From positions 69,048 to 133,047 of the forward strand of contig CALXYK010000004.1 of the NCBI GenBank assembly GCA_944392955.1: a stretch of 64,000 nucleotides of DNA, read 5' to 3'. The stretch comes from an uncultured Alphaproteobacteria bacterium. GTDB taxonomy: Bacteria > Pseudomonadota > Alphaproteobacteria > Rs-D84 > CACZYB01. The notes under the pieces were generated by a model, which had not been told where the DNA came from, made no database searches, and saw only the letters and a program-made list of their open reading frames with translations. Below, piece by piece: positions 1 to 64,000 of this stretch. The position numbers and the translations under genes were made by a program. Positions within the stretch are counted from its first letter, which is position 1. Each line of letters opens with the position of its first letter.

Positions 1-166
1 AGATGCAGAAGATGAAAATTCAGATGAAAATATTATAAGTCAAGATAATATGCCACAAAATGTTGAACCATCTTCTACACCAAACGAAGCAGCAGAAACT
101 TCTGTAAAACAAGAAGTAGAAGAAAAAGAAAATACTAAACAAGAACAAACCGATTTATTTGAATAA
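1..166 (+). CDS. 3' end of an upstream CDS with an acidic, low-complexity C-terminal tail; tatA is a weak possibility from context
   Basis: Open frame (codons from position 2) ending at TAA 164-166, translating ...DAEDENSDEN...EEKENTKQEQTDLFE*. It lies immediately upstream of tatB-tatC. No TM segment is visible in this fragment. Confidence 0.3.
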   Translation, partial: DAEDENSDENIISQDNMPQNVEPSSTPNEAAETSVKQEVEEKENTKQEQTDLFE

Positions 167-179
167 GGGGGGGGGGAAC

Positions 180-506
180 TTGTTTGGTATAAGTGGCAAC
201 GAACTTATAGTAATAATACTACTGATGGTAATATTTATAAAACCAAAGGATATTCCATCAGTAGTTAATTTTATCGCAAAAATTTGGAAATGGATAAAGG
301 ATTTTGTATCCGAAGTTCAAGAGCAAATAAACAAAGTTGCCTTAGAAATCAAAGAAACAAAGGACGAAGCCAACGAAACCTTCCATGATAAAATAGAAAA
401 ATTACGACTTGAAATAAATCAACAAACTGATTTTTTTGATATAGACGATAACAAAAAAACTCCAAAATTAAAAATAAATAAAAAGACAAAGAAAAATGTC
501 AAATAA
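180..506 (+). CDS. tatB: Sec-independent (Tat) translocase subunit TatB, or a TatA/B-family protein
   Basis: From the in-frame TTG at 180 the N-terminus reads MFGISGNELIVIILLMVIF, a TatA/B-type TM helix followed by an amphipathic helix. A G10 tract at 167-176 sits 3 nt upstream as an SD-like element. The stop overlaps the tatC start. The ORF track begins at TTG 159, but that extension (MNKGGGN) is just the poly-G tract translated. Confidence 0.6.
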   Translation: MFGISGNELIVIILLMVIFIKPKDIPSVVNFIAKIWKWIKDFVSEVQEQINKVALEIKETKDEANETFHDKIEKLRLEINQQTDFFDIDDNKKTPKLKINKKTKKNVK

Positions 507-1242
507 AGATGAAAAATTACCAGAACTAAGTCTATTAGACCACCTAAACGAACTAAGGTTAAGGTTAATACATTCCTTAATATTTTTTATAATTGCATTC
601 ATTGTATGTTATAGTTTCAAAGATGAAATCTACAACCTTATCACATACCCATTAACAAAAATTTTACATGAAAATCACCTACAACCACAAATAATCTACA
701 CAAAAATAACGGAAAACTTTACATCTACATTATCAATAGTATTTTCTTCTGCTTTGTTTATATCTATTCCATATTGGGCTATTGAAATTTGGTTATTTAT
801 AACTCCTGCCCTTTACAAAGAAGAAAAAAAATACTTTTTACCATATATTTTTCTTACACCATTTTTATTTTTATGTGGAGTAATATTTTGCTATTTTCTA
901 GTTTTACCACCAACATTTAATTTTTTTATAAACTATGGAAATAATGGTAGGAATATTCCTTTAATCTTAGAAGCCAAAATAACAGATTATATAAATCTTA
1001 CTACCTCACTTTTGAATGCATTTGGAATATGTTTTCTAACTCCAATTTTTTTAATTTTGTTAGTAAAATTTGGCATATTATCAAGACAAACCCTCAAAAA
1101 GCAAAGGAAATATGCAATAGTTTTAATATTTATAATTTCCGCTATTCTAACCCCTCCGGATGTATTATCACAGATACTATTGGCAATTCCTTTAATCTGT
1201 ATGTATGAGTTATCAATATTACTATCAAAAAACTCAAAATAA
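496..1242 (+). CDS. tatC: Twin-arginine translocase subunit TatC
   Basis: A 248-aa polytopic membrane protein. The N-terminal LxDHLNELRLRL motif matches the TatC signature (tHLxELRxRL). It has 6 predicted TM segments and its start overlaps the tatB stop. Confidence 0.85.
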   Translation: MSNKDEKLPELSLLDHLNELRLRLIHSLIFFIIAFIVCYSFKDEIYNLITYPLTKILHENHLQPQIIYTKITENFTSTLSIVFSSALFISIPYWAIEIWLFITPALYKEEKKYFLPYIFLTPFLFLCGVIFCYFLVLPPTFNFFINYGNNGRNIPLILEAKITDYINLTTSLLNAFGICFLTPIFLILLVKFGILSRQTLKKQRKYAIVLIFIISAILTPPDVLSQILLAIPLICMYELSILLSKNSK

Positions 1243-1282
1243 ATTATAGATTTTATTTTATTTTTGTAGTATCATACAAAGT

Positions 1283-2821
1283 ATGAGAGAAAAAAGTCTT
1301 AAATTTCTTACCAAACCTATTATCCTTATGCTTATAGTTTTAGGGGGATGTTCTTATGTGGACAGACGACCATCTCCGTTAACTTCTAATCAATACCCAT
1401 ATCAATATAATACCAATAATTCAATAAGTTATGAGCAACACCTAAACAATACTACCAAAACAATACCTTCCACATACGAAAATCAAAATACACAACATAT
1501 AGATGAAAAAAACACTCCGTCCACTTCTACGCCTACCCAAATACAAAACAATAATACCGAAGATGTAATACTAGAAGAAATAGTTTACATTCCATCTGCA
1601 CTTCAAACAACCCCTGTATCTGAAATTGAAATACTAAGTGAAACAAATATTCCCGAAGAAATTCCAACTTCTCAACCTAAACAGGAAACAAAAACACCTG
1701 AAATAAAAAAGGTAAAGGTTAAAGCGGGCGACACACTATATTCTATCGCAAAACAAAATGACATTAAAGTTTATGACTTGGCTGAATATAACAATATAAA
1801 ATCTCCTTTCACCGTAAAATTGGGACAAATAATAAAAATACCAACTGATACAAAAACAACGACAAAAGAAGAACCAATAATTATGGAAAACTTGTCAAAT
1901 GAAAAAACATTTATAGAGGAACCTAAAAACGACTTCCATATTGTTAAAAAGGGAGATACCGTTTACTCTATTGCAAAGAAAAATAATGTCCCTTTAAAAG
2001 ATTTGATTTTAAGAAATAATTTAAAGGCTCCTTATAAACTAGCAATAGGTGATAAAATATACATACCTAATACTGCATTCCATATAGTAAATGCCAAAGA
2101 TACCGCATACAGCATTTCACGAAAATATAATGTAAACTTAAATTCTTTGGTAAAATTAAATAAATTATCCGCTCCGTATACCTTAACAATAGGTCAAAAA
2201 TTATTACTTCCTGCAACCAATGTTGACATACAACAAAAACAAATAAATTATATAGTAAAAGATACAGATACTTCTAAAATAGTAAAACCTTCATCAAAGG
2301 AAAGTTCAAAGGAATTAACTCAGGCCAAAGTTGTTAAAAAGGAAAAGGTAAAAATAAAACAAACTACCTCTACACAACAAACTGAAAAACAAAAACAACA
2401 ACAAGAAAAAATACAACAAATAATATCAAAACCTGCCCCATTAACATCAAAAACATTCAAATGGCCAGTAAAAGGAAAAGTCATCTCAAAATACGGCATC
2501 AAAAACAATGGTAAACGAAATGATGGAATAAACATCTCTGCGAAATTGGGAACAAATGTAGTAGCCGCAGAAAACGGAATCATTGCTTACGCAGGAAACG
2601 AATTAAAAGGACTTGGAAACCTTATAATAATAAAACATGACAAGGATTATATGACCGTATATGCTCATAATGACACCATAACCGTTAAAAAGGGACAATC
2701 TGTAAAACGAGGGGATAAAATCGCAACCGTCGGAAAAACAGGACGAGTAACAACCCCACAACTTCACTTTGAGGTAAGAAAGAAAACTCAATCCATAGAC
2801 CCTTCTGATATCTTAGAATAG
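1283..2821 (+). CDS. NlpD-like lipoprotein with three LysM domains and a C-terminal M23 (LytM) peptidase domain
   Basis: Lipobox LGGC at residues 20-23. Three LysM repeats (VKAGDTLYSIAKQN..., VKKGDTVYSIAKKN..., VNAKDTAYSISRKYN...). The C-terminus GxxVxxGxxIAxVGxTG...HFEV is typical of M23 peptidases. Confidence 0.8.
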   Translation: MREKSLKFLTKPIILMLIVLGGCSYVDRRPSPLTSNQYPYQYNTNNSISYEQHLNNTTKTIPSTYENQNTQHIDEKNTPSTSTPTQIQNNNTEDVILEEIVYIPSALQTTPVSEIEILSETNIPEEIPTSQPKQETKTPEIKKVKVKAGDTLYSIAKQNDIKVYDLAEYNNIKSPFTVKLGQIIKIPTDTKTTTKEEPIIMENLSNEKTFIEEPKNDFHIVKKGDTVYSIAKKNNVPLKDLILRNNLKAPYKLAIGDKIYIPNTAFHIVNAKDTAYSISRKYNVNLNSLVKLNKLSAPYTLTIGQKLLLPATNVDIQQKQINYIVKDTDTSKIVKPSSKESSKELTQAKVVKKEKVKIKQTTSTQQTEKQKQQQEKIQQIISKPAPLTSKTFKWPVKGKVISKYGIKNNGKRNDGINISAKLGTNVVAAENGIIAYAGNELKGLGNLIIIKHDKDYMTVYAHNDTITVKKGQSVKRGDKIATVGKTGRVTTPQLHFEVRKKTQSIDPSDILE

Positions 2822-2889
2822 GAAAGAATTTAAACCTATACACATTTTTCTCTTTATAAAATACAATATAAGTATAAAAGGAGAGGAAA

Positions 2890-3051
2890 ATGTTAAAACA
2901 TAAAAAACTTGTTCAAATATTTATTTGCATATCCTTAATAACAATAGGAATAGTAATCATCACATCTGCCGATGCAAACACTACAATAAAAAAGAAGAAA
3001 TCAATAGAAATAAAAACTCAAACAAAACAAAATACAAAAAGTGCAAATTAA
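2890..3051 (+). CDS. Small (53 aa) single-TM membrane protein, hypothetical
   Basis: ATG at 2890 lies 6 nt after a strong SD (AAAAGGAGAGG). It translates as MLKHKKLVQIFICISLITIGIVIITSADANTTIKKKKSIEIKTQTKQNTKSAN*. It is not in the ORF track because it is under 60 aa. Confidence 0.35.
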   Translation: MLKHKKLVQIFICISLITIGIVIITSADANTTIKKKKSIEIKTQTKQNTKSAN

Positions 3052-4148
3052 ATGTGTTTAGGAGGAATCCTAAATTTAATAATTCCTCCTAAAATCCAAA
3101 ATGTTTTTCCACCGGCAATATCTATCTTTTTACGGAAACAAAAGCGTTTAATTGCATTCAACAAACCAATTTTGGAAATTTTTAAATGTAATTCTCTATC
3201 TTTATTAGAAATAAAATTCAAATGGAAAACTTGTTCAAAAGGTGTATATTTTGAAAACAACCACCACTCCTCACACATAGGTTTATCCGAATATTTCCAA
3301 GGTTTTGATAAAGTATAATGTAAAATATATGGATTTAAAATTGCCTCTTTGAAATCAGATTCTATAACAAATCCTTTTTTGACTAAATCAAAATAACAGC
3401 CATAACGACTATCCCCTTTTATTATATCAGGCATAACATTGTATTTAAGTGGTAAATAAAAAATACTAGATTTACAAACAAAATTTATTATATCTTGATC
3501 ATGATATGGGAATTGATATTTTGATAAAGAAATAAATTTATTACATATATCTAATTTTCGCATCAGTGCAAGGTTCATCAATAAAACCCCTGAATTTATA
3601 TACTTCCCCCTTAGTTTATTAAAATCAAAAGATTTCCATGTGCCAGAAGATAATAATTTATTAAAAATTTTATCATTGTTTATAATATCTTTAACTCCCG
3701 CTACTAAATTATCACCTATATCCATAGAAAAAAGTTCTAATAAATCATTTTTGATTAAAATATCCACATCCATATAAACTACTTTATCAATATCACTCAA
3801 TAACAAAGGTAATAACAACCTTGCATATGCCATTTTATTTATTGCCCCACTGGTATAAGCATCATCAAAATCACTAGGCATATTTATAAACTTTATATTA
3901 GAAGGCACATCAAAACTATTAAGTATATTTCTAAGTTGATTCTTATTAAAATCATTTACATCATCTGAAACAACACAAAAAATATTATAAAAAGTATTTT
4001 CCCCTTTATGATATAACAAACTAGCAAGACAAACTCCAACTTGCATCCAAAGGTTTCTGTCAAAACAAAAGGCAATATTAACAATATTCATAAAAATCCT
4101 CATCAAACAATACAATACCTTTATAAACAAGATAAAAAAATAATTCAC
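3048..4148 (-). CDS. Glycosyltransferase family 8 (LPS/LOS alpha-1,3-galactosyl/glucosyltransferase-like)
   Basis: A 366-aa protein with a DxD motif (YMDVDILI) and GT8-like blocks (AYARLLLPLLL, GVLLMNL). The neighbourhood also carries galE, pgm and a GT1-like gene. Confidence 0.65.
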   Translation of the reverse strand: MNYFFILFIKVLYCLMRIFMNIVNIAFCFDRNLWMQVGVCLASLLYHKGENTFYNIFCVVSDDVNDFNKNQLRNILNSFDVPSNIKFINMPSDFDDAYTSGAINKMAYARLLLPLLLSDIDKVVYMDVDILIKNDLLELFSMDIGDNLVAGVKDIINNDKIFNKLLSSGTWKSFDFNKLRGKYINSGVLLMNLALMRKLDICNKFISLSKYQFPYHDQDIINFVCKSSIFYLPLKYNVMPDIIKGDSRYGCYFDLVKKGFVIESDFKEAILNPYILHYTLSKPWKYSDKPMCEEWWLFSKYTPFEQVFHLNFISNKDRELHLKISKIGLLNAIKRFCFRKKIDIAGGKTFWILGGIIKFRIPPKHI

Positions 4149-4204
4149 TAGGAATAAATTTCTAAACGCCCAAAGACAAAATTATTATTTAGATAACAAA
4201 AACC

Positions 4205-4233
4205 TTGAAATTTAAAATAAAAAAGATTATAAT
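4205..4233 (+). promoter_or_regulatory. Sigma70-like promoter for tRNA-Lys (TTGAAA-N17-TATAAT)
   Basis: TTGAAA at 4205-4210, a 17-nt spacer, and TATAAT at 4228-4233, about 20 nt upstream of the tRNA 5' end. Confidence 0.4.
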
Positions 4234-4252
4234 CTGCAAATATTAAAAAAAA

Positions 4253-4328
4253 GGGTGATTAGCTCAGTTGGTAGAGCAACTGACTCTTAATCAGTGGGTC
4301 GGGGGTTCGAATCCCCCATCACCCACCA
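4253..4328 (+). tRNA. tRNA-Lys (anticodon CTT)
   Basis: A 76-nt cloverleaf. The acceptor stem pairs GGGTGAT with ATCACCC. The T-arm is GGGGG-TTCGAAT-CCCCC. The anticodon stem ACTGA/TCAGT carries loop CTCTTAA (anticodon CTT). A genomically encoded CCA is present. Confidence 0.9.
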
Positions 4329-4382
4329 AAATTTTCAGCACAAAGCATTCTTTATAAATATAGGCAAACAGGCGAAATTCGC

Positions 4383-4411
4383 TTGACATAAGTCTTTTTT
4401 AAACTTATCAT
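4383..4411 (+). promoter_or_regulatory. Near-consensus sigma70 promoter (TTGACA-N17-TATCAT) for the downstream secreted-protein gene
   Basis: TTGACA at 4383-4388, a 17-nt spacer, and TATCAT at 4406-4411, about 45 nt upstream of the TTG start at 4459. Confidence 0.45.
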
Positions 4412-4458
4412 ACTTCAAAGTTAACTATTTAAAATAACTTAAATTTTGGGGAAAAATC

Positions 4459-5544
4459 TTGAATCGTAAATTTTTATATTTTTTCATAAGTTTATTCTTA
4501 CAAATCTCTTTACTCGGAGGTAATACTTTCGCTAGTGTTTCAAAAAATTTTTATATAGTAAAGGGGATTCCTGTTCATTCTTCCTCTTTCTCATCTAGTC
4601 AGGCAAAAAAACTATCCTTAGAAAAGGCAAGAACCGAAGCATTCAACAATGTCCTTTCCCGTCTTCTACTTTCCGAAGATTTACAAAATGTCATCATTCC
4701 AGATGCATACAATATGGAAAAGTTCGTAAAAAGTTTAAAACTTACCAACGAAAAAACCACATCTACTTCTTATAGTGCAAATGTTGATATAGAATTAAAT
4801 AAAAATCTGATTGAAAGTTATTTGGATAATCAAGGATTCGAATTTTTAAAGGATTTACCACCATCAACCCTTATCATAATAAGGGATATTTACGGAGTTC
4901 AAACTGGAATCCATAGTGCTATAAAACAATACGATGACAAATCAAATGTTGTAAAATTTACTATCGCAAATGAAAATGACACTATACCTTCATTTTCAGG
5001 ACAAAGTCAAAAAAAATTATCTCAATTAACTGAATTAAGTGATAGTGATTTTGACTATCTTCGCTCAAAATACAATGTTGAAAATGTTATATTAGTTGAC
5101 TTCCCAACATACTATACAAACTATGATGTTGCATTTTTTGATAAATTATTAGGAATAAAAAAAGAAGTAATTTTCAACAATACATCCGAAGAAAGTGAAG
5201 AAGAAAATGAAGAAGAATCCGAAAATACTTGTTCTAGTGAATGTATGGTAAAAAACTTTTTCAATGCTTTAAATGATGCATATAAGGAAAAAATGTTTGA
5301 AACTGATATATCTCAAAACATTTCGTTAATAGTTCCTATATATTCTTTGGCTGATTGGCTTGACTTACAAAAGAAGTTTTCTACATTATCCGTATTCAAA
5401 GATATGACTGTTCAGGCATTAAAACATAATAAGGCTCAGTTAAAAATAAAATATAATTATGACTTAAATTCTGTTATTGCCTCTCTTTCATCATTGGGAT
5501 TCGGAATAGAAGAAAAGGATGGATACTTACTTATCAAGAGGTAA
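4459..5544 (+). CDS. Hypothetical secreted protein (361 aa) with an acidic Glu/Ser tract
   Basis: TTG start. The N-terminal signal peptide is LFLQISLLGGNTFASV. An acidic run SEESEEENEEESEN is present. No recognisable catalytic motif. It sits immediately upstream of hdaA. Confidence 0.55.
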   Translation: MNRKFLYFFISLFLQISLLGGNTFASVSKNFYIVKGIPVHSSSFSSSQAKKLSLEKARTEAFNNVLSRLLLSEDLQNVIIPDAYNMEKFVKSLKLTNEKTTSTSYSANVDIELNKNLIESYLDNQGFEFLKDLPPSTLIIIRDIYGVQTGIHSAIKQYDDKSNVVKFTIANENDTIPSFSGQSQKKLSQLTELSDSDFDYLRSKYNVENVILVDFPTYYTNYDVAFFDKLLGIKKEVIFNNTSEESEEENEEESENTCSSECMVKNFFNALNDAYKEKMFETDISQNISLIVPIYSLADWLDLQKKFSTLSVFKDMTVQALKHNKAQLKIKYNYDLNSVIASLSSLGFGIEEKDGYLLIKR

Positions 5545-5546
5545 AA

Positions 5547-6227
5547 ATGCAACAACTCCCACTTCTTTTGGAACATAGACGTTTACTTGGTCGTGAAGAT
5601 TTTCTCGTTTCCCCTTGTAATTTAGAAGCCGTAGAATGGATAGACTCTTACCCTGACTGGAACAATATATTTGCCATAGTTGTTTTAGGAAACAAATCAT
5701 CTGGGAAAACACATATTTCATGGTTATTCAGCGAAAAAACAGGTGCAAAAATATATAATTTCAACGAAATAACCGAGGAATTATTTTCAGATATAGTCCC
5801 CATAAATTCAGCATTAGTAATAGAAAATATTGATAACTTAATAGGAAACGAACAGAAAGAAGAAAGCCTATTTCACATAATAAATTATGCTATGGAATGT
5901 AATACAAAACTATTACTCACTTCTTCAACACAACTTTCCACATTAAACTTTTGTTTAATTGATTTAAAAACACGATTACTATCATTTCCTGTTGCAAACA
6001 TATATCCACCTGATGATGAGTTTTTAAAAGCTTTACTTGTAAAACAATTTTTAGAAAAAGATATAATAGTTACCCCAGATATAATAGAATATATAATAAA
6101 ACATATACCAAGAAATGCATCATCAGTCAAATACCTAGTAGAACAAGCAGATTTACTATCATTTGAACAAAAACATAAAATTACTATTCCATTTATAAAA
6201 AAGATTATGGAACAATTTGAAGACTAA
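5547..6227 (+). CDS. hdaA: DnaA-related regulatory inactivator HdaA (truncated DnaA-like AAA+ protein)
   Basis: A 226-aa protein. The N-terminus QQLPLLL...LLGREDFLVSPCNLEAVEWI matches the HdaA/Hda clamp-binding and N-terminal region. It carries Walker-A-like GNKSSGKTH. Confidence 0.7.
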   Translation: MQQLPLLLEHRRLLGREDFLVSPCNLEAVEWIDSYPDWNNIFAIVVLGNKSSGKTHISWLFSEKTGAKIYNFNEITEELFSDIVPINSALVIENIDNLIGNEQKEESLFHIINYAMECNTKLLLTSSTQLSTLNFCLIDLKTRLLSFPVANIYPPDDEFLKALLVKQFLEKDIIVTPDIIEYIIKHIPRNASSVKYLVEQADLLSFEQKHKITIPFIKKIMEQFED

Positions 6228-6831
6228 GCAAATACTTCTGTATTTGTGAAAAACTTATTCCACCTTCACGAATATAATTAACATTAGAACCCGTAATATC
6301 AATTATAGTAGAAGATTTTCCCGATATTTTCATATTAGTATCAAGTATTAAAATGTTTTTACCAAAAATTTTCTCTGCCTCAACAGCACTAATACACGGA
6401 GATTTGCCACTAATATTACAACTTGTGGAAACAAGAGGGATTTTAACTTTTGTTAAAATTTCCAGTAAAACTTTATTATTAGGAATCCTTATACCAACTT
6501 TATCATTTTTAATTACATAAGGGGATAAATTAGTCTTTCCCTTAACATTCAAAATCACACTTAACTCCCCTGGCATAAATTTTTTTATTAAACTCTCAGA
6601 TAACTTATTCAATTTCACATATTTTTTTAATGTAGTTATATTTGCAACATTAAGCAATAACGATTTATTTTCCTCACGATTTTTAAGTTTGTATATCTTC
6701 TGTATAGCTTTATCATCAATAGCAAGACAACCTATACCAAAAACCGTATCCGTAGGAAAAATTACGACTTGTCCTTCCAATAATTTTGAAACAATAAAAT
6801 TTATATTTTCCTTAGTCGGTTGAAGTATCAT
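6205..6831 (-). CDS. tsaC: L-threonylcarbamoyladenylate synthase (TsaC/YrdC family)
   Basis: YrdC fold motifs are present (VVIFPTDTVFGIGC, SVILNVKG, RIPNNKVLLEIL). The start is set at the internal Met (MILQPTKEN) because the first 30 codons of ORF 6205..6921 run into the divergent neighbouring gene, giving about 208 aa. Confidence 0.75.
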   Translation of the reverse strand: MILQPTKENINFIVSKLLEGQVVIFPTDTVFGIGCLAIDDKAIQKIYKLKNREENKSLLLNVANITTLKKYVKLNKLSESLIKKFMPGELSVILNVKGKTNLSPYVIKNDKVGIRIPNNKVLLEILTKVKIPLVSTSCNISGKSPCISAVEAEKIFGKNILILDTNMKISGKSSTIIDITGSNVNYIREGGISFSQIQKYLLSLQIVP

Positions 6832-6904
6832 TTTTAATCCTTGATTACTGAACTTTTTTAAGGTATTATATATCAGTGTAAATAAAAATAAAAGGGTTTT
6901 AAAT

Positions 6905-7966
6905 ATGAAAATTCTACACATAATTGATAATACATATTTTGAAACTCACCGAAAAACAATTTCTGAACTAATATTATCTCTATCCACCGAAGGAATAGAA
7001 CAAAAAATATACACCAATCCAAATACATCTTTGGGATGGTTGGAAAAAATTTGCGAAGTAATCAGATGGAAAATTTCCAAAAAGGGAAAAATAAAATCAC
7101 TATCAAATAAAATAAAAACATGGTTTGTATTTTCTGCCTTCCACCCTGATATTGTAATAAAATGGGGAAAACAAGCCCGGGAAATCGCCTATGGTGCGGG
7201 TGGTATACAAATATCATTTATAAATGAAAAGGAACCTTTGAAATCATTTGAAAATACAGATTATATAATGACTAATATAGATGAAGTTTTATCCTACTTA
7301 AAATCTCATGGATACAGTGGTATGCGATCATTTTTACTTCCTCCATTTATCTATGAATATAAAAAGGTTCCAACACTAAATAAAAAGGATTACTTCATCC
7401 CTGAAAAGGCAAAAATTATATATATTGCAGGAACACTAATTAAAAATATTGGATACGAAAGGGCTTTTGAGGCATTATCTATCATTTCCGACACATACTT
7501 TTTTGTTATAGGAAATGGACCTGACGAAGAATATGTAAAAGACCAAGCTCTAAAAGTTAACCTAAAAGCAAGATCTCGTTTCATTCCTGAAATAGAAAAA
7601 AGTTTTAATGCATTAGATTTAGTAGAGTTTTCATTTTTGCCATTTGAAGATCCTGAACTGCCTAAATATATTTTAGAATCTATGATACAAAAAAAGATTG
7701 TAATTACAATAAAAACTCCTCAATCCGAGGAATTTATCACCGAAGGCAAAACTGGTTTTTTCATTCCAAAGCAAGATATGTATTTAATAAAAAAGAAAAT
7801 AAAAGAAGTAATGAACCTATCCGAAGATGAAAAGCAAAATATTATAAATAATGCTTATGAACAGGCAAAAGAATACACTTCATCAAAAAAAATAAAAGGC
7901 TATGTCCAAATGTTTGATGAACTGATAAAAAAATACAACGAACGAAAAAACTTACTTAATAATTAA
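6905..7966 (+). CDS. Glycosyltransferase, GT-B/group 1-like (putative)
   Basis: A 353-aa protein. The C-terminal block EFITEGKTGFF resembles the GT1 E-x7-E region, and the spacing is Rossmann-like. The assignment is weak and based on motifs only. Confidence 0.45.
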   Translation: MKILHIIDNTYFETHRKTISELILSLSTEGIEQKIYTNPNTSLGWLEKICEVIRWKISKKGKIKSLSNKIKTWFVFSAFHPDIVIKWGKQAREIAYGAGGIQISFINEKEPLKSFENTDYIMTNIDEVLSYLKSHGYSGMRSFLLPPFIYEYKKVPTLNKKDYFIPEKAKIIYIAGTLIKNIGYERAFEALSIISDTYFFVIGNGPDEEYVKDQALKVNLKARSRFIPEIEKSFNALDLVEFSFLPFEDPELPKYILESMIQKKIVITIKTPQSEEFITEGKTGFFIPKQDMYLIKKKIKEVMNLSEDEKQNIINNAYEQAKEYTSSKKIKGYVQMFDELIKKYNERKNLLNN

Positions 7967-8574
7967 GAATTTTTCATATAATCAAATGCCTTTACCATAT
8001 ATTGCTTACCAGTCCAAATAGTTAAAATACTAGCAATCAATAACAAACATAAACCAACAACATAAATATTAAACAATGTATAATCCCAAAAAGAATTATA
8101 ATATCTATTAAGATAAGGTCTTCCAAATATTAAAAAGGAAATAGCAAATAATTGAGCCGTAGTCTTCCACTTTGCTAACCTTGAAACCGGCATTTTAACA
8201 TGGAAATTTCCCAAATATTCACGAAGTCCAGATACAAAAATTTCACGGCATATAATAACCGAAGCCAAAATAGTTTCAAATTTTCCAATAAATTTATTCT
8301 GAACCAAAACTATTAAAACCGTAGCGACCAATAATTTATCGGCAATCGGATCTAAAAAACGGCCTATTTCCGAAGTCAACTTCATCTTTCTTGATAAATA
8401 CCCATCAAGATAATCTGTAATACTTGCAAATACAAACAAAGCACAAGAAATATAATTCGCCCACATTATATCCTTACTATATAACATACAAAATATAGTA
8501 GGTATAATAAGAATTCTTATATATGTAAGTATATTAGGTAAAGACCAAACTAAATTTTTTGCTTTTTGTTTCAT
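7963..8574 (-). CDS. pgsA: CDP-diacylglycerol--glycerol-3-phosphate 3-phosphatidyltransferase
   Basis: It carries the CDP-alcohol phosphotransferase signature D-x2-D-G-x2-S/AR...G-x3-D-x3-D (DYLDGYLSRKMK...GRFLDPIADKL). It is a 203-aa polytopic membrane protein. Confidence 0.8.
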   Translation of the reverse strand: MKQKAKNLVWSLPNILTYIRILIIPTIFCMLYSKDIMWANYISCALFVFASITDYLDGYLSRKMKLTSEIGRFLDPIADKLLVATVLIVLVQNKFIGKFETILASVIICREIFVSGLREYLGNFHVKMPVSRLAKWKTTAQLFAISFLIFGRPYLNRYYNSFWDYTLFNIYVVGLCLLLIASILTIWTGKQYMVKAFDYMKNS

Positions 8575-8647
8575 TTTTTATCCTTTTTTTTCCTTTATTT
8601 CCTAGAATCATATATTAACAATTATAAAAATTTATTCAATTACAATT

Positions 8648-10459
8648 TTAATGAAAAGTTTTATAAATTTTTTCCGCTAAATTTTTGTTAATTCCAGACA
8701 CTTTCATAAGCTCCGAAATATTTGCATTTACTATATTTTTAACACTTCCAAAATAATTCAGCAATTCCTTTTTCTTTACCATACCAATACCTTCTATCTC
8801 ATCAAGGGCGGATTTAAAATGAGATTTTTCTCTTTTTTTCCTATGAGTTGTAATAGCAAATCTATGAGCCTCATCACGAATCCTTTGCAAAAAAAATAAC
8901 ACCGGATTATTTTTAGGCAAATTTATAGGTTTCTTACCCTTTTGATATAAGGTTTCTTCCCCTGCATTTCTATCTTCACCCTTTGCAATTCCCACAATTG
9001 GAATATCTAAATCAAGATTTCGTATGATATTGTATGCAATATCTAATTGCCCTTTTCCACCATCAACTATTATTAAATCAGGCAAGGTATGCTCTTTTTT
9101 TGCATGCATATATCTGCGATTAAGCACTTCGTCCATCATTTTATAATCATCACCCACAATATCAGATTTTATATTATACTTTCTATAATTATCTTTTTGA
9201 AAACCTTTTGGACCAACAACTATCATGGCACCAACTTTATCCGTTCCAAAAATATGAGAATTATCAAAAACATCTATCCTGTTAGGTGGGGATTTTAATT
9301 CAAATAAATTTTTCAAATCTTCCATATATTGTTTATTATTGCTATTTTCTATGAATTTTCTCTCCAAATGTAATTTAGCATTCTGCACAACCGTATCAAT
9401 GATTTTTCTTTTTGCTCCTTTTTTAGGAGTTTCCAACACAACTTTTTCCCCTTTAATAACAAACAAGCCTTCCTCAATATCTTCTATATCAAAAAGATCT
9501 ATATTAGTTAATATTTTTTGAGGAATTTCATGAGCAGCATAAAATTGCTCAATAAAAGAAGTCAAAACCTCTTGATCAATAGCATCTTTTGTATGTTCTG
9601 GGAAAAAGGAATATTGAGCACATATAATAGAATTTTTTGACACCAACACCTCTATTTCAAAGACATTTTCCTTTTCAAGGATAGTTATAATATCGGTATT
9701 ACCATCCAATTCTGACAATGTACTTTTTTTCAATATTTGATTTATATAAAAGATTTTATCCCTGTAAACTATTGCTTTTTCGTAATCTTTGTTATCACTG
9801 GCTTCCCTCATTTTTTTGGAAAGATTATCTATAATCTCTTTGTTATCACCTTTTAAAAAGGAGATTGCATTATCCACCTGTCTACGATATTCTGACAAAG
9901 ATATTTTTCCACAACAAACACCTGAACATTTTTTTATCTGATATAATAAACAAGGCATTTGCCTATTTCTTAGCATAGAGTCCTTACAAGTCCTTAACCC
10001 AAAAACAGATTGTATAAGTTTTATAGTTTCATTAACCGCCAATGACGAAGGAAAGGGACCAAAAAAATAACTAGATGAATTTTTATCCCCCCTAAATTTT
10101 CCCAATTTGGGAATTTCCTCCTTTGATATAGTCAAATAAGGATAGGATTTATCATCTTTCAAAAGGATGTTATACTTTGGATTTAATTGTTTGATTAAAT
10201 CTTGCTCTAATAACAAAGCCTCATTTTCAGTATTAGTTTTTATTATTTCCATAGAAGCCGTTTCCGAAATCATTTTTTTTATTCTTTCGGACAAGCCATC
10301 AAAATCCGTATAGTTTTTGATTCTTTTATGTAAATTTTTGGCTTTTCCTACATAAAGAACCTTTCCATCCTCCGCAAACATTCTATAAACACCAGGCGAA
10401 GTCGGAGTGTTTTTATGAAAATTTCTTATAAATTCTATACCTTTTAGTTTTTTTTGCAT
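8648..10459 (-). CDS. uvrC: Excinuclease ABC subunit C
   Basis: A 603-aa protein. The N-terminal GIY-YIG region (PGVYRMFAEDGKVLYVGKAKNL) and C-terminal RNaseH-like/HhH regions are present. Length and order are typical of UvrC. Confidence 0.9.
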   Translation of the reverse strand: MQKKLKGIEFIRNFHKNTPTSPGVYRMFAEDGKVLYVGKAKNLHKRIKNYTDFDGLSERIKKMISETASMEIIKTNTENEALLLEQDLIKQLNPKYNILLKDDKSYPYLTISKEEIPKLGKFRGDKNSSSYFFGPFPSSLAVNETIKLIQSVFGLRTCKDSMLRNRQMPCLLYQIKKCSGVCCGKISLSEYRRQVDNAISFLKGDNKEIIDNLSKKMREASDNKDYEKAIVYRDKIFYINQILKKSTLSELDGNTDIITILEKENVFEIEVLVSKNSIICAQYSFFPEHTKDAIDQEVLTSFIEQFYAAHEIPQKILTNIDLFDIEDIEEGLFVIKGEKVVLETPKKGAKRKIIDTVVQNAKLHLERKFIENSNNKQYMEDLKNLFELKSPPNRIDVFDNSHIFGTDKVGAMIVVGPKGFQKDNYRKYNIKSDIVGDDYKMMDEVLNRRYMHAKKEHTLPDLIIVDGGKGQLDIAYNIIRNLDLDIPIVGIAKGEDRNAGEETLYQKGKKPINLPKNNPVLFFLQRIRDEAHRFAITTHRKKREKSHFKSALDEIEGIGMVKKKELLNYFGSVKNIVNANISELMKVSGINKNLAEKIYKTFH

Positions 10460-10465
10460 TTTTAT

Positions 10466-10494
10466 TTGATTATCATCTTTTTTTATGATATACT
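10466..10494 (+). promoter_or_regulatory. Sigma70-like promoter (TTGATT-N17-TATACT) upstream of the pilin-like gene
   Basis: TTGATT at 10466-10471, a 17-nt spacer, and TATACT at 10489-10494. An SD (AAAGGAGA) lies 8 nt before the ATG at 10551. Confidence 0.35.
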
Positions 10495-10550
10495 AACAGT
10501 AGTTAAGAAAATTATACAAGAAAATAAAAAAAATACAAAGGAGAATAATT

Positions 10551-11078
10551 ATGATATTAAGAAAAAATGATTCTGGTCGTTCCATTGTGGAAATGCTTGG
10601 AGTTTTGGCGATTATGGGTGTTATAACCGTTATGGGTATACAAGGATATTCACAGGCTATTGGAAAAATTAACCGAAATAACCTTGTAGAAGATATTACA
10701 AGAATCGCCCAAGAGGTAAGGGGACTATATGCTGGTCGTTCATCTTATAATGAAAAAGATGGCGCCGATGGTTCCGCAGGATATAATATTGGAACAAACT
10801 TACTTGCAAAAATGAATTATAAACTATCATCACCTTATGGTGGAGATTATAAAATTGAATCATTTGGAACAACAGGTAAGAACCCTGGTTTCTCTGTCAG
10901 TGTTGAAAATGTACCAGTAGAAGATTGCCTATACTTTACAACTATGGCATGGGCTGATGTTATGGAAACAACAACAGGTGTTCCTGGATCCAGTGCTTTC
11001 GCAGGAGATTCTGCACCTGCTACCGGAACAACTTGTCCTGAATCTGATACTGCTGTTATAACTCTTTATTTCAGATAG
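10551..11078 (+). CDS. Type IV pilin-like / pseudopilin protein (class III prepilin signal)
   Basis: The N-terminus carries the prepilin peptidase motif G|RSIVEMLGVLAIMGVITVMGIQGY, which has the pattern of G|FTLIELMIVVAIIG. A C-terminal Cys pair (C...C) resembles the pilin D-region loop. Local GC is noticeably higher than the surrounding sequence. Confidence 0.6.
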   Translation: MILRKNDSGRSIVEMLGVLAIMGVITVMGIQGYSQAIGKINRNNLVEDITRIAQEVRGLYAGRSSYNEKDGADGSAGYNIGTNLLAKMNYKLSSPYGGDYKIESFGTTGKNPGFSVSVENVPVEDCLYFTTMAWADVMETTTGVPGSSAFAGDSAPATGTTCPESDTAVITLYFR

Positions 11079-11092
11079 TATAAAAGGTGTAA

Positions 11093-11131
11093 AAAAATAA
11101 AATCCACTCTGTTCTGAGTGGATTTTTTTAT
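11093..11131. terminator. Bidirectional rho-independent terminator between the pilin-like gene (+) and galE (-)
   Basis: The sequence is an A-run, then AATCCACTC-tgttct-GAGTGGATT, then a T-run. It works as a hairpin on both strands. Confidence 0.65.
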
Positions 11132-11146
11132 TCTTATAAGTTCTTA

Positions 11147-12109
11147 CTAATATTTCTTATTTAATTCCCAATCCCAAGCTGTTTTTATAATAGTTTCCAT
11201 ATTCAACTTAGGTTTCCACCCTAATACATCTAATGCTTTTTGATTTGATGTATATAAAATACCAGGATCCCCAGGACGTCTTCCCTCTAATACAACGGGA
11301 CACTTTTTCCCTGTAATATCTTCGGAAATTTTAACTATTTCCCTAACACTTGTCCCTTTATTGGTTCCAAGATTTATAACACCACTAAAATCAGCAATTT
11401 TTTCAATTGCCAACCTGTGTGCTTCGGCTAAATCTTCTACATGAATAAAATCCCTAATACAGGTACCATCAGGAGTATCATAATCTGTTCCAAAAATCTT
11501 TATACTATCATTTTCACCCTTAATAGCCTTCAAAACAAGAGGGATTAAATGGGTCTCTGGATTATGAGATTCCCCTAAACTACCATCTAATGAACAACCT
11601 GAGGCATTAAAATATCGCAAAGCAATATAATTTAAACCATATGCATTTCTATAATCCTTAAATATCTTTTCAATCATCAATTTTGATTGTCCATAAGGAT
11701 TTATTGGATTTGTATTATGATTTTCATCAATCGGAGTATATTCTGGATTTCCAAATACTGCTGCCGTAGAAGAAAATACTATATTTTTTACATTATTATC
11801 CAACATAACATTCAAAAGGTTCAAAGTTCCAACAACATTATTATTATAATATTTAGATGGATTTTTAACACTTTCCGCCACAGATGCAAATGCAGCAAAA
11901 TGAATAACTGAATCAATTTTATACTTTTTGAATATTTTATCCAAGGAATCCTTATCCATCAAATCAGCCAATTCAAAATCAGCTGTTAAAACCGCCTCTT
12001 TATGTCCTGTTGATAAATTATCTGCAACAACAACATCATAACCATTCGCAATCATATTTTTCACAGTATGAGAGCCAATATACCCTGCTCCACCAACAAC
12101 TAATATCAT
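11147..12109 (-). CDS. galE: UDP-glucose 4-epimerase
   Basis: N-terminal NAD-binding motif GGAGYIGSH, catalytic YxxxK (YGQSK), 320 aa. Confidence 0.85.
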   Translation of the reverse strand: MILVVGGAGYIGSHTVKNMIANGYDVVVADNLSTGHKEAVLTADFELADLMDKDSLDKIFKKYKIDSVIHFAAFASVAESVKNPSKYYNNNVVGTLNLLNVMLDNNVKNIVFSSTAAVFGNPEYTPIDENHNTNPINPYGQSKLMIEKIFKDYRNAYGLNYIALRYFNASGCSLDGSLGESHNPETHLIPLVLKAIKGENDSIKIFGTDYDTPDGTCIRDFIHVEDLAEAHRLAIEKIADFSGVINLGTNKGTSVREIVKISEDITGKKCPVVLEGRRPGDPGILYTSNQKALDVLGWKPKLNMETIIKTAWDWELNKKY

Positions 12110-12179
12110 TTTATCTCCTTTTTCTTAATCAAATAAAATATATCAAGGCAAAGTCTATATTATTTTTCTTTCAATTTCA

Positions 12180-12794
12180 ATGAAATTTATATATACTATA
12201 ACTATGATAATTAAACGTTTTATTTCTGGCCCATTAGAGAATAATAATTACCTCGTTATTGATGAAAGTACAAACGAAGGTGTTTTAATAGATTGCAGTG
12301 AAATATCAAACAAAATAGATTCATACATAAGTAATAATAAAATCAATTTAAAATATATATTACTAACTCATGCACATTTTGATCATATATTAGGTGTGGA
12401 TTTTTTCAGACAAAAATACAAACCTTCTGTCTTCCTTCATAAAGATGATAAAGATTTATTAAATATGCTTAACACTTTCATTCCTAAGGCAAAAATTCCA
12501 ACTATTGATACATTTTTTGATGAAAATTTACACTTACAAATTGGAAATATAGATATAAAGATAATACACACGCCTGGACATAGTAATGGTAGTTGTTGTT
12601 TTTTAATAAAAGACAATCTTTTTTCAGGGGACACCCTATTTTACAAAGGATACGGAAGAACAGATCTTCCATTTGGAAATGAAAATAATTTATTCAAAAG
12701 TTTAACCAAACTTTTTTTACTTCCAAACGAAACAAAGGTATTTCCCGGTCATGGCTTTGAAACCAGTATAAAACAGGAAAAGTCTATTTACTAA
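12180..12794 (+). CDS. MBL-fold metallo-hydrolase (glyoxalase II / beta-lactamase-like)
   Basis: The HxHxDH motif (THAHFDHILG) plus downstream His and Asp ligands (HTPGHS, GDTLF) are present. Confidence 0.7.
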   Translation: MKFIYTITMIIKRFISGPLENNNYLVIDESTNEGVLIDCSEISNKIDSYISNNKINLKYILLTHAHFDHILGVDFFRQKYKPSVFLHKDDKDLLNMLNTFIPKAKIPTIDTFFDENLHLQIGNIDIKIIHTPGHSNGSCCFLIKDNLFSGDTLFYKGYGRTDLPFGNENNLFKSLTKLFLLPNETKVFPGHGFETSIKQEKSIY

Positions 12795-15700
12795 AATAAA
12801 TAATTAATCCCTAACATAAATTGATTATTTTTATATTCTTCTTTGAAATCTGAAAAATATTTGAAATAAACATTAAAAGATGAATAAAAATCTAAATTAA
12901 GGTTTAATCCAACTGAATATTTATTTTTATAAATAGGCAAAGATTCAGAAATAAAGTCCAGATTCGTATTTTCAAAAGAGGCATTTAGTTTTACATTGTT
13001 ATCCGAAATCAACCTAGCATAAGAAATAAATAATTCTGGCCTCAAAGCAAAAGTCTCAAAATATTTTACAAAACTTACATTAAACGACACTGGAAGCTGA
13101 GCAATAAAAAAATCATCACTATCTATACATCTATTTAATCCCCCTGCTTGTGTCTCGCAAAAATCATCTGCTCTTACATATGAAATATCCGTTCCAATAC
13201 TAGGATACAAATTAAACTCATTCCAACTAAATAAATATCCCAAAGAAAAATAAGTATTTACTAAATTATTTGTAAAATTGGATTTTGCCACTAAATTAGA
13301 AGGCAATCTTGAAAAATCATACTCTGCACTACTAATAAAACTTGCAAATCCGAAACCATAATTTACAAATATTTTATCAAATTTTTTTGCTCCATACAAG
13401 GTCATATTATAAACATCTGTATCTACATCTAATATATTATCATTTGTTAAAAACGAAGAATTTCCTATAACAAAAGAAACTCCTAAAATATTATCATCAA
13501 ACATTTTATCAATACCAAAACTTACACCATTAAAATCATTTTTAAACCCATCAAAATCTCGAATATCATTTTGTGTAACATTAGAAAAAATAGGATAAAT
13601 CCAAAATCCGTTTTTATTTTCTCTTACATTTTCTAAAAAATTTGTCCTTGTTTTAGCAGGATTCAGTAAAAAATAATTCAATTCAGGAACAAATGATGAG
13701 AAAGTAGCATATTTTTCAACAGATAAATCATCTAAAACATATTTAAGTTGCCCAACAGAATCTACACCTGTATAGATAAAATTTATTGCATCATTTAATT
13801 CCATTTCTAAATTAAAATCATCATATAAATCATCTATTAAATTTGCAACTTGATACTCATTATAATTTAAACCTGCCACATCATTTATTTTCAGCAACGA
13901 AGGATTAACTATTATATACAAAACATGTTTTCCTGCATATTCTCCTTCTGTTTCCAATACCCACTGAGCAGTGTAATTTGTAAATAAACTATTTGTCAAA
14001 TCTAAGTGCTGAGATATACTAAGCGGATTATTGGTATCTTCTGAATCCGCAACTAAAATTGGGAATTTATTGCTTACTCCATCAATAATACGAGCATCAG
14101 AAACAGCCGCTATATAAGAATTTTCATTAAAACTAACTTTGCCACTAACAATAATTTTAGATTCAGCAGATGGCGAAAATGTCGTAGTCTGAGGGGATAT
14201 AATCGCTAAATAGCTTCCACCATTTTGTAAACTAAGATTTCCATCAATATTCAATATACTATTTATATTAGATGTTATATATCCACCATTACTAACATTA
14301 ACAGAATTTCCATTTAAGTTTATATTTCCATTTCCAAATAATAGTCCATTAACCATAATATCATTATCTGTATCTACAATAGCATTATCATATAACCCTA
14401 AAAAAGATCCTTCTAAAACATTTAATGTATTGGCATACAAAGAAGTATTTTGAACTTCAAGATTTCCTTTTGAACTTTTATCAAATATAGTTTGAGCAAA
14501 ACTATTTCCAACATTCAAAGTTCCCTCCACACTAAACGGCTGACTAAGTATCAATTTTGCATCATCAACAATATTAAACGAACCATTACCTGATAAATAA
14601 ATGCTTTCTTGTGGTTGCATATTCGCTCTTAAAAAAATACTTCCATTGTTCACAATGTTCTGAGCTAAAAAATTCCTCCACATAGAATTATCCTCAGACA
14701 TTATGTCCACAACAGCACCATTTGAAATAGATATATCCCCAATATCATACGAAATCCCAGGTATAGTATTCAACCCATAATAGAAGAAATAAGTTTGATC
14801 AGTAATATTTGTTCCAATATTATAAACAGAATTTGGGGCAAAAGTTAACCTTCCCCCATCATTAATATATACTTGCCCTGCATTATTAAATACAGAACCA
14901 ATATATAACCAACCTCCATCATTTATATTCAAGTTTGCATTATAAAAAGAAAATACGACATCATCTGATGAAGATAAAATAGAAAACATAGCACCATCTT
15001 CTATGGTTAAATTTTGATTTCTAAAATCCATCAAAACACTACCTGACAAAGAATTTACGACAAATTGTTTAAACGAAGCACTATTGCCAACTTCATAAGA
15101 ACTATTTCCAATCATATTTAAATCAGAAACGCCATAAGGATTTAAAAATAAAATTCTACTTAATTGACTACTACCATCATTTTCAATAATAATATTTGAT
15201 AATAAATTTTGCATAAAATTACTTGAAGATAAATTAAGTATATCTGAATATTGATTCAAAAAGATTTTACCAGTTTCAGAAGAAACATAAGAAGAAGCAT
15301 CTTCAAAAATTAAATAAGATCTATCATAAGGATAACTACTACCGCCAGTCAAAGATATACTACCATAATTTTCTAACAATGCTGTATCAAAATTTTCTAT
15401 CGCAGATGGATATGTATCATTGTAAACATCAGAAGCAGAAGATACAACATTTATATTTCCATATACATTATTTCTTAATAAAGAATAGGAATATAAATGA
15501 GAGTCTATCAAATTTAAATAAGAATTCCCGATGCCTCCATTTTCGTTTCCTATTATAAAACTTGTATCAGAGCCTAAAAAAATTTGCCCTATATTCCTAC
15601 TGGATAATTTATTACCATTCATATTCAAAACTGCCTGATTTCCAATTGACGAATATAAAAACACTTTTCCAAAATTAGATAAAGAAATTAATCCCCCCGG

Positions 15701-15931
15701 AACAACATTTAAATAAGTATTCAAACTACTATCTATCTTATCTTGAAATAGCAAAGTCCCATCATTTGTAATAATAAGTCCATTACTAGAAGGCATCTCT
15801 CCAACGCCACTTCCATCATTACTAATATAAGTAAGTGAACTATTAATAACAGAAGGCAATTGTGTATCTGCACGACAAATTTCTGAAAATGCTACCAATG
15901 CCAACAATAAAATGTACCTTAAATATTTCAT
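12791..15931 (-). CDS. Autotransporter (type Va) outer-membrane protein with a large Asn/Gly/Ser-rich beta-helical passenger
   Basis: A 1046-aa protein. The signal peptide is MKYLRYILLLALVAFSEICRA. The passenger region is repetitive (NxGxI/L-type beta-helix). The C-terminal ~280 aa has alternating hydrophobic beta-strands and ends in ...GINYLF, a terminal aromatic typical of beta-barrels. Confidence 0.7.
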   Translation of the reverse strand: MKYLRYILLLALVAFSEICRADTQLPSVINSSLTYISNDGSGVGEMPSSNGLIITNDGTLLFQDKIDSSLNTYLNVVPGGLISLSNFGKVFLYSSIGNQAVLNMNGNKLSSRNIGQIFLGSDTSFIIGNENGGIGNSYLNLIDSHLYSYSLLRNNVYGNINVVSSASDVYNDTYPSAIENFDTALLENYGSISLTGGSSYPYDRSYLIFEDASSYVSSETGKIFLNQYSDILNLSSSNFMQNLLSNIIIENDGSSQLSRILFLNPYGVSDLNMIGNSSYEVGNSASFKQFVVNSLSGSVLMDFRNQNLTIEDGAMFSILSSSDDVVFSFYNANLNINDGGWLYIGSVFNNAGQVYINDGGRLTFAPNSVYNIGTNITDQTYFFYYGLNTIPGISYDIGDISISNGAVVDIMSEDNSMWRNFLAQNIVNNGSIFLRANMQPQESIYLSGNGSFNIVDDAKLILSQPFSVEGTLNVGNSFAQTIFDKSSKGNLEVQNTSLYANTLNVLEGSFLGLYDNAIVDTDNDIMVNGLLFGNGNINLNGNSVNVSNGGYITSNINSILNIDGNLSLQNGGSYLAIISPQTTTFSPSAESKIIVSGKVSFNENSYIAAVSDARIIDGVSNKFPILVADSEDTNNPLSISQHLDLTNSLFTNYTAQWVLETEGEYAGKHVLYIIVNPSLLKINDVAGLNYNEYQVANLIDDLYDDFNLEMELNDAINFIYTGVDSVGQLKYVLDDLSVEKYATFSSFVPELNYFLLNPAKTRTNFLENVRENKNGFWIYPIFSNVTQNDIRDFDGFKNDFNGVSFGIDKMFDDNILGVSFVIGNSSFLTNDNILDVDTDVYNMTLYGAKKFDKIFVNYGFGFASFISSAEYDFSRLPSNLVAKSNFTNNLVNTYFSLGYLFSWNEFNLYPSIGTDISYVRADDFCETQAGGLNRCIDSDDFFIAQLPVSFNVSFVKYFETFALRPELFISYARLISDNNVKLNASFENTNLDFISESLPIYKNKYSVGLNLNLDFYSSFNVYFKYFSDFKEEYKNNQFMLGINYLF

Positions 15932-16153
15932 TCTTCCTCCCTAAAAAAATTATAAGAAAAGAAGAACAAAATACAACAATACAAAATTCCTATTGTAAAA
16001 AGCTTTTATTTCACCAAATTTTATTCAAAAATAATTAAAATTTTTAACTTAGGTTTAATTTAACTTACATCAGCATTTAAATTAACATTTATATATTACA
16101 AAAAAATCGCAAAACATCTGATTTTAACGTTTTATATTGTAATACAATTAAAA

Positions 16154-17572
16154 TTAAATATCTAATAACAACTTGTCGCTTATAATTTTATAAAAAGATA
16201 TTGACAACATAACTTTCTTGTGAATAAGACTACTGTAGGTTTCAAGACCCCCAGATTTGTTGCTGGAAGGTGTTTTCTTGGAACCTATTTCTTTTTGATT
16301 ATAAGACATTGGAATTAAATGTCTAGTAGCAACCTTATCAAGGAAGAAGTGAGCCATTTCGTGAGGTAGTGTTCCAAAGTTAAAGTTAGAACCTAGTACT
16401 ATTGCTTTTAATTCAGAATCAAAGAAGCCGTTTGCATTTTGATTTAGAATAGTGTCTTCTAAATTATTGTTGACATTAGTGTCTTGTGCTTTTGATAATT
16501 CTTTTATCCTATTTTTAATAGAATCACCAATTTTTAAATTAATTGTATTGACTTCTGTTTCTTTTGATTGTATATTAAAGTTATCAGCCCCTGATAAAGT
16601 GTCTTTGACGCGTTCGGGGGTTGTTTTAACTCTTACATTATATAAATCCAAGATGTTTTTATCTTGTCCTTTTACTTGTTCTGTTGCAAGTTCTACATCA
16701 TAATTTTTACCATTTATAATTATTGGACTTTTAAAATATATATATTTATCTATATTTGCTTTATGTTCTAAAGTTTCTTTTCTTGTATTATGTGATAAAT
16801 CTACATTTTCTTCATTTGTTTTAGTTGCATTATTTATTATTTTTTCAATACTATTAAGTGATGTTTGATGTCGTCTTTTTTGCCTATTATTTAATTTAAC
16901 ATTAGAGCGAATAACGTGTGCTTTATTTCCATCTGTAATTTGTATTTGTAAAGGTGGAGTAGATGTATCAAGAGGTTTTCCTATAAGTTCGTTGATATAC
17001 TTTTCAATATCTTTTTCTGTAATATTACCATCTTTAATATTTTTAAATTCTTCAGAAAGGTCTACTACATTACTACTTACTTCTCCTACTTCTTCTTGAA
17101 ACAGTATCTTTTCTACTGTATTGTCTACATCATTAGTATTCATAAAGACTGACTTAAGGTCCTTATCTGTAATTACTCCATCTTTGATTAAGCCGTCTGT
17201 TATAGAACTTTCTTGTAGAGTTTGAAGTGCTATATCTCTTTTTGTAAAAGAAATATTTTTTTTATTTTCTTTACGGCTCAATTTATCAACATAATTTTCT
17301 AAAAATTCTTGAGTTTGAACATCAGAACCGAATGTAAAAGCATAAAGTAAAGCATTAACATTTGTATCATTACCTACAACCATTGAAAAGTTTTCTTTGT
17401 TTGTATTTGGTAGTTTTGTTAAAACTTGTTGGAGTTCTTTGTTTAAATCTGTCTTTTTACCAATACTTACAATATCAGGAATGTTTGCTATGATATTTCT
17501 TTTTGCTACCGGTATTCTGTCTTCAAGTACTAAACTTTGATATAATGTTTTATTTTTAAGGATATTCGCCAT
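16154..17572 (-). CDS. Signal-less 472-aa protein with a C-terminal HExxH zinc-metallopeptidase-like motif (HEMAHFF); candidate secreted effector or toxin
   Basis: There is no signal peptide. The middle is long and charged. The C-terminal block GTLPHEMAHFFLDKVATRHLIP carries HExxH. Two DNA segments of this gene (16308-16334 and 16425-16485) recur in the upstream intergenic region (see pseudogene). It lies between an autotransporter and tRNA-Leu. Confidence 0.55.
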   Translation of the reverse strand: MANILKNKTLYQSLVLEDRIPVAKRNIIANIPDIVSIGKKTDLNKELQQVLTKLPNTNKENFSMVVGNDTNVNALLYAFTFGSDVQTQEFLENYVDKLSRKENKKNISFTKRDIALQTLQESSITDGLIKDGVITDKDLKSVFMNTNDVDNTVEKILFQEEVGEVSSNVVDLSEEFKNIKDGNITEKDIEKYINELIGKPLDTSTPPLQIQITDGNKAHVIRSNVKLNNRQKRRHQTSLNSIEKIINNATKTNEENVDLSHNTRKETLEHKANIDKYIYFKSPIIINGKNYDVELATEQVKGQDKNILDLYNVRVKTTPERVKDTLSGADNFNIQSKETEVNTINLKIGDSIKNRIKELSKAQDTNVNNNLEDTILNQNANGFFDSELKAIVLGSNFNFGTLPHEMAHFFLDKVATRHLIPMSYNQKEIGSKKTPSSNKSGGLETYSSLIHKKVMLSISFYKIISDKLLLDI

Positions 17573-17599
17573 AACTGCATTTGTTCTTCTAGTTATTGC

Positions 17600-17968
17600 A
17601 GTTGCCGTTTGCGTTTTGATTTAGAATAGTGTCTTCTATATTATTGTTGACATTAGTTTTTAATTCATTTATTATGAAATTAAGACCAGAGAGGGTGTCA
17701 GTGGTATCATTTGATACTGAGCCAAAATTACTAGAATCTGACGCAGGCACTCTGGCTTTTTCTATTTTAAAAGCACTAGTTATTTTATTTTGACCACCAC
17801 TTTGAGTTATTATAAATCTGTATGATGTATCATTGTGTATTGTTTCTAAAACAATATTTTTATCTCCATAATAGTTTTTTCTATTTGTAATTTCTCCATA
17901 AACAATATTATCTAAACTATTTATAGCATTTTATTATAACATATTGGAATTAAATGTCTAGTAGCAAC
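17600..17968 (-). pseudogene. Decayed, rearranged paralog fragment of the adjacent HExxH-protein gene
   Basis: Segment 17607-17660 is nearly identical to 16425-16485 (gccgtttgcNttttgatttagaatagtgtcttctaNattattgttgacattagt). Segment 17944-17968 matches 16310-16334 (ggaattaaatgtctagtagcaac, encoding VATRHLIP). On the minus strand the ~100-aa open frame ...TDTLSGLNFIINELKTNVNNNIEDTILNQNANGNCNN* parallels the gene's DTLSG...TNVNNNLEDTILNQNANG but has no start codon. The two matching segments sit in inverted order compared with the intact gene. Confidence 0.5.
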
Positions 17969-18084
17969 ACATAATTTTCAAACAAAATAAACACTATCAA
18001 TTATCCCTTATAACACAATCCCGAAACACAAAATTTATTATATAAACTAATAGAAATAAAATCGAAAAATCAGAGATTTTGAAA

Positions 18085-18175
18085 TGGTGCAGATGGCCGG
18101 AATCGAACCGGCACGGGCGTTTGAATGCCCGAGGGATTTTAAGTCCCTTGCGTCTACCTGTTCCGCCACATCTGC
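18085..18175 (-). tRNA. tRNA-Leu (anticodon TAA), long variable arm
   Basis: The reverse complement reads GCAGATG-TG-GCGGAACAGGTAGACGC-A-AGGGA-CTTAAAA-TCCCT-(long V-arm CGGGCATTCAAACGCCCGTG)-CCGGTTCGATTCCGG-CCATCTGC-A-CCA. The anticodon loop CTTAAAA gives anticodon TAA. Confidence 0.85.
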
Positions 18176-18238
18176 ATAGGTAGATAAACAAAACACTCAC
18201 ATTATATATAAAATTTTCTATTTTTCAAGAAAAATTTA

Positions 18239-19621
18239 CTAAAATTTTAAATCTCCTAAATCCGGCATATTCGCAAATTCCCCACTATCCTTCATTTGCT
18301 TTGCCATTTGCATCAATCCCTTTAAACCGCCCATATTATTCATCTGTTCCATCATAGACTTAGTTTTTTGATAATGCTTAATCAACTTTTCAACATCGGA
18401 CAAGGAAACTCCCGCCCCCTTTGCAATACGTTTTTTTCTTCCCAAAAGTAGTATATCAGGATTTCTCCTTTCCTTTAATGTCATAGAAAGTATTATAGCC
18501 TCCTGTTTTTTCATCATATCATCATTCATTCCAGCGGATTGTAGTTTATCAGCAATACCAGAAATTCCCGGAATAAATTTCATAATTCCGCCAATACTAC
18601 CTAATTTTTTTACTTGTTTAAATTGTGAAAGCATATCTTCAAAATTGAATTGCCCCGACATCAAACGATCGGTAAGTTTTTTTGCCTCATCCTCGTCAAT
18701 TTTTTCTTGTGCCTTTTCTACTAAGGAAACTATATCACCCATACCCAAAATACGGCTAGCAATTCTATCAGGGAAAAATAGTTCCAAATCATCCTCTTTT
18801 TCTCCACTACCTAAAAATTTAACAGGCACTCCAATAGAAGCCTTCATAGATAACGCGGAACCACCTCTTGCATCACCATCAACCCTAGTCATAATAATAC
18901 CAGTTAAGCCCAAGGCATCATTAAACGATTTTGCGACATTAACTCCATCTTGCCCCATCAAAGCATCTACACAAAGGAAAATATCATCAGGACAAAGCAT
19001 CTTTTTTATCTCTGAGATTTCCTTCATCATATCGGAATCAATACTAACCCTACCCGCAGTATCAACTAAAACAACATCAAAATCGGCAAAGGATTTTTTC
19101 GCTCTTTTGATAATATCTAAGGCTTTCTCACCTTCCACAATAGGCAAAGTTGCAACACCTATTTTTTCACCCCAAATTTTAAGTTGTTCCCTTGCCTGAG
19201 GTCTATATACATCAGTTGAAAGCATTAAGACACTTTTTCCATACTTTTTCTGTATAAACTTTGCAAGTTTAGCAGTGGTAGTAGTTTTTCCACTTCCATT
19301 CAAACCGGACATCAATATTATATAAGGTTTCTTATCCAACACCAAACCATCATTTTTTTCACCCAGCATTGAAACCAGTTCATCATTAACTATTTTCACC
19401 ACTTGATTAGCAGGGCTAACATCCTTTATAATTTGTTGACCTATTGCTTTTTCTTCTATTTTTTGCAATAAATTTTTTACAACAGGCAAAGAAACATCTG
19501 CTTCTAACAAAGCAATTTTTATTTCTCGCAATGCATCTTTTACATCTGTTTCAGAAAGTTTATTTTTACCTCTGATAGCATCAAAAGTTCTTAATAATTT
19601 TTTTGATAATGATTCAAACAT
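18239..19621 (-). CDS. ffh: Signal recognition particle protein Ffh
   Basis: A 460-aa protein. The NG domain has GTPase motifs (GLNGSGKTTT, DTAGR, TRVDGD). The C-terminus is Met-rich (M domain). Confidence 0.9.
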   Translation of the reverse strand: MFESLSKKLLRTFDAIRGKNKLSETDVKDALREIKIALLEADVSLPVVKNLLQKIEEKAIGQQIIKDVSPANQVVKIVNDELVSMLGEKNDGLVLDKKPYIILMSGLNGSGKTTTTAKLAKFIQKKYGKSVLMLSTDVYRPQAREQLKIWGEKIGVATLPIVEGEKALDIIKRAKKSFADFDVVLVDTAGRVSIDSDMMKEISEIKKMLCPDDIFLCVDALMGQDGVNVAKSFNDALGLTGIIMTRVDGDARGGSALSMKASIGVPVKFLGSGEKEDDLELFFPDRIASRILGMGDIVSLVEKAQEKIDEDEAKKLTDRLMSGQFNFEDMLSQFKQVKKLGSIGGIMKFIPGISGIADKLQSAGMNDDMMKKQEAIILSMTLKERRNPDILLLGRKKRIAKGAGVSLSDVEKLIKHYQKTKSMMEQMNNMGGLKGLMQMAKQMKDSGEFANMPDLGDLKF

Positions 19622-19636
19622 ACTAAAATACCTTCT

Positions 19637-21247
19637 TTAATTTACTGCACTAGGTTCAATAGGTCCAAATGTTTCGGAAATTCCTAAAATTTCATCAACT
19701 AAAACATAGACATCTTTTAAATAATCCTTTGCAGATAAGTTAAACTTTTCTGGATTATCTTCATACTTTTCTATATAAAGTCGCATAGTCGCACCAACAG
19801 TTCCTGTACCTGACAATCTGAAAAATATCCTTATACCATCAGTTGTAAAGATTTGAACACCTTGAGCCTTAGATACCTCAGAGGTAACAGGATCTTTGTA
19901 ATCAAAGACTTCTTTTGATGCAATTTCAAATTTTCCATACATTTTTCCATCAATAGAAATGGTTTTCATTTTTTCCCAAATGGCTTCTGCTTTTTCTTTA
20001 TCAACACCTTCATAACTATATTGAGAATAGAAAATTCTACCATTTTCACTCCAAATTTCTTTTACAATTTCTGCAACACTTTTTCCAGTTTTTGCAAGGA
20101 TATTCAACCAAAACAATATTGCAAAGATTCCATCTTTTTCACGAATATAATCGCCCCCCTGCCCAAAACTTTCTTCACCACAAAGATTTATTTTTTTTGC
20201 ATCTAATAATGTCGCAAAAAATTTCCAACCAGTCGGAGTATTATATACATTTATACCCATTTTATCTGCAACTTTGTCTACTGCACTTGATGTAGGAATA
20301 GAACGAGCCACACCTAACAACCCATCCTTATAATAAGGGATAAGTTTATGATACTTTGTCATAACAGCCAAACAATCCGAAGGTATCACATAAAACCCCT
20401 TTCCCAGTATCATATTTCTATCACCATCACCATCACATGCACAACCAAAATCGGCCACCCCTTCCATCATAGCATCATAAATTTCACTAGCATAAGTAGG
20501 ATTAGGTTCCGGATGCACACCACCGAAATCAGGCATAGGTTTTGCATTTAAAATCCAATCATATTTAGCCTCTAACCTATTCACAAATATTTCTATCGCA
20601 GTAGGTCCCGTAGACGCATTCATCGCATCAAATCTAAACGTATGCCCACTTCTGAACCAATCACGAATAGCAGGAAAATCAAACATAGACTCCATTAAAT
20701 CAGCATAATCTTTTATAGGATCTAAAAATTCAACTTCATCCAAAGAAAGTGCTTCCTCATCTGATATATCCAAAGAAAGATAGGTCTGTATTTTTTTTGT
20801 TTCCTCAAAAATAGCATTGGTAATAGATTCAGGAGCTCCACCACCATTGGACATTTCAACCTTTATACCAAAATCACCATTTTCTCCACCAGGATTATGA
20901 GATGCCGAAAGGATAAAACCACCATCTGCATTATACTTTCTTATTATATTAGAAATAGCAGGAGTCGGAGCCACCAACTCTTTACCTACTACAAAAATTT
21001 TTTTTACACCATTTGCAACAAGTAATTTTATTATCTTAGGTAAAAATTGTATTCCTGGATAACGACCATCACCACCTATAACCCATGTATCAATCTTATC
21101 CCCATTATTTTTTCTAACAGAAATAGAAGATTGTATGAAATTTTCCAAAAAATTCTTCTGCATAAAAATTTTAGTTTGTTTTCTTAAACCACCTGTTCCT
21201 GGTTTTTGATTATCAAATGGCTTTGTATCAATTTTTAAAATATCCAT
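19637..21247 (-). CDS. pgm: Phosphoglucomutase (alpha-D-glucose phosphate-specific)
   Basis: A 536-aa protein with the active-site Ser loop SASHNPGG, the metal-binding motif DGDGDR and the sugar-binding motif GEESFG. Confidence 0.85.
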   Translation of the reverse strand: MDILKIDTKPFDNQKPGTGGLRKQTKIFMQKNFLENFIQSSISVRKNNGDKIDTWVIGGDGRYPGIQFLPKIIKLLVANGVKKIFVVGKELVAPTPAISNIIRKYNADGGFILSASHNPGGENGDFGIKVEMSNGGGAPESITNAIFEETKKIQTYLSLDISDEEALSLDEVEFLDPIKDYADLMESMFDFPAIRDWFRSGHTFRFDAMNASTGPTAIEIFVNRLEAKYDWILNAKPMPDFGGVHPEPNPTYASEIYDAMMEGVADFGCACDGDGDRNMILGKGFYVIPSDCLAVMTKYHKLIPYYKDGLLGVARSIPTSSAVDKVADKMGINVYNTPTGWKFFATLLDAKKINLCGEESFGQGGDYIREKDGIFAILFWLNILAKTGKSVAEIVKEIWSENGRIFYSQYSYEGVDKEKAEAIWEKMKTISIDGKMYGKFEIASKEVFDYKDPVTSEVSKAQGVQIFTTDGIRIFFRLSGTGTVGATMRLYIEKYEDNPEKFNLSAKDYLKDVYVLVDEILGISETFGPIEPSAVN

Positions 21248-21321
21248 AATATAATTCTCCTTTTTAAAATAAAGTCAGGAAATACAATAACACTATTACA
21301 ACAGATAAGCAAGAAAGTTTT

Positions 21322-22158
21322 TTACTTTAACACATAACACCAATCATTATTTTTTTTCATATCTTTACAAAGCATCTCTAACTCTTTTCTATCACCTACA
21401 AGATATAGTCTATAATACCAACCCTTTCCATCAACATTTTCATATCTAACAAAAGGTTCAAATATATTAAATTGTGGGTATTTATTCTCCAATATTTTCA
21501 AACCATCATATGCATTTTTTTCATTCAAATACGATGCAATATGAGCCATCGCAGTCCCTTGTTCTGTTTGTTCTATAAAATATCCATCTTGCATATTTTC
21601 TGTTAAAATAGATTTCGGAGCACTACCTTCAACAAGATTGTTTTGAGTAGTATTACTATCATTTAATAAGTCATTTTTCATTGTATCATCATATTCTTTT
21701 AAAACAAAATTGGCAAAATCGTTATTTTCTAAATCACTTTTTTCCAAAGTATCATCCACAACAGATTTTTCATTTTCTTTCGTTTTTTCAAGATGTATTG
21801 GTTTTAATTTCACCGGTGGCAAGTCATTGTTTTTTTGACTCTGTTCTGTCTCTATCCCACCTACAACTATCGTTTGAAAATCATCTTTATCTTTATCTTT
21901 ATTTTTATCATTTGTATTTTCATTCATATTTTCTACAACAGAAGTTTGCACATCATCTGTTTTTATCACAGATGATGATTCCTTGTTATCTTCCTCAACA
22001 GATTTTGGCATCAAACTATGCCTTAAATCAAACGAAGATATTTGATTTTTAATTTCGGGAAAAGGTTTATCATAATCTACCCCCTCTGCCAAAACAACAG
22101 GTGGGAAAGCAACTAAAAATAACAAAACATAAAAACAAGAAAACATTTTTCCCTCCAC
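21322..22158 (-). CDS. Secreted acidic hypothetical protein (278 aa); the C-terminal ~35 aa may be a SPOR-like fold
   Basis: The signal peptide is FYVLLFLVAFPPVVLAEG. The middle is Asp/Glu/Asn-rich. The C-terminus is GKGWYYRLYLVGDRKELEMLCKDMKK. It is divergent from the 22.2-kb coiled-coil gene. Confidence 0.5.
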   Translation of the reverse strand: MEGKMFSCFYVLLFLVAFPPVVLAEGVDYDKPFPEIKNQISSFDLRHSLMPKSVEEDNKESSSVIKTDDVQTSVVENMNENTNDKNKDKDKDDFQTIVVGGIETEQSQKNNDLPPVKLKPIHLEKTKENEKSVVDDTLEKSDLENNDFANFVLKEYDDTMKNDLLNDSNTTQNNLVEGSAPKSILTENMQDGYFIEQTEQGTAMAHIASYLNEKNAYDGLKILENKYPQFNIFEPFVRYENVDGKGWYYRLYLVGDRKELEMLCKDMKKNNDWCYVLK

Positions 22159-22225
22159 AACAACAAAATCTTGTCTTAATCATAAAATTATGATACAATA
22201 TATAAATCACAGGGGCAATAAAAAA

Positions 22226-24955
22226 ATGAGTGAATTTAAACTATCAACAGAAAACGATAAAAAAATAGATGAATTTAAAAATTTAAAATCTAAATATGAT
22301 GATTTTAATAAAGTATATGGTTTCAGAAAAATAAACCCTGTATACATATATATCACTGCTATTGTGTTAAGTTTGGTATGGATTGGACTTTTAATATATT
22401 ATGCAAGCAATAGTGTTTATAACTGGTCCTCATTGTTTAAAATGCTTCCTCATGAATTTGGTGGTTTTTTAGCAGGAACTATCGTTCCCATCGGCTTTAT
22501 ATGGATGGTCGCCCTTTACATAGATAAAAATATCAATTCCAATTATGAACATGAGGTAATTTACCCATTTTTACAAAGTATAATTGATCCACATGGGGAT
22601 ACATCTGTTATAACAAAGGTAATCACAAAAAAAATAGAAACAGAAACAACTGAATTAAAAAATACTATTAACAAATTTGTAGAATATTCTGAAAAATTAA
22701 GCAACATTCACAATGCTATATCTGAAAAGGTAAACAATACTATCCTATCTATAAAGGAACATGAAACTCATCTAAAATCTATTACAAATAATCTAAACAC
22801 CTCAACCGAGTCAATAGATGGTAAAGTCAGAAACATTTTAGAAATTATTTCAGAAAATATCGGATTATTAGTTGACACAACAAACAGCGCCGAAGAAAAA
22901 ACAAATTCTATAACAAAAAATTTATTATCAGAAACTGAAAAATTGGAAACCACCATTGAAAAAACCGCTAATATAGTAGAGGTAATCTCCCAAACAATAG
23001 ATACTAACTCTCTAAATATAGAAAGTTCCACAAAAAATGCTATCCAAAAGGCAAAGGAGATAGAAGAAACCTTTGATACAATTGGCAATAGAATTGTATC
23101 TTCTACCGAAGTAAGTGAAATACGTGCTAATCAATTATTAAACAACATTGAAGATAAAACAAATAACATCATTCAAAAAACAAATTTATCAGCAACAAAA
23201 ATAAACTATATGTATGAAACTATTTCATCGCTAATTGACACAATGGAAAAAATATCAAACGAACATAAAAAAGTATCAGAAAACAATTTACAAACTATCA
23301 ACACCCAATCAACTAATATAATAAAGGAATTAAAAGAACAAACCGAAAAATTTGAATATAATACAGGTTCTATCTTAGAAACTATCAATAACATAGAGGA
23401 AAAATTCAGCAATATAAACAACGGAATCGAAGGTATATCAAACAATATAATTCAACATTTCAAAGACATTGCCCTTGAAATAAAGGAGCAAAAAGATCAA
23501 CTTTACTCAACTTCTAACGAGGTAAGTCAAAATATAGATAGTGTATCTGAAAAATTTTTATTAGAAAAAAATCTATTTATTTCCTCAATATCAGATATAA
23601 AAGAAATTGCTACACAAACATCTGAAAATATGAAATCATCAGCAAACGATATAATTTTTACATCAAACAATATAAAAGGTACTGCACAAGAAATAAACGA
23701 ACTTATTACAAATTCCAGTAAAAATCTCAGTGCTCAAGCCGAAATAACATCAAAAGTTGCACACGATATAAAAACAACACTAACAAATGAAATAAATAAT
23801 TTAGAAGAGCTTGCAAACACCGTCGCAACTCAAAATAGATTGAGTGAAATGTCAATAGAAGAAGAAGGCAAAAAACTATCAAATATTACCGAAGAATTGT
23901 TAATTAAAATAGGCACCATGAACAGCAAGATATCTTCCACAATAAACAATATTTTAAACCTAAGTGGACAACTTGATAACAAATTCAATTCTATAAACGA
24001 AAACATTTTACAAAAATCTACACAGGCAGCAAAAATCATAAATGATAGCGTGGAAAGAAGTGTAAACTCATCAAATAATTTCAGGGAAATATCTTCTCAA
24101 TTTATTGAAAATTCAACAAAAACCAACTCTGACATAAACAAACTTATCTCCGAACTTAAAAAAGAAACAATGGTATTAGATGGCACTACAAAATCAGCCA
24201 AGGAATTAGTCGGAAGCATTTCTGCAGAAATTATAAAGGCTGCACAAAATATACCTGAACTAAATTCTAATATTCATAATATAAATAATAACTTAAAAAC
24301 TACCAACCAAAACATAGACCAAAGTATTTTAAATACAACTAAAAAAACAAATGAACTTATTCAAAATTTAAATCAAATAGAAAACAAATTTTCAAGGTTT
24401 GTAAACGAAAAATCATCCGAAATGGATTTAATTACAAATTCATCTACCCAAGCAATAACAAAAATTGCAAATTACACAAATAAATTAAATCAAGAAACAA
24501 AACAAACATTAGAAGATTTAAAAACACAATACGAAACTATACAAAATATATCTGGTTTAAACAAATCAAACTCAAATATAAAAACAACTAACACAAGTAA
24601 TTTTTTAAATGAAGCAGGTTTCATAATAGAAAAACTAAACTCTATTTCAATAGATATTTCATCAATACTATCCCCTGAAATAAATCAAGAACTATGGAAC
24701 AAATATAATGCCGGACACAAAAGTGTATTTTCTAGATACCTATCAAAAACCTTAGATAAGAGACAAATAAATAGTCTACATGAACTGATACACACTAATT
24801 CCGAATTTGCACAATATGTAAAATCATTTATAAAGGAATTTAATAATATCATAGCCAAGGCATCAACAACCGATAAAAGCGAGATTTTAGTAGAAACATT
24901 AACATCAACAGATATAGGCAAAATATACATGTTATTAAGGGAAATTGTACAATAA
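22226..24955 (+). CDS. Membrane-anchored giant coiled-coil protein (about 909 aa from the internal ATG), hypothetical
   Basis: The ATG at 22226 (MSEFKLS) follows an AGGGG SD; the ORF track begins earlier, at 22190. There are two N-terminal TM helices (IYITAIVLSLVWIGLLIYYA; FGGFLAGTIVPIGFIWMVALYI). After them comes ~800 aa of uninterrupted low-complexity helical sequence rich in N/I/S/T/E/K with heptad-like periodicity. A sigma70-like promoter TTGTCT-N17-TACAAT lies at about 22168-22196. Confidence 0.55.
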   Translation: MSEFKLSTENDKKIDEFKNLKSKYDDFNKVYGFRKINPVYIYITAIVLSLVWIGLLIYYASNSVYNWSSLFKMLPHEFGGFLAGTIVPIGFIWMVALYIDKNINSNYEHEVIYPFLQSIIDPHGDTSVITKVITKKIETETTELKNTINKFVEYSEKLSNIHNAISEKVNNTILSIKEHETHLKSITNNLNTSTESIDGKVRNILEIISENIGLLVDTTNSAEEKTNSITKNLLSETEKLETTIEKTANIVEVISQTIDTNSLNIESSTKNAIQKAKEIEETFDTIGNRIVSSTEVSEIRANQLLNNIEDKTNNIIQKTNLSATKINYMYETISSLIDTMEKISNEHKKVSENNLQTINTQSTNIIKELKEQTEKFEYNTGSILETINNIEEKFSNINNGIEGISNNIIQHFKDIALEIKEQKDQLYSTSNEVSQNIDSVSEKFLLEKNLFISSISDIKEIATQTSENMKSSANDIIFTSNNIKGTAQEINELITNSSKNLSAQAEITSKVAHDIKTTLTNEINNLEELANTVATQNRLSEMSIEEEGKKLSNITEELLIKIGTMNSKISSTINNILNLSGQLDNKFNSINENILQKSTQAAKIINDSVERSVNSSNNFREISSQFIENSTKTNSDINKLISELKKETMVLDGTTKSAKELVGSISAEIIKAAQNIPELNSNIHNINNNLKTTNQNIDQSILNTTKKTNELIQNLNQIENKFSRFVNEKSSEMDLITNSSTQAITKIANYTNKLNQETKQTLEDLKTQYETIQNISGLNKSNSNIKTTNTSNFLNEAGFIIEKLNSISIDISSILSPEINQELWNKYNAGHKSVFSRYLSKTLDKRQINSLHELIHTNSEFAQYVKSFIKEFNNIIAKASTTDKSEILVETLTSTDIGKIYMLLREIVQ

Positions 24956-24956
24956 A

Positions 24957-25400
24957 CTATTCGTTAAAATCCATTCCCAAAAAACCAAAATTTAAATCTG
25001 AAAATTCCATTTGAAATTTTGCATCTTCAGACATTTTTGATAAATCCCATACAGGATACCAAACAACTTTAACAACTACCACACCTACACCTTCTAAACT
25101 TGCAATACTTTCAGCAACCCAAATAGGTATTTCATCTGCCATAGGACAAGTTGGCGAAGTCAAACTCATCACAATATTTACATTACCATCTTTTTGTAAA
25201 TCTATATCATAAATCAAACCTAAATTATAAACATCTATATTTATTTCAGGATCAAAAACTAATTTTAATGCATCAATAATAACACTTTTTTTCTTTAAAG
25301 GTTTTTGTTTTTTTGACAGAGGATTTCCCCGTTCAACAATAACATCTTTAAGTTCTTTTACATTATCCTCTATTACTAAACTTTCCTTAGTCTCCGACAT
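24957..25400 (-). CDS. sufT: Fe-S cluster assembly protein SufT (DUF59/MIP18 family)
   Basis: A 147-aa protein with the conserved motifs LTSPTCPMADEI and DPEINIDVYNLGLIY. It lies immediately downstream of sufS. Confidence 0.7.
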   Translation of the reverse strand: MSETKESLVIEDNVKELKDVIVERGNPLSKKQKPLKKKSVIIDALKLVFDPEINIDVYNLGLIYDIDLQKDGNVNIVMSLTSPTCPMADEIPIWVAESIASLEGVGVVVVKVVWYPVWDLSKMSEDAKFQMEFSDLNFGFLGMDFNE

Positions 25401-25408
25401 AATACACC

Positions 25409-26602
25409 CTACCTTAACATAACCAATACTTTTTTTAAGGTTTCTATAAATTTATCAATATCTTCCTTATCATTATAAATACCTAATGAAACACGAATAG
25501 AAGAATCTATCCCAAACCTAGTATGCAAAGGCTCTGCGCAATGTTTTCCAACTCTTACACAAATATTATTTTTCCCTAATAAAAAGCCTATATCAAAGGA
25601 AGAAACCTTATCAATTACAAACGAAACAATAGAATTTGAATCCATACTACTAATAAACTTTACCCCACTAATTTCTGAAAGCTTTGCAATAAGATAAGTT
25701 GTTAACCCTGATAAATACTTACTGATTTTATCCATACCAATACTTTCAATGAAATCTATCGCAGCCCCAAACCCTACTACCTCAACAACAGGAGGAGTCC
25801 CTGCCTCAAATTTAGAAGGAGGTTCCTTAAAAACAACTTTATCCAAGGACACACTTTCAACCATATCTCCACCAAATTGATATGGTAGAAGCAAATCAAG
25901 TAAAGATTTCTTACCATATAAAATACCAAGTCCTGTTGGCCCATAAATTTTATGAGACGAAAACACATAGAAATCAATATCCAACACAGACACATTAACC
26001 TTGTCATGAGCAGTTAATTGTGCACCATCCACACAAACCTTTGCCCCATAATTATGAGAAATTTTGACAATCTTACCAATATCGTTTTTAAGTCCTATTA
26101 CATTTGATTGTGCGGTCACACATACCAATTTAACTTTATCTGAAATATTTTTTTCAAACCAATCATAATCAAAAGAACCATCTTCTAAAATTGGCAAATA
26201 CTTTATTTTTATATTTTTTTGCAGTTCTAAATCTTTCCAAGGAAGGAAATTGGAATGATGCTCTGCCTCCGAAACAATTATTTCATCCCCATCAATTAAC
26301 AAAGAACGATAAGACGAAGCCAACAAATTAAATGCTTCGGTAGAACCCTTTGTAAAAACTATCTCCGACATATCCGATGCACCAATAAATTTAGCCACCT
26401 TTGCCCTAACATCATCATAAAGCATACTTGCATTTTCAGACCAATTATACAATCCTCTGTGTATATTGGCATAAGAATTACAATAAAAATCATTCATTGC
26501 ATCTATGACAGATTGTGGTTTTTGTGCCGAAGCAGCACTATCCAAATATACAACATCTGGATTAGAAGTAAATATCGGAAAATTCTTTTTTATTTCATCC
26601 AT
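25409..26602 (-). CDS. sufS: Cysteine desulfurase SufS (class II aminotransferase)
   Basis: PLP-Lys region SSHKIYGPTGLGILYG, the catalytic Cys loop (GKHCAEPL) and YLDSAASAQKP near the N-terminus are present. The start is set at the internal ATG 26602 (MDEIKKNF) because the first 29 codons of the ORF overlap the divergent trxA start. Confidence 0.85.
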   Translation of the reverse strand: MDEIKKNFPIFTSNPDVVYLDSAASAQKPQSVIDAMNDFYCNSYANIHRGLYNWSENASMLYDDVRAKVAKFIGASDMSEIVFTKGSTEAFNLLASSYRSLLIDGDEIIVSEAEHHSNFLPWKDLELQKNIKIKYLPILEDGSFDYDWFEKNISDKVKLVCVTAQSNVIGLKNDIGKIVKISHNYGAKVCVDGAQLTAHDKVNVSVLDIDFYVFSSHKIYGPTGLGILYGKKSLLDLLLPYQFGGDMVESVSLDKVVFKEPPSKFEAGTPPVVEVVGFGAAIDFIESIGMDKISKYLSGLTTYLIAKLSEISGVKFISSMDSNSIVSFVIDKVSSFDIGFLLGKNNICVRVGKHCAEPLHTRFGIDSSIRVSLGIYNDKEDIDKFIETLKKVLVMLR

Positions 26603-26682
26603 CAAAATATACCTATTGCTTTTTTTATAAAATATACTATATAATATAATGTAATTTAATAAATTTAACAAGGAGAAAAAAT

Positions 26683-27003
26683 ATGGCATTTATACCTGTA
26701 AACGATGCAAATTTTGAAACAGAAGTTTTAAAATCAGATAAAATAGTATTAGTTGATTTTTGGGCTCAATGGTGTGGTCCATGTAGACAATTTTTACCAA
26801 TAGTAGAAGAAGTTTCAAACGAAATGTCTGATAAGGTTAAATTTTGTAAATTAAATGTTGATGAAGGAAGGGAAACTCCGGCAAAATACGGAATTACAGG
26901 AATCCCAACAATAATATTATTCCGAAATGGTGAAATCGTAGCAAGTAATAGCGGATCTATGTCTAAAAAGGCATTAACAGATTTCATAAATGCAAATATA
27001 TAG
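26683..27003 (+). CDS. trxA: Thioredoxin
   Basis: A 106-aa protein with the active site WCGPC and the thioredoxin fold motifs VDFWAQWCGPCRQ...GIPTIILF. An SD (AAGGAG) lies 9 nt upstream. Confidence 0.85.
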   Translation: MAFIPVNDANFETEVLKSDKIVLVDFWAQWCGPCRQFLPIVEEVSNEMSDKVKFCKLNVDEGRETPAKYGITGIPTIILFRNGEIVASNSGSMSKKALTDFINANI

Positions 27004-27059
27004 GTAAAAAACCAAATAAAATTTAATTAATAATAAATAAAAAATAAAAGGAGATAAAT

Positions 27060-27512
27060 ATGGCCAACGAAAAGAATAAAATCCTAGATGAAATAGTTCT
27101 ACCAGAAGGATACAAGCCATCAGAATCAGAAGAATATATGAATCCTATGCAACTTGCATATTTCAAAAAAAAGTTGCTAGATTGGAAAAAATCTCTTTTA
27201 GAAGGAAGTCAAAACACAATTAAAACATTAGTAGAGGAAACATCCGACACTTATAGTGCCGCAGGTGACGATATAGATCGTGCAAATGATGAGGCTTTAA
27301 AACAACTAGAATTAAGGGCACGCGACCGCGAAAGAAAAGTCATCGCAAAAATTGATGCCGCCCTAAAAAGAATTGAAGATGGGACTTTTGGTTATTGCGA
27401 AATAACAGATGAACCAATAGGATTAAAACGTTTGGAGGCTCGCCCTATCGCAACCATGACCGTCGAAGCCCAAGAAGAACACGAAGCAAAAGAAAAGATG
27501 TATAACAATTAA
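27060..27512 (+). CDS. dksA: RNA polymerase-binding transcription factor DksA (variant lacking the full C4 zinc finger)
   Basis: A 150-aa protein. The coiled-coil N-domain carries DxxDxA (DDIDRANDE). In the C-terminus, FGYCEITDEPIGLKRLEARP shows only one Cys where the canonical protein has a C4 finger, as in some alpha/pseudomonad DksA variants. Confidence 0.75.
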   Translation: MANEKNKILDEIVLPEGYKPSESEEYMNPMQLAYFKKKLLDWKKSLLEGSQNTIKTLVEETSDTYSAAGDDIDRANDEALKQLELRARDRERKVIAKIDAALKRIEDGTFGYCEITDEPIGLKRLEARPIATMTVEAQEEHEAKEKMYNN

Positions 27513-27520
27513 AAAAATAA

Positions 27521-27552
27521 AAAATCCCTCTTTTATGAGGGATTATTTTTCT
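27521..27552. terminator. Bidirectional rho-independent terminator (dksA on + / convergent gene on -)
   Basis: AAAAATCCCTC-tttta-TGAGGGATTATTTTT: a 7-bp GC-containing stem flanked by an A-run and a T-run. Confidence 0.65.
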
Positions 27553-27564
27553 TTTAAAAGCCTA

Positions 27565-28056
27565 TTATCTAGATTTTGAATACTTTGCTTCAAAAATCTG
27601 AGCCCTTTTCAAATCATTTACTTCTGCTAAAACTTCTTTAAATTCTGCTTCACAACGAAGTTGGTTTTCAATATCAATTTTCCTATTCAAATATTGTGAT
27701 AATAAAACCTTATCATGATCTTTTACATCAACTATATAGTTTTTCATTTTATTAGAAAGTTTTCCAAAAAACAAAGGATTTTTAATAGCCCCATCAATAG
27801 TTATTTCACTTTTTTGAAAACAAAAAGCAATCATATCTTCTGAGTATGTTAAATTTTCCAATCTTTGTTCTTCTTTTTTAAACTTAGCGAAATTTTCTTC
27901 TACTATATAATCAGTTAAAATTTTATTATTGAATTCTTGCATTTTACGAATTTCTTCGTCCTTACTTTTATTAGAAGCAATTCCAGCAACTAACAAAGTT
28001 CCTAATAAAATAATACCTGATACTTTTAAAAGTTTTTTTTGTAATTCTTTTTTCAT
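27565..28056 (-). CDS. Hypothetical membrane-anchored or periplasmic protein (163 aa)
   Basis: The N-terminal signal/anchor is LLKVSGIILLGTLLVAGIASN, followed by charged helical sequence. There are no motifs. Confidence 0.45.
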   Translation of the reverse strand: MKKELQKKLLKVSGIILLGTLLVAGIASNKSKDEEIRKMQEFNNKILTDYIVEENFAKFKKEEQRLENLTYSEDMIAFCFQKSEITIDGAIKNPLFFGKLSNKMKNYIVDVKDHDKVLLSQYLNRKIDIENQLRCEAEFKEVLAEVNDLKRAQIFEAKYSKSR

Positions 28057-28140
28057 AATACACCCCTCGGTTTTTGTTTAACTAAAAACAATATAGCCAA
28101 TATATTTTATTTTGTCAATAAAATTATTTAAAATAAATTT

Positions 28141-29688
28141 TTACTTATTTTTCTTATTAAAATCAAATACTTGATAAAAATTAAACACAAAAAAGAACCC
28201 ACAAAAACAAAATATCAAAAACAACAAATTACCAGTTTTTGAAAACAAAGTCCTCTCGATTCGCAAAGGCAACACAAAATCTTTAACAATTCCTGTCATA
28301 TCATCTTTCCCAACAACAATTTTCCCATTTTCTATATATCCTAAGGCGGATATGACACTAGGCCCTAAATCTTTGTATCCAAAATTTGCAACCCTTATAA
28401 TAGGAACTCCCTCTTCAACTGCCCTAAACTTCGCTATTTCTAAATGTTGACTTTTCCCTAAATCCCCAAACCAAGCATCATTAGATATATTAACAATGAC
28501 ATCAACATCTTCTGGTACACTTAATTCTGAAAAGATTATTTCATAACAAATCAAAGGAAGTAATTTCAATGAAAAATGATTTATTGATTTTTTTTCACTT
28601 CCCTCGGAAAAATCCTTGGTCCCCTCTGTAAATTTCTTAAAAGGTAATAATTTTTTAAAAGGAATATACTCACCAAACGGAACAAGATGATGCTTATCAT
28701 ATACATGTTTTATACCATTTTTATCCAATATAGCCAACGAATTATACACATCATAATTTTGCCCAAATTCATCAAAATTATCATATCTATTGAAACCAAC
28801 AATAAGCGAAGATTTTTCGTTATTTATATTAGAATATAACATTTCATAATAACCATTATTTGTTAAATCAAAAGGCGAAGAAGTTTCCGAAAAAACAAAT
28901 AAATCAACATCTTGCCAACCATCTCTATGAGCAAGATTTATATATTTATCAACCATATTTTTATTATTTATAAGATATTGTGGAACCTGAGGATCAATTA
29001 ACCTAACCTTAAAATCGGAATATTTGGATTCTTGATATTTATTTATTCTAACCAATCCAAATATCAGCATAAATACAAAAGTAATAATAACAAAAACCCC
29101 CGTCTTACTTTTCCATGATTTCTTATAAATTAAATAAGGAAAAGATAAAACAAAAATAGTTAAAAAAGTTAAACCAAAAGAACCTACTAAACTAAGTGTT
29201 TGCATAAAAACTGGAATCCCAGACCATACCAAAGAAAACTGGTTCCACGGAAGTCCTGTAAAAATCCAACTTCTTACCCATTCAAAAAATGTCAACGACA
29301 ATGCAAATGTAAAATATCTTTTTCCCTCTGATACCTTAAAAGTGATAATTCCCGAAAATTCAATAAATAATGTCAACAAAGCAGTCAAAAGAAACAAACC
29401 TATCGGTGCAACCAAAAGAATAATTATCAAATTTTCTGGTAAGAAAAAAAATGGCTTCATAATCCAACTAAACGATATTAAATAGGAAATTTCAGTCAGC
29501 CAAAACATTCTCCAAAATGCAGTTTTTGCAGATTTTGAAACATCTATCAAATATAACATATATGATAAAAATAATGACAAACACACAACAGAAAATACTG
29601 GGAAATATAAATTAAACGGAGGATAGGCAAAACCTCCTAAAATACCAACAATAAAAAATTTTAATTTTTTATTCATATGGATTTTCAA
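28141..29688 (-). CDS. lnt: Apolipoprotein N-acyltransferase
   Basis: A 515-aa protein. The N-terminal half is polytopic. The C-terminal CN-hydrolase domain has the catalytic E/K/C triad context (FSETS..., ICYEIIF). It shows the conserved ybeY-lnt adjacency. Confidence 0.8.
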   Translation of the reverse strand: MKIHMNKKLKFFIVGILGGFAYPPFNLYFPVFSVVCLSLFLSYMLYLIDVSKSAKTAFWRMFWLTEISYLISFSWIMKPFFFLPENLIIILLVAPIGLFLLTALLTLFIEFSGIITFKVSEGKRYFTFALSLTFFEWVRSWIFTGLPWNQFSLVWSGIPVFMQTLSLVGSFGLTFLTIFVLSFPYLIYKKSWKSKTGVFVIITFVFMLIFGLVRINKYQESKYSDFKVRLIDPQVPQYLINNKNMVDKYINLAHRDGWQDVDLFVFSETSSPFDLTNNGYYEMLYSNINNEKSSLIVGFNRYDNFDEFGQNYDVYNSLAILDKNGIKHVYDKHHLVPFGEYIPFKKLLPFKKFTEGTKDFSEGSEKKSINHFSLKLLPLICYEIIFSELSVPEDVDVIVNISNDAWFGDLGKSQHLEIAKFRAVEEGVPIIRVANFGYKDLGPSVISALGYIENGKIVVGKDDMTGIVKDFVLPLRIERTLFSKTGNLLFLIFCFCGFFFVFNFYQVFDFNKKNK

Positions 29689-30139
29689 TTTTAAACCTCT
29701 TTAAAATTTTAATTTCCATTCCTTCCATAATATCTGCCTGCTCATCAGTAATATGATCAAAACCAAGCAAATGCAACACACCATGACATAAAAGATGGAT
29801 AAAATGATTTTGTAAAGGAATATTTTGCTCTGTCGCTTCTTTCAACAAAGTATCAAGAGAAATAACAATATCACCCAACAAAAACTTATCCCCCGTTTCA
29901 AATGATAAAACATTAGTTGCCTTATCCTTTTTTCTATATTTAGAATTTAAAATTTTTATTTCTTCATCATTTGTTAACACAAGACAAATTTCACTTCCTT
30001 TTAAAATAGGGAATTTTAAAACTTTAAAACATTTATAAACAACAGAATCAGCCAAAGATTGAATATCTTTAAAATAAGAATTCCACCTTTCATCATTAAT
30101 TATTAAAGATAATTTTACCTTTTTTTTACAGAAGAACAT
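29669..30139 (-). CDS. ybeY: Endoribonuclease YbeY (rRNA maturation factor)
   Basis: A 156-aa protein with the zinc-binding motif HGVLHLLGFDH (H-x3-H-x5-H). Confidence 0.8.
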   Translation of the reverse strand: MFFCKKKVKLSLIINDERWNSYFKDIQSLADSVVYKCFKVLKFPILKGSEICLVLTNDEEIKILNSKYRKKDKATNVLSFETGDKFLLGDIVISLDTLLKEATEQNIPLQNHFIHLLCHGVLHLLGFDHITDEQADIMEGMEIKILKRFKIENPYE

Positions 30140-30621
30140 TCGGTATTTTCCTCACTTGAATTTTTAAATTGCTCAACTCCTATTTCTATCATTTCCGTAA
30201 TATTAACAGAGTCCTGAGAATACTCAAACTCATCATTATTTTCCATATAATCCAAACTTCCACCAGGAAGTATTGCAATATACTTATCCCCTATTAAACC
30301 ATCAGTATATATTGCAACAGAACTATCATCAGGAATAAATATACCATTGTTTATTTGCATAAATACCTGCACAGAAAAGTCCGGCATCAATTTTAATTCT
30401 GACACACTTCCAACATCAACACCTGACAATCTAACAAAGGCCCCTTGTTTTAATTCATCTGTCTTTTTAATATTTGCTACCAATGTATAAAAATGACTTT
30501 TGCTTAAATTTTTGAAATAATCATAAACTTTAATAGATACGAACAAAACCAAAGCATAAACTAATACAGAAGCAATAAATTTTTTTATTTTTTGTTTCAG
30601 TTTTTTTCTATTCATTTCCAC
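30115..30621 (-). CDS. mlaD: MlaD/MCE-domain protein (outer-membrane lipid asymmetry, periplasmic component)
   Basis: An N-terminal TM anchor is followed by an MCE domain (FVRLSGVDVGSVSELKL...VAIYTDGLIGDKYIAILPGG). Confidence 0.6.
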   Translation of the reverse strand: MEMNRKKLKQKIKKFIASVLVYALVLFVSIKVYDYFKNLSKSHFYTLVANIKKTDELKQGAFVRLSGVDVGSVSELKLMPDFSVQVFMQINNGIFIPDDSSVAIYTDGLIGDKYIAILPGGSLDYMENNDEFEYSQDSVNITEMIEIGVEQFKNSSEENTECSSVKKR

Positions 30622-30634
30622 CTCCTAAAAACAT

Positions 30635-32008
30635 TTACACATATTTAAAGAAATTAGAAACATAATTCAAAAGTTCACTAACAGGAAGTCGTATCTGACT
30701 CATGGTATCTCTATCACGAATAGTAACAGTTTCTGGATTTTTTTCCAAAGTTTCAAAATCAATAGTAATACATAAAGGTGTTCCTATTTCATCATGTTTA
30801 CGATATGCCTTTCCAACATTTCCCGAAGTTTCCAAAACAACCTTACCAATACCTAACATCATAATCCTTGATTTAATATCTTCTGCTTTTTGCATAAGTT
30901 GTTCATTGTTTTTAGCCAACGGAATAACTGCCAATTTAACAGGAGCAAGATGAGGCTTTAACTTTAAAAATATTCTTTTATCCCCATTTTCTAGTATTTC
31001 CTCTGTATATGCATCATTCAAAATAGCAAGCATTCCTCTATCAACTCCGGCAGAAGGTTCTATAACAAAAGGAACAAAAGTTTCCTTTGTATAAGGATCG
31101 GTATAGGAAAGTTTTGCATTTGAATCTTTATTTTCTAAGACTTTTGCCTTAACCCCTAACTGTTGAGCATCTTTTGTATGGGAGCCTAAGTCAAAATCTG
31201 TTCTATTAGCAATTCCTTCTAACTCCTCCAAACCATGAGGAAATTGGTAAACTATATCGGTACAAGCCTTTGCATAATGAGCCAAATCCTCCTTTTTATG
31301 TTTTTCAAGTTGGATATTTTCTTCCGAAAGACCTTGCTTAATCCACCATTTTTTGCGTTCTTCTATCCAATATTCATGCCATTTTTCATCTTCCCCAGGC
31401 TTAACAAAGAACTCCACCTCCATCTGTTCAAATTCGCGAACACGAAATATAAAGTTTCTAGGGGTAATTTCATTTCTAAATGATTTTCCAATTTGTGCGA
31501 TTCCAAAAGGCACCTTTTTAGAAGTTGCATCCAAAACATTTTTAAAATTTACAAAAATCCCCTGTGCAGTTTCTGGTCTAAGATAGGCATAGGAATTTTC
31601 ATCAACAACAGGACCAATATTAACCTTCATCATAAGGTTAAAATCTCTTGGCTCTGTAAGATCTGTGGAACCACAAAAATCACATTTTCCCGGTTCTTTT
31701 AATTTATCAGCACGCATCCTCTGTTTACATTTTTTACAATCAACCAACGGATCTGTAAATGTTGTTTCATGACCAGAATGCCTAAAAATCAAAGGATTAG
31801 ATAAAACAGAACTATCCAAACCTTCTATATCATCTCTATCATATACAAACGATTTCCACCAGGCATTTTTCAAATTTTTCTTCAATTCTACACCAAGTGG
31901 ACCATAGTCATAAGTTCCCTTTAATCCACCATAAATTTCACCACTTTGAAAAACGAAACCACGCCTTTTGCAAAGAGAAACTAAATCATCCATACTTTTA
32001 GCAACCAT
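30635..32008 (-). CDS. glyQS: Glycine--tRNA ligase, homodimeric alpha2 (GlyQS) type
   Basis: A 457-aa protein. The N-terminus [31 protein letters not shown], class II motifs 2 and 3, and the C-terminal anticodon-binding domain are present. No separate glyQ/glyS-like genes lie adjacent. Confidence 0.85.
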
Positions 32009-32168
32009 AACAAAACTCCAAATTATAATTAACTGCTATAAAATACACCATAACTAAGCAAGTTTCAAGGTTTATTTTATCTAATAAAAAAAAGTAAAAA
32101 TTTGCATAAAACAACCTTTACAAATCAAAGTTTTTAGCATATTATAAAATAGTGTAAGGAAATAAAAA

Positions 32169-34343
32169 TTGAGAACAAAAGAAGAGTTAATATCAGCAAT
32201 AAAAAAATATAATCCGGATCTTCCTAACTCTGAAAAGGCAAGAATAGAATTAGCCTATACTTTTGCTCAGGAAAAACATGCTGGACAAAAAAGAGCTAGT
32301 GGCGAAGAATATTTCTCTCATCCTTTGGAAGTTGCATTCATAGCAGCAGAAGAATACGAATTAGATACCGACTCAATAATATCTGCTTTACTTCATGATG
32401 TCGTAGAAGACACAAAAACATCAATAAAAACAATAAAAAATTTATTCGGAGAAAGTGTTGCCGAACTTGTAACTGGATTAACAAAACTCCGTTCAATAAA
32501 AATAACTTCCCCTAAAATATTAAAGGCTGAAAATTATCGAAATTTTGTTCTATCTGTATCAAAGGATATTCGTGTCCTTATAATAAAATTGATAGATAGA
32601 TACCACAACATAACTACATTACAATATCACAAATCAACTGAAAAAAAACAACGTATCGCACTTGAAACGTTAACAATATATATACCTTTGGCTGAACGTA
32701 TGGGTATGGAAAAATTAAAAACTCAAATGGAAAACATTTGTTTTAAAGAACTATATCCACAGGAGTTTCATTTTATAGAAGAAAAACTTGAAACCCTAAG
32801 GAAATCTGGAACAAATTTAATTGAACCAATTGTTGATGAATTAAGTGATTTAACAACAAGACATAAAATCAAGGCCCAAATTTATGGTAGGGAAAAAAGC
32901 CCTTATTCCATATGGCGAAAAATGAATAATAAAAACATCACATTTGATGAAATATTTGATATAATTGCTTTCCGTTTTATTGTAGAAGATGTAGAAGACT
33001 GCTATAAAATCTTAGGTATGATTCACTCAACATATAAAATGATTCCTAATAGATTCAAAGATTACATTTCTACACCAAAACCAAACAAATACCAATCCTT
33101 ACACACCAGTGTTATCGGTCCATTAAACAAAAGAATAGAAATACAAATAAGAACTCGTGAAATGGATAAGGTTGCACAATACGGATATGCAGCACACTGG
33201 TTATACAAAGAAGGTAAAACAGATTTAACTTCCAAAGATTTTGACTGGTTAAGGAATATGGTTGATGCAATAAAACATGTATCCTCTCCTGATGAGATAG
33301 TAGAAAACACAAAATTATCTCCATTTATAGATTCGATTTTTTGTTTTACCCCTAACGGCGATTTAATAGATTTACCAATAGGTGCAACAGCCCTTGATTT
33401 TGCATATGAAATTCATTCTAACATAGGAAATCATTGTGTCGGTGCCAAAATTAACAAGGTAATTAAAAATATTAGAACTCCTCTTAAAACCGGAGATATG
33501 GTTGAAATCCTTACATCAAAAATACAAAATCCATCACCAGAATGGGAACGTTTTGTTGTAACATTAAAGGCAAAAAATGCGATCAAACATTACTTAAAAC
33601 AACAACGTAAACAACAAACTATATTATACGGGAAACAATTACTTCAAACATCATTTGAAAATTACAAACAACCTTTCAGTGAAAAAAAGCTAAACACTAT
33701 TTTAAATAAATATGGTGCTTCAACACTGGACGACTTATATCTTCTCATAGGGTCAAAGGAATACACTCCTGACCATATATTATTTTCCTTATACCCAGAT
33801 TTAAAAAATAAGGAACAAAAAAATAATTTCAATATAGATAGTTTCTTTAATTCCATTGCCAAAAACACCTTTGAAAAGGCAAAGGAAAAAGAAAAAATTT
33901 CTGATGGTGTTTTAGCAAATATTCCCGTTCATTTTGCAAAATGCTGCTATCCTGTTCCTGGTGATGAAATAATAGGTATAATCCATACGGGAAAGGGAAT
34001 TACCATTCACAAAAAAACATGTAATACATTAGAAAGATATAAAAACACCCCTGAAAAATTATTCAATTTAAATTGGGATGATTATAGTTCATTTAAAAAC
34101 TCTACTTTCCAAACAAAAATTGCAATACTTGCAAAAAACACACCTGGTGCATTAAACGAAATTACATCTATTTTAGCAAAGGAAAATGCAAACATAGATT
34201 ATATAAAAATTATTAGTAAAACCGAAGAATACACCGACATACTTTTTACAATAAATGTTAAAAACATTGAACATTTAAACAATATAATTTCAAATTTAAA
34301 AAATGCAAAAATGATAAATACTGTCATAAAATACAATAATTAA
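32169..34343 (+). CDS. spoT: Bifunctional (p)ppGpp synthetase/hydrolase RelA/SpoT family protein
   Basis: A 724-aa protein. The HD domain (HPLEVAFIAAE...LLHDVVEDT), the synthetase domain (RxKxxYSIW: GREKSPYSIWRKM), TGS and the C-terminal ACT region are present. The ORF track gives a TTG start. Confidence 0.85.
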   Translation: MRTKEELISAIKKYNPDLPNSEKARIELAYTFAQEKHAGQKRASGEEYFSHPLEVAFIAAEEYELDTDSIISALLHDVVEDTKTSIKTIKNLFGESVAELVTGLTKLRSIKITSPKILKAENYRNFVLSVSKDIRVLIIKLIDRYHNITTLQYHKSTEKKQRIALETLTIYIPLAERMGMEKLKTQMENICFKELYPQEFHFIEEKLETLRKSGTNLIEPIVDELSDLTTRHKIKAQIYGREKSPYSIWRKMNNKNITFDEIFDIIAFRFIVEDVEDCYKILGMIHSTYKMIPNRFKDYISTPKPNKYQSLHTSVIGPLNKRIEIQIRTREMDKVAQYGYAAHWLYKEGKTDLTSKDFDWLRNMVDAIKHVSSPDEIVENTKLSPFIDSIFCFTPNGDLIDLPIGATALDFAYEIHSNIGNHCVGAKINKVIKNIRTPLKTGDMVEILTSKIQNPSPEWERFVVTLKAKNAIKHYLKQQRKQQTILYGKQLLQTSFENYKQPFSEKKLNTILNKYGASTLDDLYLLIGSKEYTPDHILFSLYPDLKNKEQKNNFNIDSFFNSIAKNTFEKAKEKEKISDGVLANIPVHFAKCCYPVPGDEIIGIIHTGKGITIHKKTCNTLERYKNTPEKLFNLNWDDYSSFKNSTFQTKIAILAKNTPGALNEITSILAKENANIDYIKIISKTEEYTDILFTINVKNIEHLNNIISNLKNAKMINTVIKYNN

Positions 34344-34351
34344 GGTAAAAA

Positions 34352-36058
34352 ATGTTAACAAATTTATTTATTAAGAATTTCATTTTAATAGAAAGCTTAC
34401 AACTTTCTTTTGGACATAAACTAACCGTTTTAACTGGTGAAACCGGTGCTGGAAAATCAATTTTATTAGATGCCGTATCTTTTGCATTAGGTTCCCGAAG
34501 TGATACCTCACAAATAAAAATGGGATGTGATACTATGTCTGTAACTGCTAGTTTTTCAGTAGAAAAAAAACATCCCGCAATAAAATTACTAAAAGACCAA
34601 GATCTTATTTCCGAATCAGAATTAAAAGATACAAACGAAATAATTTTAAGAAGAACTTTAAACAAAGACGGAAAAAACAAGGCTTTTATAAACGATACTC
34701 CTGTAAGTTTAAGCACTCTCAAATTGATAGGTGACACTCTTATAGAAATTCACGGACAATTTGATAACCAAAGTTTATTAAACCCAGCAACACATATAAA
34801 TATTCTGGATTCATTCGGACATCTAGATAACTTAAAAAATCTATGCAAAGATGCTTATATAAATTGGCAAAACAAAAAACGCGAATTTTTAAAAATGTCC
34901 GAAGAATTTGAAAAAGCTAAACAGGACGAAGAGTACCTTAAACACAATCTTTCTGAACTTTTACAACTAAATCCACAAAAGGGTGAAGAAGAAGAACTAA
35001 ATAACAAACGACATATTTTAATGAATTCAGAAAAGATAATAACATCAATAAAAGATTCTTTTGAATACTTATCAAAATATGGTGATGAACCCGAAAAATT
35101 CATATCTAATTCTTTATATGCATTAGAACGAATTCCACAAGATGCCCAAAACGAAAAAATTCAAAATATAATAGAAGAATTAAACACATCAATATCAACA
35201 TTGTCTGATGCTTACGAAAATTTAAAACAAATTTTAAACGACAATGACAATGATACGACAACTCTTGAACAGACAGAAGAACGTCTTTTTACCATTCGTG
35301 AATTATCACGAAAACATAAGGTTTCTCCTGATGAATTACCCGCATTTACTGAACAATTAAAGGAAATAGTCAACAACATAAACAATTCTGATACAGTATT
35401 AAAAGAAAAACAAAAAGAAGAGGAAAATGCAAAACAAACTTACCTAAAAATTGCAAATGAATTATCCGAAAAACGAAGCGAAGCAGGAAAAATTTTAAGT
35501 AGTAAAGTGATGGATGAACTTCCCCCTTTAAAATTAGAAAAGGCAACATTTGAAGTAGTAATCAAACAGGAAAACGATGAAAATAAATTTTCTTCAAATG
35601 GTATAGATTCTGTATACTTTATGGGAACAACCAATTTTGGAATACCTAAAAATTACATTCATAAAATTGCCTCTGGTGGAGAATTGGCAAGATTCACACT
35701 TGCAATCAAAGTTGTTATTTCTGATTCAAATGTTATTTCTTCTATGATTTTTGATGAAATTGACACGGGAATTTCTGGTGCAACAGCAAGTGCTGTCGGC
35801 GAACGTCTTGCAAGATTAAGTAAATCTATTCAAACTTTGGTTATAACTCATTCTCCTCAGGTTGCCTCTTTTTCAAACCATCATTTCAAAGTTGAAAAAT
35901 ATTATGATGATGAAAAACAAGCAACCATCACAACCGTATCACAACTTTCTGAAAAACAACGCATATACGAAATTGCACGAATTATATCAGGTGATAAAAT
36001 CACAGATGAAGCATTAAGTGCAGCCGAAAAACTATTTATAACTTCAATAAAAGCATAA
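34352..36058 (+). CDS. recN: DNA repair protein RecN
   Basis: A 568-aa SMC-like protein. N-terminal Walker A GETGAGKS, a long coiled-coil, the C-terminal signature LSGGE... (ASGGELARFTLA) and Walker B IFDEIDTG are present. Confidence 0.85.
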   Translation: MLTNLFIKNFILIESLQLSFGHKLTVLTGETGAGKSILLDAVSFALGSRSDTSQIKMGCDTMSVTASFSVEKKHPAIKLLKDQDLISESELKDTNEIILRRTLNKDGKNKAFINDTPVSLSTLKLIGDTLIEIHGQFDNQSLLNPATHINILDSFGHLDNLKNLCKDAYINWQNKKREFLKMSEEFEKAKQDEEYLKHNLSELLQLNPQKGEEEELNNKRHILMNSEKIITSIKDSFEYLSKYGDEPEKFISNSLYALERIPQDAQNEKIQNIIEELNTSISTLSDAYENLKQILNDNDNDTTTLEQTEERLFTIRELSRKHKVSPDELPAFTEQLKEIVNNINNSDTVLKEKQKEEENAKQTYLKIANELSEKRSEAGKILSSKVMDELPPLKLEKATFEVVIKQENDENKFSSNGIDSVYFMGTTNFGIPKNYIHKIASGGELARFTLAIKVVISDSNVISSMIFDEIDTGISGATASAVGERLARLSKSIQTLVITHSPQVASFSNHHFKVEKYYDDEKQATITTVSQLSEKQRIYEIARIISGDKITDEALSAAEKLFITSIKA

Positions 36059-36071
36059 TAAGGAGTCCTAA

Positions 36072-37532
36072 ATGAATATAAAATTTACATCTGAAATAAA
36101 CAAAGATTACGATTTAACAATCATAGGTATATATAAGAAAAATAAATTTTCTAATATTGCAAATAAAACAGATAAAAAATTAAATGGCATTATCTCAAAA
36201 TCAATTAAAAATTCAACTTTCAACGGGGAAATAGGAGATTTAGTACACATACACTCTGAAAAACTTCTTATTGTTGGATTAGGTGAAGAAAAAGATTTAA
36301 CCGAAATAAATTTACAAAAAATTGGTGGAAAAATAGGCCTTATATTACAAAAGGAAAAAGTTAAAAATTCATTTATATTCTTAGATAATTTCTCAGATGA
36401 AAATAATTTTAAAATCATATATGGACTAATTTTAAAAACATATACTTTCACAAAATATAAAACTGAAAATACAGATGATAAAACAAATCAAAGCATATTT
36501 GTATATTCTCAAAATCCACAAAAATCAGAAAACGACTTCTTAAAAACAAAGGCAATAATTGATGGTATCACAACAACTCGAAACCTTGCAAATGAACCAT
36601 CAAATGTATTAACAACAACAGAATTTGTAAAAGAAGTTAAAAATTTATCAAAACTAGGTATTAAAATAGAAATCATAGATGAAAAACAATTAAAAAAAAT
36701 GGGGGCTAATCTGATTTTATCCGTTGCAAAAGGATCCGAATACCCACCGTACATAGTTTCAATGAGTTATACCGGAAACAAAAAATCCAAAAACACAATT
36801 GGAATTATAGGAAAAGGTTTATGCTTTGATAGTGGTGGTATTTCAATAAAACCATCAAAGGGAATGGATGAAATGAAAAGCGATATGACAGGTGCCGCAA
36901 CGGTAGTTGGAATTATGGAAAGTCTAGCAAAACGAAAGGCAAAAGTAAATGTCGTAGGTGTAATAGGATTGGCCGAAAATATGCCTGATGGTAATTCTTA
37001 TAAACCAGGTGATGTAATAAAGTCATTAAGTGGGAAAACTGTTGAAGTTTTAAATACCGATGCCGAAGGACGCCTTGTCTTAGGTGATTGCATAACATAC
37101 ACAATAAAAAATTTTAAACCTAACCTAATAATTGACTTTGCTACATTAACCGGTGCAATCATAATTGCATTAGGTGAAGAAATAACAGGACTATTTTCTA
37201 ACAATAAAGAATTGGCAAAAAAACTTATAACATCAGGTTTAAAAACAGGTGAAGAATTATGGCAAATGCCTATGGGAACAAAGTTCAAAAATATGATAAA
37301 ATCTAATATCGCAGATATGAACAACCTCGGAAAACCTGAACGAACCGCAAGTTCCATAACCGCAGCAGAATTCTTAGAAAATTTTGTAGAAAACGACACT
37401 CCGTGGGCTCATTTAGACATAGCAGGAACCGCATGGACTTCATCTGGTAACGATATTTCACCAAAAGGATTAACCGGTGTTGGTGTAAATCTGATAAATG
37501 AATTTATAAGTAATTATTACGAGGAAAAATAG
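36072..37532 (+). CDS. pepA: Leucyl aminopeptidase (M17)
   Basis: A 486-aa protein. The M17 signature NTDAEGRL and metal ligands (GKGLCFDSGG, ...DFATLTGA) are present. Confidence 0.85.
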   Translation: MNIKFTSEINKDYDLTIIGIYKKNKFSNIANKTDKKLNGIISKSIKNSTFNGEIGDLVHIHSEKLLIVGLGEEKDLTEINLQKIGGKIGLILQKEKVKNSFIFLDNFSDENNFKIIYGLILKTYTFTKYKTENTDDKTNQSIFVYSQNPQKSENDFLKTKAIIDGITTTRNLANEPSNVLTTTEFVKEVKNLSKLGIKIEIIDEKQLKKMGANLILSVAKGSEYPPYIVSMSYTGNKKSKNTIGIIGKGLCFDSGGISIKPSKGMDEMKSDMTGAATVVGIMESLAKRKAKVNVVGVIGLAENMPDGNSYKPGDVIKSLSGKTVEVLNTDAEGRLVLGDCITYTIKNFKPNLIIDFATLTGAIIIALGEEITGLFSNNKELAKKLITSGLKTGEELWQMPMGTKFKNMIKSNIADMNNLGKPERTASSITAAEFLENFVENDTPWAHLDIAGTAWTSSGNDISPKGLTGVGVNLINEFISNYYEEK

Positions 37533-37537
37533 AAAAT

Positions 37538-37573
37538 AAAAAAAGCACTTTTGAGATTAAAAGTGCTTTTTTA
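37538..37573. terminator. Bidirectional rho-independent terminator between pepA (+) and fabF (-)
   Basis: AAAAAAAGCACTTTT-gagatt-AAAAGTGCTTTTTTA: a palindromic stem flanked by A and T runs. Confidence 0.65.
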
Positions 37574-37587
37574 TAGTAAAATGTAAA

Positions 37588-38844
37588 TTATATCTTCTTA
37601 ATAATTACACATGCATTAGTTCCACCAAAACCAAAAGAATTAGAAAGTGCAATATCAACCTTCCTCTTTTTAGGAGTAAAAGGAACTAAATCAATACAAT
37701 CTGTGCCCTCTTCTGGATTATCAAGGTTAAGTGTAGGAGGCACAATCTGATCACGAATAGCAAGTGTACAGAAAATTGCTTCCACTGCACCTGCTGCACC
37801 TAAAAGATGACCTGTCGCAGACTTAGTAGAAGACATACAAATCTTATCCAACGCCGAAGCAAATACTTCCTTAACTGCATTGAACTCTATCATATCTCCC
37901 ATAGTAGAAGTTCCATGAGCATTTATATAATCAACATCTTCTGCTTTTATATTCGCTGATTTCAAAGCAGCTTCCATAGCACGTTTTGCACCATTTCCAT
38001 CACTAGCCGGAGCAGTCATATGATAGGCATCACCACTCATACCATAACCAATAACTTCAGCATAAATATGAGCACCTCTTGCCTTTGCGTGTTCATACTC
38101 TTCTAAAACCAAAATACCAGAACCTTCACTCATAACAAAACCATCACGGTCTTTATCCCATGGTCTACTTGCTTTTGTAGGTTCATCGTTGTGTTGAGAC
38201 AAAGCCTTTGTTGCACTGAAACCTGCAACACCCATAGGATTCACAGCCGCTTCTGCACCACCTGCAATCATAACATCTGCATCACCTAACATAATCAATC
38301 TAGTTGCATCACCTATTGCATGAGTTCCAGTTGCACAAGCTGTCACAACAGAATGATTTGGTCCTTTAAACCCATATTTAATAGAAACATGTCCCGAAGC
38401 TAAATTTATCAACGAAGCAGGAATAAAGAAAGGTGATACCTTTGCAGTATCTTTTTCAACCATTCCTTTTGCAGTTTCATAAATAGTTCCCAAACCACCG
38501 ATACCAGAACCTATCATAACACCAGTTCTACACCTATCTTCATCAGATTCCGGTTTCCAATTTGCATCTGTAACAGCATCTTCCGCAGCCACCATAGCAT
38601 ATTGAATAAACTTATCCATCTTCTTTATATCTTTAAATGGAATAACTGTTTCAGGATTGAAATCGTTTTCACCTGTTCCAACAGAAATCTCTCCTGCTAT
38701 TTTTGTAGAAAATTTTTCGGTATCAAAACCTTCTATTTTTTTTATTGCAGATTTAGATTGCAAAAGTCCATCTTCCCAATTTGCCTTTATTCCACGACCA
38801 AATGGACTAACTATTCCGATACCTGTAATAACAACACGTCTCAT
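37588..38844 (-). CDS. fabF: 3-oxoacyl-ACP synthase II
   Basis: The KAS active-site Cys context (HSVVTACATG), the His/His motifs (HGTST, ...TGHLLGAAG) and the C-terminal GFGGTNACVI are present. The start is set at the internal ATG (MRRVVITGIGIVSP), giving about 418 aa. Confidence 0.85.
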   Translation of the reverse strand: MRRVVITGIGIVSPFGRGIKANWEDGLLQSKSAIKKIEGFDTEKFSTKIAGEISVGTGENDFNPETVIPFKDIKKMDKFIQYAMVAAEDAVTDANWKPESDEDRCRTGVMIGSGIGGLGTIYETAKGMVEKDTAKVSPFFIPASLINLASGHVSIKYGFKGPNHSVVTACATGTHAIGDATRLIMLGDADVMIAGGAEAAVNPMGVAGFSATKALSQHNDEPTKASRPWDKDRDGFVMSEGSGILVLEEYEHAKARGAHIYAEVIGYGMSGDAYHMTAPASDGNGAKRAMEAALKSANIKAEDVDYINAHGTSTMGDMIEFNAVKEVFASALDKICMSSTKSATGHLLGAAGAVEAIFCTLAIRDQIVPPTLNLDNPEEGTDCIDLVPFTPKKRKVDIALSNSFGFGGTNACVIIKKI

Positions 38845-38945
38845 AAAAAACTCCTTTTTTTTATTTGAATTCAGGAAAAATATACAACGATTAGTTATAT
38901 TTTTCAAGAAGAATTAAAAAAAGTTAAGACAAATTTCCTAAAAAA

Positions 38946-38981
38946 TAAAATAACAAAAATCCCTCTATAAATAGAGGGATA
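38946..38981 (-). terminator. Rho-independent terminator downstream of rpoD
   Basis: On the minus strand the sequence reads ATCCCTCTAT-tta-TAGAGGGATTTTTGTTATTTT. Confidence 0.6.
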
Positions 38982-38985
38982 AAAA

Positions 38986-41124
38986 CTATTCTATAAAAGT
39001 TTTCAATTTTTTAGCCCTAGTTGGGTGTTTAAGTTTTCTAAGTGCTTTTGCCTCTATCTGTCTGATTCTTTCACGAGTAACAGAGAATTGTTTACCAACT
39101 TCCTCCAATGTATGATCGCTGTTCATACCTATACCAAACCTCATACGAAGAACTCTTTCTTCACGAGGAGTCAAAGTAGATAAAACCTGAGAAGTAATTT
39201 CCCTTAAATTACTATTAACAACAGCATCCAGCGGTTTAACAACATTTTTATCTTCAAGAAAATCTCTAAATGAACTATCCTCATCATCACCAACCGGAGT
39301 TTCCAAAGAAATAGGTGATTTCGCAATCCTAAGGACTTTTCTAACTCTATCAATAGGCATGCCTATTTTCTTAGCCAATTCTTCGGGTGTTGGTTCACGA
39401 CCTAAATCTTGCATCATAACCCTAGAAGTTTTCTTTAATTTTGTAATAGTTTCAATCATATGAACCGGAATACGTATAGTCCTTGCCTGATCAGCAATAG
39501 AACGAGTAATAGCCTGTCTTATCCACCATGTAGCATAGGTAGAGAATTTATAACCACGACGATATTCAAACTTATCTACTGCTTTCATAAGACCTATATT
39601 TCCTTCTTGAACTAAATCAAGGAATTGCAAACCTCTGTTTGTGTATTTTTTAGCAATAGAAATCACCAAACGAAGATTCGCCTCAATCATTTCTTTTTTT
39701 GCAGTTGATTCGAATTTTTCACCCTTTCTAACAACTTCAACAACATTTTTGTATTCTTTCAAAGGAAGCCCTGTCTCTGCTTCAACAGCCTGCATCTCAT
39801 TTTTGATTCTGTTAATTTCATCTATATGAACCGTTGTAAACCTTTTCCAATCTTTTGATGAAATTTTAGAAACTTTTTTAATCCATGCATCGGTTAAACC
39901 TGTCTCTTTATACCTTTCAAGGAAATCTTCACGTTTAATCCTTGAATTTTCAGCCAACCTTAATAAACGTCCCTCCAAAGATAATAATTTTCTATTTTTT
40001 TCAGTCATTTCATCAAGCAACTCTGTAATTCTTAAATCATTTAATTTAATAGTTGCCATATAAGAAACTAACTCAAAATAAAGTTTAGCATGCTTTGCCT
40101 TAAAAGAAGCAAGATCCATTTTATTTTTGGCATCTATTTTCTTATCTTCAAGCCTATTTATTTTAGCATAAACCTTCTTAATATTTTCAAAAGTTTCTAA
40201 AACCGTAGGACGAAGAGATTCTTCCATCGCATTAACTGGAATCTGAGAACTATCTTCATACAAATCTGCTTCATCAAGATTTTCATCATCTAAATCATCT
40301 ATATCGGTATCATCTTCATTTAAATCTTCTTCAGAAACATCCTTATCCATATAGACATCACCATACATTAAATCAAGATTTATTATATCGCGAAGTTGTA
40401 TTTCTTCTTTCAAAAGACTATCATACCAACCAAGTATTTTTTTAACAGTCATAGGACTATCACAAAGTCCTTCTATCATTAATTTTCTTCCTGCTTCAAT
40501 CCTTTTGGCAATGGCGATTTCACCAACTCTTGAAAATAATTCAATAGTTCCCATAGCCCTAAGATAATTTCTAACAGGATCGCTACTTCTACTTTCAATA
40601 AATTTAGCTTCATCACTATCATCTTGATGTGATGAAAGAAATTCTTTTAAGGCAACATTATTTTCTATTTTTGCCCTACTAACACCATACACTTCATCAG
40701 ATTCAGAAGAATTTGCTTCCTCTTCACTTTCATCATCTTCGTCATCATAGGCAGAAGAAACAGATTCCTCGGCAAAATCAGACCCCAAAGATAATTCTTC
40801 CCCTTCATCATATTCTTCCTTAACATTGATACCAATTTCAGAAATTCTGATTAAGGCATCTTCCGTTTCTTCCATTGACAAACCATCTAGACCGGAAGCA
40901 TATTCAATCATAGACCTAGAAACCACACCTTTTTTTTGTGCTCTTTTTATAAGTTTTTTCAGATTTTCAGACAAGCCAGAAATCAAAAACTCCGTAGCAA
41001 TTTCTTCCGGAGTCAATTTACTATTCAACATACTTTCTGTCTTCAAAGCATCAGAATTTTCAACACTTTTTTGTTGATTTGAATTTTCAATAGATTTTTT
41101 CTTAAAAAACACCATAAACACCAC
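38986..41124 (-). CDS. rpoD: RNA polymerase sigma factor RpoD (sigma70)
   Basis: A 712-aa protein. The acidic region 1.1 and non-conserved region (long D/E tracts), region 2 ([15 protein letters not shown]), region 3, and region 4 with the HTH ([30 protein letters not shown]) are all present. Confidence 0.9.
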
Positions 41125-41209
41125 AACTTAAAGTTAAAAGGAAACACACTAACAAAGACTCTTTCTAATACTTTTTATGACAAAAGTCAATTTATTTTAG
41201 AAAAAAGCC

Positions 41210-41821
41210 TTATTTTTCTTCATCACTCTCAGTTTTTTTAGCTTTTTTTTCAGCTTTTCTAGCCAAAGTTTCAGCTTTTTTAAGTTCTCTTTCTGCCTTT
41301 GCATCAGCATCCAATATTGCTTTAGTCAAATCAAATTCTGAACAAATACCCAACAAAACAGGATTTCTAGGTTGTATTTCAGAAATACTTTTGTGTGTTC
41401 TTTCACGAATAGCATTTATAGTAGATTTAGTAGTCCTAACTAACTTACAAATTTGAGCATCTGAAATATTTGGATGATTTTTAATAAGCCACATAATAGC
41501 ATCAGGTCTATTCTGTCTATGAGCCATAGGTGTGTATCTAGATTTAACTTCATGACTTTTTCTAATAAATTCTTCTGAGTTTTTATTAAGGACAAGTCTT
41601 AAATCTGGATTTTTTTCACATTTTTCAATATCTTCCTTTGAAAGCATACCATTTAAAATAGGACTTGTTCCTACTATATAATCAGTTTGTTCCCTATCTG
41701 CCAAAGCCTGAACTTCCAAAACATGCATACCACAAAAATCTGCAATTTGTTCAAAAGTCAAAGCAGTATTATCAATCAACCAAACAGCCGTAGCCTTAGG
41801 CATTAAAATTTTTCCAACCAT
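41210..41821 (-). CDS. Conserved alphaproteobacterial DUF1013-like protein (203 aa), putative regulator
   Basis: I recognise the N-terminus LMPKATAVWLIDNTALTFEQIADFCGMHVLEVQ as the DUF1013 family found in Caulobacterales, Rhizobiales and Rickettsiales. The C-terminal tail is Lys/Glu-rich. Not verified by a search. Confidence 0.45.
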   Translation of the reverse strand: MVGKILMPKATAVWLIDNTALTFEQIADFCGMHVLEVQALADREQTDYIVGTSPILNGMLSKEDIEKCEKNPDLRLVLNKNSEEFIRKSHEVKSRYTPMAHRQNRPDAIMWLIKNHPNISDAQICKLVRTTKSTINAIRERTHKSISEIQPRNPVLLGICSEFDLTKAILDADAKAERELKKAETLARKAEKKAKKTESDEEK

Positions 41822-41935
41822 AATAAACTCCTATAAAGTTCAAGGGATAAGATTATCCAATTATTAAAAACACTAATGTTTTATACTCATTTTTCAAAAT
41901 TTTCAAGTAATTATTAAAAAGAAAGAATTATTTTA

Positions 41936-41964
41936 TTGATTAGAAGTAAAAAAAATGCTATAAT
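41936..41964 (+). promoter_or_regulatory. Sigma70-like promoter (TTGATT-N17-TATAAT) for paralog A
   Basis: TTGATT at 41936-41941, a 17-nt spacer, and TATAAT at 41959-41964. The ORF-track TTG start at 41936 is actually the -35 element. The real ATG is at 41987. Confidence 0.45.
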
Positions 41965-41986
41965 AAATAGTATAAAAAGGGATAAA

Positions 41987-43447
41987 ATGAGGAAAACAAA
42001 AGGATTCATAACATGTTTACTTTTTGTATCAATATATCTTATTGATACTCCTTTTGTTAAGGCACAACGCAATTCTCGTCGTCAAACCAAAACAACAACC
42101 GCTTCAAACTATGCTTCATCATCTGGATTACGAACTAATACAACATTAAGATGTGATAAACCTGGTGATCCTGGATGTATCGGAAGTCAGGGAAGTGCTT
42201 TTCTATCCTGTGGTAAAAATGCTCAAAAAAATAGTTCTCAAACCGCATGTGAATGTATAGATCCACTAAATTATGTAATAAATCCTGCAAATCCAAATGA
42301 ATGTATTGCTAAAACAGATTCTTTTGCAATCGCAGGTAAAAAGGCATGTGGTAATGCCTTAATAAATGCAATAGAAATTGAATGTGAAAATTCTTTCTAT
42401 AACAACGGAATGAATGAGGATAACACAATAAAATGTTATGATGCAAACGACTTATTCTTAAAATTTGACACCTCATCAATAGTTGTTTTTATAGAAGGCA
42501 TTCAATACAAATATGACGATGCATGCTATGCATATACCGAGGAATTAACAAAAAGCATTGCCGAAGATTATAATTTAACAGGTGCAAATTCACCAAATTG
42601 TAAATTAAAACGAACCATTGCCGAGGCATCAAACGAATGTTTTCAGGCAGTATTATCAACAGGAAAGGCAATGGGAGCAACCAATGCAATAGAAACCAAA
42701 CTTGAAAGTCTTTGTGGTATACAGGGGTTAAGGACAAAATGGACTAAATTATTCGGGGAAGAGGAGTTAAAGGGAATAATATTCCCAACAAATATTCCTC
42801 AACTATATATCAATGCTGGTAAGTTAAACCCTGCTGATGGTTTAGAATTAGTTGGAAATGTTCTTGATGGGAAATTCACCGACAAAAGTAATACTTGGGA
42901 AAGGGATATAACTATGATATTAAATTCCCACCTAAACGAAGTTGCCAGTGCCTGTGGACAGGAATATGCCACACAAATGCACAATACCGACATACAGATA
43001 TCAGATGAAAAATCATCTCTTCAAAGAGCTATTGACGAACAAGGTAGCATAAAGGGTGCACAAACATGGATAATGCAACAAGCATCTACTATAATAGGTG
43101 AAAACAAGGCAAATAAACTTGTCCGCGAAGGAACAATTGGCGGCATTAAGGATGAAGATATAGGAAACAACTCTTCAACAACAATATTAGAGTTAAGCCA
43201 AATCACCGAAGAAGAATTAGCACAACAAAACAACTTAACTTCTGGAATATATCTATTAACTTCTGGGAATAAGTATAGAATTGTTGAAATAAGGAAAACT
43301 GGAACAGGTACAACTGCAACAATTGAATATAAAACCATTCCATATTCAAACGATTTACAACTTTCCACTGATGCTTTAAAAGCAATAATTGGAAAAGAGG
43401 AAGATACAACATTAAACCAAAATGATTATATATCATTAGATAATTAA
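41987..43447 (+). CDS. Secreted protein, paralog family member A (Arg-rich mature N-terminus, conserved Cys blocks)
   Basis: ATG at 41987 (MRKTKGF...). The signal peptide is ...IDTPFVKA|QRNSRRQTKTTTAS. The shared block ITMILNSHLNEVASACGQEYATQMHNTDIQISDEKSSLQRAIDEQGSIKG aligns with members B and C. Confidence 0.65.
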   Translation: MRKTKGFITCLLFVSIYLIDTPFVKAQRNSRRQTKTTTASNYASSSGLRTNTTLRCDKPGDPGCIGSQGSAFLSCGKNAQKNSSQTACECIDPLNYVINPANPNECIAKTDSFAIAGKKACGNALINAIEIECENSFYNNGMNEDNTIKCYDANDLFLKFDTSSIVVFIEGIQYKYDDACYAYTEELTKSIAEDYNLTGANSPNCKLKRTIAEASNECFQAVLSTGKAMGATNAIETKLESLCGIQGLRTKWTKLFGEEELKGIIFPTNIPQLYINAGKLNPADGLELVGNVLDGKFTDKSNTWERDITMILNSHLNEVASACGQEYATQMHNTDIQISDEKSSLQRAIDEQGSIKGAQTWIMQQASTIIGENKANKLVREGTIGGIKDEDIGNNSSTTILELSQITEEELAQQNNLTSGIYLLTSGNKYRIVEIRKTGTGTTATIEYKTIPYSNDLQLSTDALKAIIGKEEDTTLNQNDYISLDN

Positions 43448-43457
43448 GGAGAAAAAT

Positions 43458-44819
43458 ATGACTAAAAAATTAATTGCATTGATAGGACTTTCACTATTAT
43501 TTTCACCTCAATCCAATGCGGCAAGGAATACACGTAGAGCAAGCAGTAATACACGATCTGCCTCTCAAAATGTTAGGGTAACAGGACGCACCGTAAACAT
43601 AAATGCGAATGTTTCTGATACTACATATACAGAAACAGATTACTCTAAAATAGCACCCGCAACAGATCCTATTGCAAAAAGGAAATGTACCGAACTTGTA
43701 GTAGAAGCCCTAACCGAATATTGTGGCACTGATGAAGAAAACAAGGAATGTAATAATACGACAGAAGGTTCAAATGAATCTTGTGGCACTGTTAAAAAAT
43801 GTAAAAATGCAACAGAAGCCTATGCAAAAATAAAAATAGAAGATAATCCAAACGGACCTAACGAAATTTATTGTGCTAATTTCATAGAAGAGGCAGTAAA
43901 CAACCTATGGGATTCATTCGATACTTACAAGGCAACAAATGAAAAAAATTGTAATATTGCTTTGGCACGATCCCTTGCTGCCGAAGAATGTTATAGATAT
44001 GCATTAACACAAAAAAATGTTAGATTCTCCATAAACTCCTTTGAAACATTCAAAGAAGAAGAACTCTCAATGTGTAATAAAGCAGCCGTTGTAAAAATAT
44101 ATAAAACAATATCAAACGGAGATACTATAACAGAAGATGAAGCTGGTGACAATATTGCAAGTTATTTTTCCAAGGTTGGTGCAAGTGGCTGGACAAATCT
44201 AGCAGTATACACAAGATTGCTTGACGCAAACGTTGATCTTACAACAACTGAATTCCCACGTGATTTAATCTTATTGGTAAATAGTTTGAAATCCCAAGGA
44301 AATATGATGTGTGGTCAGGATCATTATACCGAACTTGTTGATGCAAATATCCAATTGATTGATAAGACTGGATCTTGGGAAAAACAAATCAAAGAAAAAG
44401 GAGCAATTGCTGGTACCGCAGATTATATTGCAGATACAACAGAATCTATCGTAAATCTAAGGACTTTATTGTCTAATACAATAAAATCAGACAAAGCTGA
44501 AAAAACAGCTCAAAATGCAGAAAAAGCAACTGAAAAACTAGCAGAAATAGATAATGACATTACAATCATAACTGCAAATATTTCAAGATTATCAGATGAG
44601 AACAAAAACAAAAAAGATACAGATAATAACGAAGATTTATCTTTATCAGAACACTTAAATAAAATTTCTGATTTACGAAATAATCTTCCTGAACAAACTG
44701 CAAATGACTACTCTGATAAAATAAAAGAGCTAGAAAAGGAAATCAAAAACACAAAAACTAAATTTAAAAAAGTAAAAGGTAATGAAATAGACTATAATAT
44801 CAACTACCGAAATTCATAA
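43458..44819 (+). CDS. Secreted protein, paralog family member B
   Basis: An SD (AAGGAG) precedes the ATG at 43458. The signal peptide is ...LLFSPQSNA|ARNTRRASSNTRSAS. It shares blocks with C: KRKCTELVVEALTEYCG, NNLWDSFDTYKATNEKNCNIALARSLAAEECYRYALTQKN, and FPRDLILLVNSLKSQGNMMCGQDHY...WEKQIKEKGAIAG. Confidence 0.7.
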   Translation: MTKKLIALIGLSLLFSPQSNAARNTRRASSNTRSASQNVRVTGRTVNINANVSDTTYTETDYSKIAPATDPIAKRKCTELVVEALTEYCGTDEENKECNNTTEGSNESCGTVKKCKNATEAYAKIKIEDNPNGPNEIYCANFIEEAVNNLWDSFDTYKATNEKNCNIALARSLAAEECYRYALTQKNVRFSINSFETFKEEELSMCNKAAVVKIYKTISNGDTITEDEAGDNIASYFSKVGASGWTNLAVYTRLLDANVDLTTTEFPRDLILLVNSLKSQGNMMCGQDHYTELVDANIQLIDKTGSWEKQIKEKGAIAGTADYIADTTESIVNLRTLLSNTIKSDKAEKTAQNAEKATEKLAEIDNDITIITANISRLSDENKNKKDTDNNEDLSLSEHLNKISDLRNNLPEQTANDYSDKIKELEKEIKNTKTKFKKVKGNEIDYNINYRNS

Positions 44820-44837
44820 CTTTTTTAAAAACAACCT

Positions 44838-44870
44838 AAAAAAACTCCTATCAAATAGGAGTTTTTTTTA
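44838..44870 (+). terminator. Rho-independent terminator after paralog B
   Basis: AAAAAACTCCTAT-caa-ATAGGAGTTTTTTTTA. Confidence 0.65.
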
Positions 44871-44914
44871 AATAATCCTTGCCCTACTTTCAAAACAATG
44901 ATATAATGAATGGT

Positions 44915-47362
44915 ATGAAAAAATTTTTATTTGCATTATTTTTATTTTTCACAATTCCTGTTTTTGCAAACGATGGAACCGATAATTCTGTAAAAAAACA
45001 ATTAAACATAAAATTTGAACAAAACACTCCAAATAATTTAAAAAAGGCAGCATCAAAATTTATTGAAATAAAGGATCTATATTGTCAAAATAACAACAAT
45101 GCCTTATGTTCAAAATCATATCAATATTCAAATATTTTATCTCAAATAAACACCGCAACCTTTGAACCTACTACTGAAAATTTTCAACTTATTGCAAATT
45201 TTTATAAGGAATTACAGGAATTTTCCAACGAACAAAACAGAATTGAAACCGCCAATAAAAATGACCTTATCGCTCAAATACAAACTAAAAAAACTTTGTT
45301 AAAAACTAACCTAAATAATTTAATAGACTTATTAAATAAGGAAAATTCATTACTTCCAAACCCATTACCACAGGATAAACAATTATCAAAGAATCTAACC
45401 AAACTTTCAAAGGATGATTTAAATAAAAACGACACAAATTTAAAAACACGACAAACCCAACTTACAAATTTAAAATTGCATAATGCACAAAAGGAAATAA
45501 CTTCTGATATACAAATACCTGAAAATATACAAAATTTATCAGAACAAGAATTGAAAAATATTTTACAAACAATAAGTGAGCAGGAAACTGCTATCAACAA
45601 CCAAATTCAACTTACAAATAACAATATAACTATTTTAGAAACAGAAAATGCATCTAAGGAAGCAGAATACAAAAATCTTTTACAAGAATTAACAAAGGCA
45701 AAACAAAAACAGGCTGAACTTTTAAATAAAAAAGATCTTGTCCCAGATAATAAAGGTAATGATAAAAATACCAACGACAAATTATTCAACGAACTTAAAA
45801 ATACAATTACTGATGAAAATAAAAATAATATTAAACAATACAATATCGTTGCAGAATCTTATTCTACAAACGAAGACATTGAAAAGATAAAACAAGAAAT
45901 AGAAAATGTAAATAATAACACAAAACTTCTTGAAAACTTCTTAAATAATCAAAAAAATGAATTGGAAAAATGTGAAAAGGAATTATCATCTATAATAACA
46001 AATATTGATGAATTAAAACCTATGACACTTGAACAATGTCAAAAGGAACTTAAAAAAGCACAAGATGAAAAAATAGAAAAAGAATGTATCGCAGAAAGAT
46101 TAAAGGAATGTTCCGATGAAATAGGAAACCTAAAATCTTTATTCAAATCATCTGTTCAAAATGGAACACCTGACGGATACAAATACCTATACGAAAGTAG
46201 AACTTCATATTGTGCCGATGAAAACAATCCTGTATATGGTGTTGAATGGGTTGGCAATGTTGCTAAAAAAGTAGATACTTTGAAATGGATGTTAAAACCA
46301 ACAAAAAATGTGGAAAATAATCAATGTAGATACAATAATTCCCTACACACAATTACAATATTATCTTTATCCGATGCAAAGGAAAAACTTAAAACTTGTG
46401 TCCGTGATTTAAGACTATTGCAAGAAATAGAAAAGGAATGTAGCGGACTAACTCCTTTACCTGACATATCTGAGATAAAGGGAAGTTCCAATGTTGAAAA
46501 TTATATAAACATAAAGGAAAGCGATTTTAATCAATGTCAAAATAGCATAACTTTATACAAAGGTGTACCTAATACAGCTACTATCGGAAACAACAAGGCA
46601 ATAAAATATTGTAGGAATGCTATTGCATCCGAAGCTTGCAACACCTATCTTGCTGGTGCAATATTGAAATACAAACAAAAAGGATATAATTATTCTTTAA
46701 CCATTCCTGATAACAAATTATCTACCTGTAAATCATACATAGAAGAAAGTTTATGTAATAAATACAGGACAGAAAATAGTATAACTGAAAAACCAACTAC
46801 ACAAAGTGGACAGGAAAGTTATGCCTATACAACTCAGTGTCTAGAATTAGATAATGCTTATGCAAAGATAAAGGAAAATCTAAATTCTATTTCCAGCAGT
46901 GAAATAACATCTTTGGGACAAATAATAAAAAATCAATATGGAAATTTATCTTGTGGATATGGTTGTAGTGCAAGTAGTTTGTTAAAGCGTTCTGATGCAA
47001 ATGATGGTAAGTATCAATCATCTTATGACAGCCAAATAAAATCTTTTGCTGAAAAATATAATGCATTATGTAAATACAATGATAAAACAAGTGCAATACA
47101 AAAAGTTGGAAAAGAAAAAAATAATAATCAATCAAAATACAAAGATGGTTCAATAGATAGCGAAATAGAAAATATTGAAGACATAATGTTTTTAAGGTTA
47201 AAGGAGTTAAATGTCCTAAACAAAAGTCAATTCAATGGAACATCATTAGATTTTCAAAAGAAAAGTTTTGCAAAATTCTTGTTCCATATATACATATACC
47301 ACCATAACTTAAACGCATCTGGATCAATATGTGATCAGGCAAAGGTAATAAGCGAACACTAA
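44915..47362 (+). CDS. Large secreted coiled-coil protein with a Cys-rich C-terminal third (about 815 aa)
   Basis: ATG at 44915 (MKKFLFALFLFFTIPVFA|NDG signal peptide). Residues ~100-430 are Asn/Lys/Glu/Leu-rich coiled-coil. The C-terminal ~350 aa carry at least 20 Cys in spaced pairs. A short motif NAYAKIKEN echoes member B (EAYAKIKIEDN). Confidence 0.6.
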   Translation: MKKFLFALFLFFTIPVFANDGTDNSVKKQLNIKFEQNTPNNLKKAASKFIEIKDLYCQNNNNALCSKSYQYSNILSQINTATFEPTTENFQLIANFYKELQEFSNEQNRIETANKNDLIAQIQTKKTLLKTNLNNLIDLLNKENSLLPNPLPQDKQLSKNLTKLSKDDLNKNDTNLKTRQTQLTNLKLHNAQKEITSDIQIPENIQNLSEQELKNILQTISEQETAINNQIQLTNNNITILETENASKEAEYKNLLQELTKAKQKQAELLNKKDLVPDNKGNDKNTNDKLFNELKNTITDENKNNIKQYNIVAESYSTNEDIEKIKQEIENVNNNTKLLENFLNNQKNELEKCEKELSSIITNIDELKPMTLEQCQKELKKAQDEKIEKECIAERLKECSDEIGNLKSLFKSSVQNGTPDGYKYLYESRTSYCADENNPVYGVEWVGNVAKKVDTLKWMLKPTKNVENNQCRYNNSLHTITILSLSDAKEKLKTCVRDLRLLQEIEKECSGLTPLPDISEIKGSSNVENYINIKESDFNQCQNSITLYKGVPNTATIGNNKAIKYCRNAIASEACNTYLAGAILKYKQKGYNYSLTIPDNKLSTCKSYIEESLCNKYRTENSITEKPTTQSGQESYAYTTQCLELDNAYAKIKENLNSISSSEITSLGQIIKNQYGNLSCGYGCSASSLLKRSDANDGKYQSSYDSQIKSFAEKYNALCKYNDKTSAIQKVGKEKNNNQSKYKDGSIDSEIENIEDIMFLRLKELNVLNKSQFNGTSLDFQKKSFAKFLFHIYIYHHNLNASGSICDQAKVISEH

Positions 47363-47363
47363 A

Positions 47364-47966
47364 ATGATTTCAAAACTAAAAGGCATAATAGACACAATAA
47401 CTGATAACCAAATAATAGTAGATGTAAATGGTGTCGGATATGGTGTCTTTGTATCACTATCAACGATATCAAAAATAACACTAAACTCACCTATATCTTT
47501 GTGGATAGAAACCATAGTAAGAGAAGATAGCATCACTCTTTACGGATTTTTATCACAAAATGAACATGATTATTTTAATTTATTAATAACCGTTCAAGGC
47601 ATCGGGCCAAAGGCAGGATTATCAATACTATCCGCATTATCTCCCGAACAAATATCTTCTGCTATTATTTCAAACGATATTTCTGCATTTACATCTGCAA
47701 ATGGCATTGGTAAGAAAACCGCCGAACGAATAATAACAGAATTAAAAGATAAAATAACAAAAACAAATATCAACTTGGAATTATCAAATATTTCAACTGA
47801 GATAAAAACAAATACAAAAACCGAAGATGCAATTTCTGCACTTCAAAACCTTGGATACACACGATCTCAAAGTTTTGAAATAGTTGTAAAAATAATAAAC
47901 AACACCCCTGATATATCATTAAATGATTTAATAAAATTATCATTAAAAGAAATAAATAATTTCTAA
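47364..47966 (+). CDS. ruvA: Holliday junction DNA helicase subunit RuvA
   Basis: A 200-aa protein. N-terminal OB-fold (MISKLKGIIDTI...VDVNGVGYGV), two HhH motifs (GIGPKAG, GIGKKTAERI) and C-terminal domain III are present. There is no ruvB downstream. Confidence 0.85.
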   Translation: MISKLKGIIDTITDNQIIVDVNGVGYGVFVSLSTISKITLNSPISLWIETIVREDSITLYGFLSQNEHDYFNLLITVQGIGPKAGLSILSALSPEQISSAIISNDISAFTSANGIGKKTAERIITELKDKITKTNINLELSNISTEIKTNTKTEDAISALQNLGYTRSQSFEIVVKIINNTPDISLNDLIKLSLKEINNF

Positions 47967-48009
47967 AAAAACCTTTAAAAAATATAAAAATTATAGTATA
48001 ATACAAAAC

Positions 48010-49668
48010 ATGAAAAAAAGATTTTATATATTATTTTTTATATCTGTTGGTTTTTTAATAAATTCCAATGTTTTTTCAGCACCAAATCGCTCACAACGAT
48101 CCCGTTCTGCATCAACTTCTATCAATACTATTCGCGGGAATTACAATACTTCAACAAATACTTATACCGGAACTAAAACAACTACAACCACACAAACCAG
48201 TAATGATACTTTACAATGTGGTATTGCACCTGATGCGACAAACAATCTTGCAAAACGACAATGTGCAATTGCTATGGCCGAAGCGTTAAAGTTATATTGT
48301 GCTTCATATCCATGCAACAGCAAAATAAAGGTTGAACTATCTTTTAATTTTGCACTACCAAGTTTAGAAAAAATATCCTCTACAATAAATGGTGAAAGTT
48401 GTTCGGGTGCAAATCTTGATAAATTTTGTGCACCATTCCAAAGTTCTTTGATAAATAATCTTTGGGATTTATATTCTGAACAATCTATAAGAGATAGAAA
48501 AAACTGCGATATGGCAAAGGCAAAATATTCCGCAGCCCAAGATTGCTTTGCATATATACAATCTGCTAAAAACAATTCTGTCGGCAACAGATTTAGTAAA
48601 AGTAAAATCACCGAACTTGATAAAGAAATAGATAAACGATGCGGTAAAGAAGCAATCATAAATAAATATAAATCTATCAGTATTGATGATTGGACCGAAG
48701 AAGATGAAAATACATTCTTTAAAAACATAAGTTTCACTTCAAATGCAACAGGCGAACTTATAGACTCTTATCAAGGAGAAAAGCAATTATCTTCCACTGT
48801 TGCAAGTTTATTTGCAAATACAGGGGACAATACATGGAATTATGCCGGACAAATTGGAAGACTTTTTGATCTTAATTTCAGCACTAAATCTTCTACATAT
48901 CCAAGGGAGTTAGTCGTAATAGCAAACACATTTGTAACAGAAGGAGAAGCTGCTTGTGGTAAAGATTTTAAAGTTGATATGGAAACAACATCATTTGAAA
49001 TAAGTGATTCTCGCTCTGCACTTGAAAAACAAATTGCAAAGAAAGGTATATTAAAAGGATTGTTTGATTTTGGTATAGATAATACCGTTGGTGCAATAAG
49101 CGAGGATAAGGCTCAAAGTTGGAAAGAAAAAGGTATCCTCGGCAAAGTTTCAGAAAGCAAAGATAAAAAAACGGCAGAACAACTTGATAAAATTTTATCA
49201 AAATTACAAATTCTTTCAACAAATTGTAATACATCTGCTGGTAATTTTGAACAAATAACAACAGAAATAAAATTTATATTAAACGAATTAAAAACAATAA
49301 TAGGAAACACAGATAGATTTGAAGCAAACAAAGAAAAAATAAGAGAAGTTTTAGATACTATATTAACATTCAAAAGGGATCCTAACGAAGAAATAACAAT
49401 AACTTCTAATACCCAGGCTGAATTTAACTTAACAATATTAAAGTTAGAAACTTTAAGATTTACATGTCCAAATGGCGACTTTAATACAACTGAACAAGAA
49501 ACTATCCAGTATGAATTTAGTTATGATACTTCTGCTCCTAATGTAATAAATACCATACTAAATTCTTTAAAGGAAAGTGTAATATTTACAGGAACATTGA
49601 TATATTCTGATTATGAAAATGGTGAAGAAATCAAACAAATATTAGCACCACTAAATGATATAAAATAA
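48010..49668 (+). CDS. Secreted protein, paralog family member C
   Basis: The signal peptide is ...INSNVFSA|PNRSQRSRSASTSINTIRGN. The blocks KRQCAIAMAEALKLYCAS, NNLWDLYSEQSIRDRKNCDMAKAKYSAAQDCFAYIQSAKN and YPRELVVIANTFVTEGEAACGKDF...LEKQIAKKGILKG align with A and B. Confidence 0.7.
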   Translation: MKKRFYILFFISVGFLINSNVFSAPNRSQRSRSASTSINTIRGNYNTSTNTYTGTKTTTTTQTSNDTLQCGIAPDATNNLAKRQCAIAMAEALKLYCASYPCNSKIKVELSFNFALPSLEKISSTINGESCSGANLDKFCAPFQSSLINNLWDLYSEQSIRDRKNCDMAKAKYSAAQDCFAYIQSAKNNSVGNRFSKSKITELDKEIDKRCGKEAIINKYKSISIDDWTEEDENTFFKNISFTSNATGELIDSYQGEKQLSSTVASLFANTGDNTWNYAGQIGRLFDLNFSTKSSTYPRELVVIANTFVTEGEAACGKDFKVDMETTSFEISDSRSALEKQIAKKGILKGLFDFGIDNTVGAISEDKAQSWKEKGILGKVSESKDKKTAEQLDKILSKLQILSTNCNTSAGNFEQITTEIKFILNELKTIIGNTDRFEANKEKIREVLDTILTFKRDPNEEITITSNTQAEFNLTILKLETLRFTCPNGDFNTTEQETIQYEFSYDTSAPNVINTILNSLKESVIFTGTLIYSDYENGEEIKQILAPLNDIK

Positions 49669-49727
49669 TGTTTGCAAAAAAGGAAATTTAACATATAATT
49701 ACTAAAAATAAATACAAGGAATAGTAA

Positions 49728-50978
49728 ATGAACGAAGATTCAAAAAATATAAAATATTGTTCTTTTTGTGGTAAATCACAACACGAAGCAAAAAAATTAA
49801 TTGCCGGTCCAAATGTTTTTATTTGCGATTCGTGTATAAATCTTTGTATGAATATAATAAAAGAGGAAAATAAAAAAACTATTTCTGAAAGTGCATCTAA
49901 TAACCCTACACCATTGGAAATGCTTGAACATCTTGATGATTATGTAATAGGTCAGCGAAAGGCAAAAAAGGTTTTATCTGTTGCCGTTTACAATCATTAC
50001 AAACGCCTTTACAATAGCGAAGTTAAAAACGATGTTGAAATACAAAAATCAAACATATTACTAATAGGTCCAACAGGAAGCGGAAAAACCTTACTTGCAA
50101 GTACTTTGGCAAAGGTTTTAGATGTTCCTTTTACTATCGCAGATGCAACAACATTAACCGAGGCAGGTTATGTAGGTGAAGATGTTGAAAATATTCTAGT
50201 TCGTCTTCTTCAAGCAACAAACTATGATATAGAAAAAGCACAAAAGGGTATCGTTTACATAGATGAAATTGATAAAATTTCACGAAAATCTGATAACCCT
50301 TCTTTAACAAGGGATGTAAGTGGTGAAGGTGTTCAACAGGCTCTTTTAAAACTAATAGAAGGTGCCGTTATATCAGTTCCTCCACAAGGTGGAAGAAAAC
50401 ACCCACAACAGGAGTTTATACAATTTGATACATCAAATGTTCTATTTATTTGTGGTGGTGCATTTGAAGGAATTGATAAAATAATAGAACGAAGAACAGA
50501 AAAAACTTCTATGGGATTCGGTGCTACAATTGCATCTAAACAGGAAAGAAATGTTTCTGCCCTACTTTCAAAAATAGAACCCGAAGACATAATAAAATTC
50601 GGAATAATACCTGAAATGATGGGACGAATGCCTATAATAGTAACATTGGACGAATTAAATCAAGAAGCATTATGCTCCATATTAACAGAACCTAAAAATG
50701 CACTTGTAAAACAATATAAGGCATTGTTTGCAATGGAAAATGTTGAACTTGAATTCACAGATGATAGTTTAGAAGCCATCGCTCAAAAGGCAATAAAACG
50801 AAAAACCGGAGCCAGGGGCCTTCGCTCAATAATAGAAGAGTTGCTATTAGATACTATGTTTGAACTTCCAAACAATAAAAACATAGAAAAGGTAGTAGTT
50901 AATAAAGAAATTGTTGAAAAAGAAAAAAATCCTATTATAATCCTCCAAGATAAAAAAAAGGAGAAAAAAATAATTTAA
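49728..50978 (+). CDS. clpX: ATP-dependent Clp protease ATP-binding subunit ClpX
   Basis: An N-terminal C4 zinc finger (CSFCGKS...CDSC), Walker A GPTGSGKT, Walker [10 protein letters not shown] and the pore loop GYVG are present. Confidence 0.9.
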
Positions 50979-50987
50979 AAATTTTTT

Positions 50988-51017
50988 AAACCTACATTTT
51001 ATGTAGGTATTTTTTTG
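50988..51017 (+). terminator. Rho-independent terminator after clpX
   Basis: AAACCTACAT-ttt-ATGTAGGTATTTTTTTG. Confidence 0.6.
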
Positions 51018-51036
51018 AAATAAAAAAGGAAAGAAA

Positions 51037-51726
51037 ATGTCAAATAAAAATATAATAGCTATAGATGGACCAGCCGGTGCTGGCAAGGGAACCCTAACAA
51101 AAAAACTTTGTGATTATTATGGTTTTACAGGACTAGATACTGGCAGTTTATACAGGGCTATCACATTATATATGATAGAAAAAAATTATGACATGGATTC
51201 ATTGGATATAACTAAGGCAATAAATGCAACAAAATTTATCTCTGATAATCATGAAATATTGGAATATGCTAAAAATCCAAAGATTCGTTCTCAATTAACA
51301 AACAAATATGTTGCCTCTGTCGCAAAGATTCCAGAAATTCGCCAAATAATGAAACAATATCAAATAGAATTCGGCAACAACCCACCTAATCTTCCTGATG
51401 GGTCAAAGGCCAAAGGTGCAATAATAGAAGGAAGAGATATAGGAACGGTTATTTGCCCAAATGCTCCTGTTAAATTTTTCATAACTGCAAAACCTGAAAC
51501 TCGTGCCAGTCGTAGATTAAAGGAATACTTGGATCAAGGAGAAAGTGCAAGTTATCAGGAAGTTTTAGCATCAATTATTGCAAGGGACGAAGCCGATAGA
51601 ACCAGAGCAACCAGCCCTATGAAACAGGCCGAAGATGCAATACTAATAGATACCTCAGAAAATAACAAAGAGGCAACCTTTGAAATAGCAAAAAAAATTA
51701 TTGATGAAAGACTAACAATAATATAA
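51037..51726 (+). CDS. cmk: Cytidylate kinase
   Basis: P-loop IAIDGPAGAGKGT. The NMP-binding and lid regions (GRDIGTV) are present. It shows the canonical cmk-rpsA adjacency. Confidence 0.85.
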   Translation: MSNKNIIAIDGPAGAGKGTLTKKLCDYYGFTGLDTGSLYRAITLYMIEKNYDMDSLDITKAINATKFISDNHEILEYAKNPKIRSQLTNKYVASVAKIPEIRQIMKQYQIEFGNNPPNLPDGSKAKGAIIEGRDIGTVICPNAPVKFFITAKPETRASRRLKEYLDQGESASYQEVLASIIARDEADRTRATSPMKQAEDAILIDTSENNKEATFEIAKKIIDERLTII

Positions 51727-51888
51727 TTGCTATAATAAAATAAACTTGACATACAGTAAGATTTATACTAAAATTCCCATACTTTTTACAAAGGCAATAT
51801 ACATAAGGGTATGCTGTGTATATTGTTATTATTAACCATACAAGTCCGAAACTTTCACAAAAGTTAAGGCCAACATCTAAAAAAAATC

Positions 51889-53598
51889 ATGATAAAAAAA
51901 ACAATTTTTGATACAGATGCAGAATTATACTCAACTGGCGAAAATTTCGCTGAATTATTTAACTCTATGTATAACAATTCTTCTAAGTTAGAAGGTTACG
52001 TTACAAAAGGAACAATCGTAGACATTAAAAAGGATTTCGTAATAGTAAACGTTGGACTAAAATCCGAAGGTCATATAGACATAAGGGAATTTAGAAACGA
52101 CGAAATCAAAGTCGGTGATATAGTCGATGTTTATGTAGAACGCTACGAAGGCAAAGATGGTCTTCTTATCGCATCAAGAGAAAAAGCAAGAAAAGAAGAA
52201 ACATGGAAAGAAATTGAAAAGCAAGTAGCCGAAAACAAAATAGTAACCGGACAAATAACAGACAGAGTCCGTGGCGGTTTCACCGTAGATTTAAACGGCA
52301 TACCTGCATTTATGCCATCTTCTCAACTAGATATAAATCCAATCAAAGATATTTCATCACTTATGAATAAACCAATGGAATTCAAAATTATTAAAATGGA
52401 TAAACTAAGATCTAATTTAATAGTTTCTCATAGGGCTATTTTAGAAGGTGATAGAGCAGAAAAAAGAGACGAAATAATAAAGAATATAAAGATAGGCGAC
52501 ACAATGGAAGGTATTATAAAAAATATAACCGATTACGGTGTATTTATAGACCTTGGCGGTGTAGACGGCCTTCTTCATATAACAGATATTTCATGGAAAC
52601 GAGTATCAAATCCAAATGAATTATTCCAAATCGGTCAAAAAATAACTGTAAAAGTTATCAACTTTGATAAAGATTCAGGCAGAGTTTCACTTGGAATGAA
52701 ACAACTTGAAAACGATCCATGGGAAAACATTGATAAATTTGAAGTAAACAAAATCTATAAGGGAACCGTTACAAACCTAACCGATTATGGTGCATTTATA
52801 GATTTAGAAGATGGTATAGAAGGACTTGTCCACGTATCAGAAATCAGTTGGACAAAGAAAAATATCCACCCATCAAAAGTAATTTCCACAGGTGATGTTG
52901 TTGATGTAATGGTTTTGGAAATAGACAGGGAAAAACGTCGTATTTCACTTGGCATAAAACAATGTACACCAAATCCATGGAAGGAATTCGCAGAAACCCA
53001 CAAGGTAGGTGATACAATAGAAGGCGAAATCAAAAACATTACCGAATTTGGTATTTTTGTAAGCCTTGGCAACGATCTTGACGGCATGGTTCACCTATCT
53101 GATATAGATTGGGATAAAAATCCAGAAGAAGCCGTAAAGGATTATTCAAAAGGCATGATGGTAAAGGCAAAAATCCTTGAAATAGATGCCGATAAGGAAA
53201 GAATTTCCCTTGGAATCAAACAATTAAAAGAAGACAGAGTTGCTTCTTCCCTTGACAAAGTTAAAAAGGGAGAAATTGTTACATGTGTTGTAAAGGAAAT
53301 AAAAGAAGATGGAATTTCTGTTGATGTAAATGGATTGACTGGCTTCATTAAAACAAACGATCTTTCAAAAATTAAATCAGAACAAAAACCAGAAAGATTC
53401 GCAGTTGATGAAAAGGTTGATGCAAAAATTACAAACATTGATACAAAAACAATGCAACTTACATTATCTATAAAGGCTTACGAAGTAGAAGAAGAAAAAA
53501 AGATAATGAAAGAATATGGCTCAACTGACACCGGTGCTCTACTTGGTGACATCTTGGGCGCAAGTATCAAAGAAGCAGAAAAAAAATCAAAAAAATAA
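51889..53598 (+). CDS. rpsA: 30S ribosomal protein S1
   Basis: A 569-aa protein with six S1/OB repeats carrying the recurrent G-x-V/I-x-x-I/V-x-x-F/Y-G-x-F-V motif (e.g. GTVTNLTDYGAFIDL, GEIKNITEFGIFVSL). Confidence 0.9.
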   Translation: MIKKTIFDTDAELYSTGENFAELFNSMYNNSSKLEGYVTKGTIVDIKKDFVIVNVGLKSEGHIDIREFRNDEIKVGDIVDVYVERYEGKDGLLIASREKARKEETWKEIEKQVAENKIVTGQITDRVRGGFTVDLNGIPAFMPSSQLDINPIKDISSLMNKPMEFKIIKMDKLRSNLIVSHRAILEGDRAEKRDEIIKNIKIGDTMEGIIKNITDYGVFIDLGGVDGLLHITDISWKRVSNPNELFQIGQKITVKVINFDKDSGRVSLGMKQLENDPWENIDKFEVNKIYKGTVTNLTDYGAFIDLEDGIEGLVHVSEISWTKKNIHPSKVISTGDVVDVMVLEIDREKRRISLGIKQCTPNPWKEFAETHKVGDTIEGEIKNITEFGIFVSLGNDLDGMVHLSDIDWDKNPEEAVKDYSKGMMVKAKILEIDADKERISLGIKQLKEDRVASSLDKVKKGEIVTCVVKEIKEDGISVDVNGLTGFIKTNDLSKIKSEQKPERFAVDEKVDAKITNIDTKTMQLTLSIKAYEVEEEKKIMKEYGSTDTGALLGDILGASIKEAEKKSKK

Positions 53599-53613
53599 AC
53601 TCTGCAATATAAC

Positions 53614-53648
53614 AAAAAAAGACTCCGTTTAATACGGAGTTTTTTTAT
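53614..53648 (+). terminator. Rho-independent terminator after rpsA
   Basis: AAAAAAAGACTCCGT-ttaat-ACGGAGTTTTTTTATT. Confidence 0.7.
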
Positions 53649-54023
53649 TGCTTGATTTATAAAAAATAATATCTTAATATAAAAACAAGACATAAATATT
53701 TTATGTTTAGTACCAGAGATGGTGCGGGCCGTGACAAGCCTTTTGAAAACGAACGGTGTTGAATAGTAGCATCGTAAGTTGCTATTTTTTTATACCCAAA
53801 CGAACGGTATAATTATAAGGCAACGATTTATTCCTCAACTTTGTGGTTGGGGAGCCATAGTGATACAACAGGAATAATTTCTTTTATTCTAAAAACTATG
53901 GGATCATCAGTTCGTTTTATGATTTGTCAACTCGCCCAACCTTACTCTCAAATCTAAATATAAAATCATATGTCCGTTAATACGGGTAAGTATTACGCAT
54001 ATGCTTACCCACCCCAATAAACA

Positions 54024-54109
54024 AAAGGGTGAAGGTTTTCATGGCTTCTTCACCCTCCCGAAACAAAGGGGTGAAGGTTTTCATGGCTTCTTCACCCTCC
54101 CAAACAAAG
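54024..54109 (+). repeat. Tandem direct repeat (2 x ~42 bp), each unit containing an 8-bp-stem hairpin (GGGTGAAG-N10-CTTCACCC)
   Basis: AAAGGGTGAAGGTTTTCATGGCTTCTTCACCCTCCCGAAACA is followed by a near-identical copy. The pair lies immediately upstream of the SD/ATG of the first Cys-rich gene at 54132. Confidence 0.6.
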
Positions 54110-54131
54110 GGGAATAACAGGAGAGAAAATT

Positions 54132-54521
54132 ATGAAAAAAACACTACTTTTACTTTTAATAATAACATATGCAACCCCATCATATGCACTAACACTACAA
54201 ACATTAAAAGATACTCTTGAAAAATATTGTGTTCCTAATACCGCCACTTGCTTAGATCCGAAATTACAGGCGGATTATACAAACGGCAAATGTGTATGTA
54301 AAGAAGATGGTCGCTATTGGAACAAAGAAGACAGAGCCTGCGAAGAATGCACCGGACCAACAATAGTAAATGAAGAAGGTGACGGCTGTAAACCAATCAA
54401 ATGCCCTGATGGTTATGCAATAATTTTAATAACAGATGGAAATTGCCCTTCTGGATATTATCTAGCACAAATACAAAACGGAAATTGTCCTGCGGGCTAT
54501 GAACTTTGGAGTTATAAATAA
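54132..54521 (+). CDS. Small secreted Cys-rich protein (129 aa) with CPxGY-type repeats
   Basis: An SD (AACAGGAGAG) precedes the ATG. The signal peptide is LLLLLIITYATPSYA|LTLQ. There are 12 Cys, including KCPDGYAIILITDGNCPSGYYLAQIQNGNCPAGYELW. Confidence 0.6.
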   Translation: MKKTLLLLLIITYATPSYALTLQTLKDTLEKYCVPNTATCLDPKLQADYTNGKCVCKEDGRYWNKEDRACEECTGPTIVNEEGDGCKPIKCPDGYAIILITDGNCPSGYYLAQIQNGNCPAGYELWSYK

Positions 54522-54540
54522 AAAAGAAAGAGAGGAAAAC

Positions 54541-55419
54541 ATGAAACTAAAACATTCACTTTTGATATGTATAAGCGGTGGAATTGCCATCACATCACAA
54601 ACACTTAATGCACAAACATTTTACCAATGTATCCAATGCAAAAGCGGAACCTATGCCACAAGCACAGGTTGCGAACCTTGTCCAAAGGGATATTATTGCA
54701 CAGACGGAATAAAAACTGCCTGCCCTGAATTTCAGACCACTTCTAGCACAGGAAATTCAAGTAGTAGTGCTTGCCATATTCAAGAAGTAAAAATTTATGG
54801 TAAAAGTGTAACATCTGGGGTAATATCAACTCAATATGAGACTATTCCTGTAAACCATAGTGCATTCACTTGTGACAAAAACAGTTTTCCTAAATTATTT
54901 GGAACTGGTGGACTTACTCCAAGTATAAGTGGATGTGTGGTAAGTATTTTAGGACATTATACATATGATATAGGTAAATATGGCAATGGACAATATTACA
55001 ACATAGTTTGTGATGGAATACCATGTAATGAATATCATGTAGAAAAAGTAAATACCTGCTCAGCTGGATACTATATACCTTCTGGCTCAACATCGTGTCA
55101 ACCATGTGGTTATGGATACTATTGCTCTGGCGGAAAAAGAACCGGTTGTCCTGTTAATAAAACAACAACTACTACAACAGCATCAAGTTCAAGTGCTTGC
55201 ATAGATCAATATTGGGGTTTCAGATACAAAACTAGTTCTGGAACTTCAACATTAAAATATAAAATTGAACAAGTAGGTTATTGCCCTATACAAAGTGGTT
55301 GTACCTTCATTGATGCAACAGGGGCAATAGGAGGAGGAGCTGGAGGAACTTACATGGGATTATGTTCAACTAGTGGACCTTGTTCTCACCCTACTATAAT
55401 CAAATACACACCACAGTAA
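54541..55419 (+). CDS. Secreted Cys-rich repeat protein (about 292 aa) with eukaryote-like C-x-P-C-x-x-G-Y-Y-C repeats
   Basis: The ATG at 54541 follows the SD AAAGAGAGGAAAAC. The ORF-track start at 54499 overlaps the upstream gene. The signal peptide is ...ITSQTLNA|QTF. Repeats include CIQCKSGTYATSTGCEPCPKGYYCTDGIKTACPEF and CSAGYYIPSGSTSCQPCGYGYYCSGGKRTGCPVNKTT. Poly-Thr/Ser linkers (TTTTTTASSSSAC) are present. Confidence 0.6.
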   Translation: MKLKHSLLICISGGIAITSQTLNAQTFYQCIQCKSGTYATSTGCEPCPKGYYCTDGIKTACPEFQTTSSTGNSSSSACHIQEVKIYGKSVTSGVISTQYETIPVNHSAFTCDKNSFPKLFGTGGLTPSISGCVVSILGHYTYDIGKYGNGQYYNIVCDGIPCNEYHVEKVNTCSAGYYIPSGSTSCQPCGYGYYCSGGKRTGCPVNKTTTTTTASSSSACIDQYWGFRYKTSSGTSTLKYKIEQVGYCPIQSGCTFIDATGAIGGGAGGTYMGLCSTSGPCSHPTIIKYTPQ

Positions 55420-55472
55420 AAATAAAAATACCCCCAGAAGGTTATCTGGGGGTAAAAATTTCACAAAATTTA

Positions 55473-55715
55473 TTAAACATTCAATGCAGCACGATAACGT
55501 TCTGTCATTTCATCAAGTTCTGTTCTATCTGCTTCGTCCAATTTCTTTAATCTTAACACAACTTTCATAATTTTTGGATCATAACCGAAATCCTTTGCCT
55601 CTGCATATATTTCGCGAATATCACTACGGATATTTGCCATTTCTTCTTCTAATCTTTCGATTCTATCCATAAAACTTGTTAATTGTTCTGCTTGAATTCC
55701 ATCTGTCTTTGGCAT
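55473..55715 (-). CDS. gapR: GapR-like nucleoid-associated protein (DUF2312)
   Basis: An 80-aa protein. The core [48 protein letters not shown] matches the conserved alphaproteobacterial GapR core (…[32 protein letters not shown]…). Confidence 0.7.
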   Translation of the reverse strand: [80 protein letters not shown]

Positions 55716-55851
55716 TTGATTCTCCTTTTTTAAAAAGTTAATAAAAATAAGTTGTAAAACTTAAAATATAATGTATTATATTAGCCATAAAATTACTTAA
55801 CTACAAGTAAAAAAATAAAAAAAATAATAACATAAATGAAAAGGAAAAAAA

Positions 55852-57306
55852 ATGGACTTAAAAAATCTAGATAATAATTACAGATTTACTAAAATCGTCG
55901 CAACTATCGGTCCTTCTACCGAAGAATACGAAAATCTTAAAGCCGTTATAGAAGCTGGTGTTAATGTTTGTCGTTTGAACTTTTCTCATGGCACACACGA
56001 AGATCACAAAAAAAGATTTGATAACATCAAAAGAATTGAAAAGGAATTAGGACGAAAAATCGGTATCCTTGCTGATATGCAGGGACCAAAACTTCGTGTT
56101 GGTAAATTCAAAAATGAAAAGGAAATGCTTGTTGACGGACAGGAATTTACTTTTGATAATAAGGAAGAACTTGGCGACAATACCAGAGTACAACTTCCAA
56201 ATGTTGCAATACTTGATGCATTAAAAGTTGGTGATTATGTTCTTATCAACGACGGAAAAATCAAAGTTCAAGTTATTGAAAAAACATCTGGTGCTGTTAA
56301 AACAAAAGTTATTGTTGGCGGTATGATTTCTGATAGAAAAGGTTTCAACCTTCCAAATACTATTGTTGATCTTCCTGTATTCACAGAAAAGGATTTATCT
56401 GATTTGGAATTTGCACTTTCTCTTGGTGTTGATTGGATTGCTGCATCTTTTGTTCAAACACCTGATGATGTAAGATATGCAAAAAAGATGATAAACGGCC
56501 GTGCAGCACTTATTTGTAAAATTGAAAAGCCAACTGCTGCTCTTGATTATCTAGAAGAAATTGTTGAACTTTCCGATGGTATAATGGTTGCTCGTGGTGA
56601 TTTGGGTGTAGAAGTTGAACCTCAAATGGTTCCTTTATTACAAAAAAGAATGATTAAAATGTGCCGTGAAAAAAGAAAACCTGTCGTAGTTGCAACACAC
56701 ATGTTGGAATCTATGATTGATAATACTTTCCCAACACGTGCCGAAGCATCTGACGTTGCAAATGCAGTTTACGAATGCACAGATTGTGTTATGTTATCCG
56801 CAGAAACTGCACAAGGTAAATATCCAGTTGATGCTGTTAAAATGATGGCTTCTATCATTAAACAAGTAGAAGCAGATCCAGAATACAGAAAATATGTAAA
56901 TACATTTACCAGTGAATTAAAAGAAAGAACTCTTGGTGATGTTATGACATCGGCTGCTGCTGATATTACTAAGAAAACAGACGCAAAAGCTGTATTCGCA
57001 TATACAACAAGTGGTACAACCGCAATCAACCTTTCAAAACACAAACCAAATGCACCTATTGTTGCAGTAACAACCGAAGACAAAGTTGCAGGTCGTGTTG
57101 CTCTTTGCTGGGGTGTAACACCTAAACTTGTTGAAACAATAACAGATTCTGATAAAATTGATGATTTATCAAGATCTATTGCAAAAGAGTTGAAGCTTGC
57201 TTCTGATGGGGACGAACTTGTTCTTACATTTGGAAAAAGCACTACTGCATCAAAAACAATATTTACCGAAGGTGCAACAACTCTTGTAAGTGTGATAAAG
57301 GTTTAA
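55852..57306 (+). CDS. pyk: Pyruvate kinase
   Basis: A 484-aa protein with FTKIVATIGPS, NFSHG, the K+/Mg2+-site MVARGDLGVE and the C-terminal regulatory domain. Confidence 0.9.
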   Translation: MDLKNLDNNYRFTKIVATIGPSTEEYENLKAVIEAGVNVCRLNFSHGTHEDHKKRFDNIKRIEKELGRKIGILADMQGPKLRVGKFKNEKEMLVDGQEFTFDNKEELGDNTRVQLPNVAILDALKVGDYVLINDGKIKVQVIEKTSGAVKTKVIVGGMISDRKGFNLPNTIVDLPVFTEKDLSDLEFALSLGVDWIAASFVQTPDDVRYAKKMINGRAALICKIEKPTAALDYLEEIVELSDGIMVARGDLGVEVEPQMVPLLQKRMIKMCREKRKPVVVATHMLESMIDNTFPTRAEASDVANAVYECTDCVMLSAETAQGKYPVDAVKMMASIIKQVEADPEYRKYVNTFTSELKERTLGDVMTSAAADITKKTDAKAVFAYTTSGTTAINLSKHKPNAPIVAVTTEDKVAGRVALCWGVTPKLVETITDSDKIDDLSRSIAKELKLASDGDELVLTFGKSTTASKTIFTEGATTLVSVIKV

Positions 57307-57324
57307 CCTTTCACAAATCCAACA

Positions 57325-57356
57325 AAACACCGCATTTTCGCGGTGTTTTTTTTATT
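57325..57356 (+). terminator. Rho-independent terminator after pyk
   Basis: AACACCGC-atttt-CGCGGTGTTTTTTTTATTTT. Confidence 0.7.
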
Positions 57357-57418
57357 TTAAATTCTTCTTCTATTTTAATTTTTATATGATATAATACCCA
57401 ATTATAACGGAGGTATTA

Positions 57419-58438
57419 ATGCAAAAACTAAGAATAGGTGTGGTAGGCTGTGGCCGAATTTCCGATTGTCATTTCAATGCAATAAAAAACAATAATAATA
57501 CTATGGAAATCGCTGCTATATGTGATTTGAATCCTACAAATTTACAAAGGGCACAGGAAAAAACCGGTGCAAATCCTTATACCAGTATTGATGATATGAT
57601 AAAATTTGAAAAACTTGATTGTATCAGTATTTGCACACCAAACGGCTATCACTATGAAAATGCTAAAAAAGTTTTAAAGGCAGGTATCAATGTCATAGTT
57701 GAAAAACCTTTAACCCTTAACTATTCCGAAGGTAAAAAATTATTTAATCTTGCAAACAAGAAAAATAAACAGGTATTTTTAATACATCAAAATCGTTTCA
57801 ATCCTACAATTCAATGTGTAAAAAATGCCCTTGATTCCGGTGCATTTGGAAAAATATACATGATAACTTCTAATATATTTTGGTATCGCGATGACGATTA
57901 TTACAAAAATCCATCGTGGCACGGCTCAAAAAAAATAGATGGTGGTGCATTTATTACCCAGGCCTCTCACTATACAGATATTATGAACTGGTTTGCTAAA
58001 AGTGAACTTAAATCTATATATGCAATAGGGAAAACTCGCGAACGGAAAATAGAAACCGAAGATTGTGGTTCCGCTATAATAGAATGGAAAAATCATATAA
58101 TAGGTAATGTTAATTTATCAGTTCTAACCTACAACGAAAATTACGAAGGAAGTATTACAATCATAGGGGAAAAAGGATTCGCAAAAATTGGTGGTATTGC
58201 AATGAACAAAATACTTGATTGGAAATTTGAGGCTCCGACTAAGGAATTTTGTAATATTTCTTATGATGTAGAATCTGTTTACGGATTCGGGCATACCCCA
58301 TATTACGAAAGCATTGCAAAAACTTTATTAAATAAGGAACCTTTCCTAATATCCAAAAAGGATGCCTTAAACTCCCTTAAACTTCTTTGCGGAATAGTCG
58401 ATTCTATGAATAAAAAGAAAATAATAAAATTCAAATAA
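57419..58438 (+). CDS. Gfo/Idh/MocA-family NAD(P)-dependent oxidoreductase
   Basis: The N-terminal Rossmann motif is RIGVVGCGRISDCHF. The EKPL motif (VIVEKPLTLN) is typical of the family. 339 aa. Confidence 0.8.
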   Translation: MQKLRIGVVGCGRISDCHFNAIKNNNNTMEIAAICDLNPTNLQRAQEKTGANPYTSIDDMIKFEKLDCISICTPNGYHYENAKKVLKAGINVIVEKPLTLNYSEGKKLFNLANKKNKQVFLIHQNRFNPTIQCVKNALDSGAFGKIYMITSNIFWYRDDDYYKNPSWHGSKKIDGGAFITQASHYTDIMNWFAKSELKSIYAIGKTRERKIETEDCGSAIIEWKNHIIGNVNLSVLTYNENYEGSITIIGEKGFAKIGGIAMNKILDWKFEAPTKEFCNISYDVESVYGFGHTPYYESIAKTLLNKEPFLISKKDALNSLKLLCGIVDSMNKKKIIKFK

Positions 58439-58472
58439 AAAAGGTAGTTTTTACTACCTTTCTTTTTTTTGT
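58439..58472. terminator. Bidirectional terminator between the oxidoreductase gene (+) and the small-gene operon (-)
   Basis: AAGGTAGT-tttt-ACTACCTTTCTTTTTTTT. The minus-strand gene's stop codon lies within the stem. Confidence 0.6.
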
Positions 58473-58702
58473 GATACAACCACACTCCATTTCAAAAGAG
58501 CCTTCCCATCCGAAGCCCTAGGAGCCTTATCCAACTTTTTTATACGCTTTTTTAAACCTGCAATAACATTACGATAATAAGAAATTTGAAGTTCATCATT
58601 TGATGCAGAAGTCTCAATAAACATCTCATAATGTTTTATACATTCTTCCAAAACTTTTTTTTCCAAATCTACATCAACTTTGTGAAATACTGTATGAACC
58701 AC
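58454..58702 (-). CDS. Small hypothetical protein (82 aa), third gene of a 3-gene micro-operon
   Basis: GTG start preceded by the SD AAGGAGAG at -8. It starts 1 nt after the upstream gene's stop. It is charged, has no TM or signal, and shows no recognisable motif. Confidence 0.45.
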   Translation of the reverse strand: MVHTVFHKVDVDLEKKVLEECIKHYEMFIETSASNDELQISYYRNVIAGLKKRIKKLDKAPRASDGKALLKWSVVVSQKKER

Positions 58703-58703
58703 T

Positions 58704-58925
58704 TTATCTCTCCTTATCTGTCAAAAATTCATCTACTAAACCTTCTCTTAATTCAGGTTTATCCAAAATAGATGCCTTAATCTGTTCTAATTGTTTTAAT
58801 TCCTTAGTCAAATAAGAAAACATAAAACTTTCTTCTGAAAGCTTACTTAAATCAGCTTTGCATCTTTCAATAGACTTTTCAACTAATACAAGTTGTTCTC
58901 TATAACTAACAGGTTTTTTAACCAT
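58704..58925 (-). CDS. Small hypothetical protein (73 aa), second gene of the micro-operon
   Basis: ATG start preceded by the perfect SD TAGGAGG at -9. The product is predicted helical and charged (…LSKLSEESFMFSYLTKELKQLEQIKASILDKPELREGL…). Confidence 0.5.
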   Translation of the reverse strand: MVKKPVSYREQLVLVEKSIERCKADLSKLSEESFMFSYLTKELKQLEQIKASILDKPELREGLVDEFLTDKER

Positions 58926-58937
58926 TATATATACCTC

Positions 58938-59321
58938 CTACCTATTATTTTCAGATTCTTTAAGTGCTTTTTGAATCTTTGCATTATGTTCTTTTATCAT
59001 TTTTGCAAATTGTCTTTTATCAAAAGATTTTTTGGCACTTTCTATTTCTTCTGGTGAAAATTTATTTTGCATTCTTTTTACTAACTTTTTAAGGTATTGC
59101 TCAGAATTTCTAGCAATAATTTCATCCTTATATTCACCTGTACTACGAGCATTTTTAATATTTTTTCCTACCCTATCAATTTCAAATATAAAAAATTCAA
59201 GAGTTTCCCTTTCATCTTTTTCTCTAATTCTTCTTTCATTTGACATAAATTCAGTTCTTTCAGCCGCAGTTTTCCAGCTTTCAGTTTCTAAGTATTTACG
59301 CATTTTATTAAAGTATCCCAT
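58938..59321 (-). CDS. Small hypothetical protein (127 aa), first gene of the micro-operon downstream of tolB
   Basis: ATG start with the SD AAAGGTGA. The product is Lys/Glu/Arg-rich and lacks a signal peptide or lipobox, so it is not Pal. It lies 12 nt upstream of the next gene. Confidence 0.5.
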   Translation of the reverse strand: MGYFNKMRKYLETESWKTAAERTEFMSNERRIREKDERETLEFFIFEIDRVGKNIKNARSTGEYKDEIIARNSEQYLKKLVKRMQNKFSPEEIESAKKSFDKRQFAKMIKEHNAKIQKALKESENNR

Positions 59322-59397
59322 TGTTATTTTTTCACCTTTCTTTTTTTATTAAACAGAATCTAGTTTAGACTAAATATTTTGTTAAGTCAATAAAAAT

Positions 59398-60717
59398 TTA
59401 AGGTAACACAGGTGACCATGCAGGATCCGAAGCCCCAGTAGGCAATTTCATCACCTCATGATTATGTCCAGTAATATCCACACTTTGAATTGTCAATTTA
59501 TCATTTCCATCTTTTGTAGGAGTCTGTTCATAGAAGATGATTCTCCTACCATTAGGGGACCAAGTAGGCGATTCCACCATATACCCATCAGCAATTAAAC
59601 GTTCTCCTGTTCCATCTTCAAACATCAAACCTATATAAAATTTATTATTTTTAATTTTAACAAAGGCAAGGTAATCCCCCCTTGGTGACCAAGCAACATC
59701 ACCATATTGTCCACCACCGAAACTGATTCGTTCAACATTACTACCATCTCTATTCATAGTATAAATTTGAGGTTTTCCACTTCTATCAGAAACAAATGCA
59801 ATTTTCTTTCCATCCGGTGAATAAGTAGGTGCAGTTTCAATCGCAGGATGCGAAGTCAATTTTTTCAAAGCCTTAGTCTGCAAATTCATTTCATAAATAT
59901 CTGAATTTCCATCCTGTGCAATACTCATAACAACAAACTTATCATCTGGCGAAAATCTTGGAGCAAAGGACATTCCTGGGAAATTACCTAATAAAGTTTG
60001 CTCTCCTGTTTCTATATCAAAAATATACACCCTAGGCACTTGCTTAAAATAAGTAACATAAGCAATTTTCTGGGAATTATTAGAAAATACAGGCGTTGTA
60101 ACAGGAATTTTTCCATCTGTTAAATATTTAAGATTCGCACCATCTTGATCTACAATCGCTAATCTTTTTACCCTATTAAGTTTAGAACCTGTTTCTGCAA
60201 CATAAACAACCCTAGTATCAAAATACCCATTATCTCCTGTCATTCTTTTGTATATATAATCTGCAATTATATGAGCGATTCGCCTCCAATTAGAAGATTC
60301 TGTAATTAAGGCTTGCCCCTCTATTCTTTGTTGTGCAGGAATATCCCACAAATGAAATTCTACCCTAAGTTTTCCATTTTCCTGAGGCGAAACATCACCA
60401 TATACCAAAGCCTGAGCATTTATAACATTCCAATTTTCAAACTTAGGTAGATCATCTATATTTTGAGATTTATCAACAAATGCATCGTGATCAATAGGAC
60501 TAAATAAACCTGTTCTTTTTAAATCATTAGAAATAACCTTTGTAATATTTTTACCAATTTCTTTTTCTTTTCCTGTTTTTCCAGAAAAATCCATAACCGC
60601 AATGGAAATAGGTTCTATATTACCACCATCAATATCCACATATATTTCTGACTTTGCTGAATTACTTCCTATAAAAATAAAAAATAGTAAAAACAATATA
60701 TTCGTAAAACTTCTCAT
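59398..60717 (-). CDS. tolB: Tol-Pal system periplasmic beta-propeller protein TolB
   Basis: The internal ATG (MRSFTNILFLLFFIFIGSNSA signal) is used as start. The N-terminal TolB domain (IAVMDFSG...) and the C-terminal propeller repeats SPxxSPDG/WSPxG (FSPDDKF, YSPDGKK, WSPRGDY, WSPNGRR) are present. Confidence 0.8.
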   Translation of the reverse strand: MRSFTNILFLLFFIFIGSNSAKSEIYVDIDGGNIEPISIAVMDFSGKTGKEKEIGKNITKVISNDLKRTGLFSPIDHDAFVDKSQNIDDLPKFENWNVINAQALVYGDVSPQENGKLRVEFHLWDIPAQQRIEGQALITESSNWRRIAHIIADYIYKRMTGDNGYFDTRVVYVAETGSKLNRVKRLAIVDQDGANLKYLTDGKIPVTTPVFSNNSQKIAYVTYFKQVPRVYIFDIETGEQTLLGNFPGMSFAPRFSPDDKFVVMSIAQDGNSDIYEMNLQTKALKKLTSHPAIETAPTYSPDGKKIAFVSDRSGKPQIYTMNRDGSNVERISFGGGQYGDVAWSPRGDYLAFVKIKNNKFYIGLMFEDGTGERLIADGYMVESPTWSPNGRRIIFYEQTPTKDGNDKLTIQSVDITGHNHEVMKLPTGASDPAWSPVLP

Positions 60718-60810
60718 ATTAAAAATCTCCCTTGAAATATAATTTACTTGAAAAAATAAGTTTTGCAATAGATACTTTTAATCAAAGTAAAATTTGTTAT
60801 AACAATATAG

Positions 60811-60840
60811 TTGACAAACTTAAATTTTATTGTCTATAAT
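60811..60840 (+). promoter_or_regulatory. Consensus sigma70 promoter (TTGACA-N18-TATAAT) upstream of the ACP-like gene
   Basis: TTGACA at 60811-60816, an 18-nt spacer, and TATAAT at 60835-60840, about 24 nt before the ATG at 60864. Confidence 0.45.
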
Positions 60841-60863
60841 AAAAACAAAAAAAGAAACTAAAA

Positions 60864-61142
60864 ATGTATAATAAAAGAAAACTTTACGATAAGGAAATTC
60901 AAAAATCACTATCCACATTATCTATTAATGTAGATGGTAATAATTTTGATTCTATAAAAAAAATAAATTACACTCATATAGGTATTGATTATTGGTCATG
61001 GATTGATCTTATTGCCCATCTAGAAACAACATTTTCAAAGGATCTTGCTGAGACAACTGATAAATTTAAGATAGAAACAATTGATGAAGTAATAGAAGCA
61101 TTATACAATGCTCCGGATATTAAAAATTTATATAATAACTAA
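60864..61142 (+). CDS. ACP-like small protein (92 aa) lacking the canonical DSL phosphopantetheine-attachment serine
   Basis: HIGIDYWSWIDLIAHLETTF aligns position-by-position with the acpP block [19 protein letters not shown]. Conserved residues are G, D, L, E and F. The Ser of DSL is replaced by Tyr, and the next Ser is two residues later. It lies directly upstream of the genuine acpP. Confidence 0.45.
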   Translation: MYNKRKLYDKEIQKSLSTLSINVDGNNFDSIKKINYTHIGIDYWSWIDLIAHLETTFSKDLAETTDKFKIETIDEVIEALYNAPDIKNLYNN

Positions 61143-61296
61143 GCGAAATTTTTATTCTAAAATCTAATTTAACACAAAAAAAACGCCTAAATTCAAGTAT
61201 TTTCTATTAAGGCTTGACATTTATAGGTAAAAATAGTAAATTAAAACCATTCGGTTTAAGACTGAAAATTAGTTTAACAAATAAAAAGGTGATAAA

Positions 61297-61539
61297 ATGG
61301 CTGAACAAACAAATGTTCTTGAAAAAGTAAAAAAAATCGTTGTTGAAAATCTTGGTGTAGAAGCTGATAAAGTTACTGAGAAATCAAGTTTTATTGATGA
61401 TCTTGGTGCTGATTCTCTTGACACTGTTGAACTTGTAATGGCTTTCGAAGAAGAATTCGGTTGCGAAATTCCTGATGAAGAAGCTGAAAAGATTTTAACT
61501 GTTGAAGATGCAGTTAAATACATCGAAGCTCATATCTAA
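61297..61539 (+). CDS. acpP: Acyl carrier protein
   Basis: An 80-aa protein with the canonical motif [22 protein letters not shown]. Confidence 0.9.
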
Positions 61540-61558
61540 TAATAAAAAATTAGATGTA

Positions 61559-61594
61559 AAAAAACAACCTCCTTTAAAGGAGGTTTTTTTTAAG
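61559..61594. terminator. Bidirectional rho-independent terminator after acpP (+) / ruvX (-)
   Basis: AAAAAACAACCTCCTT-taa-AGGAGGTTTTTTTTAAG. Confidence 0.7.
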
Positions 61595-62051
61595 AATCTA
61601 AAACTCTTTGTAATATCTCTGCGGCAGCTACCTTATCCAATATATTTTTTCTTTTTTTTCTACTTAAATCAAAATCACGAATTAACATTTTTTCAACCAT
61701 CACAGACGACATTCTTTCATCAGCAAAAACTACTTCTATGTATGGCAAAGATTTTTTCAAATATTCTGCAAAATCCCTAATTTTAAAGGCAGTTTTACCT
61801 TCACTTCCATCCATTTGTAAAGGCATTCCAATAACAATAACCGCAACATCCATTTCCACAACTATTTTCGCTATTTCAGACACAAGATTCTTATAACCTT
61901 TATTTTTAAGCATAACATAAGGCGATGCAATCTGTCTTCCTACATCAGATATAGCAATTCCAACATTGATTTCACCATAATCAATACCTAAAAATCGCTT
62001 TTCAGTATTAAAATATTTTTTCTTTAATCTATTGAAAATATTATCAATCAA
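61590..62051 (-). CDS. ruvX: Putative pre-16S rRNA nuclease / Holliday junction resolvase-like protein RuvX (YqgF)
   Basis: The RNaseH-like N-terminus is KRFLGIDYGEINVGIAISD. The in-frame TTG at 62051 is preceded by the SD AAGGAG at -8. The ORF-track extension to 62267 is hydrophobic junk that overlaps the divergent gene. Confidence 0.7.
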   Translation of the reverse strand: MIDNIFNRLKKKYFNTEKRFLGIDYGEINVGIAISDVGRQIASPYVMLKNKGYKNLVSEIAKIVVEMDVAVIVIGMPLQMDGSEGKTAFKIRDFAEYLKKSLPYIEVVFADERMSSVMVEKMLIRDFDLSRKKRKNILDKVAAAEILQRVLDS

Positions 62052-62130
62052 TGTTATACTCCTTAACAGATTACCTTTAATATAAAATAGAAAATAAAGG
62101 AAGTCAAACAACAAAAAAGGAGAAAATATT

Positions 62131-62508
62131 ATGGTAGCAAAAAAAACAAACACAAAAAAAACTGCTAGTAAAGCAAAAAAAGTTACAAAACCTGCAGTAA
62201 AGGCTGAAATGACAAACGCACAAACTTGCTCATGTGGTCCTACTTGCTCATGTGGTCCTGATTGCAAATGTCACTGTCACTGCTGTAACAAAGCAAAAGC
62301 TCTTATCGTATTGCTTTTAGTGGTAATTGCAACAGTAATAGTAACTTTGGTTGTAACAAAATCCCCATGTGGCCGTAGAAGAGCCCCAATGGGACCATGT
62401 CCATACGAAAGAAAAGCAGAAATGGGACCAAACAGAAGAATGAAAAACAGAATGCCTCCTGCACCAAAGGAAGCACCTGCACCTGCTCCTGTTGCTGCAA
62501 AGGACTAA
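62131..62508 (+). CDS. Metallothionein-like membrane protein: Lys-rich N-terminus, Cys/His cluster (CSCGPTCSCGPDCKCHCHCC), single TM helix, Pro/Arg-rich tail
   Basis: A strong SD (AAAAGGAGAAAA) precedes the ATG. The sequence is MVAKKTNTKKTASKAKKVTKPAVKAEMTNAQTCSCGPTCSCGPDCKCHCHCCNKAKALIVLLLVVIATVIVTLVVTK.... A terminator follows the stop. Local GC is clearly elevated. Confidence 0.55.
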   Translation: MVAKKTNTKKTASKAKKVTKPAVKAEMTNAQTCSCGPTCSCGPDCKCHCHCCNKAKALIVLLLVVIATVIVTLVVTKSPCGRRRAPMGPCPYERKAEMGPNRRMKNRMPPAPKEAPAPAPVAAKD

Positions 62509-62524
62509 ACTAGAAACTATTAAC

Positions 62525-62557
62525 AAAAAGGACATTTTAAAATGTCCTTTTTTCTTT
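62525..62557 (+). terminator. Rho-independent terminator after the metallothionein-like gene
   Basis: AAAAAGGACATTTT-AAAATGTCCTTTTTTCTTTT. Confidence 0.65.
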
Positions 62558-62625
62558 TAATCAATACTTGACTAAGAAAATCTAATAATGCTAAAATCCA
62601 GTAAAACAAAAGAAAGGGATTCTGA

Positions 62626-62919
62626 ATGTATTTTACAAAAGAAAAAATTAAAAGAAATGCTAAATTAGTTAGGATAGGCATGGATGATACTCTTGCCGAA
62701 AAAATGATTCCTGAATTGGAAAGTGTTATAAATTGGATAGCTGAACTTGACGATGTTAATGTGGAAGGTGCCGAACCTTTAATCTCAGTATGCGAACATT
62801 CTCTTCCTAAAAGAACTGACACAATAAAAATGTCAAATACAAAGGAAGAAATTTTAAAGAATGCTCCATGTCCCGATGACAATAACGATTTCTTTACTGT
62901 TCCAAAAATAATAGAATAA
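62626..62919 (+). CDS. gatC: Asp-tRNA(Asn)/Glu-tRNA(Gln) amidotransferase subunit C
   Basis: A 97-aa protein. The N-terminus ...TKEKIKRNAKLVRIGMDD resembles GatC (…ITKEEVKHVAHLARLEL…). It has the conserved acidic middle and the C-terminal FxVPK motif (FFTVPKIIE). Confidence 0.75.
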   Translation: MYFTKEKIKRNAKLVRIGMDDTLAEKMIPELESVINWIAELDDVNVEGAEPLISVCEHSLPKRTDTIKMSNTKEEILKNAPCPDDNNDFFTVPKIIE

Positions 62920-62932
62920 CCCCGAGGATAAA

Positions 62933-63826
62933 ATGTTTAAATTAATAAAATTGATACCAGTAGAAACTCACTTTGACGCAATGAAATACAGAAAAATTTT
63001 TATCACAATTACTTCTATATTACTTTTATTTTCTATATATTTACTTGCAACAAAATCTTTGAATTATGGCATTGACTTTTCTGGTGGAATTTTAATGGAA
63101 ATAAAAACGCCACAACCTGCAAATATAGAAGAAATACGTAGCAAACTGAAAGCATTTTCCCCTGAAATTCAAAGTCAAAATACAACAGGTGATATTTTAT
63201 CAATCCATCTACCTCAAGGACACAAAAACGAAGCTCAAATAACAGAAATGCTAAATGAAGTAAAAACTATATTAGGTGAAAATGTAGAATACAGAAACAC
63301 TCAAATAGTTGGACCAAAGGTAGGCGCAGATTTAGTTAGAAATGGAACATTTGCGGTTCTTCTTTCTATTTTAGTAATATCAATATATGTATGGATTCGT
63401 TTTGAATTGCCTTTTGCAGTTGGAACTGGATTATCTCTTCTTCACGATGTGCTTTTGGCATTGGGTATGCTTGCATTCACAGGATTAGAGTTTAATCTAA
63501 CAACATTGGCCTCACTCTTAACATTGGCAGGTTATTCAATAAATGACACCGTTGTTATTTATGATAGGATAAGGGAAAACATAAAAAAATATAGAACAAA
63601 AAGTTTAAAAGATATAATCAATTTATCAATAAATGAAACTTTTTCACGAACACTTTTAACTGGATTTACAACTTTGTTTGCAGTCCTTGCAATATTTATA
63701 TTCGGCGGTGATACATTAAGAAGTTTTTCCGCGGTTATGTTATTCGGAATATTAGTAGGAACTTATTCTTCTGTTCTTATATCCACTTCATCATTATTAC
63801 TATTTTCTAAAAAAGAAATAAAATAA
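62933..63826 (+). CDS. secF: Protein translocase subunit SecF
   Basis: A 297-aa protein with 6 TM helices. SecF motifs are YGIDFSGG, a periplasmic loop, and the GYSINDTVVIYDRIREN sterol-sensing-like segment. There is no adjacent secD. Confidence 0.8.
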   Translation: MFKLIKLIPVETHFDAMKYRKIFITITSILLLFSIYLLATKSLNYGIDFSGGILMEIKTPQPANIEEIRSKLKAFSPEIQSQNTTGDILSIHLPQGHKNEAQITEMLNEVKTILGENVEYRNTQIVGPKVGADLVRNGTFAVLLSILVISIYVWIRFELPFAVGTGLSLLHDVLLALGMLAFTGLEFNLTTLASLLTLAGYSINDTVVIYDRIRENIKKYRTKSLKDIINLSINETFSRTLLTGFTTLFAVLAIFIFGGDTLRSFSAVMLFGILVGTYSSVLISTSSLLLFSKKEIK

Positions 63827-63847
63827 TAAAAGATAAAGGGGGGAAAA

Positions 63848-64000
63848 TTGAAATATAGAAATTTATTACTGGGTCTATTAACACTTCTTTCCAATAATTT
63901 ATTGGCAAGCACTGCCCCAAAACAAATTCAAATTTCCGAAGTAGAAATTCTCCCTATTTCACAAACTGAACTTGAAAAATACAACTATAAGGCAAACGAG
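63848..64000 (+). CDS. 5' end of a secreted/periplasmic protein gene (partial), TTG start behind a G6 SD tract
   Basis: AAAGGGGGGAAAA is followed by TTG at 63848. It translates MKYRNLLLGLLTLLSNNLLASTAPKQ..., a clear signal peptide. It continues beyond the window end. Confidence 0.4.
   Translation, partial: MKYRNLLLGLLTLLSNNLLASTAPKQIQISEVEILPISQTELEKYNYKANE

What the first reader, a model, noticed from the sequence alone, without database searches (positions are those of the whole stretch)
10466..11131. Isolated, GC-enriched type IV pilin-like gene
This is a 175-aa protein with a textbook class III signal (G|RSIVEMLGVLAIMGVITVMGIQGY, Glu at +5) and a C-terminal Cys pair. It has its own promoter and a bidirectional terminator, and sits between uvrC and galE with no pilus assembly genes (pilB/C/D/Q) in the window. 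Its GC content is visibly above the surrounding DNA (for example ggcgccgatggttccgcagg), which suggests horizontal acquisition. It could be a pseudopilin for a competence or T2SS-like apparatus, or a stand-alone adhesin pilin.
Basis: seen in the sequence. Interest (0 to 1): 0.5.

Follow-up and report, generated by a model that had tools for sequence, protein, structure and literature searches.

The report
Core type IVb pilin, not imported
The gene is a real type IVb pilus subunit that uncultured, small-genome gut Alphaproteobacteria have inherited vertically at the same spot next to uvrC; its raised GC reflects the protein's amino acids, not foreign origin, and relatives carry the matching pilus machinery.

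Summary
The ORF at 10551-11078 (+) is real. It encodes 175 aa with a class III signal (MILRKNDSG|RSIVEM..., Glu at +5) and a Cys126/Cys162 pair. It has a promoter-like site, a GGAG ribosome site and a strong two-way terminator. No pilus assembly gene lies in the 64 kb window.

The horizontal-transfer reading fails. Overall GC is 38% against 30%, but third-position GC is 19.9% against a mean of 20.1%, and synonymous codon use matches the other genes. The pgsA-uvrC-pilin order holds in nearly all of 80 related gut MAG loci.

It belongs to a large alphaproteobacterial pilin family. In 12 metagenome loci, family pilins sit directly behind a full type IVb operon. In Candidatus Enterousia, TcpQ and the secretin lie about 9 kb from the orthologous pilin.

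Most likely it is the major subunit of a type IVb pilus whose genes are scattered. I could not show the ATPase, platform protein or prepilin peptidase in this genome. No A24 peptidase appeared in 2.4 Mb of related loci.

The parts
10466..10494 (+). Promoter-like site: TTGATT, 17-nt spacer, TG-extended TATACT, in the uvrC-pilin divergent intergenic region
   Evidence: Consensus scan, (9 of 12 matches). Two such sites were found against 3.9 expected by chance, so this is suggestive only. Its position about 55 nt upstream of the ATG is plausible.
10540..10543 (+). Shine-Dalgarno-like GGAG, 7 nt upstream of the ATG
   Evidence: Read directly from the sequence.
10551..11078 (+). Prepilin gene, 175 aa including the leader; a type IVb-class major pilin
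10551..10577 (+). Short basic leader peptide MILRKNDSG (9 aa), ending in the -1 Gly
   Evidence: Sequence. Gly at -1 is present in every related locus examined, encoded by all four Gly codons.
10578..10652 (+). N-terminal half of helix alpha-1 of the mature pilin: RSIVEMLGVLAIMGVITVMGIQGYS, with Arg at +1 and Glu at +5
   Evidence: Column entropy is 0.1-0.2 bits here, against 2-3 bits in the globular part. Residues are invariant while synonymous codons are saturated. The model has a helix over residues 8-59.
10926..11036 (+). Region bounded by Cys126 and Cys162 (D-region-like loop); the most variable part of the protein
   Evidence: Both Cys are at least 90% conserved across 40 homologues. They are the only two Cys in the protein. 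Entropy is 2.2-2.9 bits across residues 131-160.
11099..11133 (.). Two-way intrinsic terminator shared with the convergent galE: an 11-bp stem, a 6-nt loop, and A/T runs on both sides
   Evidence: Terminator scan on both strands. Fold dG -16.7 kcal/mol, z -5.3, with 0 of 200 shuffles folding as well.

Best explanation
The gene encodes the major subunit (prepilin) of a type IVb-class pilus in an uncultured, low-GC gut alphaproteobacterium related to the reduced-genome Rs-D84 / Candidatus Enterousia group.

**Proposed mechanism (inferred from what is established for type IV pilins).** The prepilin inserts into the inner membrane through its hydrophobic N-terminal helix. A prepilin peptidase removes the 9-residue leader after Gly9, exposing Arg10. 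A GspE-family ATPase with a PilC/T2SSF-type platform then polymerises the subunit. The invariant helix, including Glu+5, packs in the fibre core. The variable, disulfide-bonded globular domain faces outward. The fibre leaves through a PilN/TcpC-type lipoprotein secretin helped by TcpQ.

**Shown here.**
- The pilin's identity and fold class.
- Its vertical inheritance at a fixed core locus.
- The protein-level constraint on the processing and assembly residues.
- The physical linkage of family pilins to complete type IVb operons in relatives.
- TcpQ plus secretin next to the orthologous locus in Enterousia.

**Inferred only.** That this particular genome still holds the ATPase, platform and peptidase elsewhere, and what the pilus does. 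Attachment to a partner cell or host surface is the most plausible role in a lineage thought to depend on partners.
For: **1. Family and fold.**
- Pfam PilS is above its cut-off.
- An HMM of 40 homologues hits BfpA, TcpA and PilS in the PDB.
- tblastn finds IncI-type plasmid 'type 4 pilus major pilin' genes at 25-28% identity over 93-98% of the protein.

**2. Constraint typical of an assembled pilin.**
- Gly-1, Arg+1, Ser+2 and Glu+5 are present in every related locus, while every synonymous codon is used.
- Residues 1-34 are about 90% identical, whereas the globular part is only 13-60% identical.
- The Cys pair is conserved.

**3. Native gene.**
- GC3 and four-fold codon use equal the genome's.
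- uvrC is adjacent in 67 of 70 loci and pgsA in 61 of 70.

**4. Machinery in relatives.**
- Twelve metagenome loci carry TcpQ, a PilN secretin (TIGR02520, 287.8 bits against a cut-off of 287.65), PAP_PilO, a PilP-like protein, a T2SSE ATPase and T2SSF. These are followed by one to three pilins with the same GRSM(I/V)EMLGVLAI N-terminus and a PilT-like ATPase.
- The window pilin aligns to such an operon pilin at E 5e-19.
- In Enterousia, TcpQ (PF10671) and the secretin end 9.4 kb upstream of the uvrC-adjacent pilin.
- The secretin is 86-97% identical across the 120 top-scoring protein clusters listed.
Against: - No assembly gene was seen in this genome: none in the 64 kb window, nor in the extra ~10 kb upstream and 2.4 kb downstream.
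- I found no secretin or TcpQ in the held loci of the window's own closer clade, L006-L020. These extend at most 10 kb to each side of the pilin.
- No A24 prepilin peptidase was found anywhere in 2.37 Mb of related loci, not even in the full operons, where type IVb systems usually keep it.
- A published survey of Rs-D84 genomes reports type IV pili only for a different lineage and does not mention them for Rs-D84 (PMC12306168). This is silence in a short paper, not a stated absence.
- The Pfam N_methyl motif scores below its threshold (13.8 against 21.2 bits).
- The leader is much shorter than is classical for type IVb pilins.
Confidence: 0.75

Rival explanations
1. Relic or repurposed pilin. 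In this reduced-genome lineage the inner-membrane assembly genes have been lost. The protein persists as a membrane-anchored periplasmic protein with some other envelope role.
For: - No machinery in about 76 kb around the gene.
- No A24 peptidase in any sampled locus.
- In Enterousia the gene abuts or overlaps a pseudouridine synthase gene, followed by AsmA and a diadenylate cyclase gene. That layout looks like a housekeeping or envelope operon.
- The Rs-D84 survey does not report pili.
Against: - Gly-1 and Glu+5 are needed only for cleavage and fibre assembly. Their strict invariance over deep divergence is hard to explain without processing.
- The globular domain varies strongly, as expected for an exposed surface.
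- Enterousia keeps a highly conserved TcpQ plus type IVb secretin close by.
- Only about 7-10% of a genome of this size was visible.
Confidence: 0.1
2. Recently acquired foreign gene encoding a stand-alone adhesin pilin.
For: Overall GC is 38.1% against 30.4%, the highest of 48 ORFs. The gene has its own promoter-like site and terminator.
Against: - GC3 is 19.9% against a mean of 20.1%, and four-fold codon use is identical to the other genes.
- The same locus is occupied in nearly all of 80 species-level relatives.
- No mobile-element genes flank it.
- No relatives were found in the viral contig collection.
Confidence: 0.02
3. Major pseudopilin of a type II secretion or competence system rather than a pilus subunit.
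Against: - No GspG, T2SSG or ComG family hit in Pfam or NCBIfam.
- Much stronger matches go to type IVb pilins.
- It has a disulfide-bounded variable region, which (from general knowledge) GspG-type pseudopilins usually lack.
- The linked machinery in relatives is of the PilN/TcpQ/PilO type IVb kind, with a PilT-like second ATPase.
Confidence: 0.05
4. A type IVb pilin, but a secondary, variant or minor subunit rather than the main structural one.
For: - Larger-genome relatives carry several scattered paralogues (at least 5 in one MAG), and operons hold up to three pilin genes.
- Tandem pairs occur at the uvrC locus in some termite-gut MAGs.
Against: - It is the one copy conserved at a fixed locus across the whole group.
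- Its size and fold match major pilins (CofA, TcpA), not the 400-500 aa type IVb minor pilins.
- It is the only class III signal in the window.
Confidence: 0.08

Closest known systems
Type IVb major pilins of enteric pathogens: CofA (CFA/III), TcpA (V. cholerae), BfpA (EPEC)
   Same: - Long N-terminal helix with Glu+5 and a non-Phe residue at +1.
- An alpha/beta globular domain with a C-terminal disulfide-bounded variable region.
- Relatives use TcpQ plus a lipoprotein secretin, as the Tcp system does.
   Different: - The leader is 9 aa (5-12 across the family), against the roughly 15-30 aa that is classical for type IVb (my own knowledge).
- Arg at +1 is invariant. I know of no characterised pilin with Arg at +1.
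- The mature protein is 166 aa, shorter than those pilins.
- The gene is an orphan at a housekeeping locus, not inside the assembly operon.
- No peptidase gene accompanies the operons of relatives.
PilS, thin-pilus pilin of IncI plasmids (R64) and S. Typhi; Pfam PF08805
   Same: - This is the only Pfam family above its threshold.
- 25-28% identity over almost the full length to plasmid pil-operon pilins.
- The machinery of relatives matches the R64-type set PilL/TcpQ-PilN-PilO-PilP-PilQ-PilR-PilS.
   Different: - It is chromosomal, core and vertically inherited rather than plasmid-borne.
- No PilV shufflon adhesin, PilT transglycosylase or PilU peptidase lies next to it.
- Relatives have an added PilT-like short ATPase.
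Neisseria pilE and other type IVa major pilin genes
   Same: A monocistronic, strongly signalled major pilin gene located away from a scattered set of assembly genes. It has a short leader, a conserved N-terminus and a hypervariable exposed domain.

Membership tests
Type IV pilin superfamily (class III signal peptide proteins) | Short basic leader ending in Gly(-1), Glu at +5, followed by about 20 hydrophobic residues | tested here: met
   MILRKNDSG|RSIVEMLGVLAIMGVITVMGI. Gly-1 and Glu+5 are present in all related loci.
Type IV pilin superfamily (class III signal peptide proteins) | Match to the curated N-terminal methylation motif model (Pfam PF07963) | tested here: not met
   13.8 bits against a cut-off of 21.2, and no NCBIfam hit. 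The motif is recognisable by eye but atypical: Arg at +1, and RSIVEM instead of FTLIEL.
Type IV pilin superfamily (class III signal peptide proteins) | Extended N-terminal helix packed against a beta-sheet ('lollipop' fold) | tested here: met
Type IV pilin superfamily (class III signal peptide proteins) | Cleavage and N-methylation by an A24 prepilin peptidase | not testable with these tools
   No peptidase gene is in the window or in 2.37 Mb of related loci.
Type IVb major pilins (PilS, TcpA, CofA, BfpA) | Sequence homology of the globular domain to type IVb pilin families | tested here: met
   PF08805, E 3.6e-9, above its cut-off. HMM hits to BfpA, TcpA and PilS chains.
Type IVb major pilins (PilS, TcpA, CofA, BfpA) | Type IVb fold topology | tested here: met
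Type IVb major pilins (PilS, TcpA, CofA, BfpA) | Conserved C-terminal disulfide bounding a variable region | tested here: met
   Cys126 and Cys162 are at least 90% conserved. That they form a bond is inferred, not shown.
Type IVb major pilins (PilS, TcpA, CofA, BfpA) | Long leader (about 15-30 aa) and a +1 residue other than Phe | tested here: inconclusive
   The +1 residue is not Phe (it is Arg), which fits. The leader is only 9 aa, and 5-12 aa across the family, which is type IVa-like.
Type IVb major pilins (PilS, TcpA, CofA, BfpA) | Encoded within, or functionally tied to, a compact type IVb assembly operon (secretin, PilO/P, ATPase, platform, peptidase) | tested here: inconclusive
   Not met in this window. 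Met for family members in 12 metagenome loci, except for the peptidase. Partly met in Enterousia, where TcpQ and the secretin lie 9 kb away.
T2SS major pseudopilin (GspG) | Match to GspG/T2SSG family models and the GspG fold | tested here: not met
Flp/Tad (type IVc) pilins | Very small (about 50-80 aa) pilin with the Flp motif | tested here: not met
   The protein is 175 aa with a full globular domain, and there is no Flp family hit.

The most novel reading that the evidence does not exclude
This alphaproteobacterial pilin family may be processed or assembled in a non-canonical way. Two observations leave this open. Arg at +1 is invariant, which I know from no characterised pilin. And no A24 prepilin peptidase gene was found in or near any sampled type IVb operon or pilin locus. 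A different maturation enzyme might be involved. Alternatively, in the most reduced genomes, a cut-down machine (pilin plus TcpQ and secretin, with few other parts) might serve as the main contact organelle of these partner-dependent gut bacteria.
Probability: 0.1. Interest if true: 0.7.

Novelty: new member of a known kind. Interest (0 to 1): 0.33.

Why it matters
The Rs-D84 / Enterousia group and its relatives are widespread, uncultured gut bacteria. Their genomes are about 0.7-1.6 Mb and they have almost no biosynthetic capacity, so they are thought to depend on a partner (PMC12306168).

A pilin kept at a fixed core locus, together with a highly conserved secretin, points to a type IVb pilus as a candidate attachment or uptake organelle for that lifestyle. 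This parallels what is proposed for other ultra-small bacteria.

Two further points follow:
- Type IVb pili are not confined to enteric pathogens and conjugative plasmids.
- Most of these genes are currently labelled 'hypothetical protein' and could be annotated.

For the scan itself, the main lesson is cautionary. A locally raised GC in an AT-rich genome can be purely an amino-acid effect.

Tried and rejected
**Lines that were checked and dropped**
- **Horizontal transfer:** rejected on GC3, codon use and synteny.
- **Phage origin:** one paralogue (P0051, L004) sits in a phage-like block. A scan of 2.9 million viral contigs found no relative, so I dropped this line.
- **Pilus parts among the window's nine ORFs without Pfam hits:** relaxed searches gave only noise. 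They are secreted, Cys-rich, coiled-coil paralogues.
- **RNA element in the region:** nothing reached an Rfam threshold.

**Searches for machinery that came up empty**
- Motif and tblastn searches near the pilin in 85 loci found nothing except the L032 secretin.
- Contexts of the divergent paralogues P0047, P0053, P0059, P0033, P0336 and P0387 are all orphans among housekeeping genes.
- An A24 peptidase search using Arsenophonus PilU and a relaxed GxGDx[KR] motif with at least 4 membrane segments gave only two chance matches (my reading: PlsY-like).

- Nothing was found on pili in Rs-D84, Enterousia or RF32, and no paper contains the N-terminal motif.
- The 2023 Enterousia paper and the mSphere supplements were not held.
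- The afdb50 fold library was unavailable.

Full report
**The observation.** The window is AT-rich (30.4% GC) and carries ordinary alphaproteobacterial housekeeping genes, including TatC, Hda, PgsA, UvrC, Ffh, RpoD, TrcR, RelA/SpoT, RuvA, ClpX, TolB and SecF.

The ORF at 10551-11078 (+) encodes 175 aa starting MILRKNDSG|RSIVEMLGVLAIMGVITVMGIQGY. Gly is at -1 and Glu at +5 of the predicted cleavage site. The protein's only two cysteines are at positions 126 and 162.

Its expression signals are as follows:
- A TG-extended promoter-like site lies at 10466-10494. On its own this is no better than chance.
- GGAG sits 7 nt before the ATG.
- A hairpin at 11099-11126 reads as an intrinsic terminator on both strands. 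Its dG is -16.7 kcal/mol, z = -5.3.

The neighbours are uvrC (divergent) and a GalE-type epimerase (convergent).

No ORF of 120 aa or more in the window hits a pilus, T2SS or Tad assembly family. This is the only class III-type signal in all six frames. Contigs of the same species add about 10 kb upstream and 2.4 kb downstream, also without such genes.

**GC content and origin.** The ORF is the most GC-rich of 48 ORFs, at 38.1% (z = 2.2). The excess is confined to codon positions 1 and 2 (48% and 46%). GC3 is 19.9% against a mean of 20.1%.

Third-base use in four-fold codon families is A 0.42, C 0.10, G 0.02, T 0.46 in the pilin. In the other genes it is 0.39, 0.10, 0.07, 0.45.

The protein ranks second of 46 for Gly+Ala+Pro+Arg content and lowest for Lys+Asn+Ile+Phe+Tyr. 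The GC signal is an amino-acid effect, not evidence of foreign origin.

**Synteny.** A scan of one genome per species found 310 loci encoding relatives. The best 80 are all uncultured gut MAGs from ruminants, termites, humans and mice. They are labelled Alphaproteobacteria, Rickettsiales or Candidatus Enterousia, and a few are labelled Muribaculaceae or Bacteroidales, which I take to be mislabels.

In nearly all of them the pilin follows pgsA(-) and uvrC(-), even at 28-38% pilin identity. An independent clustering of neighbouring ORFs finds uvrC next to the pilin in 67 of 70 loci and pgsA in 61 of 70.

Closer relatives share the longer run orf4459-hda-sua5-GT1-pgsA-uvrC-pilin. This is a vertically inherited core gene.

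It evolves faster than its neighbours. In the nearest species representatives, the pilin is 58-62% identical, against 74-79% for uvrC and pgsA.

**What the protein is.** The evidence points to a type IVb-class major pilin:
- Pfam PilS (PF08805), a type IVb pilin family, is the only family above its threshold. The Bundlin and N_methyl models score below theirs. NCBIfam gives nothing.
- A profile of 40 homologues hits the type IVb pilins BfpA (7.5e-8), TcpA (2.5e-7) and PilS (6e-4) among solved structures.
- The AlphaFold2 model is confident (pLDDT 86.6, pTM 0.75) and shows a helix over residues 8-59 on a beta-sheet.
- Foldseek agrees, but weakly.
- Plasmid searches find IncI-type 'type 4 pilus major pilin' genes at 25-28% identity over nearly the whole protein.

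It departs from the classical type IVb description in three ways: a 9-residue leader, Arg at +1, and a somewhat smaller mature protein.

**Selection pattern.** Across the family the first 34 residues are about 90% identical. The globular part falls to 13-60% identity.

Gly-1, Arg+1, Ser+2 and Glu+5 are present in every locus. They are encoded by all available synonymous codons, including both Arg and both Ser codon families. The collection scan used patterns downstream of these positions. Their invariance is therefore not forced by how the loci were collected.

The two cysteines are at least 90% conserved. The most variable regions are the loop after the helix and the stretch between the cysteines.

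This is the signature of a subunit that is cleaved, packed through its N-terminal helix, and exposed through its globular domain.

I used the type IVb pil operon of an Arsenophonus plasmid as probes. Among the first 94 loci, the only hit besides the pilins was a PilN-type secretin in one Enterousia locus, L032 (E 1.8e-37).

Following that lead gave these results:
- The secretin has 813 homologues at E below 1e-10. The top 120 are 86-97% identical and come from Alphaproteobacteria MAGs.
- It is preceded by a TcpQ-domain gene (PF10671, E 1e-17).
- Its best NCBIfam match is the PilN type IVb family.
- On long contigs the pair ends 9.4 kb upstream of the uvrC-adjacent pilin. Only gyrB, dnaJ, an RNase T gene, uvrD, pgsA, uvrC and one unannotated ORF lie between them.

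A profile search of 1.84 billion representative proteins showed that the window's pilin belongs to a very large family. It has 6,727 clusters at E of 1e-3 or better.

Most members are 190-250 aa pilins with the N-terminus GRSM(I/V)EMLGVLAI(I/V)GVLSVGGIAGYSKAM. They come from gut Alphaproteobacteria, often with several scattered copies per genome.

A metagenome scan with these sequences returned 79 loci. Twelve of them hold a complete type IVb operon immediately upstream of family pilins. The gene order is:
- TcpQ;
- a PilN secretin, which passes the TIGR02520 cut-off;
- a PAP_PilO protein;
- a PilP-like coiled-coil protein;
- a 556-aa T2SSE ATPase;
- a 375-aa T2SSF platform protein;
- a pilin-like protein with no cleavage motif;
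- one to three GRSMVEML pilins;
- a 320-aa PilT-like ATPase.

The window pilin aligns to one of these operon pilins at E 5e-19, sharing the N-terminus, the first cysteine and the Trp that follows it.

The family is thus genetically tied to a canonical type IVb machine. The more reduced lineages have the genes dispersed.

**What remains open.**
- I found no ATPase, platform or secretin in the window's own genome or in the held loci of its closer clade. Those loci reach at most 10 kb to each side of the pilin.
- No A24 prepilin peptidase was detected anywhere in 2.37 Mb of related sequence, including the complete operons. That is unusual for type IVb systems. The peptidase may simply lie elsewhere in these genomes.
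- The one genomic survey of Rs-D84 mentions type IV pili only for another lineage (PMC12306168). The paper is short and its supplements were not held.
- I found no paper describing this pilin family or a type IVb system in these bacteria.

**Verdict.** The horizontal-transfer interpretation is refuted.

The gene is best explained as the major subunit of a type IVb-class pilus in a reduced-genome gut alphaproteobacterium, with its assembly genes elsewhere in the genome (confidence about 0.75). The main rival is a relic or repurposed pilin in a genome that has lost the motor (about 0.1).

It is a new member of a known kind. It has some unusual traits: invariant Arg+1, a short leader, a fixed core locus, and no operon-linked peptidase. 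These traits, and the possible role in a partner-dependent lifestyle, give it modest interest.

Noticed in passing
window 41936-43447, 43458-44819, 44879-47362, 48010-49668 (+): Four large ORFs without Pfam hits flank ruvA. All four have signal peptides and coiled-coil segments, and three of them also share an Arg/Ser/Thr-rich stretch and Cys-rich regions. They look like a lineage-specific family of secreted or surface proteins.
   Followed up: partly
window 12791-15931 (-) and 16154-17572 (-): Just beyond galE and an MBL-fold hydrolase gene lie a 1046-aa autotransporter (PF03797) and a 472-aa protein with a weak LPD3 domain. Together with the pilin this makes a small patch of surface-protein genes.
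   Followed up: no
L096 9074-11629 (also L097, L098, L032 86-2536): In Enterousia, a TcpQ plus PilN-type secretin pair sits alone among housekeeping genes, 9.4 kb from the pilin. The secretin is 86-97% identical across the 120 top-scoring clusters listed, whereas the pilin is only 65-75% identical within the same group.
   Followed up: yes
L158 342-12321; L145 1324-11866; L159 1380-11760: Complete type IVb operons in gut alphaproteobacterial contigs have no prepilin peptidase gene. They end with a short PilT-like ATPase. In all three loci they are followed by the same VWA, PP2C phosphatase and protein-kinase trio.
   Followed up: partly
L004 8123-16716: A pilin paralogue (P0051, 157 aa) lies between a T7-type scaffold gene and a major capsid gene in a phage-like block. 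The block also has a T7-like tail gene and a GH108 lysin gene, near TraG and TraT genes. No relatives were found in the viral contig collection.
   Followed up: partly
Protein P0200 (272 aa): One predicted protein contains two copies of the class III N-terminus: a truncated 'ESGRSMIEML' followed about 60 residues later by an intact one. This suggests recombination or duplication at the conserved 5' segment of pilin genes. Two paralogues in L099 are 87-93% identical in DNA over the first 120 nt and lower, and uneven, beyond (33-87% per 30-nt block).
   Followed up: partly
L036 1505-2942, L066 9962-11447, L076 9986-11432: In Enterousia-type loci the pilin stop overlaps the start of a pseudouridine synthase gene by about 11 nt. 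AsmA and diadenylate cyclase genes follow, so there the pilin may be co-transcribed with envelope and housekeeping genes. This differs from the terminator-bounded gene in the window.
   Followed up: no
L040 (OZ246409.1), L053, L054, L063, L066, L076, L014: Several public MAGs labelled Muribaculaceae or Bacteroidales carry the alphaproteobacterial pgsA/uvrC-pilin locus (in some only uvrC or pgsA is visible beside the pilin), so the labels are evidently wrong. One of them is a closed chromosome of only 716,531 bp.
   Followed up: no
window 54132-55419 (+): Two overlapping ORFs have very high second-position GC (42-52%) and weak hits to Cys-rich domains (Ephrin_rec_like, NCD3G). They may be another Cys-rich secreted protein.
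   Followed up: no

Follow-up and report, generated by a model that had tools for sequence, protein, structure and literature searches.

A probable type II-C CRISPR array remnant carrying phage-derived DNA at a spacer position in an uncultured bacterium

Introduction

The type II-C arrays of Neisseria meningitidis and Campylobacter jejuni carry promoters embedded in their repeats (PMC5965381). Phage DNA is known to enter arrays of a related type: in Streptococcus pyogenes, the integrase of PhiAP1.1 acts on an 8-bp core inside the type II-A repeat and inserts a whole prophage (Varble et al., 10.1101/2020.10.09.333658). As summarised in that study, recombination between spacers and phages also promotes transduction of CRISPR loci (Varble 2019; Watson 2018). 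Among the phage genes relevant here are those for polyvalent proteins, which are found in phages and conjugative elements (Iyer et al. 2017, PMC5512222).

Here we describe a locus at which an array and a phage gene of this kind are joined. We estimate at roughly three in four the probability that the 2.15 kb from a tRNA-Leu gene to an autotransporter gene are what is left of a type II-C array lacking neighbouring cas genes, and that the position of a spacer in it is taken by a 1,599-nt phage insert. The window denotes the whole 64-kb stretch of DNA analysed, and all features given with window coordinates lie on its minus strand. Every sequence used is a metagenome assembly, some of them at about 3x coverage.

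Results

The block is flanked by genes for an MBL hydrolase and galE on one side and by ffh and phosphoglucomutase (PGM) on the other. As the first-pass annotation had reported, it holds tRNA-Leu(TAA) (18085-18175, found by ARAGORN and Rfam), a 1046-aa autotransporter gene (12791-15931) and a 472-aa ORF (16154-17572) with the motif HEMAHFF at residues 404-410. A synteny comparison showed that the order PGM-ffh-tRNA-Leu is kept in L003, the nearest relative, in which genes found at 4.5-7.9 kb of the window come after the tRNA; homology between the two ends at the tRNA end. Because this order is conserved and other genes follow the tRNA in L003, the tRNA has kept its former position, and what lies here is a junction of rearranged segments: tRNA-Leu(TAA) is a resident gene, not an attachment site. 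The absence of rpsP beside ffh, previously taken for a loss at this junction, is the ancestral state of the clade. The layout recurs unchanged, at 99.9% identity over 5.1 kb, in the independent metagenome assemblies L001 and L002, so that three assemblies in all carry the window structure.

The autotransporter is of type Va, with the Pfam domain PF03797 at residues 776-1025 (E = 1e-29) and an N-terminus (MKYLRYILLLALVAFSEICRA) that by eye resembles a signal peptide. Its orthologues P0010 and P0011, 51% identical, lie in L062 and L063 next to a LysM/M23 peptidase gene, with no phage fragment there. In the sister strain L076, which is 97.6% identical over the autotransporter region, the same gene directly follows the array. 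The autotransporter is an ordinary gene of the clade, a neighbour of the array remnant and not part of it; it is vertically inherited, unrelated to the insert and was placed alongside through local rearrangement.

Two pairs of duplicated segments in inverted relative order had been noted in the block, and both were recovered (52/54 and 37/40 matches); neither arose in 100 dinucleotide shuffles. The longer measures 54 nt, as first reported; the shorter, given earlier as 25 bp, spans 40 nt with 26 nt exact (16294-16333 versus 17929-17968). It is no piece of the HExxH gene but a bona fide 36-nt type II-C CRISPR repeat standing on both sides of phage-derived DNA. R1 (GTTGCTACTAGACATTTAATTCCAATATGTTATAAT, 17933-17968) matches the repeat of the arrays in relatives L071-L073 at 34/36 positions and agrees in full with repeats 1 and 2 of L076. 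R2 (GTTGCTACTAGACATTTAATTCCAATGTCTTATAAT, 16298-16333), a terminal-type variant with a 32/36 match to the consensus, has the same sequence as the last L076 repeat. Two positions distinguish R1 from R2, both variants being present in L076, and each carries TAGACA-16-TATAAT, with an upstream TG in R1. The 116-nt stretch in leader position between the tRNA and R1 (17969-18084) showed no significant match to the phage.

Downstream of R2, an array tail (16173-16297) contains a degenerate array terminator motif, CAG..A.ATCTGGGG, common to the array tails of L071, L072, L073 and L060. A candidate degenerate third repeat, R3 (GTTGTTATTAGATATTTAATTTTAATTGTATTACAAT, 16136-16172), matches the core at 21/26 positions, all five mismatches being C-to-T. 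It ends in TACAAT, as does the consensus, includes a promoter-like TAGATA-17-TACAAT and is conserved in L076; R3 may be a third repeat, or the match may be due to chance. No cas gene, anti-repeat or other array was found in the 64-kb window.

In L071, L072 and L073 the exact 26-nt core recurs with a 66-nt period, corresponding to 36-nt repeats and 30-nt spacers, and in L071 and L073 the array is directly followed by cas2, cas1 and cas9. L060 has its own repeat type next to cas2, and an anti-repeat upstream of cas9. The sister strain carries three repeats and two spacers (R-S1-R-S2-R) at the same locus, on a contig seen in two samples. Its spacer S2 matches positions 3274-3303 of phage L067 at 29/30 nt (E = 4e-9) and is thus aimed at the podophage that is the source of the window insert; S1 and the 24 spacers of L071-L073 had no match among the sequences compared.

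R1 and R2 bracket 1,599 nt derived from the gene for a "polyvalent" internal virion protein of a T7-like podophage infecting the host bacterium. The phage protein P0012 (1818 aa) aligned with the 472-aa ORF at E = 1.5e-114, its gene lies downstream of the head, head-tail adaptor and tail-tube genes in L067-L070, and nucleotide blocks shared between insert and phage are 94-98% identical. Segment A (17658-17932), an open frame translating as NAINSLDNIVYGE..., showed no Pfam match and only weak colinear similarity to L067 12380-12634 and P0012 residues 852-877; it is equivalent to the C-terminal half of a diverged module in the LPD3 position of the polyvalent protein. It ends in the linker copy D1' (TNVNNNIEDTILNQNANG, 17604-17657; 98% identical to L067 12635-12688), which matches D1 (16427-16480, within the 472-aa ORF) at 52/54 positions. 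The 54-nt repeat represents an internal linker of the modular phage gene. Segment B (16334-17605) is equivalent to phage gene coordinates 11603-12781, with 94.6% identity between 17605-17085 and L067 11603-12123 and 94.1% between 16485-16334 and L067 12630-12781; its middle LPD3 module is swapped for another variant relative to L067. At the internal join 17604/17605, phage position 12688 is followed by 11603 with about 2 nt of microhomology.

The 472-aa ORF aligns with P0012 residues 546-927. Its start codon corresponds to Met546, an internal residue of the phage protein, and has no clear ribosome-binding site. The ORF lacks a signal peptide and spans a complete LPD3 domain followed by the first ~45 residues of the HExxH module, which breaks off four residues after HExxH. 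No Pfam model scored above threshold for this module (DUF6782, E = 0.025). The supposed metalloprotease retains no more than the first third of the catalytic module, all invariant residues beyond L42 being missing. The frame then continues across R2 and the array tail and terminates within R3, and residues 414-472 have a homologue only in the sister strain, of identical sequence. This reading frame is accidental and its peptidase module cut short; it is probably a pseudogene, which may still be transcribed from the promoter predicted within R1.

At the array boundaries, homology to the phage stops precisely at the 5' edge of R2 in the window, likewise at the repeat 5' edge in L060, and, with the phage fragment antisense, at the 5' edge of the first repeat in L076. 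The flank N-A-T-T-T on the 3' side is common to the true protospacer of S2 and two same-system junctions (chance ~2.5e-4; 9e-4 for any in-register 4-mer), which would suggest a PAM on the basis of one true protospacer; it is absent from the 30 nt that follow R1. Taken together, R2 and the final 30 nt of the insert are still built like a spacer-repeat unit directed at the phage, which would function only if Cas9 and tracrRNA are encoded elsewhere in the genome. Since the ends of two further fragments of this phage gene, in L061 and L075, bear no recognisable CRISPR repeat, capture by an array is not the sole route by which such fragments settle.

Discussion

Judging from the sequences compared, the locus most likely arose when the phage recombined with the array, guided by a spacer, and it decayed thereafter; the recombination is reconstructed from its product rather than observed. 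The array would formerly have carried spacers aimed at this phage gene; in the course of an infection, the matching spacer or spacers would have recombined with phage DNA, possibly helped by the RecE/YqaJ-type recombination system of the phage, which encodes such an exonuclease, and resident spacer-repeat units would have been replaced by phage DNA. Later illegitimate joins (17604/17605), module exchange with later phages and decay would then have produced the present mosaic. Because R1 and R2 differ at two positions and both variants pre-exist in L076, the window insert appears to have replaced S1-R-S2. One point against this origin is the join 12688|11603, whose order neither a simple double crossover nor a simple deletion would produce. 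Others are the lack of any cas gene, anti-repeat or further array in the 64 kb, the missing N-A-T-T-T flank after R1, the single true protospacer behind the suggested PAM, and the repeat-less fragments of L061 and L075.

Two other routes into an array were weighed. In the first, Cas1-Cas2 integration would have gone astray: Cas9 would have picked a long phage DNA end beside a PAM, and the adaptation machinery would have attached this end, in place of a 30-nt prespacer, at the border of the repeat. At each of the three junctions the phage DNA does directly meet a repeat's first base, and in L076 that repeat is the first one, where new spacers would enter; PAM-like flanks would be expected here too; however, full-site integration duplicates a repeat, whereas R1 and R2 are distinct pre-existing variants, and in L060 no second repeat lies upstream of the fragment. 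We know of no Cas1-Cas2 integration of fragments this long and regard this route as unlikely. Site-specific integration of a temperate phage into the repeat, as with PhiAP1.1, followed by near-total prophage deletion, has documented precedents in type II-A repeats that often leave a single terminal repeat (10.1101/2020.10.09.333658), and one repeat stands beside the fragment in L060. Yet each of the two window repeats is a full 36-mer, at whose edge the phage DNA begins, and contains no hybrid attL/attR; the junctions fall at three different places of one structural gene in both orientations, and neither an integrase nor a repeat-like attP was found in 25 kb of phage (~7 kb of contig lie outside), which makes this explanation quite unlikely.

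The remaining alternatives concern the nature of the locus itself. Domestication of the 472-aa ORF as a functional host protein, such as an LPD3-based anti-phage or regulatory factor, would fit its 472 intact codons, identical in three assemblies, its complete LPD3 and the promoter-like element upstream in R1; it is nevertheless very unlikely given the start at an internal phage methionine without a clear ribosome-binding site, 59 C-terminal residues translated from repeat and array tail, a peptidase module without any invariant residue after L42, and truncation and inversion of the fragment in the sister strain. A break of homology exactly at a spacer-repeat border is also what would be expected of an assembly chimera, in which host array and phage contigs are joined through the 30 nt common to spacer and protospacer, and metagenome assemblies at ~3x coverage invite such suspicion; Logan contigs such as L060 may be short-k-mer builds, which would favour it. 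We consider a chimera highly improbable, since three independent assemblies agree at 99.9% identity on the window structure, down to the 2-nt-microhomology join, host DNA is joined to the insert at both ends, the insert is 2-6% off the known phage with a different middle module, the L076 contig is present in two samples, and the largest k-mer we assume for SPAdes-named assemblies exceeds a 30-nt overlap. Scarcely tenable is the initial proposal of a tRNA-Leu-targeted island or polymorphic toxin/effector locus pairing autotransporter and metalloprotease. The block does adjoin the tRNA 3' end and hold foreign DNA with repeats, and the HExxH ORF and its remnant are indeed recombined phage DNA; the autotransporter is not foreign, being orthologous to genes elsewhere in relatives, and no coherent tRNA-targeted island is formed. 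That reading fails because there is no integrase or recombinase gene in the block, a scan of the window revealed no second copy of the tRNA 3' end, and GC and codon usage of the block are uniform; the ffh-tRNA-Leu adjacency is moreover ancestral, the HExxH module is truncated, and no secretion/trafficking domain or immunity gene is present.

Compared with tRNA-linked genomic islands, the locus likewise has foreign DNA beside a tRNA 3' end but differs in having no integrase, att duplication or compositional signal, and its "cargo" neighbour is vertically inherited. With the type II-C arrays it shares 36-nt repeats that start with GTTG, end in a -10 box (TACAAT/TATAAT) and contain both -35 and -10 elements, 30-nt spacers in relatives and sister strain, and relatives with only cas9, cas1 and cas2, adjoining and convergent with the array; in contrast, the window has no cas genes in 64 kb, two or three repeats only, and a 1,599-nt phage insert instead of 30-nt spacers. 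P0012 resembles polyvalent proteins in being large, multi-module and virion-associated, with LPD3, a gene among virion genes, and relatives bearing MuF_C, ART-PolyVal and HExxH modules, whereas the window holds only an internal fragment, whose HExxH module has no above-threshold Pfam match.

As with PhiAP1.1, phage DNA lies in a type II array with spacers lost and one or few repeats left, and the result would be weaker immunity against that phage. Unlike there, the window repeats are intact, the junctions lie at the repeat edge and at varied points in one structural gene, and only 1.6 kb is kept, with no integrase seen. The spacer-phage recombination described in laboratory staphylococcal and Pectobacterium systems, as cited in 10.1101/2020.10.09.333658, yields packaged hybrids, whereas here chromosomal fixation in an uncultured bacterium is deduced from sequence. 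In both, spacer/protospacer homology would serve as the crossover site and phage recombinases are implicated, RecE/YqaJ being encoded by the phage here, and the junction predicted from such recombination, phage DNA leading into a spacer-repeat unit, has the form observed. The locus is probably a trace, left in nature, of recombination between a phage and the immune memory directed against it.

The locus carries degenerate CRISPR repeats of a type II-C family

The first-pass annotation described a block beside tRNA-Leu that holds an autotransporter gene, an HExxH-encoding ORF and two DNA repeats, and these elements are real. The repeats, one of 54 nt (52/54 identical) and one of 40 nt (37/40, with an exact 26-nt core), are neither of them expected by chance. 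Homology to a phage ends abruptly at position 16334 of the window, and the 40-nt repeat starts at the next base. Searching JGI metagenomes for exact matches to the 26-nt core brought up three contigs (L071–L073) that carry it as a tandem repeat with a 66-nt period; there the array unit consists of a 36-nt repeat, GTTGCTACTAGACATTTAATTCCAATATGATACAAT, and 30-nt spacers, in 4, 10 and 12 perfect copies. The consensus repeat is exact in 26 copies across these contigs. Judged from this sequence identity, the 40-nt repeat of the window is a CRISPR repeat.

Two copies and a doubtful third can be placed on the minus strand of the window: R1 (17968–17933) matches the consensus at 34/36 positions and R2 (16333–16298) at 32/36, where 0 matches would be expected by chance, and a possible, degenerate R3 (16172–16136) at 21/26 in the core. 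R1 and R2 are 1,599 nt apart and R2 lies 125 nt from the doubtful R3, so that the regular 30-nt spacing is absent from the window. Beyond R2, the CAG..ATCTGGGG core of the array terminator is still present. Two of the metagenome contigs, L071 and L073, show the intact order, in which a terminator hairpin and then convergent cas2, cas1 and cas9 come after the array; cas9, cas1 and cas2 alone constitute a type II-C arrangement (PMC5965381). No cas gene, anti-repeat or further array was found in the 64-kb window, and in an Rfam scan of it only two tRNAs reached the gathering score, with no matches to CRISPR-DR or tracrRNA families. Cas genes adjoin the identical-repeat arrays in L071 and L073, and both cas genes and an anti-repeat are present in the related genome L060, which has its own repeat type.

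The consensus repeat contains a complete promoter-like element, TAGACA-16 nt-TACAAT preceded by TG. R1 (with the TG) and R2 carry TAGACA-16-TATAAT, a putative promoter by consensus match only. In Neisseria and Campylobacter, promoters that lie within the repeats are the hallmark of type II-C arrays (PMC5965381); a like element is found in both the window repeats and the consensus.

The 472-aa ORF is an internal fragment of a phage polyvalent protein

The 472-aa ORF (16154–17572, minus strand) carries the HEMAHFF motif at residues 404–410, and its sole Pfam domain is LPD3 (PF18798, E=1.2e-6), a “large polyvalent protein-associated domain”. MuF_C, ART-PolyVal and LPD3 modules are what defines polyvalent proteins in phages and conjugative elements (PMC5512222), and the near relatives of the ORF are mosaic fragments with one or another of these modules. 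When all of a set of 1.8 billion representative proteins were scanned, the search identified P0012, a protein of 1818 aa with an LPD3 match at E=1e-19 encoded after tail genes; the defining features of polyvalent proteins are thus found in this parent. ORF residues 1–413 align with P0012 residues 546–927, both flanks being ~96% identical and the middle LPD3 module representing another variant, and the homology stops at ...HEMAHFFLDK. The ORF is thus only an internal fragment of a P0012-type polyvalent protein.

The P0012 gene occurs on four phage contigs (L067–L070), of which L067 derives from a 32.4-kb contig with a GC content of 0.30. Upstream lie genes for a major head protein, a head–tail adaptor, two tail-tube proteins and two unannotated proteins; downstream are pRha, a DNA methylase, a RecE/YqaJ exonuclease and an HTH regulator. 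This position is that of T7-type internal virion proteins. A tblastn search with the ORF against cultured phages and plasmids returned no match, protein and DNA scans of IMG/VR found nothing, and only the MuF_C module of the relative P0002 matched polyvalent proteins of Stx phages.

At the DNA level, three minus-strand segments of the window align with L067: 17605–17085 with phage 11603–12123 (94.6%), 16485–16334 with phage 12630–12781 (94.1%), and 17657–17604, the upstream copy of the 54-nt repeat, with phage 12635–12688 (98%). The upstream remnant (17932–17604) is an open frame equivalent to the end of a module in the LPD3 position and the conserved linker, TNVNNNIEDTILNQNANG. The 54-nt repeat is therefore a linker of a modular phage gene, present twice, and not the decayed paralogue suggested initially. 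A search for other copies in the window found none. At the join at 17604/17605, phage position 12688 is connected to 11603 through ~2 nt of microhomology, a backward internal join. Neither the tRNA-proximal 116 nt nor the tail beyond R2 showed significant similarity to the phage.

The HExxH module itself is kept in 17 diverse homologues, its invariant residues including H35, E36, H39, E84, E91, W113 and Y118. Such conservation fits the assignment to the zincins made by Iyer et al., without proving that assignment. The window ORF retains only the first 45 positions of the module and has lost E84 and E91; since module homology ends at position 45, the ORF product cannot be an active peptidase.

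A sister strain preserves the array, and phage fragments abut repeats elsewhere

Contig L076, from a sister strain, is 97.6% identical to window 16333–12366, autotransporter included, and ORF residues 422–472 correspond there to a separate gene call of 51 aa. Immediately upstream of this region, at the locus that corresponds to the window array, it reads repeat–S1–repeat–S2–repeat–tail, with both spacers 30 nt long. The first and second repeats have exactly the sequence of R1, the last that of R2. Because R1 differs from R2 at two positions and each variant already exists in L076, the window insert must have replaced S1–repeat–S2, and is not a product of repeat duplication. Spacer S2 matches the head–tail adaptor gene of phage L067 at 29/30 positions (E=4e-9), a match that ties host, array and phage together. 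The 24 spacers of L071–L073, together with S1, gave no convincing protospacer in the phage DNA examined.

Upstream of the first L076 repeat lies an antisense fragment of the polyvalent gene (phage 12163 to 11658, 95.5%) that ends exactly at the repeat. The idea that inversion of one common fragment gave rise to both the window copy and the L076 copy was considered and rejected, each having phage-homologous sequence that the other lacks. A further junction is found in L060, a related organism of 30% GC, in which a single repeat of related type (GTTGCGAATTGACTAAAATTTCCTATATGCTATAAT) and a terminator lie beside cas2–cas1–cas9. A polyvalent-gene fragment (P0008) of roughly 1.4–1.6 kb is located immediately 5′ of this repeat; it corresponds to phage 12652–13203 (90%), and the homology extends up to the base directly preceding the repeat. 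This repeat came to notice only once the CRISPR consensus was known, a generic search for repeats flanking the L060 and L061 fragments having been uninformative. At 7489–7524 and 12929–12964 of L060 lie the lone CRISPR repeat of the cas9–cas1–cas2 locus and a tracrRNA-type anti-repeat upstream of cas9.

Phage DNA thus abuts the first base of a repeat at three junctions (window R2, the first repeat of L076, and L060). The three break points differ in phage coordinate, and both orientations occur. All captured fragments come from the 11.6–13.2 kb region of one phage gene. The 30 nt ahead of R2 are identical to phage 12752–12781. We compared the 3′ flanks in the phage of the S2 protospacer (CATTTATAGA) and of the two junctions that involve the window's own repeat family, window R2 (AATTTTAAGA) and L076 (TATTTTTAAG). 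The pattern N-A-T-T-T is common to 3/3 flanks (chance ~2.5e-4; 9e-4 for any in-register 4-mer). This candidate PAM suggests that the 30 nt beside each repeat derive from PAM-flanked protospacers, so that they would be either spacers or Cas9-defined; on the R1 side of the insert a PAM-like flank is absent.

Other fragments of the gene occur in different settings. In L061, a 302-aa fragment (6602–7510; 92% to phage 12652–13100) stands alone between DUF3126 and ymdB/recF-like housekeeping genes, with no recognisable CRISPR repeat at its end. L075 carries fragment P0005 at 1–1369, with numerous CAAC-N5-6-GTTG palindromes on either side; no CRISPR repeat was seen at this fragment, the contig terminates in the 3′ half of a tRNA, and the phage homology stops only 8 nt past the window junction. 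The unrelated 48%-GC organism represented by L064/L065 has phage-like genes, including one for a 578-aa LPD3/InPase protein and P0007. There, a 37-nt hairpin repeat (GTTTTACGACCTTCCGAAATCGGAAGGTCGTTTAGGA) occurs twice, at L064 6181–6217 and 6469–6505, 288 nt apart beside a solitary cas1, and phage-like genes run into both copies.

The surrounding interval is a junction of rearrangements

GC content is ~30% across the whole window. On the minus strand, the phosphoglucomutase gene (19637–21247), ffh (18239–19621) and tRNA-Leu(TAA) (18085–18175) are followed by ~500 nt with no long ORF in the minus-strand reading (about 17590–18084), then by the 472-aa ORF and the 1046-aa autotransporter ORF (12791–15931), which is convergent with the plus-strand MBL-fold hydrolase gene (12180–12794) and galE. 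The phosphoglucomutase has a C-terminal domain model named for vertebrate/fungal PGM1 (PF24947, E=2e-32). The nearest genome by Ffh, L003 (78% identity), has the identical PGM–ffh–tRNA-Leu order. The initial remark that ffh lacks rpsP as a neighbour is correct for the window, and it holds in L003 as well because this order is common to both; by this comparison tRNA-Leu is in its ancestral place. After tRNA-Leu, L003 has genes for a 348-aa protein, hda and tsaC, the window counterparts of which lie at 4.5–7.9 kb beside tRNA-Lys.

The same annotation read the block as a tRNA-Leu-targeted island or toxin locus, an interpretation that fails its own tests of attachment-site duplication, integrase and composition. 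The 3′ end of tRNA-Leu (26 or 45 nt, ≤20% mismatches) is not duplicated elsewhere in the window, and Pfam detects no integrase or recombinase in the block, in which the autotransporter and the phage fragment are the only ORFs apart from short frames. The autotransporter (GC 0.278, GC3 0.160) and the 472-aa ORF (GC 0.278, GC3 0.165) both fall inside the range of 44 other window ORFs (GC 0.308±0.034, GC3 0.202±0.028), their codon-usage distances being below the mean; a distinct composition was thus not seen, and the composition tests are not decisive because phage GC (0.30) equals host GC. As to a polymorphic toxin, the 472-aa ORF has no secretion/trafficking or toxin domain, and no small immunity gene lies downstream of it, where the CRISPR repeat and array tail are found instead. 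The synteny comparison yielded rearrangement among relatives and no empty site.

The autotransporter has a full-length match to the β-barrel translocator (PF03797, E=1.2e-29, residues 776–1025 of 1046) and, judged by eye, a signal-like N-terminus, while its ~750-residue passenger has no Pfam match. Two same-length orthologues (P0010 and P0011, 51% identity) are encoded in L062 and L063, where their genes directly converge on a LysM/M23 peptidase gene that itself follows tatC, and no phage fragment is found in either neighbourhood. The window has tatC and the M23 gene at 0.5–2.8 kb, and its autotransporter gene adjoins the MBL hydrolase gene in place of the M23 peptidase gene. Since the orthologues occur in another context without a phage fragment, the autotransporter gene is an ordinary, fast-evolving, vertically inherited one.

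Local gene order between window 1–12800 and L003, L062 and L063 is strongly rearranged; the block of a 361-aa gene, hda, tsaC and GT1, for instance, follows tRNA-Leu in L003 and tRNA-Lys(ctt) in the window. Explaining the window layout by one inversion with respect to L003 was rejected, as the autotransporter would then be wrongly oriented when compared with L062 and L063. By gene order, the interval is a junction of rearrangements, not a cassette.

Further features of the window deserve mention. Hda, Tat, the autotransporter and a type IV pilin among its genes suggest that the host is a proteobacterium. A PilS-like type IVb pilin gene (10551–11078) between uvrC and galE has a GC content of 0.38, against a window mean of 0.31. 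A GC-richer intergenic segment at 53829–53903 is 77% identical over 78 nt to L060 5704–5781, which has a histidine-kinase gene to one side and the phage fragment to the other; no Rfam family reached the gathering score for the window segment, which may be an undescribed small RNA. At 54019–54112, a 42-nt unit is repeated 2.3 times at 96% identity and includes a hairpin rich in GC (GGGGTGAAGG...CTTCACCC).

Origin of the insert

The sequences establish the array, the phage that it targets, the source of the inserted DNA and the exact junctions, and the 472-aa ORF would be a by-product of the history of recombination between array and phage. We propose that spacers against the polyvalent gene gave homology for recombination with infecting phage DNA, possibly assisted by the phage's own RecE/YqaJ system. 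Phage DNA would thereby have been joined to spacer–repeat units and the resident spacers displaced. Later events, among them an illegitimate join at 17604/17605 and a swap of LPD3-position modules with other variants of the phage, may have produced the mosaic, and the cas genes, which follow the array in relatives, would have been replaced by the rearranged autotransporter region. Spacer–phage recombination is reported to promote transduction of CRISPR loci, in a passage of 10.1101/2020.10.09.333658 citing other work.

Two other routes, integration of a long fragment by Cas1–Cas2 and a PhiAP1.1-like site-specific integration followed by decay, each fit some features of the locus and conflict with others. 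A metagenome chimera, by which the joined sequences would be an assembly artefact, is unlikely, because the structure recurs as a whole in three assemblies and holds a non-homologous internal join. Recombination between the array and the phage is the most likely account of the insert.

Implications

The locus is seen in one place in three states: a canonical mini-array in the sister strain, an array headed by a phage fragment, and an array whose spacers are replaced by 1.6 kb of phage DNA. With a matching phage genome, concrete junctions, a candidate PAM and a host–phage pair at hand, loss and rewriting of arrays in the wild become directly testable. As a directly testable case of phage–CRISPR recombination, the window locus should be of moderate to high relevance to CRISPR and phage biologists. 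It also carries two warnings for annotation: ORFs that cross degenerate CRISPR repeats can be mistaken for “HExxH proteins”, and repeats flanking long inserts escape CRISPR finders that expect regular spacing.

A broader proposition, which we regard as unlikely, is that capture of kilobases of phage DNA at 5′ repeat edges is a recurrent and mechanistically specific type II-C outcome in this clade, through spacer-guided recombination or Cas9/Cas1–Cas2 end-joining. Were it true, such “mega-spacers” would erase neighbouring spacers and be transcribed from promoters within the repeats, yet keep a functional spacer–repeat unit at their end. Recombination between phages and arrays would then regularly destroy and reshape CRISPR memory in nature, and seed chromosomes with fragments of phage effector genes.

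In laboratory work, phages integrate into CRISPR repeats and recombine with targeting spacers. To our knowledge, natural, fixed products of recombination between phages and arrays have seldom been documented, especially for type II-C systems and uncultured bacteria. The window locus is a degenerate type II-C array that took up 1.6 kb of the phage it targeted, and as such a new natural variant of known phage–CRISPR recombination.

What the first reader, a model, noticed from the sequence alone, without database searches (positions are those of the whole stretch)
17573..17970. Scrambled duplicate fragments of the HExxH gene immediately upstream of it
Segment 17607-17660 matches 16425-16485 (~54 nt, 3 mismatches) and 17944-17968 matches 16310-16334 (25/25). 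In the intact gene the order along the coding strand is segment A then B. In the remnant it is B then A, separated by about 280 bp. On the minus strand the remnant still holds a ~100-aa open frame ending ...DTLSG...TNVNNNIEDTILNQNANG-NCNN*, which is a recognisably homologous but diverged peptide without a start codon. This indicates past tandem duplication followed by deletion and rearrangement, or an alternate-C-terminus cassette as seen at polymorphic toxin loci.
Basis: seen in the sequence. Interest (0 to 1): 0.5.

Follow-up and report, generated by a model that had tools for sequence, protein, structure and literature searches.

The report
Phage-type gene fragment trapped between CRISPR repeats
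One of the two "duplicated gene pieces" is really a CRISPR repeat: this spot is a decayed CRISPR immune locus where about 1.6 kb of a mobile-element gene lies exactly between two repeats, in the place of a normal 30-base spacer.

Summary
Both repeat pairs are real, but they are different things.

**Pair A** (17933-17968 and 16298-16333) is not part of the HExxH gene. It is the 36-nt repeat of a type II-C CRISPR system. A strain 99% identical in the flanks (L016) has the same tRNA-Leu and leader, then 14 such repeats, then cas2-cas1-cas9.

**Pair B** (17604-17657 and 16427-16480) is a conserved linker, ..EDTILNQNANG. In relatives it joins an upstream module to an HExxH module in polyvalent or MuF-type mobile-element proteins.

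**The sequence between the repeats.** All mobile-element homology lies in 17930-16334, flush with both repeat edges. It has two parts:
- the 3' end of a MuF_C-like gene;
- 413 codons of an LPD3 gene cut 4 residues after HEMAH.

The 472-aa ORF is a chimera. It reads on through the second repeat and stops in a third, degenerate copy.

**Recurrence.** An unrelated genome (L024) with intact cas genes has a homologous fragment running flush into its own single repeat.

**Origin.** I infer recombination anchored on former spacers. Site-specific integration into the repeats and aberrant Cas1-Cas2 integration are not excluded.

Scrambled duplication and a toxin-cassette locus are not supported. This is a new variant of known interplay between CRISPR arrays and mobile elements.

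The parts
18085..18175 (-). tRNA-Leu(UAA). It marks one edge of the strain-variable island.
   Evidence: ARAGORN and Rfam. The same tRNA precedes the intact array in L016.
17969..18084 (-). Sequence between the tRNA and the first repeat, the array-flanking 'leader' side.
   Evidence: The 54 nt next to the repeat read identically in the window and in L016 just before its 14-repeat array. L016 is 99.0% identical to the window across 20374->17929.
17933..17968 (-). R1: a CRISPR repeat, GTTGCTACTAGACATTTAATTCCAATATGTTATAAT.
   Evidence: 36/36 identical to every repeat of the arrays in L016-L022. It sits at the same position as the first repeat of L016. It contains TAGACA-16 nt-TATAAT preceded by TG.
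17589..17932 (-). Remnant X: the 3' part of a MuF_C-like module gene, its linker, and then the stop (..NQNANGNCNN*). It has no start codon.
   Evidence: Translation. It is 59% identical over residues 1-95 to P0068 (E 1.3e-23), a protein with a weak MuF_C match followed by a HELGH motif. tblastn homology starts at 17930, 2 nt from R1.
17604..17657 (-). D2b: the linker copy encoding TNVNNNIEDTILNQNANG.
   Evidence: The string NVNNNIEDTILNQNANG is identical in homologue P0005.
16334..17572 (-). 413 codons of a polyvalent-type gene: N region, LPD3, linker, and the first part of the HExxH module, ending ..HEMAHFFLDK.
   Evidence: ORF. Homologues P0002, P0005, P0006 and P0008 align up to exactly 16334 and then continue NFKIW.. 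where the window switches to repeat-encoded VATRHL.
16676..17014 (-). LPD3 domain, residues 187-299 of the ORF.
   Evidence: Pfam PF18798, 29.2 bits against a gathering cut-off of 27.
16427..16480 (-). D2a: the linker copy encoding TNVNNNLEDTILNQNANG, followed by the HExxH module.
16349..16363 (-). HEMAH motif. The module is cut 4 residues later, so the rest of the metallopeptidase fold is missing.
   Evidence: Sequence. There is only a weak DUF6782 metallopeptidase hit, E 0.025. Relatives continue for more than 100 residues.
16298..16333 (-). R2: a CRISPR repeat, 34/36 identical to R1 (..ATGTCTTATAAT).
   Evidence: The same variant, with the same downstream DNA, is present in strains that lack the relic (L009, L014, L023).
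16154..16333 (-). Read-through tail of the 472-aa ORF: 59 codons plus the stop, encoded by R2, the 125-bp stretch and R3. It is not mobile-element sequence.
16136..16172 (-). R3: a third, strongly degenerate repeat-like copy. It contains the ORF's stop codon.
   Evidence: 24/36 ungapped identity; 63% member of repeat family D1. About 1 hit this good is expected per shuffled window, so its support is mainly that it lies 161 bp from R2 in the same orientation. It is conserved in L009, L014 and L023.

Best explanation
**What it is.** The region is the decayed remnant of a type II-C CRISPR locus lying in a strain-variable island between tRNA-Leu and an autotransporter gene.

A third, degenerate copy (R3) lies 161 bp beyond R2.
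- Where a 30-nt spacer would sit there are 1,599 bp of mobile-element DNA (17932->16334). This is the 3' end of a MuF_C-like gene followed by 413 codons of an LPD3-plus-HExxH polyvalent-type gene.
- 'Segment B' is the conserved linker that both pieces carry just before where an HExxH module is attached.
- The 472-aa 'HExxH gene' is therefore a chimeric, truncated ORF. It runs out of the mobile-element fragment, through R2, and stops in R3.

**How it arose (inferred).** Mobile-element DNA entered a working array by homologous recombination anchored on spacers that matched the element. This makes the insert ends flush with the repeat edges. Repeat-repeat recombination and allele replacement then removed the other spacers and, in this strain, cas9-cas1-cas2.

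**Present state (inferred).** It is most likely a scar without immune function. No cas gene or tracrRNA anti-repeat is present in the window. Each repeat still carries a near-consensus promoter pointing into the downstream DNA, so the fragment may be transcribed.

The identity of the parts is shown. The route of entry is inferred, at about 0.4.
For: **Pair A is a CRISPR repeat.**
- Its 26-nt core occurs in metagenome contigs as arrays with a 66-bp period and 29-31-nt spacers, next to cas2, cas1 and the 3' end of a cas9 gene.
- NCBI names a member of that Cas1 cluster 'type II CRISPR-associated endonuclease Cas1'. PADLOC calls the 1119-aa neighbour Cas9.
- Only cas9, cas1 and cas2 lie next to the array in L017-L022, and a repeat-like anti-repeat lies upstream of cas9.

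**The locus is the same one.**
- L016 is 99.0% identical to the window from PGM through Ffh, tRNA-Leu and the leader to R1. It then has 14 repeats identical to R1, a terminator, and cas2-cas1-cas9.

**The insert is mobile-element DNA, flush with the repeats.**
- LPD3 scores above Pfam's cut-off.
- The homologues are fragments of MuF_C, ART-PolyVal and HExxH proteins.
- Remnant X matches P0068.
- tblastn of 16 relatives hits only 17930->16334. Four of them end exactly at 16334.
- In strain L006, R1 is followed 1 nt later by a different truncated MuF_C module.

**There is an independent second case.**
- In L024, homologue P0008 runs in frame into a single 36-nt repeat of a different sequence.
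- That repeat is followed by a hairpin and T-run, as after the last repeat of the other arrays, and then by cas2-cas1-cas9.
- It is matched 29/36 by an anti-repeat upstream of cas9.
- P0008 departs from P0002 at the first base of the repeat.

**Supporting points.**
- Repeat promoters: TAGACA-16 nt-TATAAT in R1 (with TG) and in R2. Promoters inside repeats are documented for type II-C arrays (PMC5965381).
- Recombination-prone arrays: relatives show tandem duplications of 4-spacer blocks.
- Precedent for spacer-to-phage recombination: Varble 2019, as cited in bioRxiv 10.1101/2020.10.09.333658.
Against: **Against the proposed route of entry.**
- None of 103 distinct spacers from related arrays matches the relic, its relatives' DNA, or GenBank phages. 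So there is no direct sign that these arrays ever carried spacers against this element.
- The first 30 nt after R1 and the last 30 nt before R2 differ. A single Campbell-type crossover is therefore not enough. Two spacers, or later deletions, must be assumed.
- R2 and R3 are shared with alleles that lack the relic, and their origin relative to the L016 array is unknown. The autotransporter side of the CRISPR-positive allele could not be retrieved.

**Against 'non-functional scar'.**
- The relic ORF is intact in two strains with pN/pS about 0.14 (15 synonymous and 8 non-synonymous changes).
- Its pS is 0.064, against 0.03-0.06 in flanking genes.
- This could mean it is a functional gene rather than a scar, or that two related elements were captured separately.

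**Limits.**
- The source element is unknown. There are no tblastn hits in phage, plasmid or IMG/VR collections.
- cas genes elsewhere in this genome cannot be excluded from a 64-kb window.
Confidence: 0.72

Rival explanations
1. A mobile element that uses the CRISPR repeat as its attachment or target site integrated here and then decayed to 1.6 kb. Known models are the PhiAP1.1 prophage of S. pyogenes and the array-targeting Tn7-like elements.
For: - Both kinds of element are documented.
- Natural PhiAP1.1 lysogens often retain only a single degenerate repeat, as L024 does.
- Cycles of integration and excision erase arrays, which fits the loss of spacers here.
- The locus lies next to a tRNA gene, and another allele carries a resolvase.
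Against: - R1 (36/36) and R2 (34/36) are whole repeats, not halves split around a short core.
- No integrase or transposase remains in the relic.
- The element gene is cut at four different places at repeat edges: two different points within MuF_C-like modules, HExxH + 4 residues, and about 130 residues beyond the HExxH motif. A fixed element end would give one place.
- Neither repeat occurs in IMG/VR viral contigs.
Confidence: 0.15
2. Cas1-Cas2 integrated an untrimmed, kilobase-long DNA fragment as a 'giant spacer'.
For: Integration by Cas1-Cas2 would by its nature place both insert ends flush with repeat edges, as seen. L024 still has cas1 and cas2.
Against: - I know of no precedent for kilobase spacers (own knowledge). 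All 103 distinct spacers extracted from related arrays are 29-31 nt.
- In the type II-C systems tested, new spacers enter at the cas2-proximal end (PMC6008519). R1 is at the cas2-distal end of the array in L016.
- R2 differs from R1 and pre-exists in alleles without the relic, so it is not a fresh repeat duplication.
Confidence: 0.08
3. One reading: the HExxH gene was duplicated in tandem and the copy was then deleted and scrambled, or it is an orphan alternative C-terminal cassette as at polymorphic-toxin loci.
For: - Pair B is a genuine 54-nt duplicate of a coding linker.
- Both flanking pieces come from the same protein family.
- The linker is a module-swap point in relatives.
Against: - Segment A is a CRISPR repeat, so no order inversion exists.
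- The remnant shares only 18 residues with the gene.
- It lies upstream of the gene, has no recognisable toxin domain or neighbouring immunity gene, and is flanked by repeats rather than further cassettes.
Confidence: 0.04
4. The 472-aa ORF is a domesticated, expressed gene driven by the promoter inside R1, not a scar.
For: - The ORF is intact in two strains.
- pN/pS is about 0.14, with synonymous divergence within about 2-fold of the flanking genes.
- A near-consensus extended -10 promoter lies in R1.
Against: - The HExxH module is cut 4 residues after the motif, and the C-terminal 59 residues are encoded by CRISPR repeat and spacer-like DNA.
- No clear ribosome-binding site precedes the ATG.
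- It is absent from other strains of the species.
- The low pN/pS can equally come from divergence within the pool of mobile elements before separate captures. The left ends differ between the strains.
Confidence: 0.1
5. Assembly artefact: contigs were mis-joined at the shared 36-40-nt repeat.
For: The repeats are short, shared sequences, and coverage in the metagenome assemblies is low (about 3.5-4.7x from the contig names).
Against: - The same arrangement is in another assembly record, L001.
- The R1-to-relic junction is also present in L006 and L007 from two further samples.
- The R2-to-autotransporter junction is present in L009, L014 and L023.
- Only the ..FFLDK|R2 junction rests on two records alone.
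Confidence: 0.03

Closest known systems
Type II-C CRISPR-Cas arrays with promoters inside the repeats (Neisseria meningitidis, Campylobacter jejuni)
   Same: - 36-nt repeats beginning GTTG.. and ending in an extended -10-like TGnTAnAAT.
- Spacers of about 30 nt in sister loci.
- Only cas9-cas1-cas2, lying convergent with the array.
- An anti-repeat upstream of cas9.
(PMC5965381)
   Different: In the window only two good repeats and one degenerate repeat remain. They are 1,635 and 161 bp apart instead of 66. No cas genes or anti-repeat are present.
PhiAP1.1-type prophage integration into CRISPR repeats (S. pyogenes, type II-A)
   Same: Mobile-element DNA sits inside a type II array. Natural cases often retain a single repeat and have lost their spacers.
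   Different: There the repeat is split around an 8-bp attachment core and a whole prophage with an integrase is present. Here the repeats are whole, the insert is a 1.6-kb gene fragment, and the cut points in the element gene vary.
Recombination between phages and matching CRISPR spacers (Varble et al. 2019 and Watson et al. 2018, as cited)
   Same: Uses spacer-to-protospacer identity as the homology for joining element DNA to the array. It predicts element DNA abutting the repeats.
   Different: That process was shown experimentally as a route for transducing CRISPR loci. I did not find a description of natural chromosomal 'fossils' with kilobase inserts between repeats. No matching spacer was found here.
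Tn7-like transposons that target CRISPR arrays (Cyanobacteria)
   Same: Elements inserted at defined positions in arrays.
   Different: Those insert at a fixed position inside the spacer and carry tns genes. Nothing of that kind is present here.
Polyvalent proteins of phages and conjugative elements (Iyer et al. 2017) and MuF-type polymorphic phage proteins
   Same: LPD3, MuF_C, ART-PolyVal and HExxH modules in shuffled combinations. Several metallopeptidase modules per protein are common.
   Different: The window holds only truncated pieces in a chromosomal, non-element context. The HExxH module is not recognised by a Pfam model above its threshold.

Membership tests
CRISPR array (type II-C) | Identical direct repeats of about 36 nt, regularly spaced by unique spacers of about 30 nt | tested here: not met
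   The window has R1, R2 and R3 at 1,635-bp and 161-bp spacing. The feature is met in sister loci with the same repeat: L016 has 14 repeats, L017-L022 have 5-26, and L010-L012 carry a variant differing at 2 of 36 positions. The window is therefore a degenerate remnant, not an array.
CRISPR array (type II-C) | Adjacent cas9-cas1-cas2 without csn2 or cas4 | tested here: not met
   There are no cas hits in the window (tblastn; ORF list). The feature is met at the same locus in strain L016 and in L017-L022 and L024.
CRISPR array (type II-C) | A tracrRNA anti-repeat complementary to the repeat | tested here: not met
   It is present upstream of cas9 in L017-L022 (26/36) and L024 (29/36). The window has no repeat-like sequence in the required orientation.
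CRISPR array (type II-C) | Promoter elements embedded in each repeat | tested here: inconclusive
   TAGACA-16 nt-TATAAT in R1 (with TG) and in R2. This is a consensus match only, with no transcript data.
Polyvalent protein (Iyer et al. 2017) | Recognised polyvalent-associated domains (LPD, MuF_C, ART-PolyVal) | tested here: met
   LPD3 scores 29.2 bits against a cut-off of 27. Homologues carry MuF_C and ART-PolyVal.
Polyvalent protein (Iyer et al. 2017) | A complete zincin-like metallopeptidase module (the HExxH helix plus a downstream Glu helix) | tested here: not met
   The module is cut 4 residues after HEMAH at the R2 edge. Only a weak DUF6782 hit is found.
Polyvalent protein (Iyer et al. 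2017) | A large multidomain protein encoded in a phage or conjugative element | tested here: not met
   There are 413 derived codons in a chromosomal island with no element genes around them. No match was found in phage, plasmid or viral collections.
Polymorphic toxin locus with orphan C-terminal cassettes | A full-length toxin gene followed downstream by immunity genes and orphan CT-immunity cassettes that share the pre-toxin junction | tested here: not met
   The remnant is upstream of the gene. No toxin or immunity domains are recognisable, and the flanks are CRISPR repeats.
Repeat-targeting integrative element (PhiAP1.1-like or Tn7-like) | A recombinase or transposase, plus an attachment core or fixed insertion point that leaves split or offset repeats | tested here: not met
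   No such gene is present, the repeats are whole, and the cut points in the element gene vary.

The most novel reading that the evidence does not exclude
Type II-C arrays in this group of AT-rich bacteria, known so far only from metagenome assemblies, may repeatedly capture kilobase-long pieces of invading mobile-element genes precisely between repeats. The route would be spacer-guided recombination or the adaptation machinery itself. The 20-30 nt next to the downstream repeat would still act as a guide against that element family, for example in L024, which keeps cas9, the tracrRNA anti-repeat and one repeat. Such inserts would then be natural fossils of CRISPR-promoted recombination and a route by which arrays are eroded or replaced.
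Probability: 0.3. Interest if true: 0.7.

Novelty: new variant of a known kind. Interest (0 to 1): 0.55.

Why it matters
It replaces a puzzling 'scrambled duplicate' with a concrete structure: a mobile-element gene fragment sitting in the place of a spacer in a collapsing CRISPR locus.

Within one species (flanks about 99% identical) the same tRNA-Leu site holds four alternatives:
[quoted passage not shown] - a surface-polysaccharide island;
- this relic.

The site therefore gives a snapshot of how defence loci are gained, invaded and lost.

The flush junctions recur in an unrelated genome that still has its cas genes. If they reflect spacer-anchored recombination, they are natural evidence for a process so far shown mainly in the laboratory. 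Array finders that expect 20-60-nt spacers would miss them.

The case also matters for annotation. The 472-aa 'HExxH protein' is a chimera whose last 59 residues are encoded by CRISPR repeats and the DNA between them.

Tried and rejected
- **R3 as a tracrRNA anti-repeat.** I tested whether R3 plus the 125-bp stretch is a tracrRNA gene left behind after loss of cas9. Rejected: in L017-L022 and L024 the anti-repeat has the opposite orientation relative to the array, and no tail homology exists.
- **Pair A as an attachment site derived from the tRNA.** It has no similarity to the tRNA and turned out to be a CRISPR repeat.
- **Remnant X as a diverged LPD3.** Rejected by hhalign. X is a MuF_C-like module.
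- **PF18819 as the metallopeptidase.** I first took it for that. It is MuF_C and maps to the module upstream of the linker.
- **Spacers matching the relic or its relatives.** I compared 103 distinct spacers against the window, the island alleles, the L024 and L002 fragments and GenBank phages. There was no match longer than 19 nt.
- **Source element.** tblastn of the 472-aa protein against phages and plasmids, and a pattern plus tblastn scan of IMG/VR, found nothing. Neither repeat, nor the linker of pair B, occurs in IMG/VR.
- **Word-index search with remnant X.** It found nothing. Only the full HMMER scan did.
- **Array polarity from shared spacers.** Inconclusive.
- **Two 'long spacers' in L017 and L021.** These are scaffold gaps.
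- **A contig look-up with a protein translated from L003.** All 12 context look-ups are used, so three things remain unseen:
  - the autotransporter side of the CRISPR-positive allele;
  - the gap in the L006/L004 allele;
  - the contexts of P0004, P0006, P0007 and P0061.
Full report
**1. The observation**

Both repeat pairs exist.
- Pair B is 16427-16480 against 17604-17657: 54 nt with 2 mismatches, or 67 nt at 88%.
- Pair A is 16308-16333 against 17943-17968: 26/26, or 40 nt at 93%.
- Each occurs exactly twice in the window and never in 100 shuffles.

The start-less open frame of 113 codons ending ..NQNANGNCNN* is also real. It resembles the 472-aa ORF only in the 18 residues of pair B. An hhalign comparison of the rest with an LPD3 alignment gives a probability of 0.2%. 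Another assembly record, L001, has the same arrangement and is identical over 2.6 kb.

**2. What the gene is**

ORF 16154-17572 (minus strand, 472 aa) matches Pfam LPD3, a 'large polyvalent protein-associated domain', above the curated cut-off.

It has very few relatives, all of them fragments on short metagenome contigs. These combine the same N-terminal region, LPD3, MuF_C, ART-PolyVal and an HExxH module in different orders. This mosaicism is the hallmark of the polyvalent proteins of phages and conjugative elements. In those proteins metallopeptidase modules are the commonest domain and often occur several times per protein (PMC5512222).

In every relative the HExxH module continues ..HEMAHFFLDK-NFKIW.. 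(or -TFELW.. in L002). The window instead switches after K413 to VATRHLIPMSYNQ.., which is the translation of pair A.

**3. Pair A is a CRISPR repeat**

A scan of metagenome contigs with the 26-nt core found it as arrays with a strict 66-bp period. These have 36-nt repeats and 29-31-nt unique spacers. They lie next to convergent cas2, cas1 and the 3' end of a cas9 gene. NCBI names a member of that Cas1 cluster 'type II CRISPR-associated endonuclease Cas1'.

Longer contigs, several of them named for human (Hadza) gut metagenome samples, show the following:
- cas9 (1119 aa, called Cas9 by PADLOC), cas1 and cas2, with no other cas gene next to the array. This is the type II-C gene set.
- 5-26 repeats identical to the window's upstream copy.
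- A repeat-like anti-repeat upstream of cas9.

**4. It is the same locus**

Contig L016 is 99.0% identical to the window from the PGM gene through Ffh, tRNA-Leu and the 'leader' up to R1. Homology ends at 17929. L016 then carries 14 repeats, each 36/36 identical to R1, then a terminator, then cas2-cas1-cas9.

- R1 (17968->17933) is therefore the first repeat of that array, in place.
- R2 (16333->16298) is a 34/36 copy.
- A third, degenerate copy R3 (16172->16136, 24/36) lies 161 bp further on and holds the ORF's stop codon.
- The window has no cas homologues and no anti-repeat.

**5. Anatomy of the insert**

tblastn with 16 relatives hits only 17930->16334. Four relatives end exactly at 16334, the base before R2, and P0068 starts 2 nt after R1. 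So 1,599 bp of mobile-element DNA fill the space between two whole repeats.

The upstream piece (remnant X) is 59% identical to P0068 (E 1e-23). P0068 has a weak MuF_C match followed by a linker and a HELGH motif.

Pair B is the linker ..N(V/I)NNN(I/L)EDTILNQNANG. In relatives it precedes the HExxH module.

In both the window and strain L006 the first copy of the linker is followed by NCNN*, a 19-nt gap, and then ATG..MANILK. The simplest reading is one contiguous piece of an element: the 3' end of a MuF-like gene plus the 5' 413 codons of the next gene. Nothing is scrambled once pair A is recognised as foreign to the gene.

**6. Strain comparison**

The flanks are about 99% identical between strains, but the tRNA-Leu to autotransporter gap has at least four alleles.

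| Allele | Loci | Content |
|---|---|---|
| A | L016 | Intact CRISPR-Cas |
| B | L008 + L009, L014, L023 | Resolvase, sulfatase and Stealth genes at one end; SIS, HAD and epimerase genes at the other. Starts at 18001 and ends flush at the 5' edge of R2 |
| C | L006/L007 + L003/L004 | R1, then a different truncated MuF_C module (Y) starting 1 nt after the repeat, then the same downstream gene. Further on, a type III R-M system, a DrmD-like SNF2 helicase and PDC-S32. Joins the backbone at 16047 |
| D | window, L001 | The relic described here |

X and Y match the same Pfam family (MuF_C), X only weakly through P0068. They are cut at different positions in the module.

**7. An independent second case**

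L024 comes from a different genome context and has a different, larger Cas9 (1302 aa).
- Homologue P0008 (466 aa) occupies the array position.
- It runs in frame into a single 36-nt repeat of different sequence, GTTGCGAATTGACTAAAATTTCCTATATGCTATAAT.
- That repeat is followed by a hairpin and T-run, as after the last repeat of the other arrays, and then by cas2-cas1-cas9.
- An anti-repeat matching 29/36 lies upstream of cas9, which confirms that this is that system's repeat.
- P0008 departs from P0002 at the first base of the repeat (..DERIER|LRID*).

Four junctions between element DNA and a repeat therefore lie within 3 nt of a repeat edge: R1|X, R1|Y, ..FFLDK|R2 and the L024 junction. Each cuts the element gene at a different place. 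With random breakpoints in a 66-bp unit, I estimate roughly 15% chance per junction, so about 5e-4 for all four.

**8. Mechanism**

*Shown:* the identity of the repeats, the mobile-element origin of the insert, the flush junctions, the allelic CRISPR-Cas locus and the recurrence.

*Inferred, about 0.4:* entry by homologous recombination anchored on spacers that matched the element.
- This automatically gives element DNA abutting whole repeats, with cut points that vary.
- The repeat-proximal 3' end is left as a usable guide that is protected from self-targeting, because a repeat rather than a PAM follows it.
- Spacer-to-phage recombination is documented (Varble 2019 and Watson 2018, cited).
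- Arrays of relatives show block duplications, which indicates active recombination between repeats.

*Against it:*
- No spacer matching the element family was found among 103.
- The two insert ends are not the same 30-mer, so two spacers or later deletions must be assumed.

*Rivals:*
- Site-specific integration into repeats, as for PhiAP1.1 or array-targeting Tn7-like elements. The repeats here are whole, no recombinase remains and the cut points vary.
- Aberrant integration by Cas1-Cas2. There is no precedent that I know of. R1 is at the cas2-distal end, whereas type II-C acquisition was seen at the cas2-proximal end. R2 also pre-exists in alleles without the relic.
- Misassembly, which is unlikely.

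The loss of cas genes and spacers in this strain fits repeat-mediated deletion or allele replacement in a defence-island hot spot.

**9. Present function**

Each repeat carries TAGACA-16 nt-TATAAT, and R1 also has the extended TG. This is the arrangement that drives crRNA transcription from within the repeats of type II-C arrays (PMC5965381). The fragment and the chimeric ORF may therefore be transcribed, and R2 and R3 point toward the autotransporter gene.

The ORF is intact in two strains with pN/pS about 0.14 and pS 0.064, against 0.03-0.06 in flanking genes. This is compatible with selection in the host. It is equally compatible with divergence among elements before separate captures, because the left ends differ.

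The catalytic module is cut 4 residues after HEMAH, and the tail is encoded by repeats and the DNA between them. I therefore favour a non-functional scar, and give domestication about 0.1.

**10. Verdict**

The feature is a degenerate type II-C CRISPR locus with a fragment of a mobile-element gene trapped between two repeats. This is a new variant of known interplay between CRISPR arrays and mobile elements. It is of moderate interest because of the flush junctions, the recurrence and the within-species allelic series.

Noticed in passing
window 16047-18001; loci L003/L004, L006/L007, L008/L009, L014, L016, L023: The tRNA-Leu to autotransporter gap is a within-species hot spot (flanks about 99% identical) with four alleles: intact type II-C CRISPR-Cas; a type III R-M system plus a DrmD-like SNF2 helicase plus PDC-S32; a resolvase-linked sulfatase/Stealth/SIS/HAD/epimerase island; and the relic.
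   Followed up: partly
L024 6104-7524: In an unrelated genome, a 466-aa polyvalent fragment (P0008) fills the array position next to intact cas2-cas1-cas9 and reads in frame into that system's single remaining repeat. No upstream repeat is detectable.
   Followed up: partly
window 16427-16480 and 17604-17657; proteins P0061, P0002, P0005: The linker ..EDTILNQNANG is a recurrent breakpoint. P0061 departs from P0002 after ..NQNA into unrelated sequence. The window and L006 end 4 residues after it. The upstream module differs between strains, with the crossover at about 17640.
   Followed up: partly
window 16136-16333, upstream of the autotransporter gene 12791-15931: R2 and R3 carry sigma-70-like promoter matches pointing at the autotransporter gene (11/12 and 9/12 hexamer matches). 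Strains L003 and L004 lack this stretch, so it cannot be the gene's only promoter.
   Followed up: no
L019 and L021 arrays: Arrays of relatives contain tandem duplications of 4-spacer blocks: spacers 39-42 twice in L019 and 24-27 twice in L021. This points to frequent recombination between repeats.
   Followed up: no
L003 and L004, 1,576 bp beyond the start of each locus: Contigs from two different samples and assemblies both stop at the same point, just upstream of the 907-aa type III restriction enzyme gene. This suggests a repeat or a strain-variable junction there.
   Followed up: no
window 12180-12794 (+): A 204-aa metallo-beta-lactamase-fold protein next to the autotransporter gene carries a precomputed Pfam hit to Anti-Pycsar_Apyc1, a family named after a phage counter-defence enzyme, here in a chromosomal context.
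   Followed up: no
window 16334-17572 against L006 12009-13165: The relic ORF shows 15 synonymous and 8 non-synonymous differences between two strains (pN/pS about 0.14), plus an in-frame 23-codon length difference in the linker region. Five of the non-synonymous changes cluster at the start of the linker.
   Followed up: partly
L002 9182-10210: Another truncated polyvalent fragment with an HExxH module lies in an Alphaproteobacteria MAG beside a 348-aa and a 227-aa ORF that I did not identify, with no CRISPR repeat nearby. Relics of this family are therefore not confined to arrays.
   Followed up: partly
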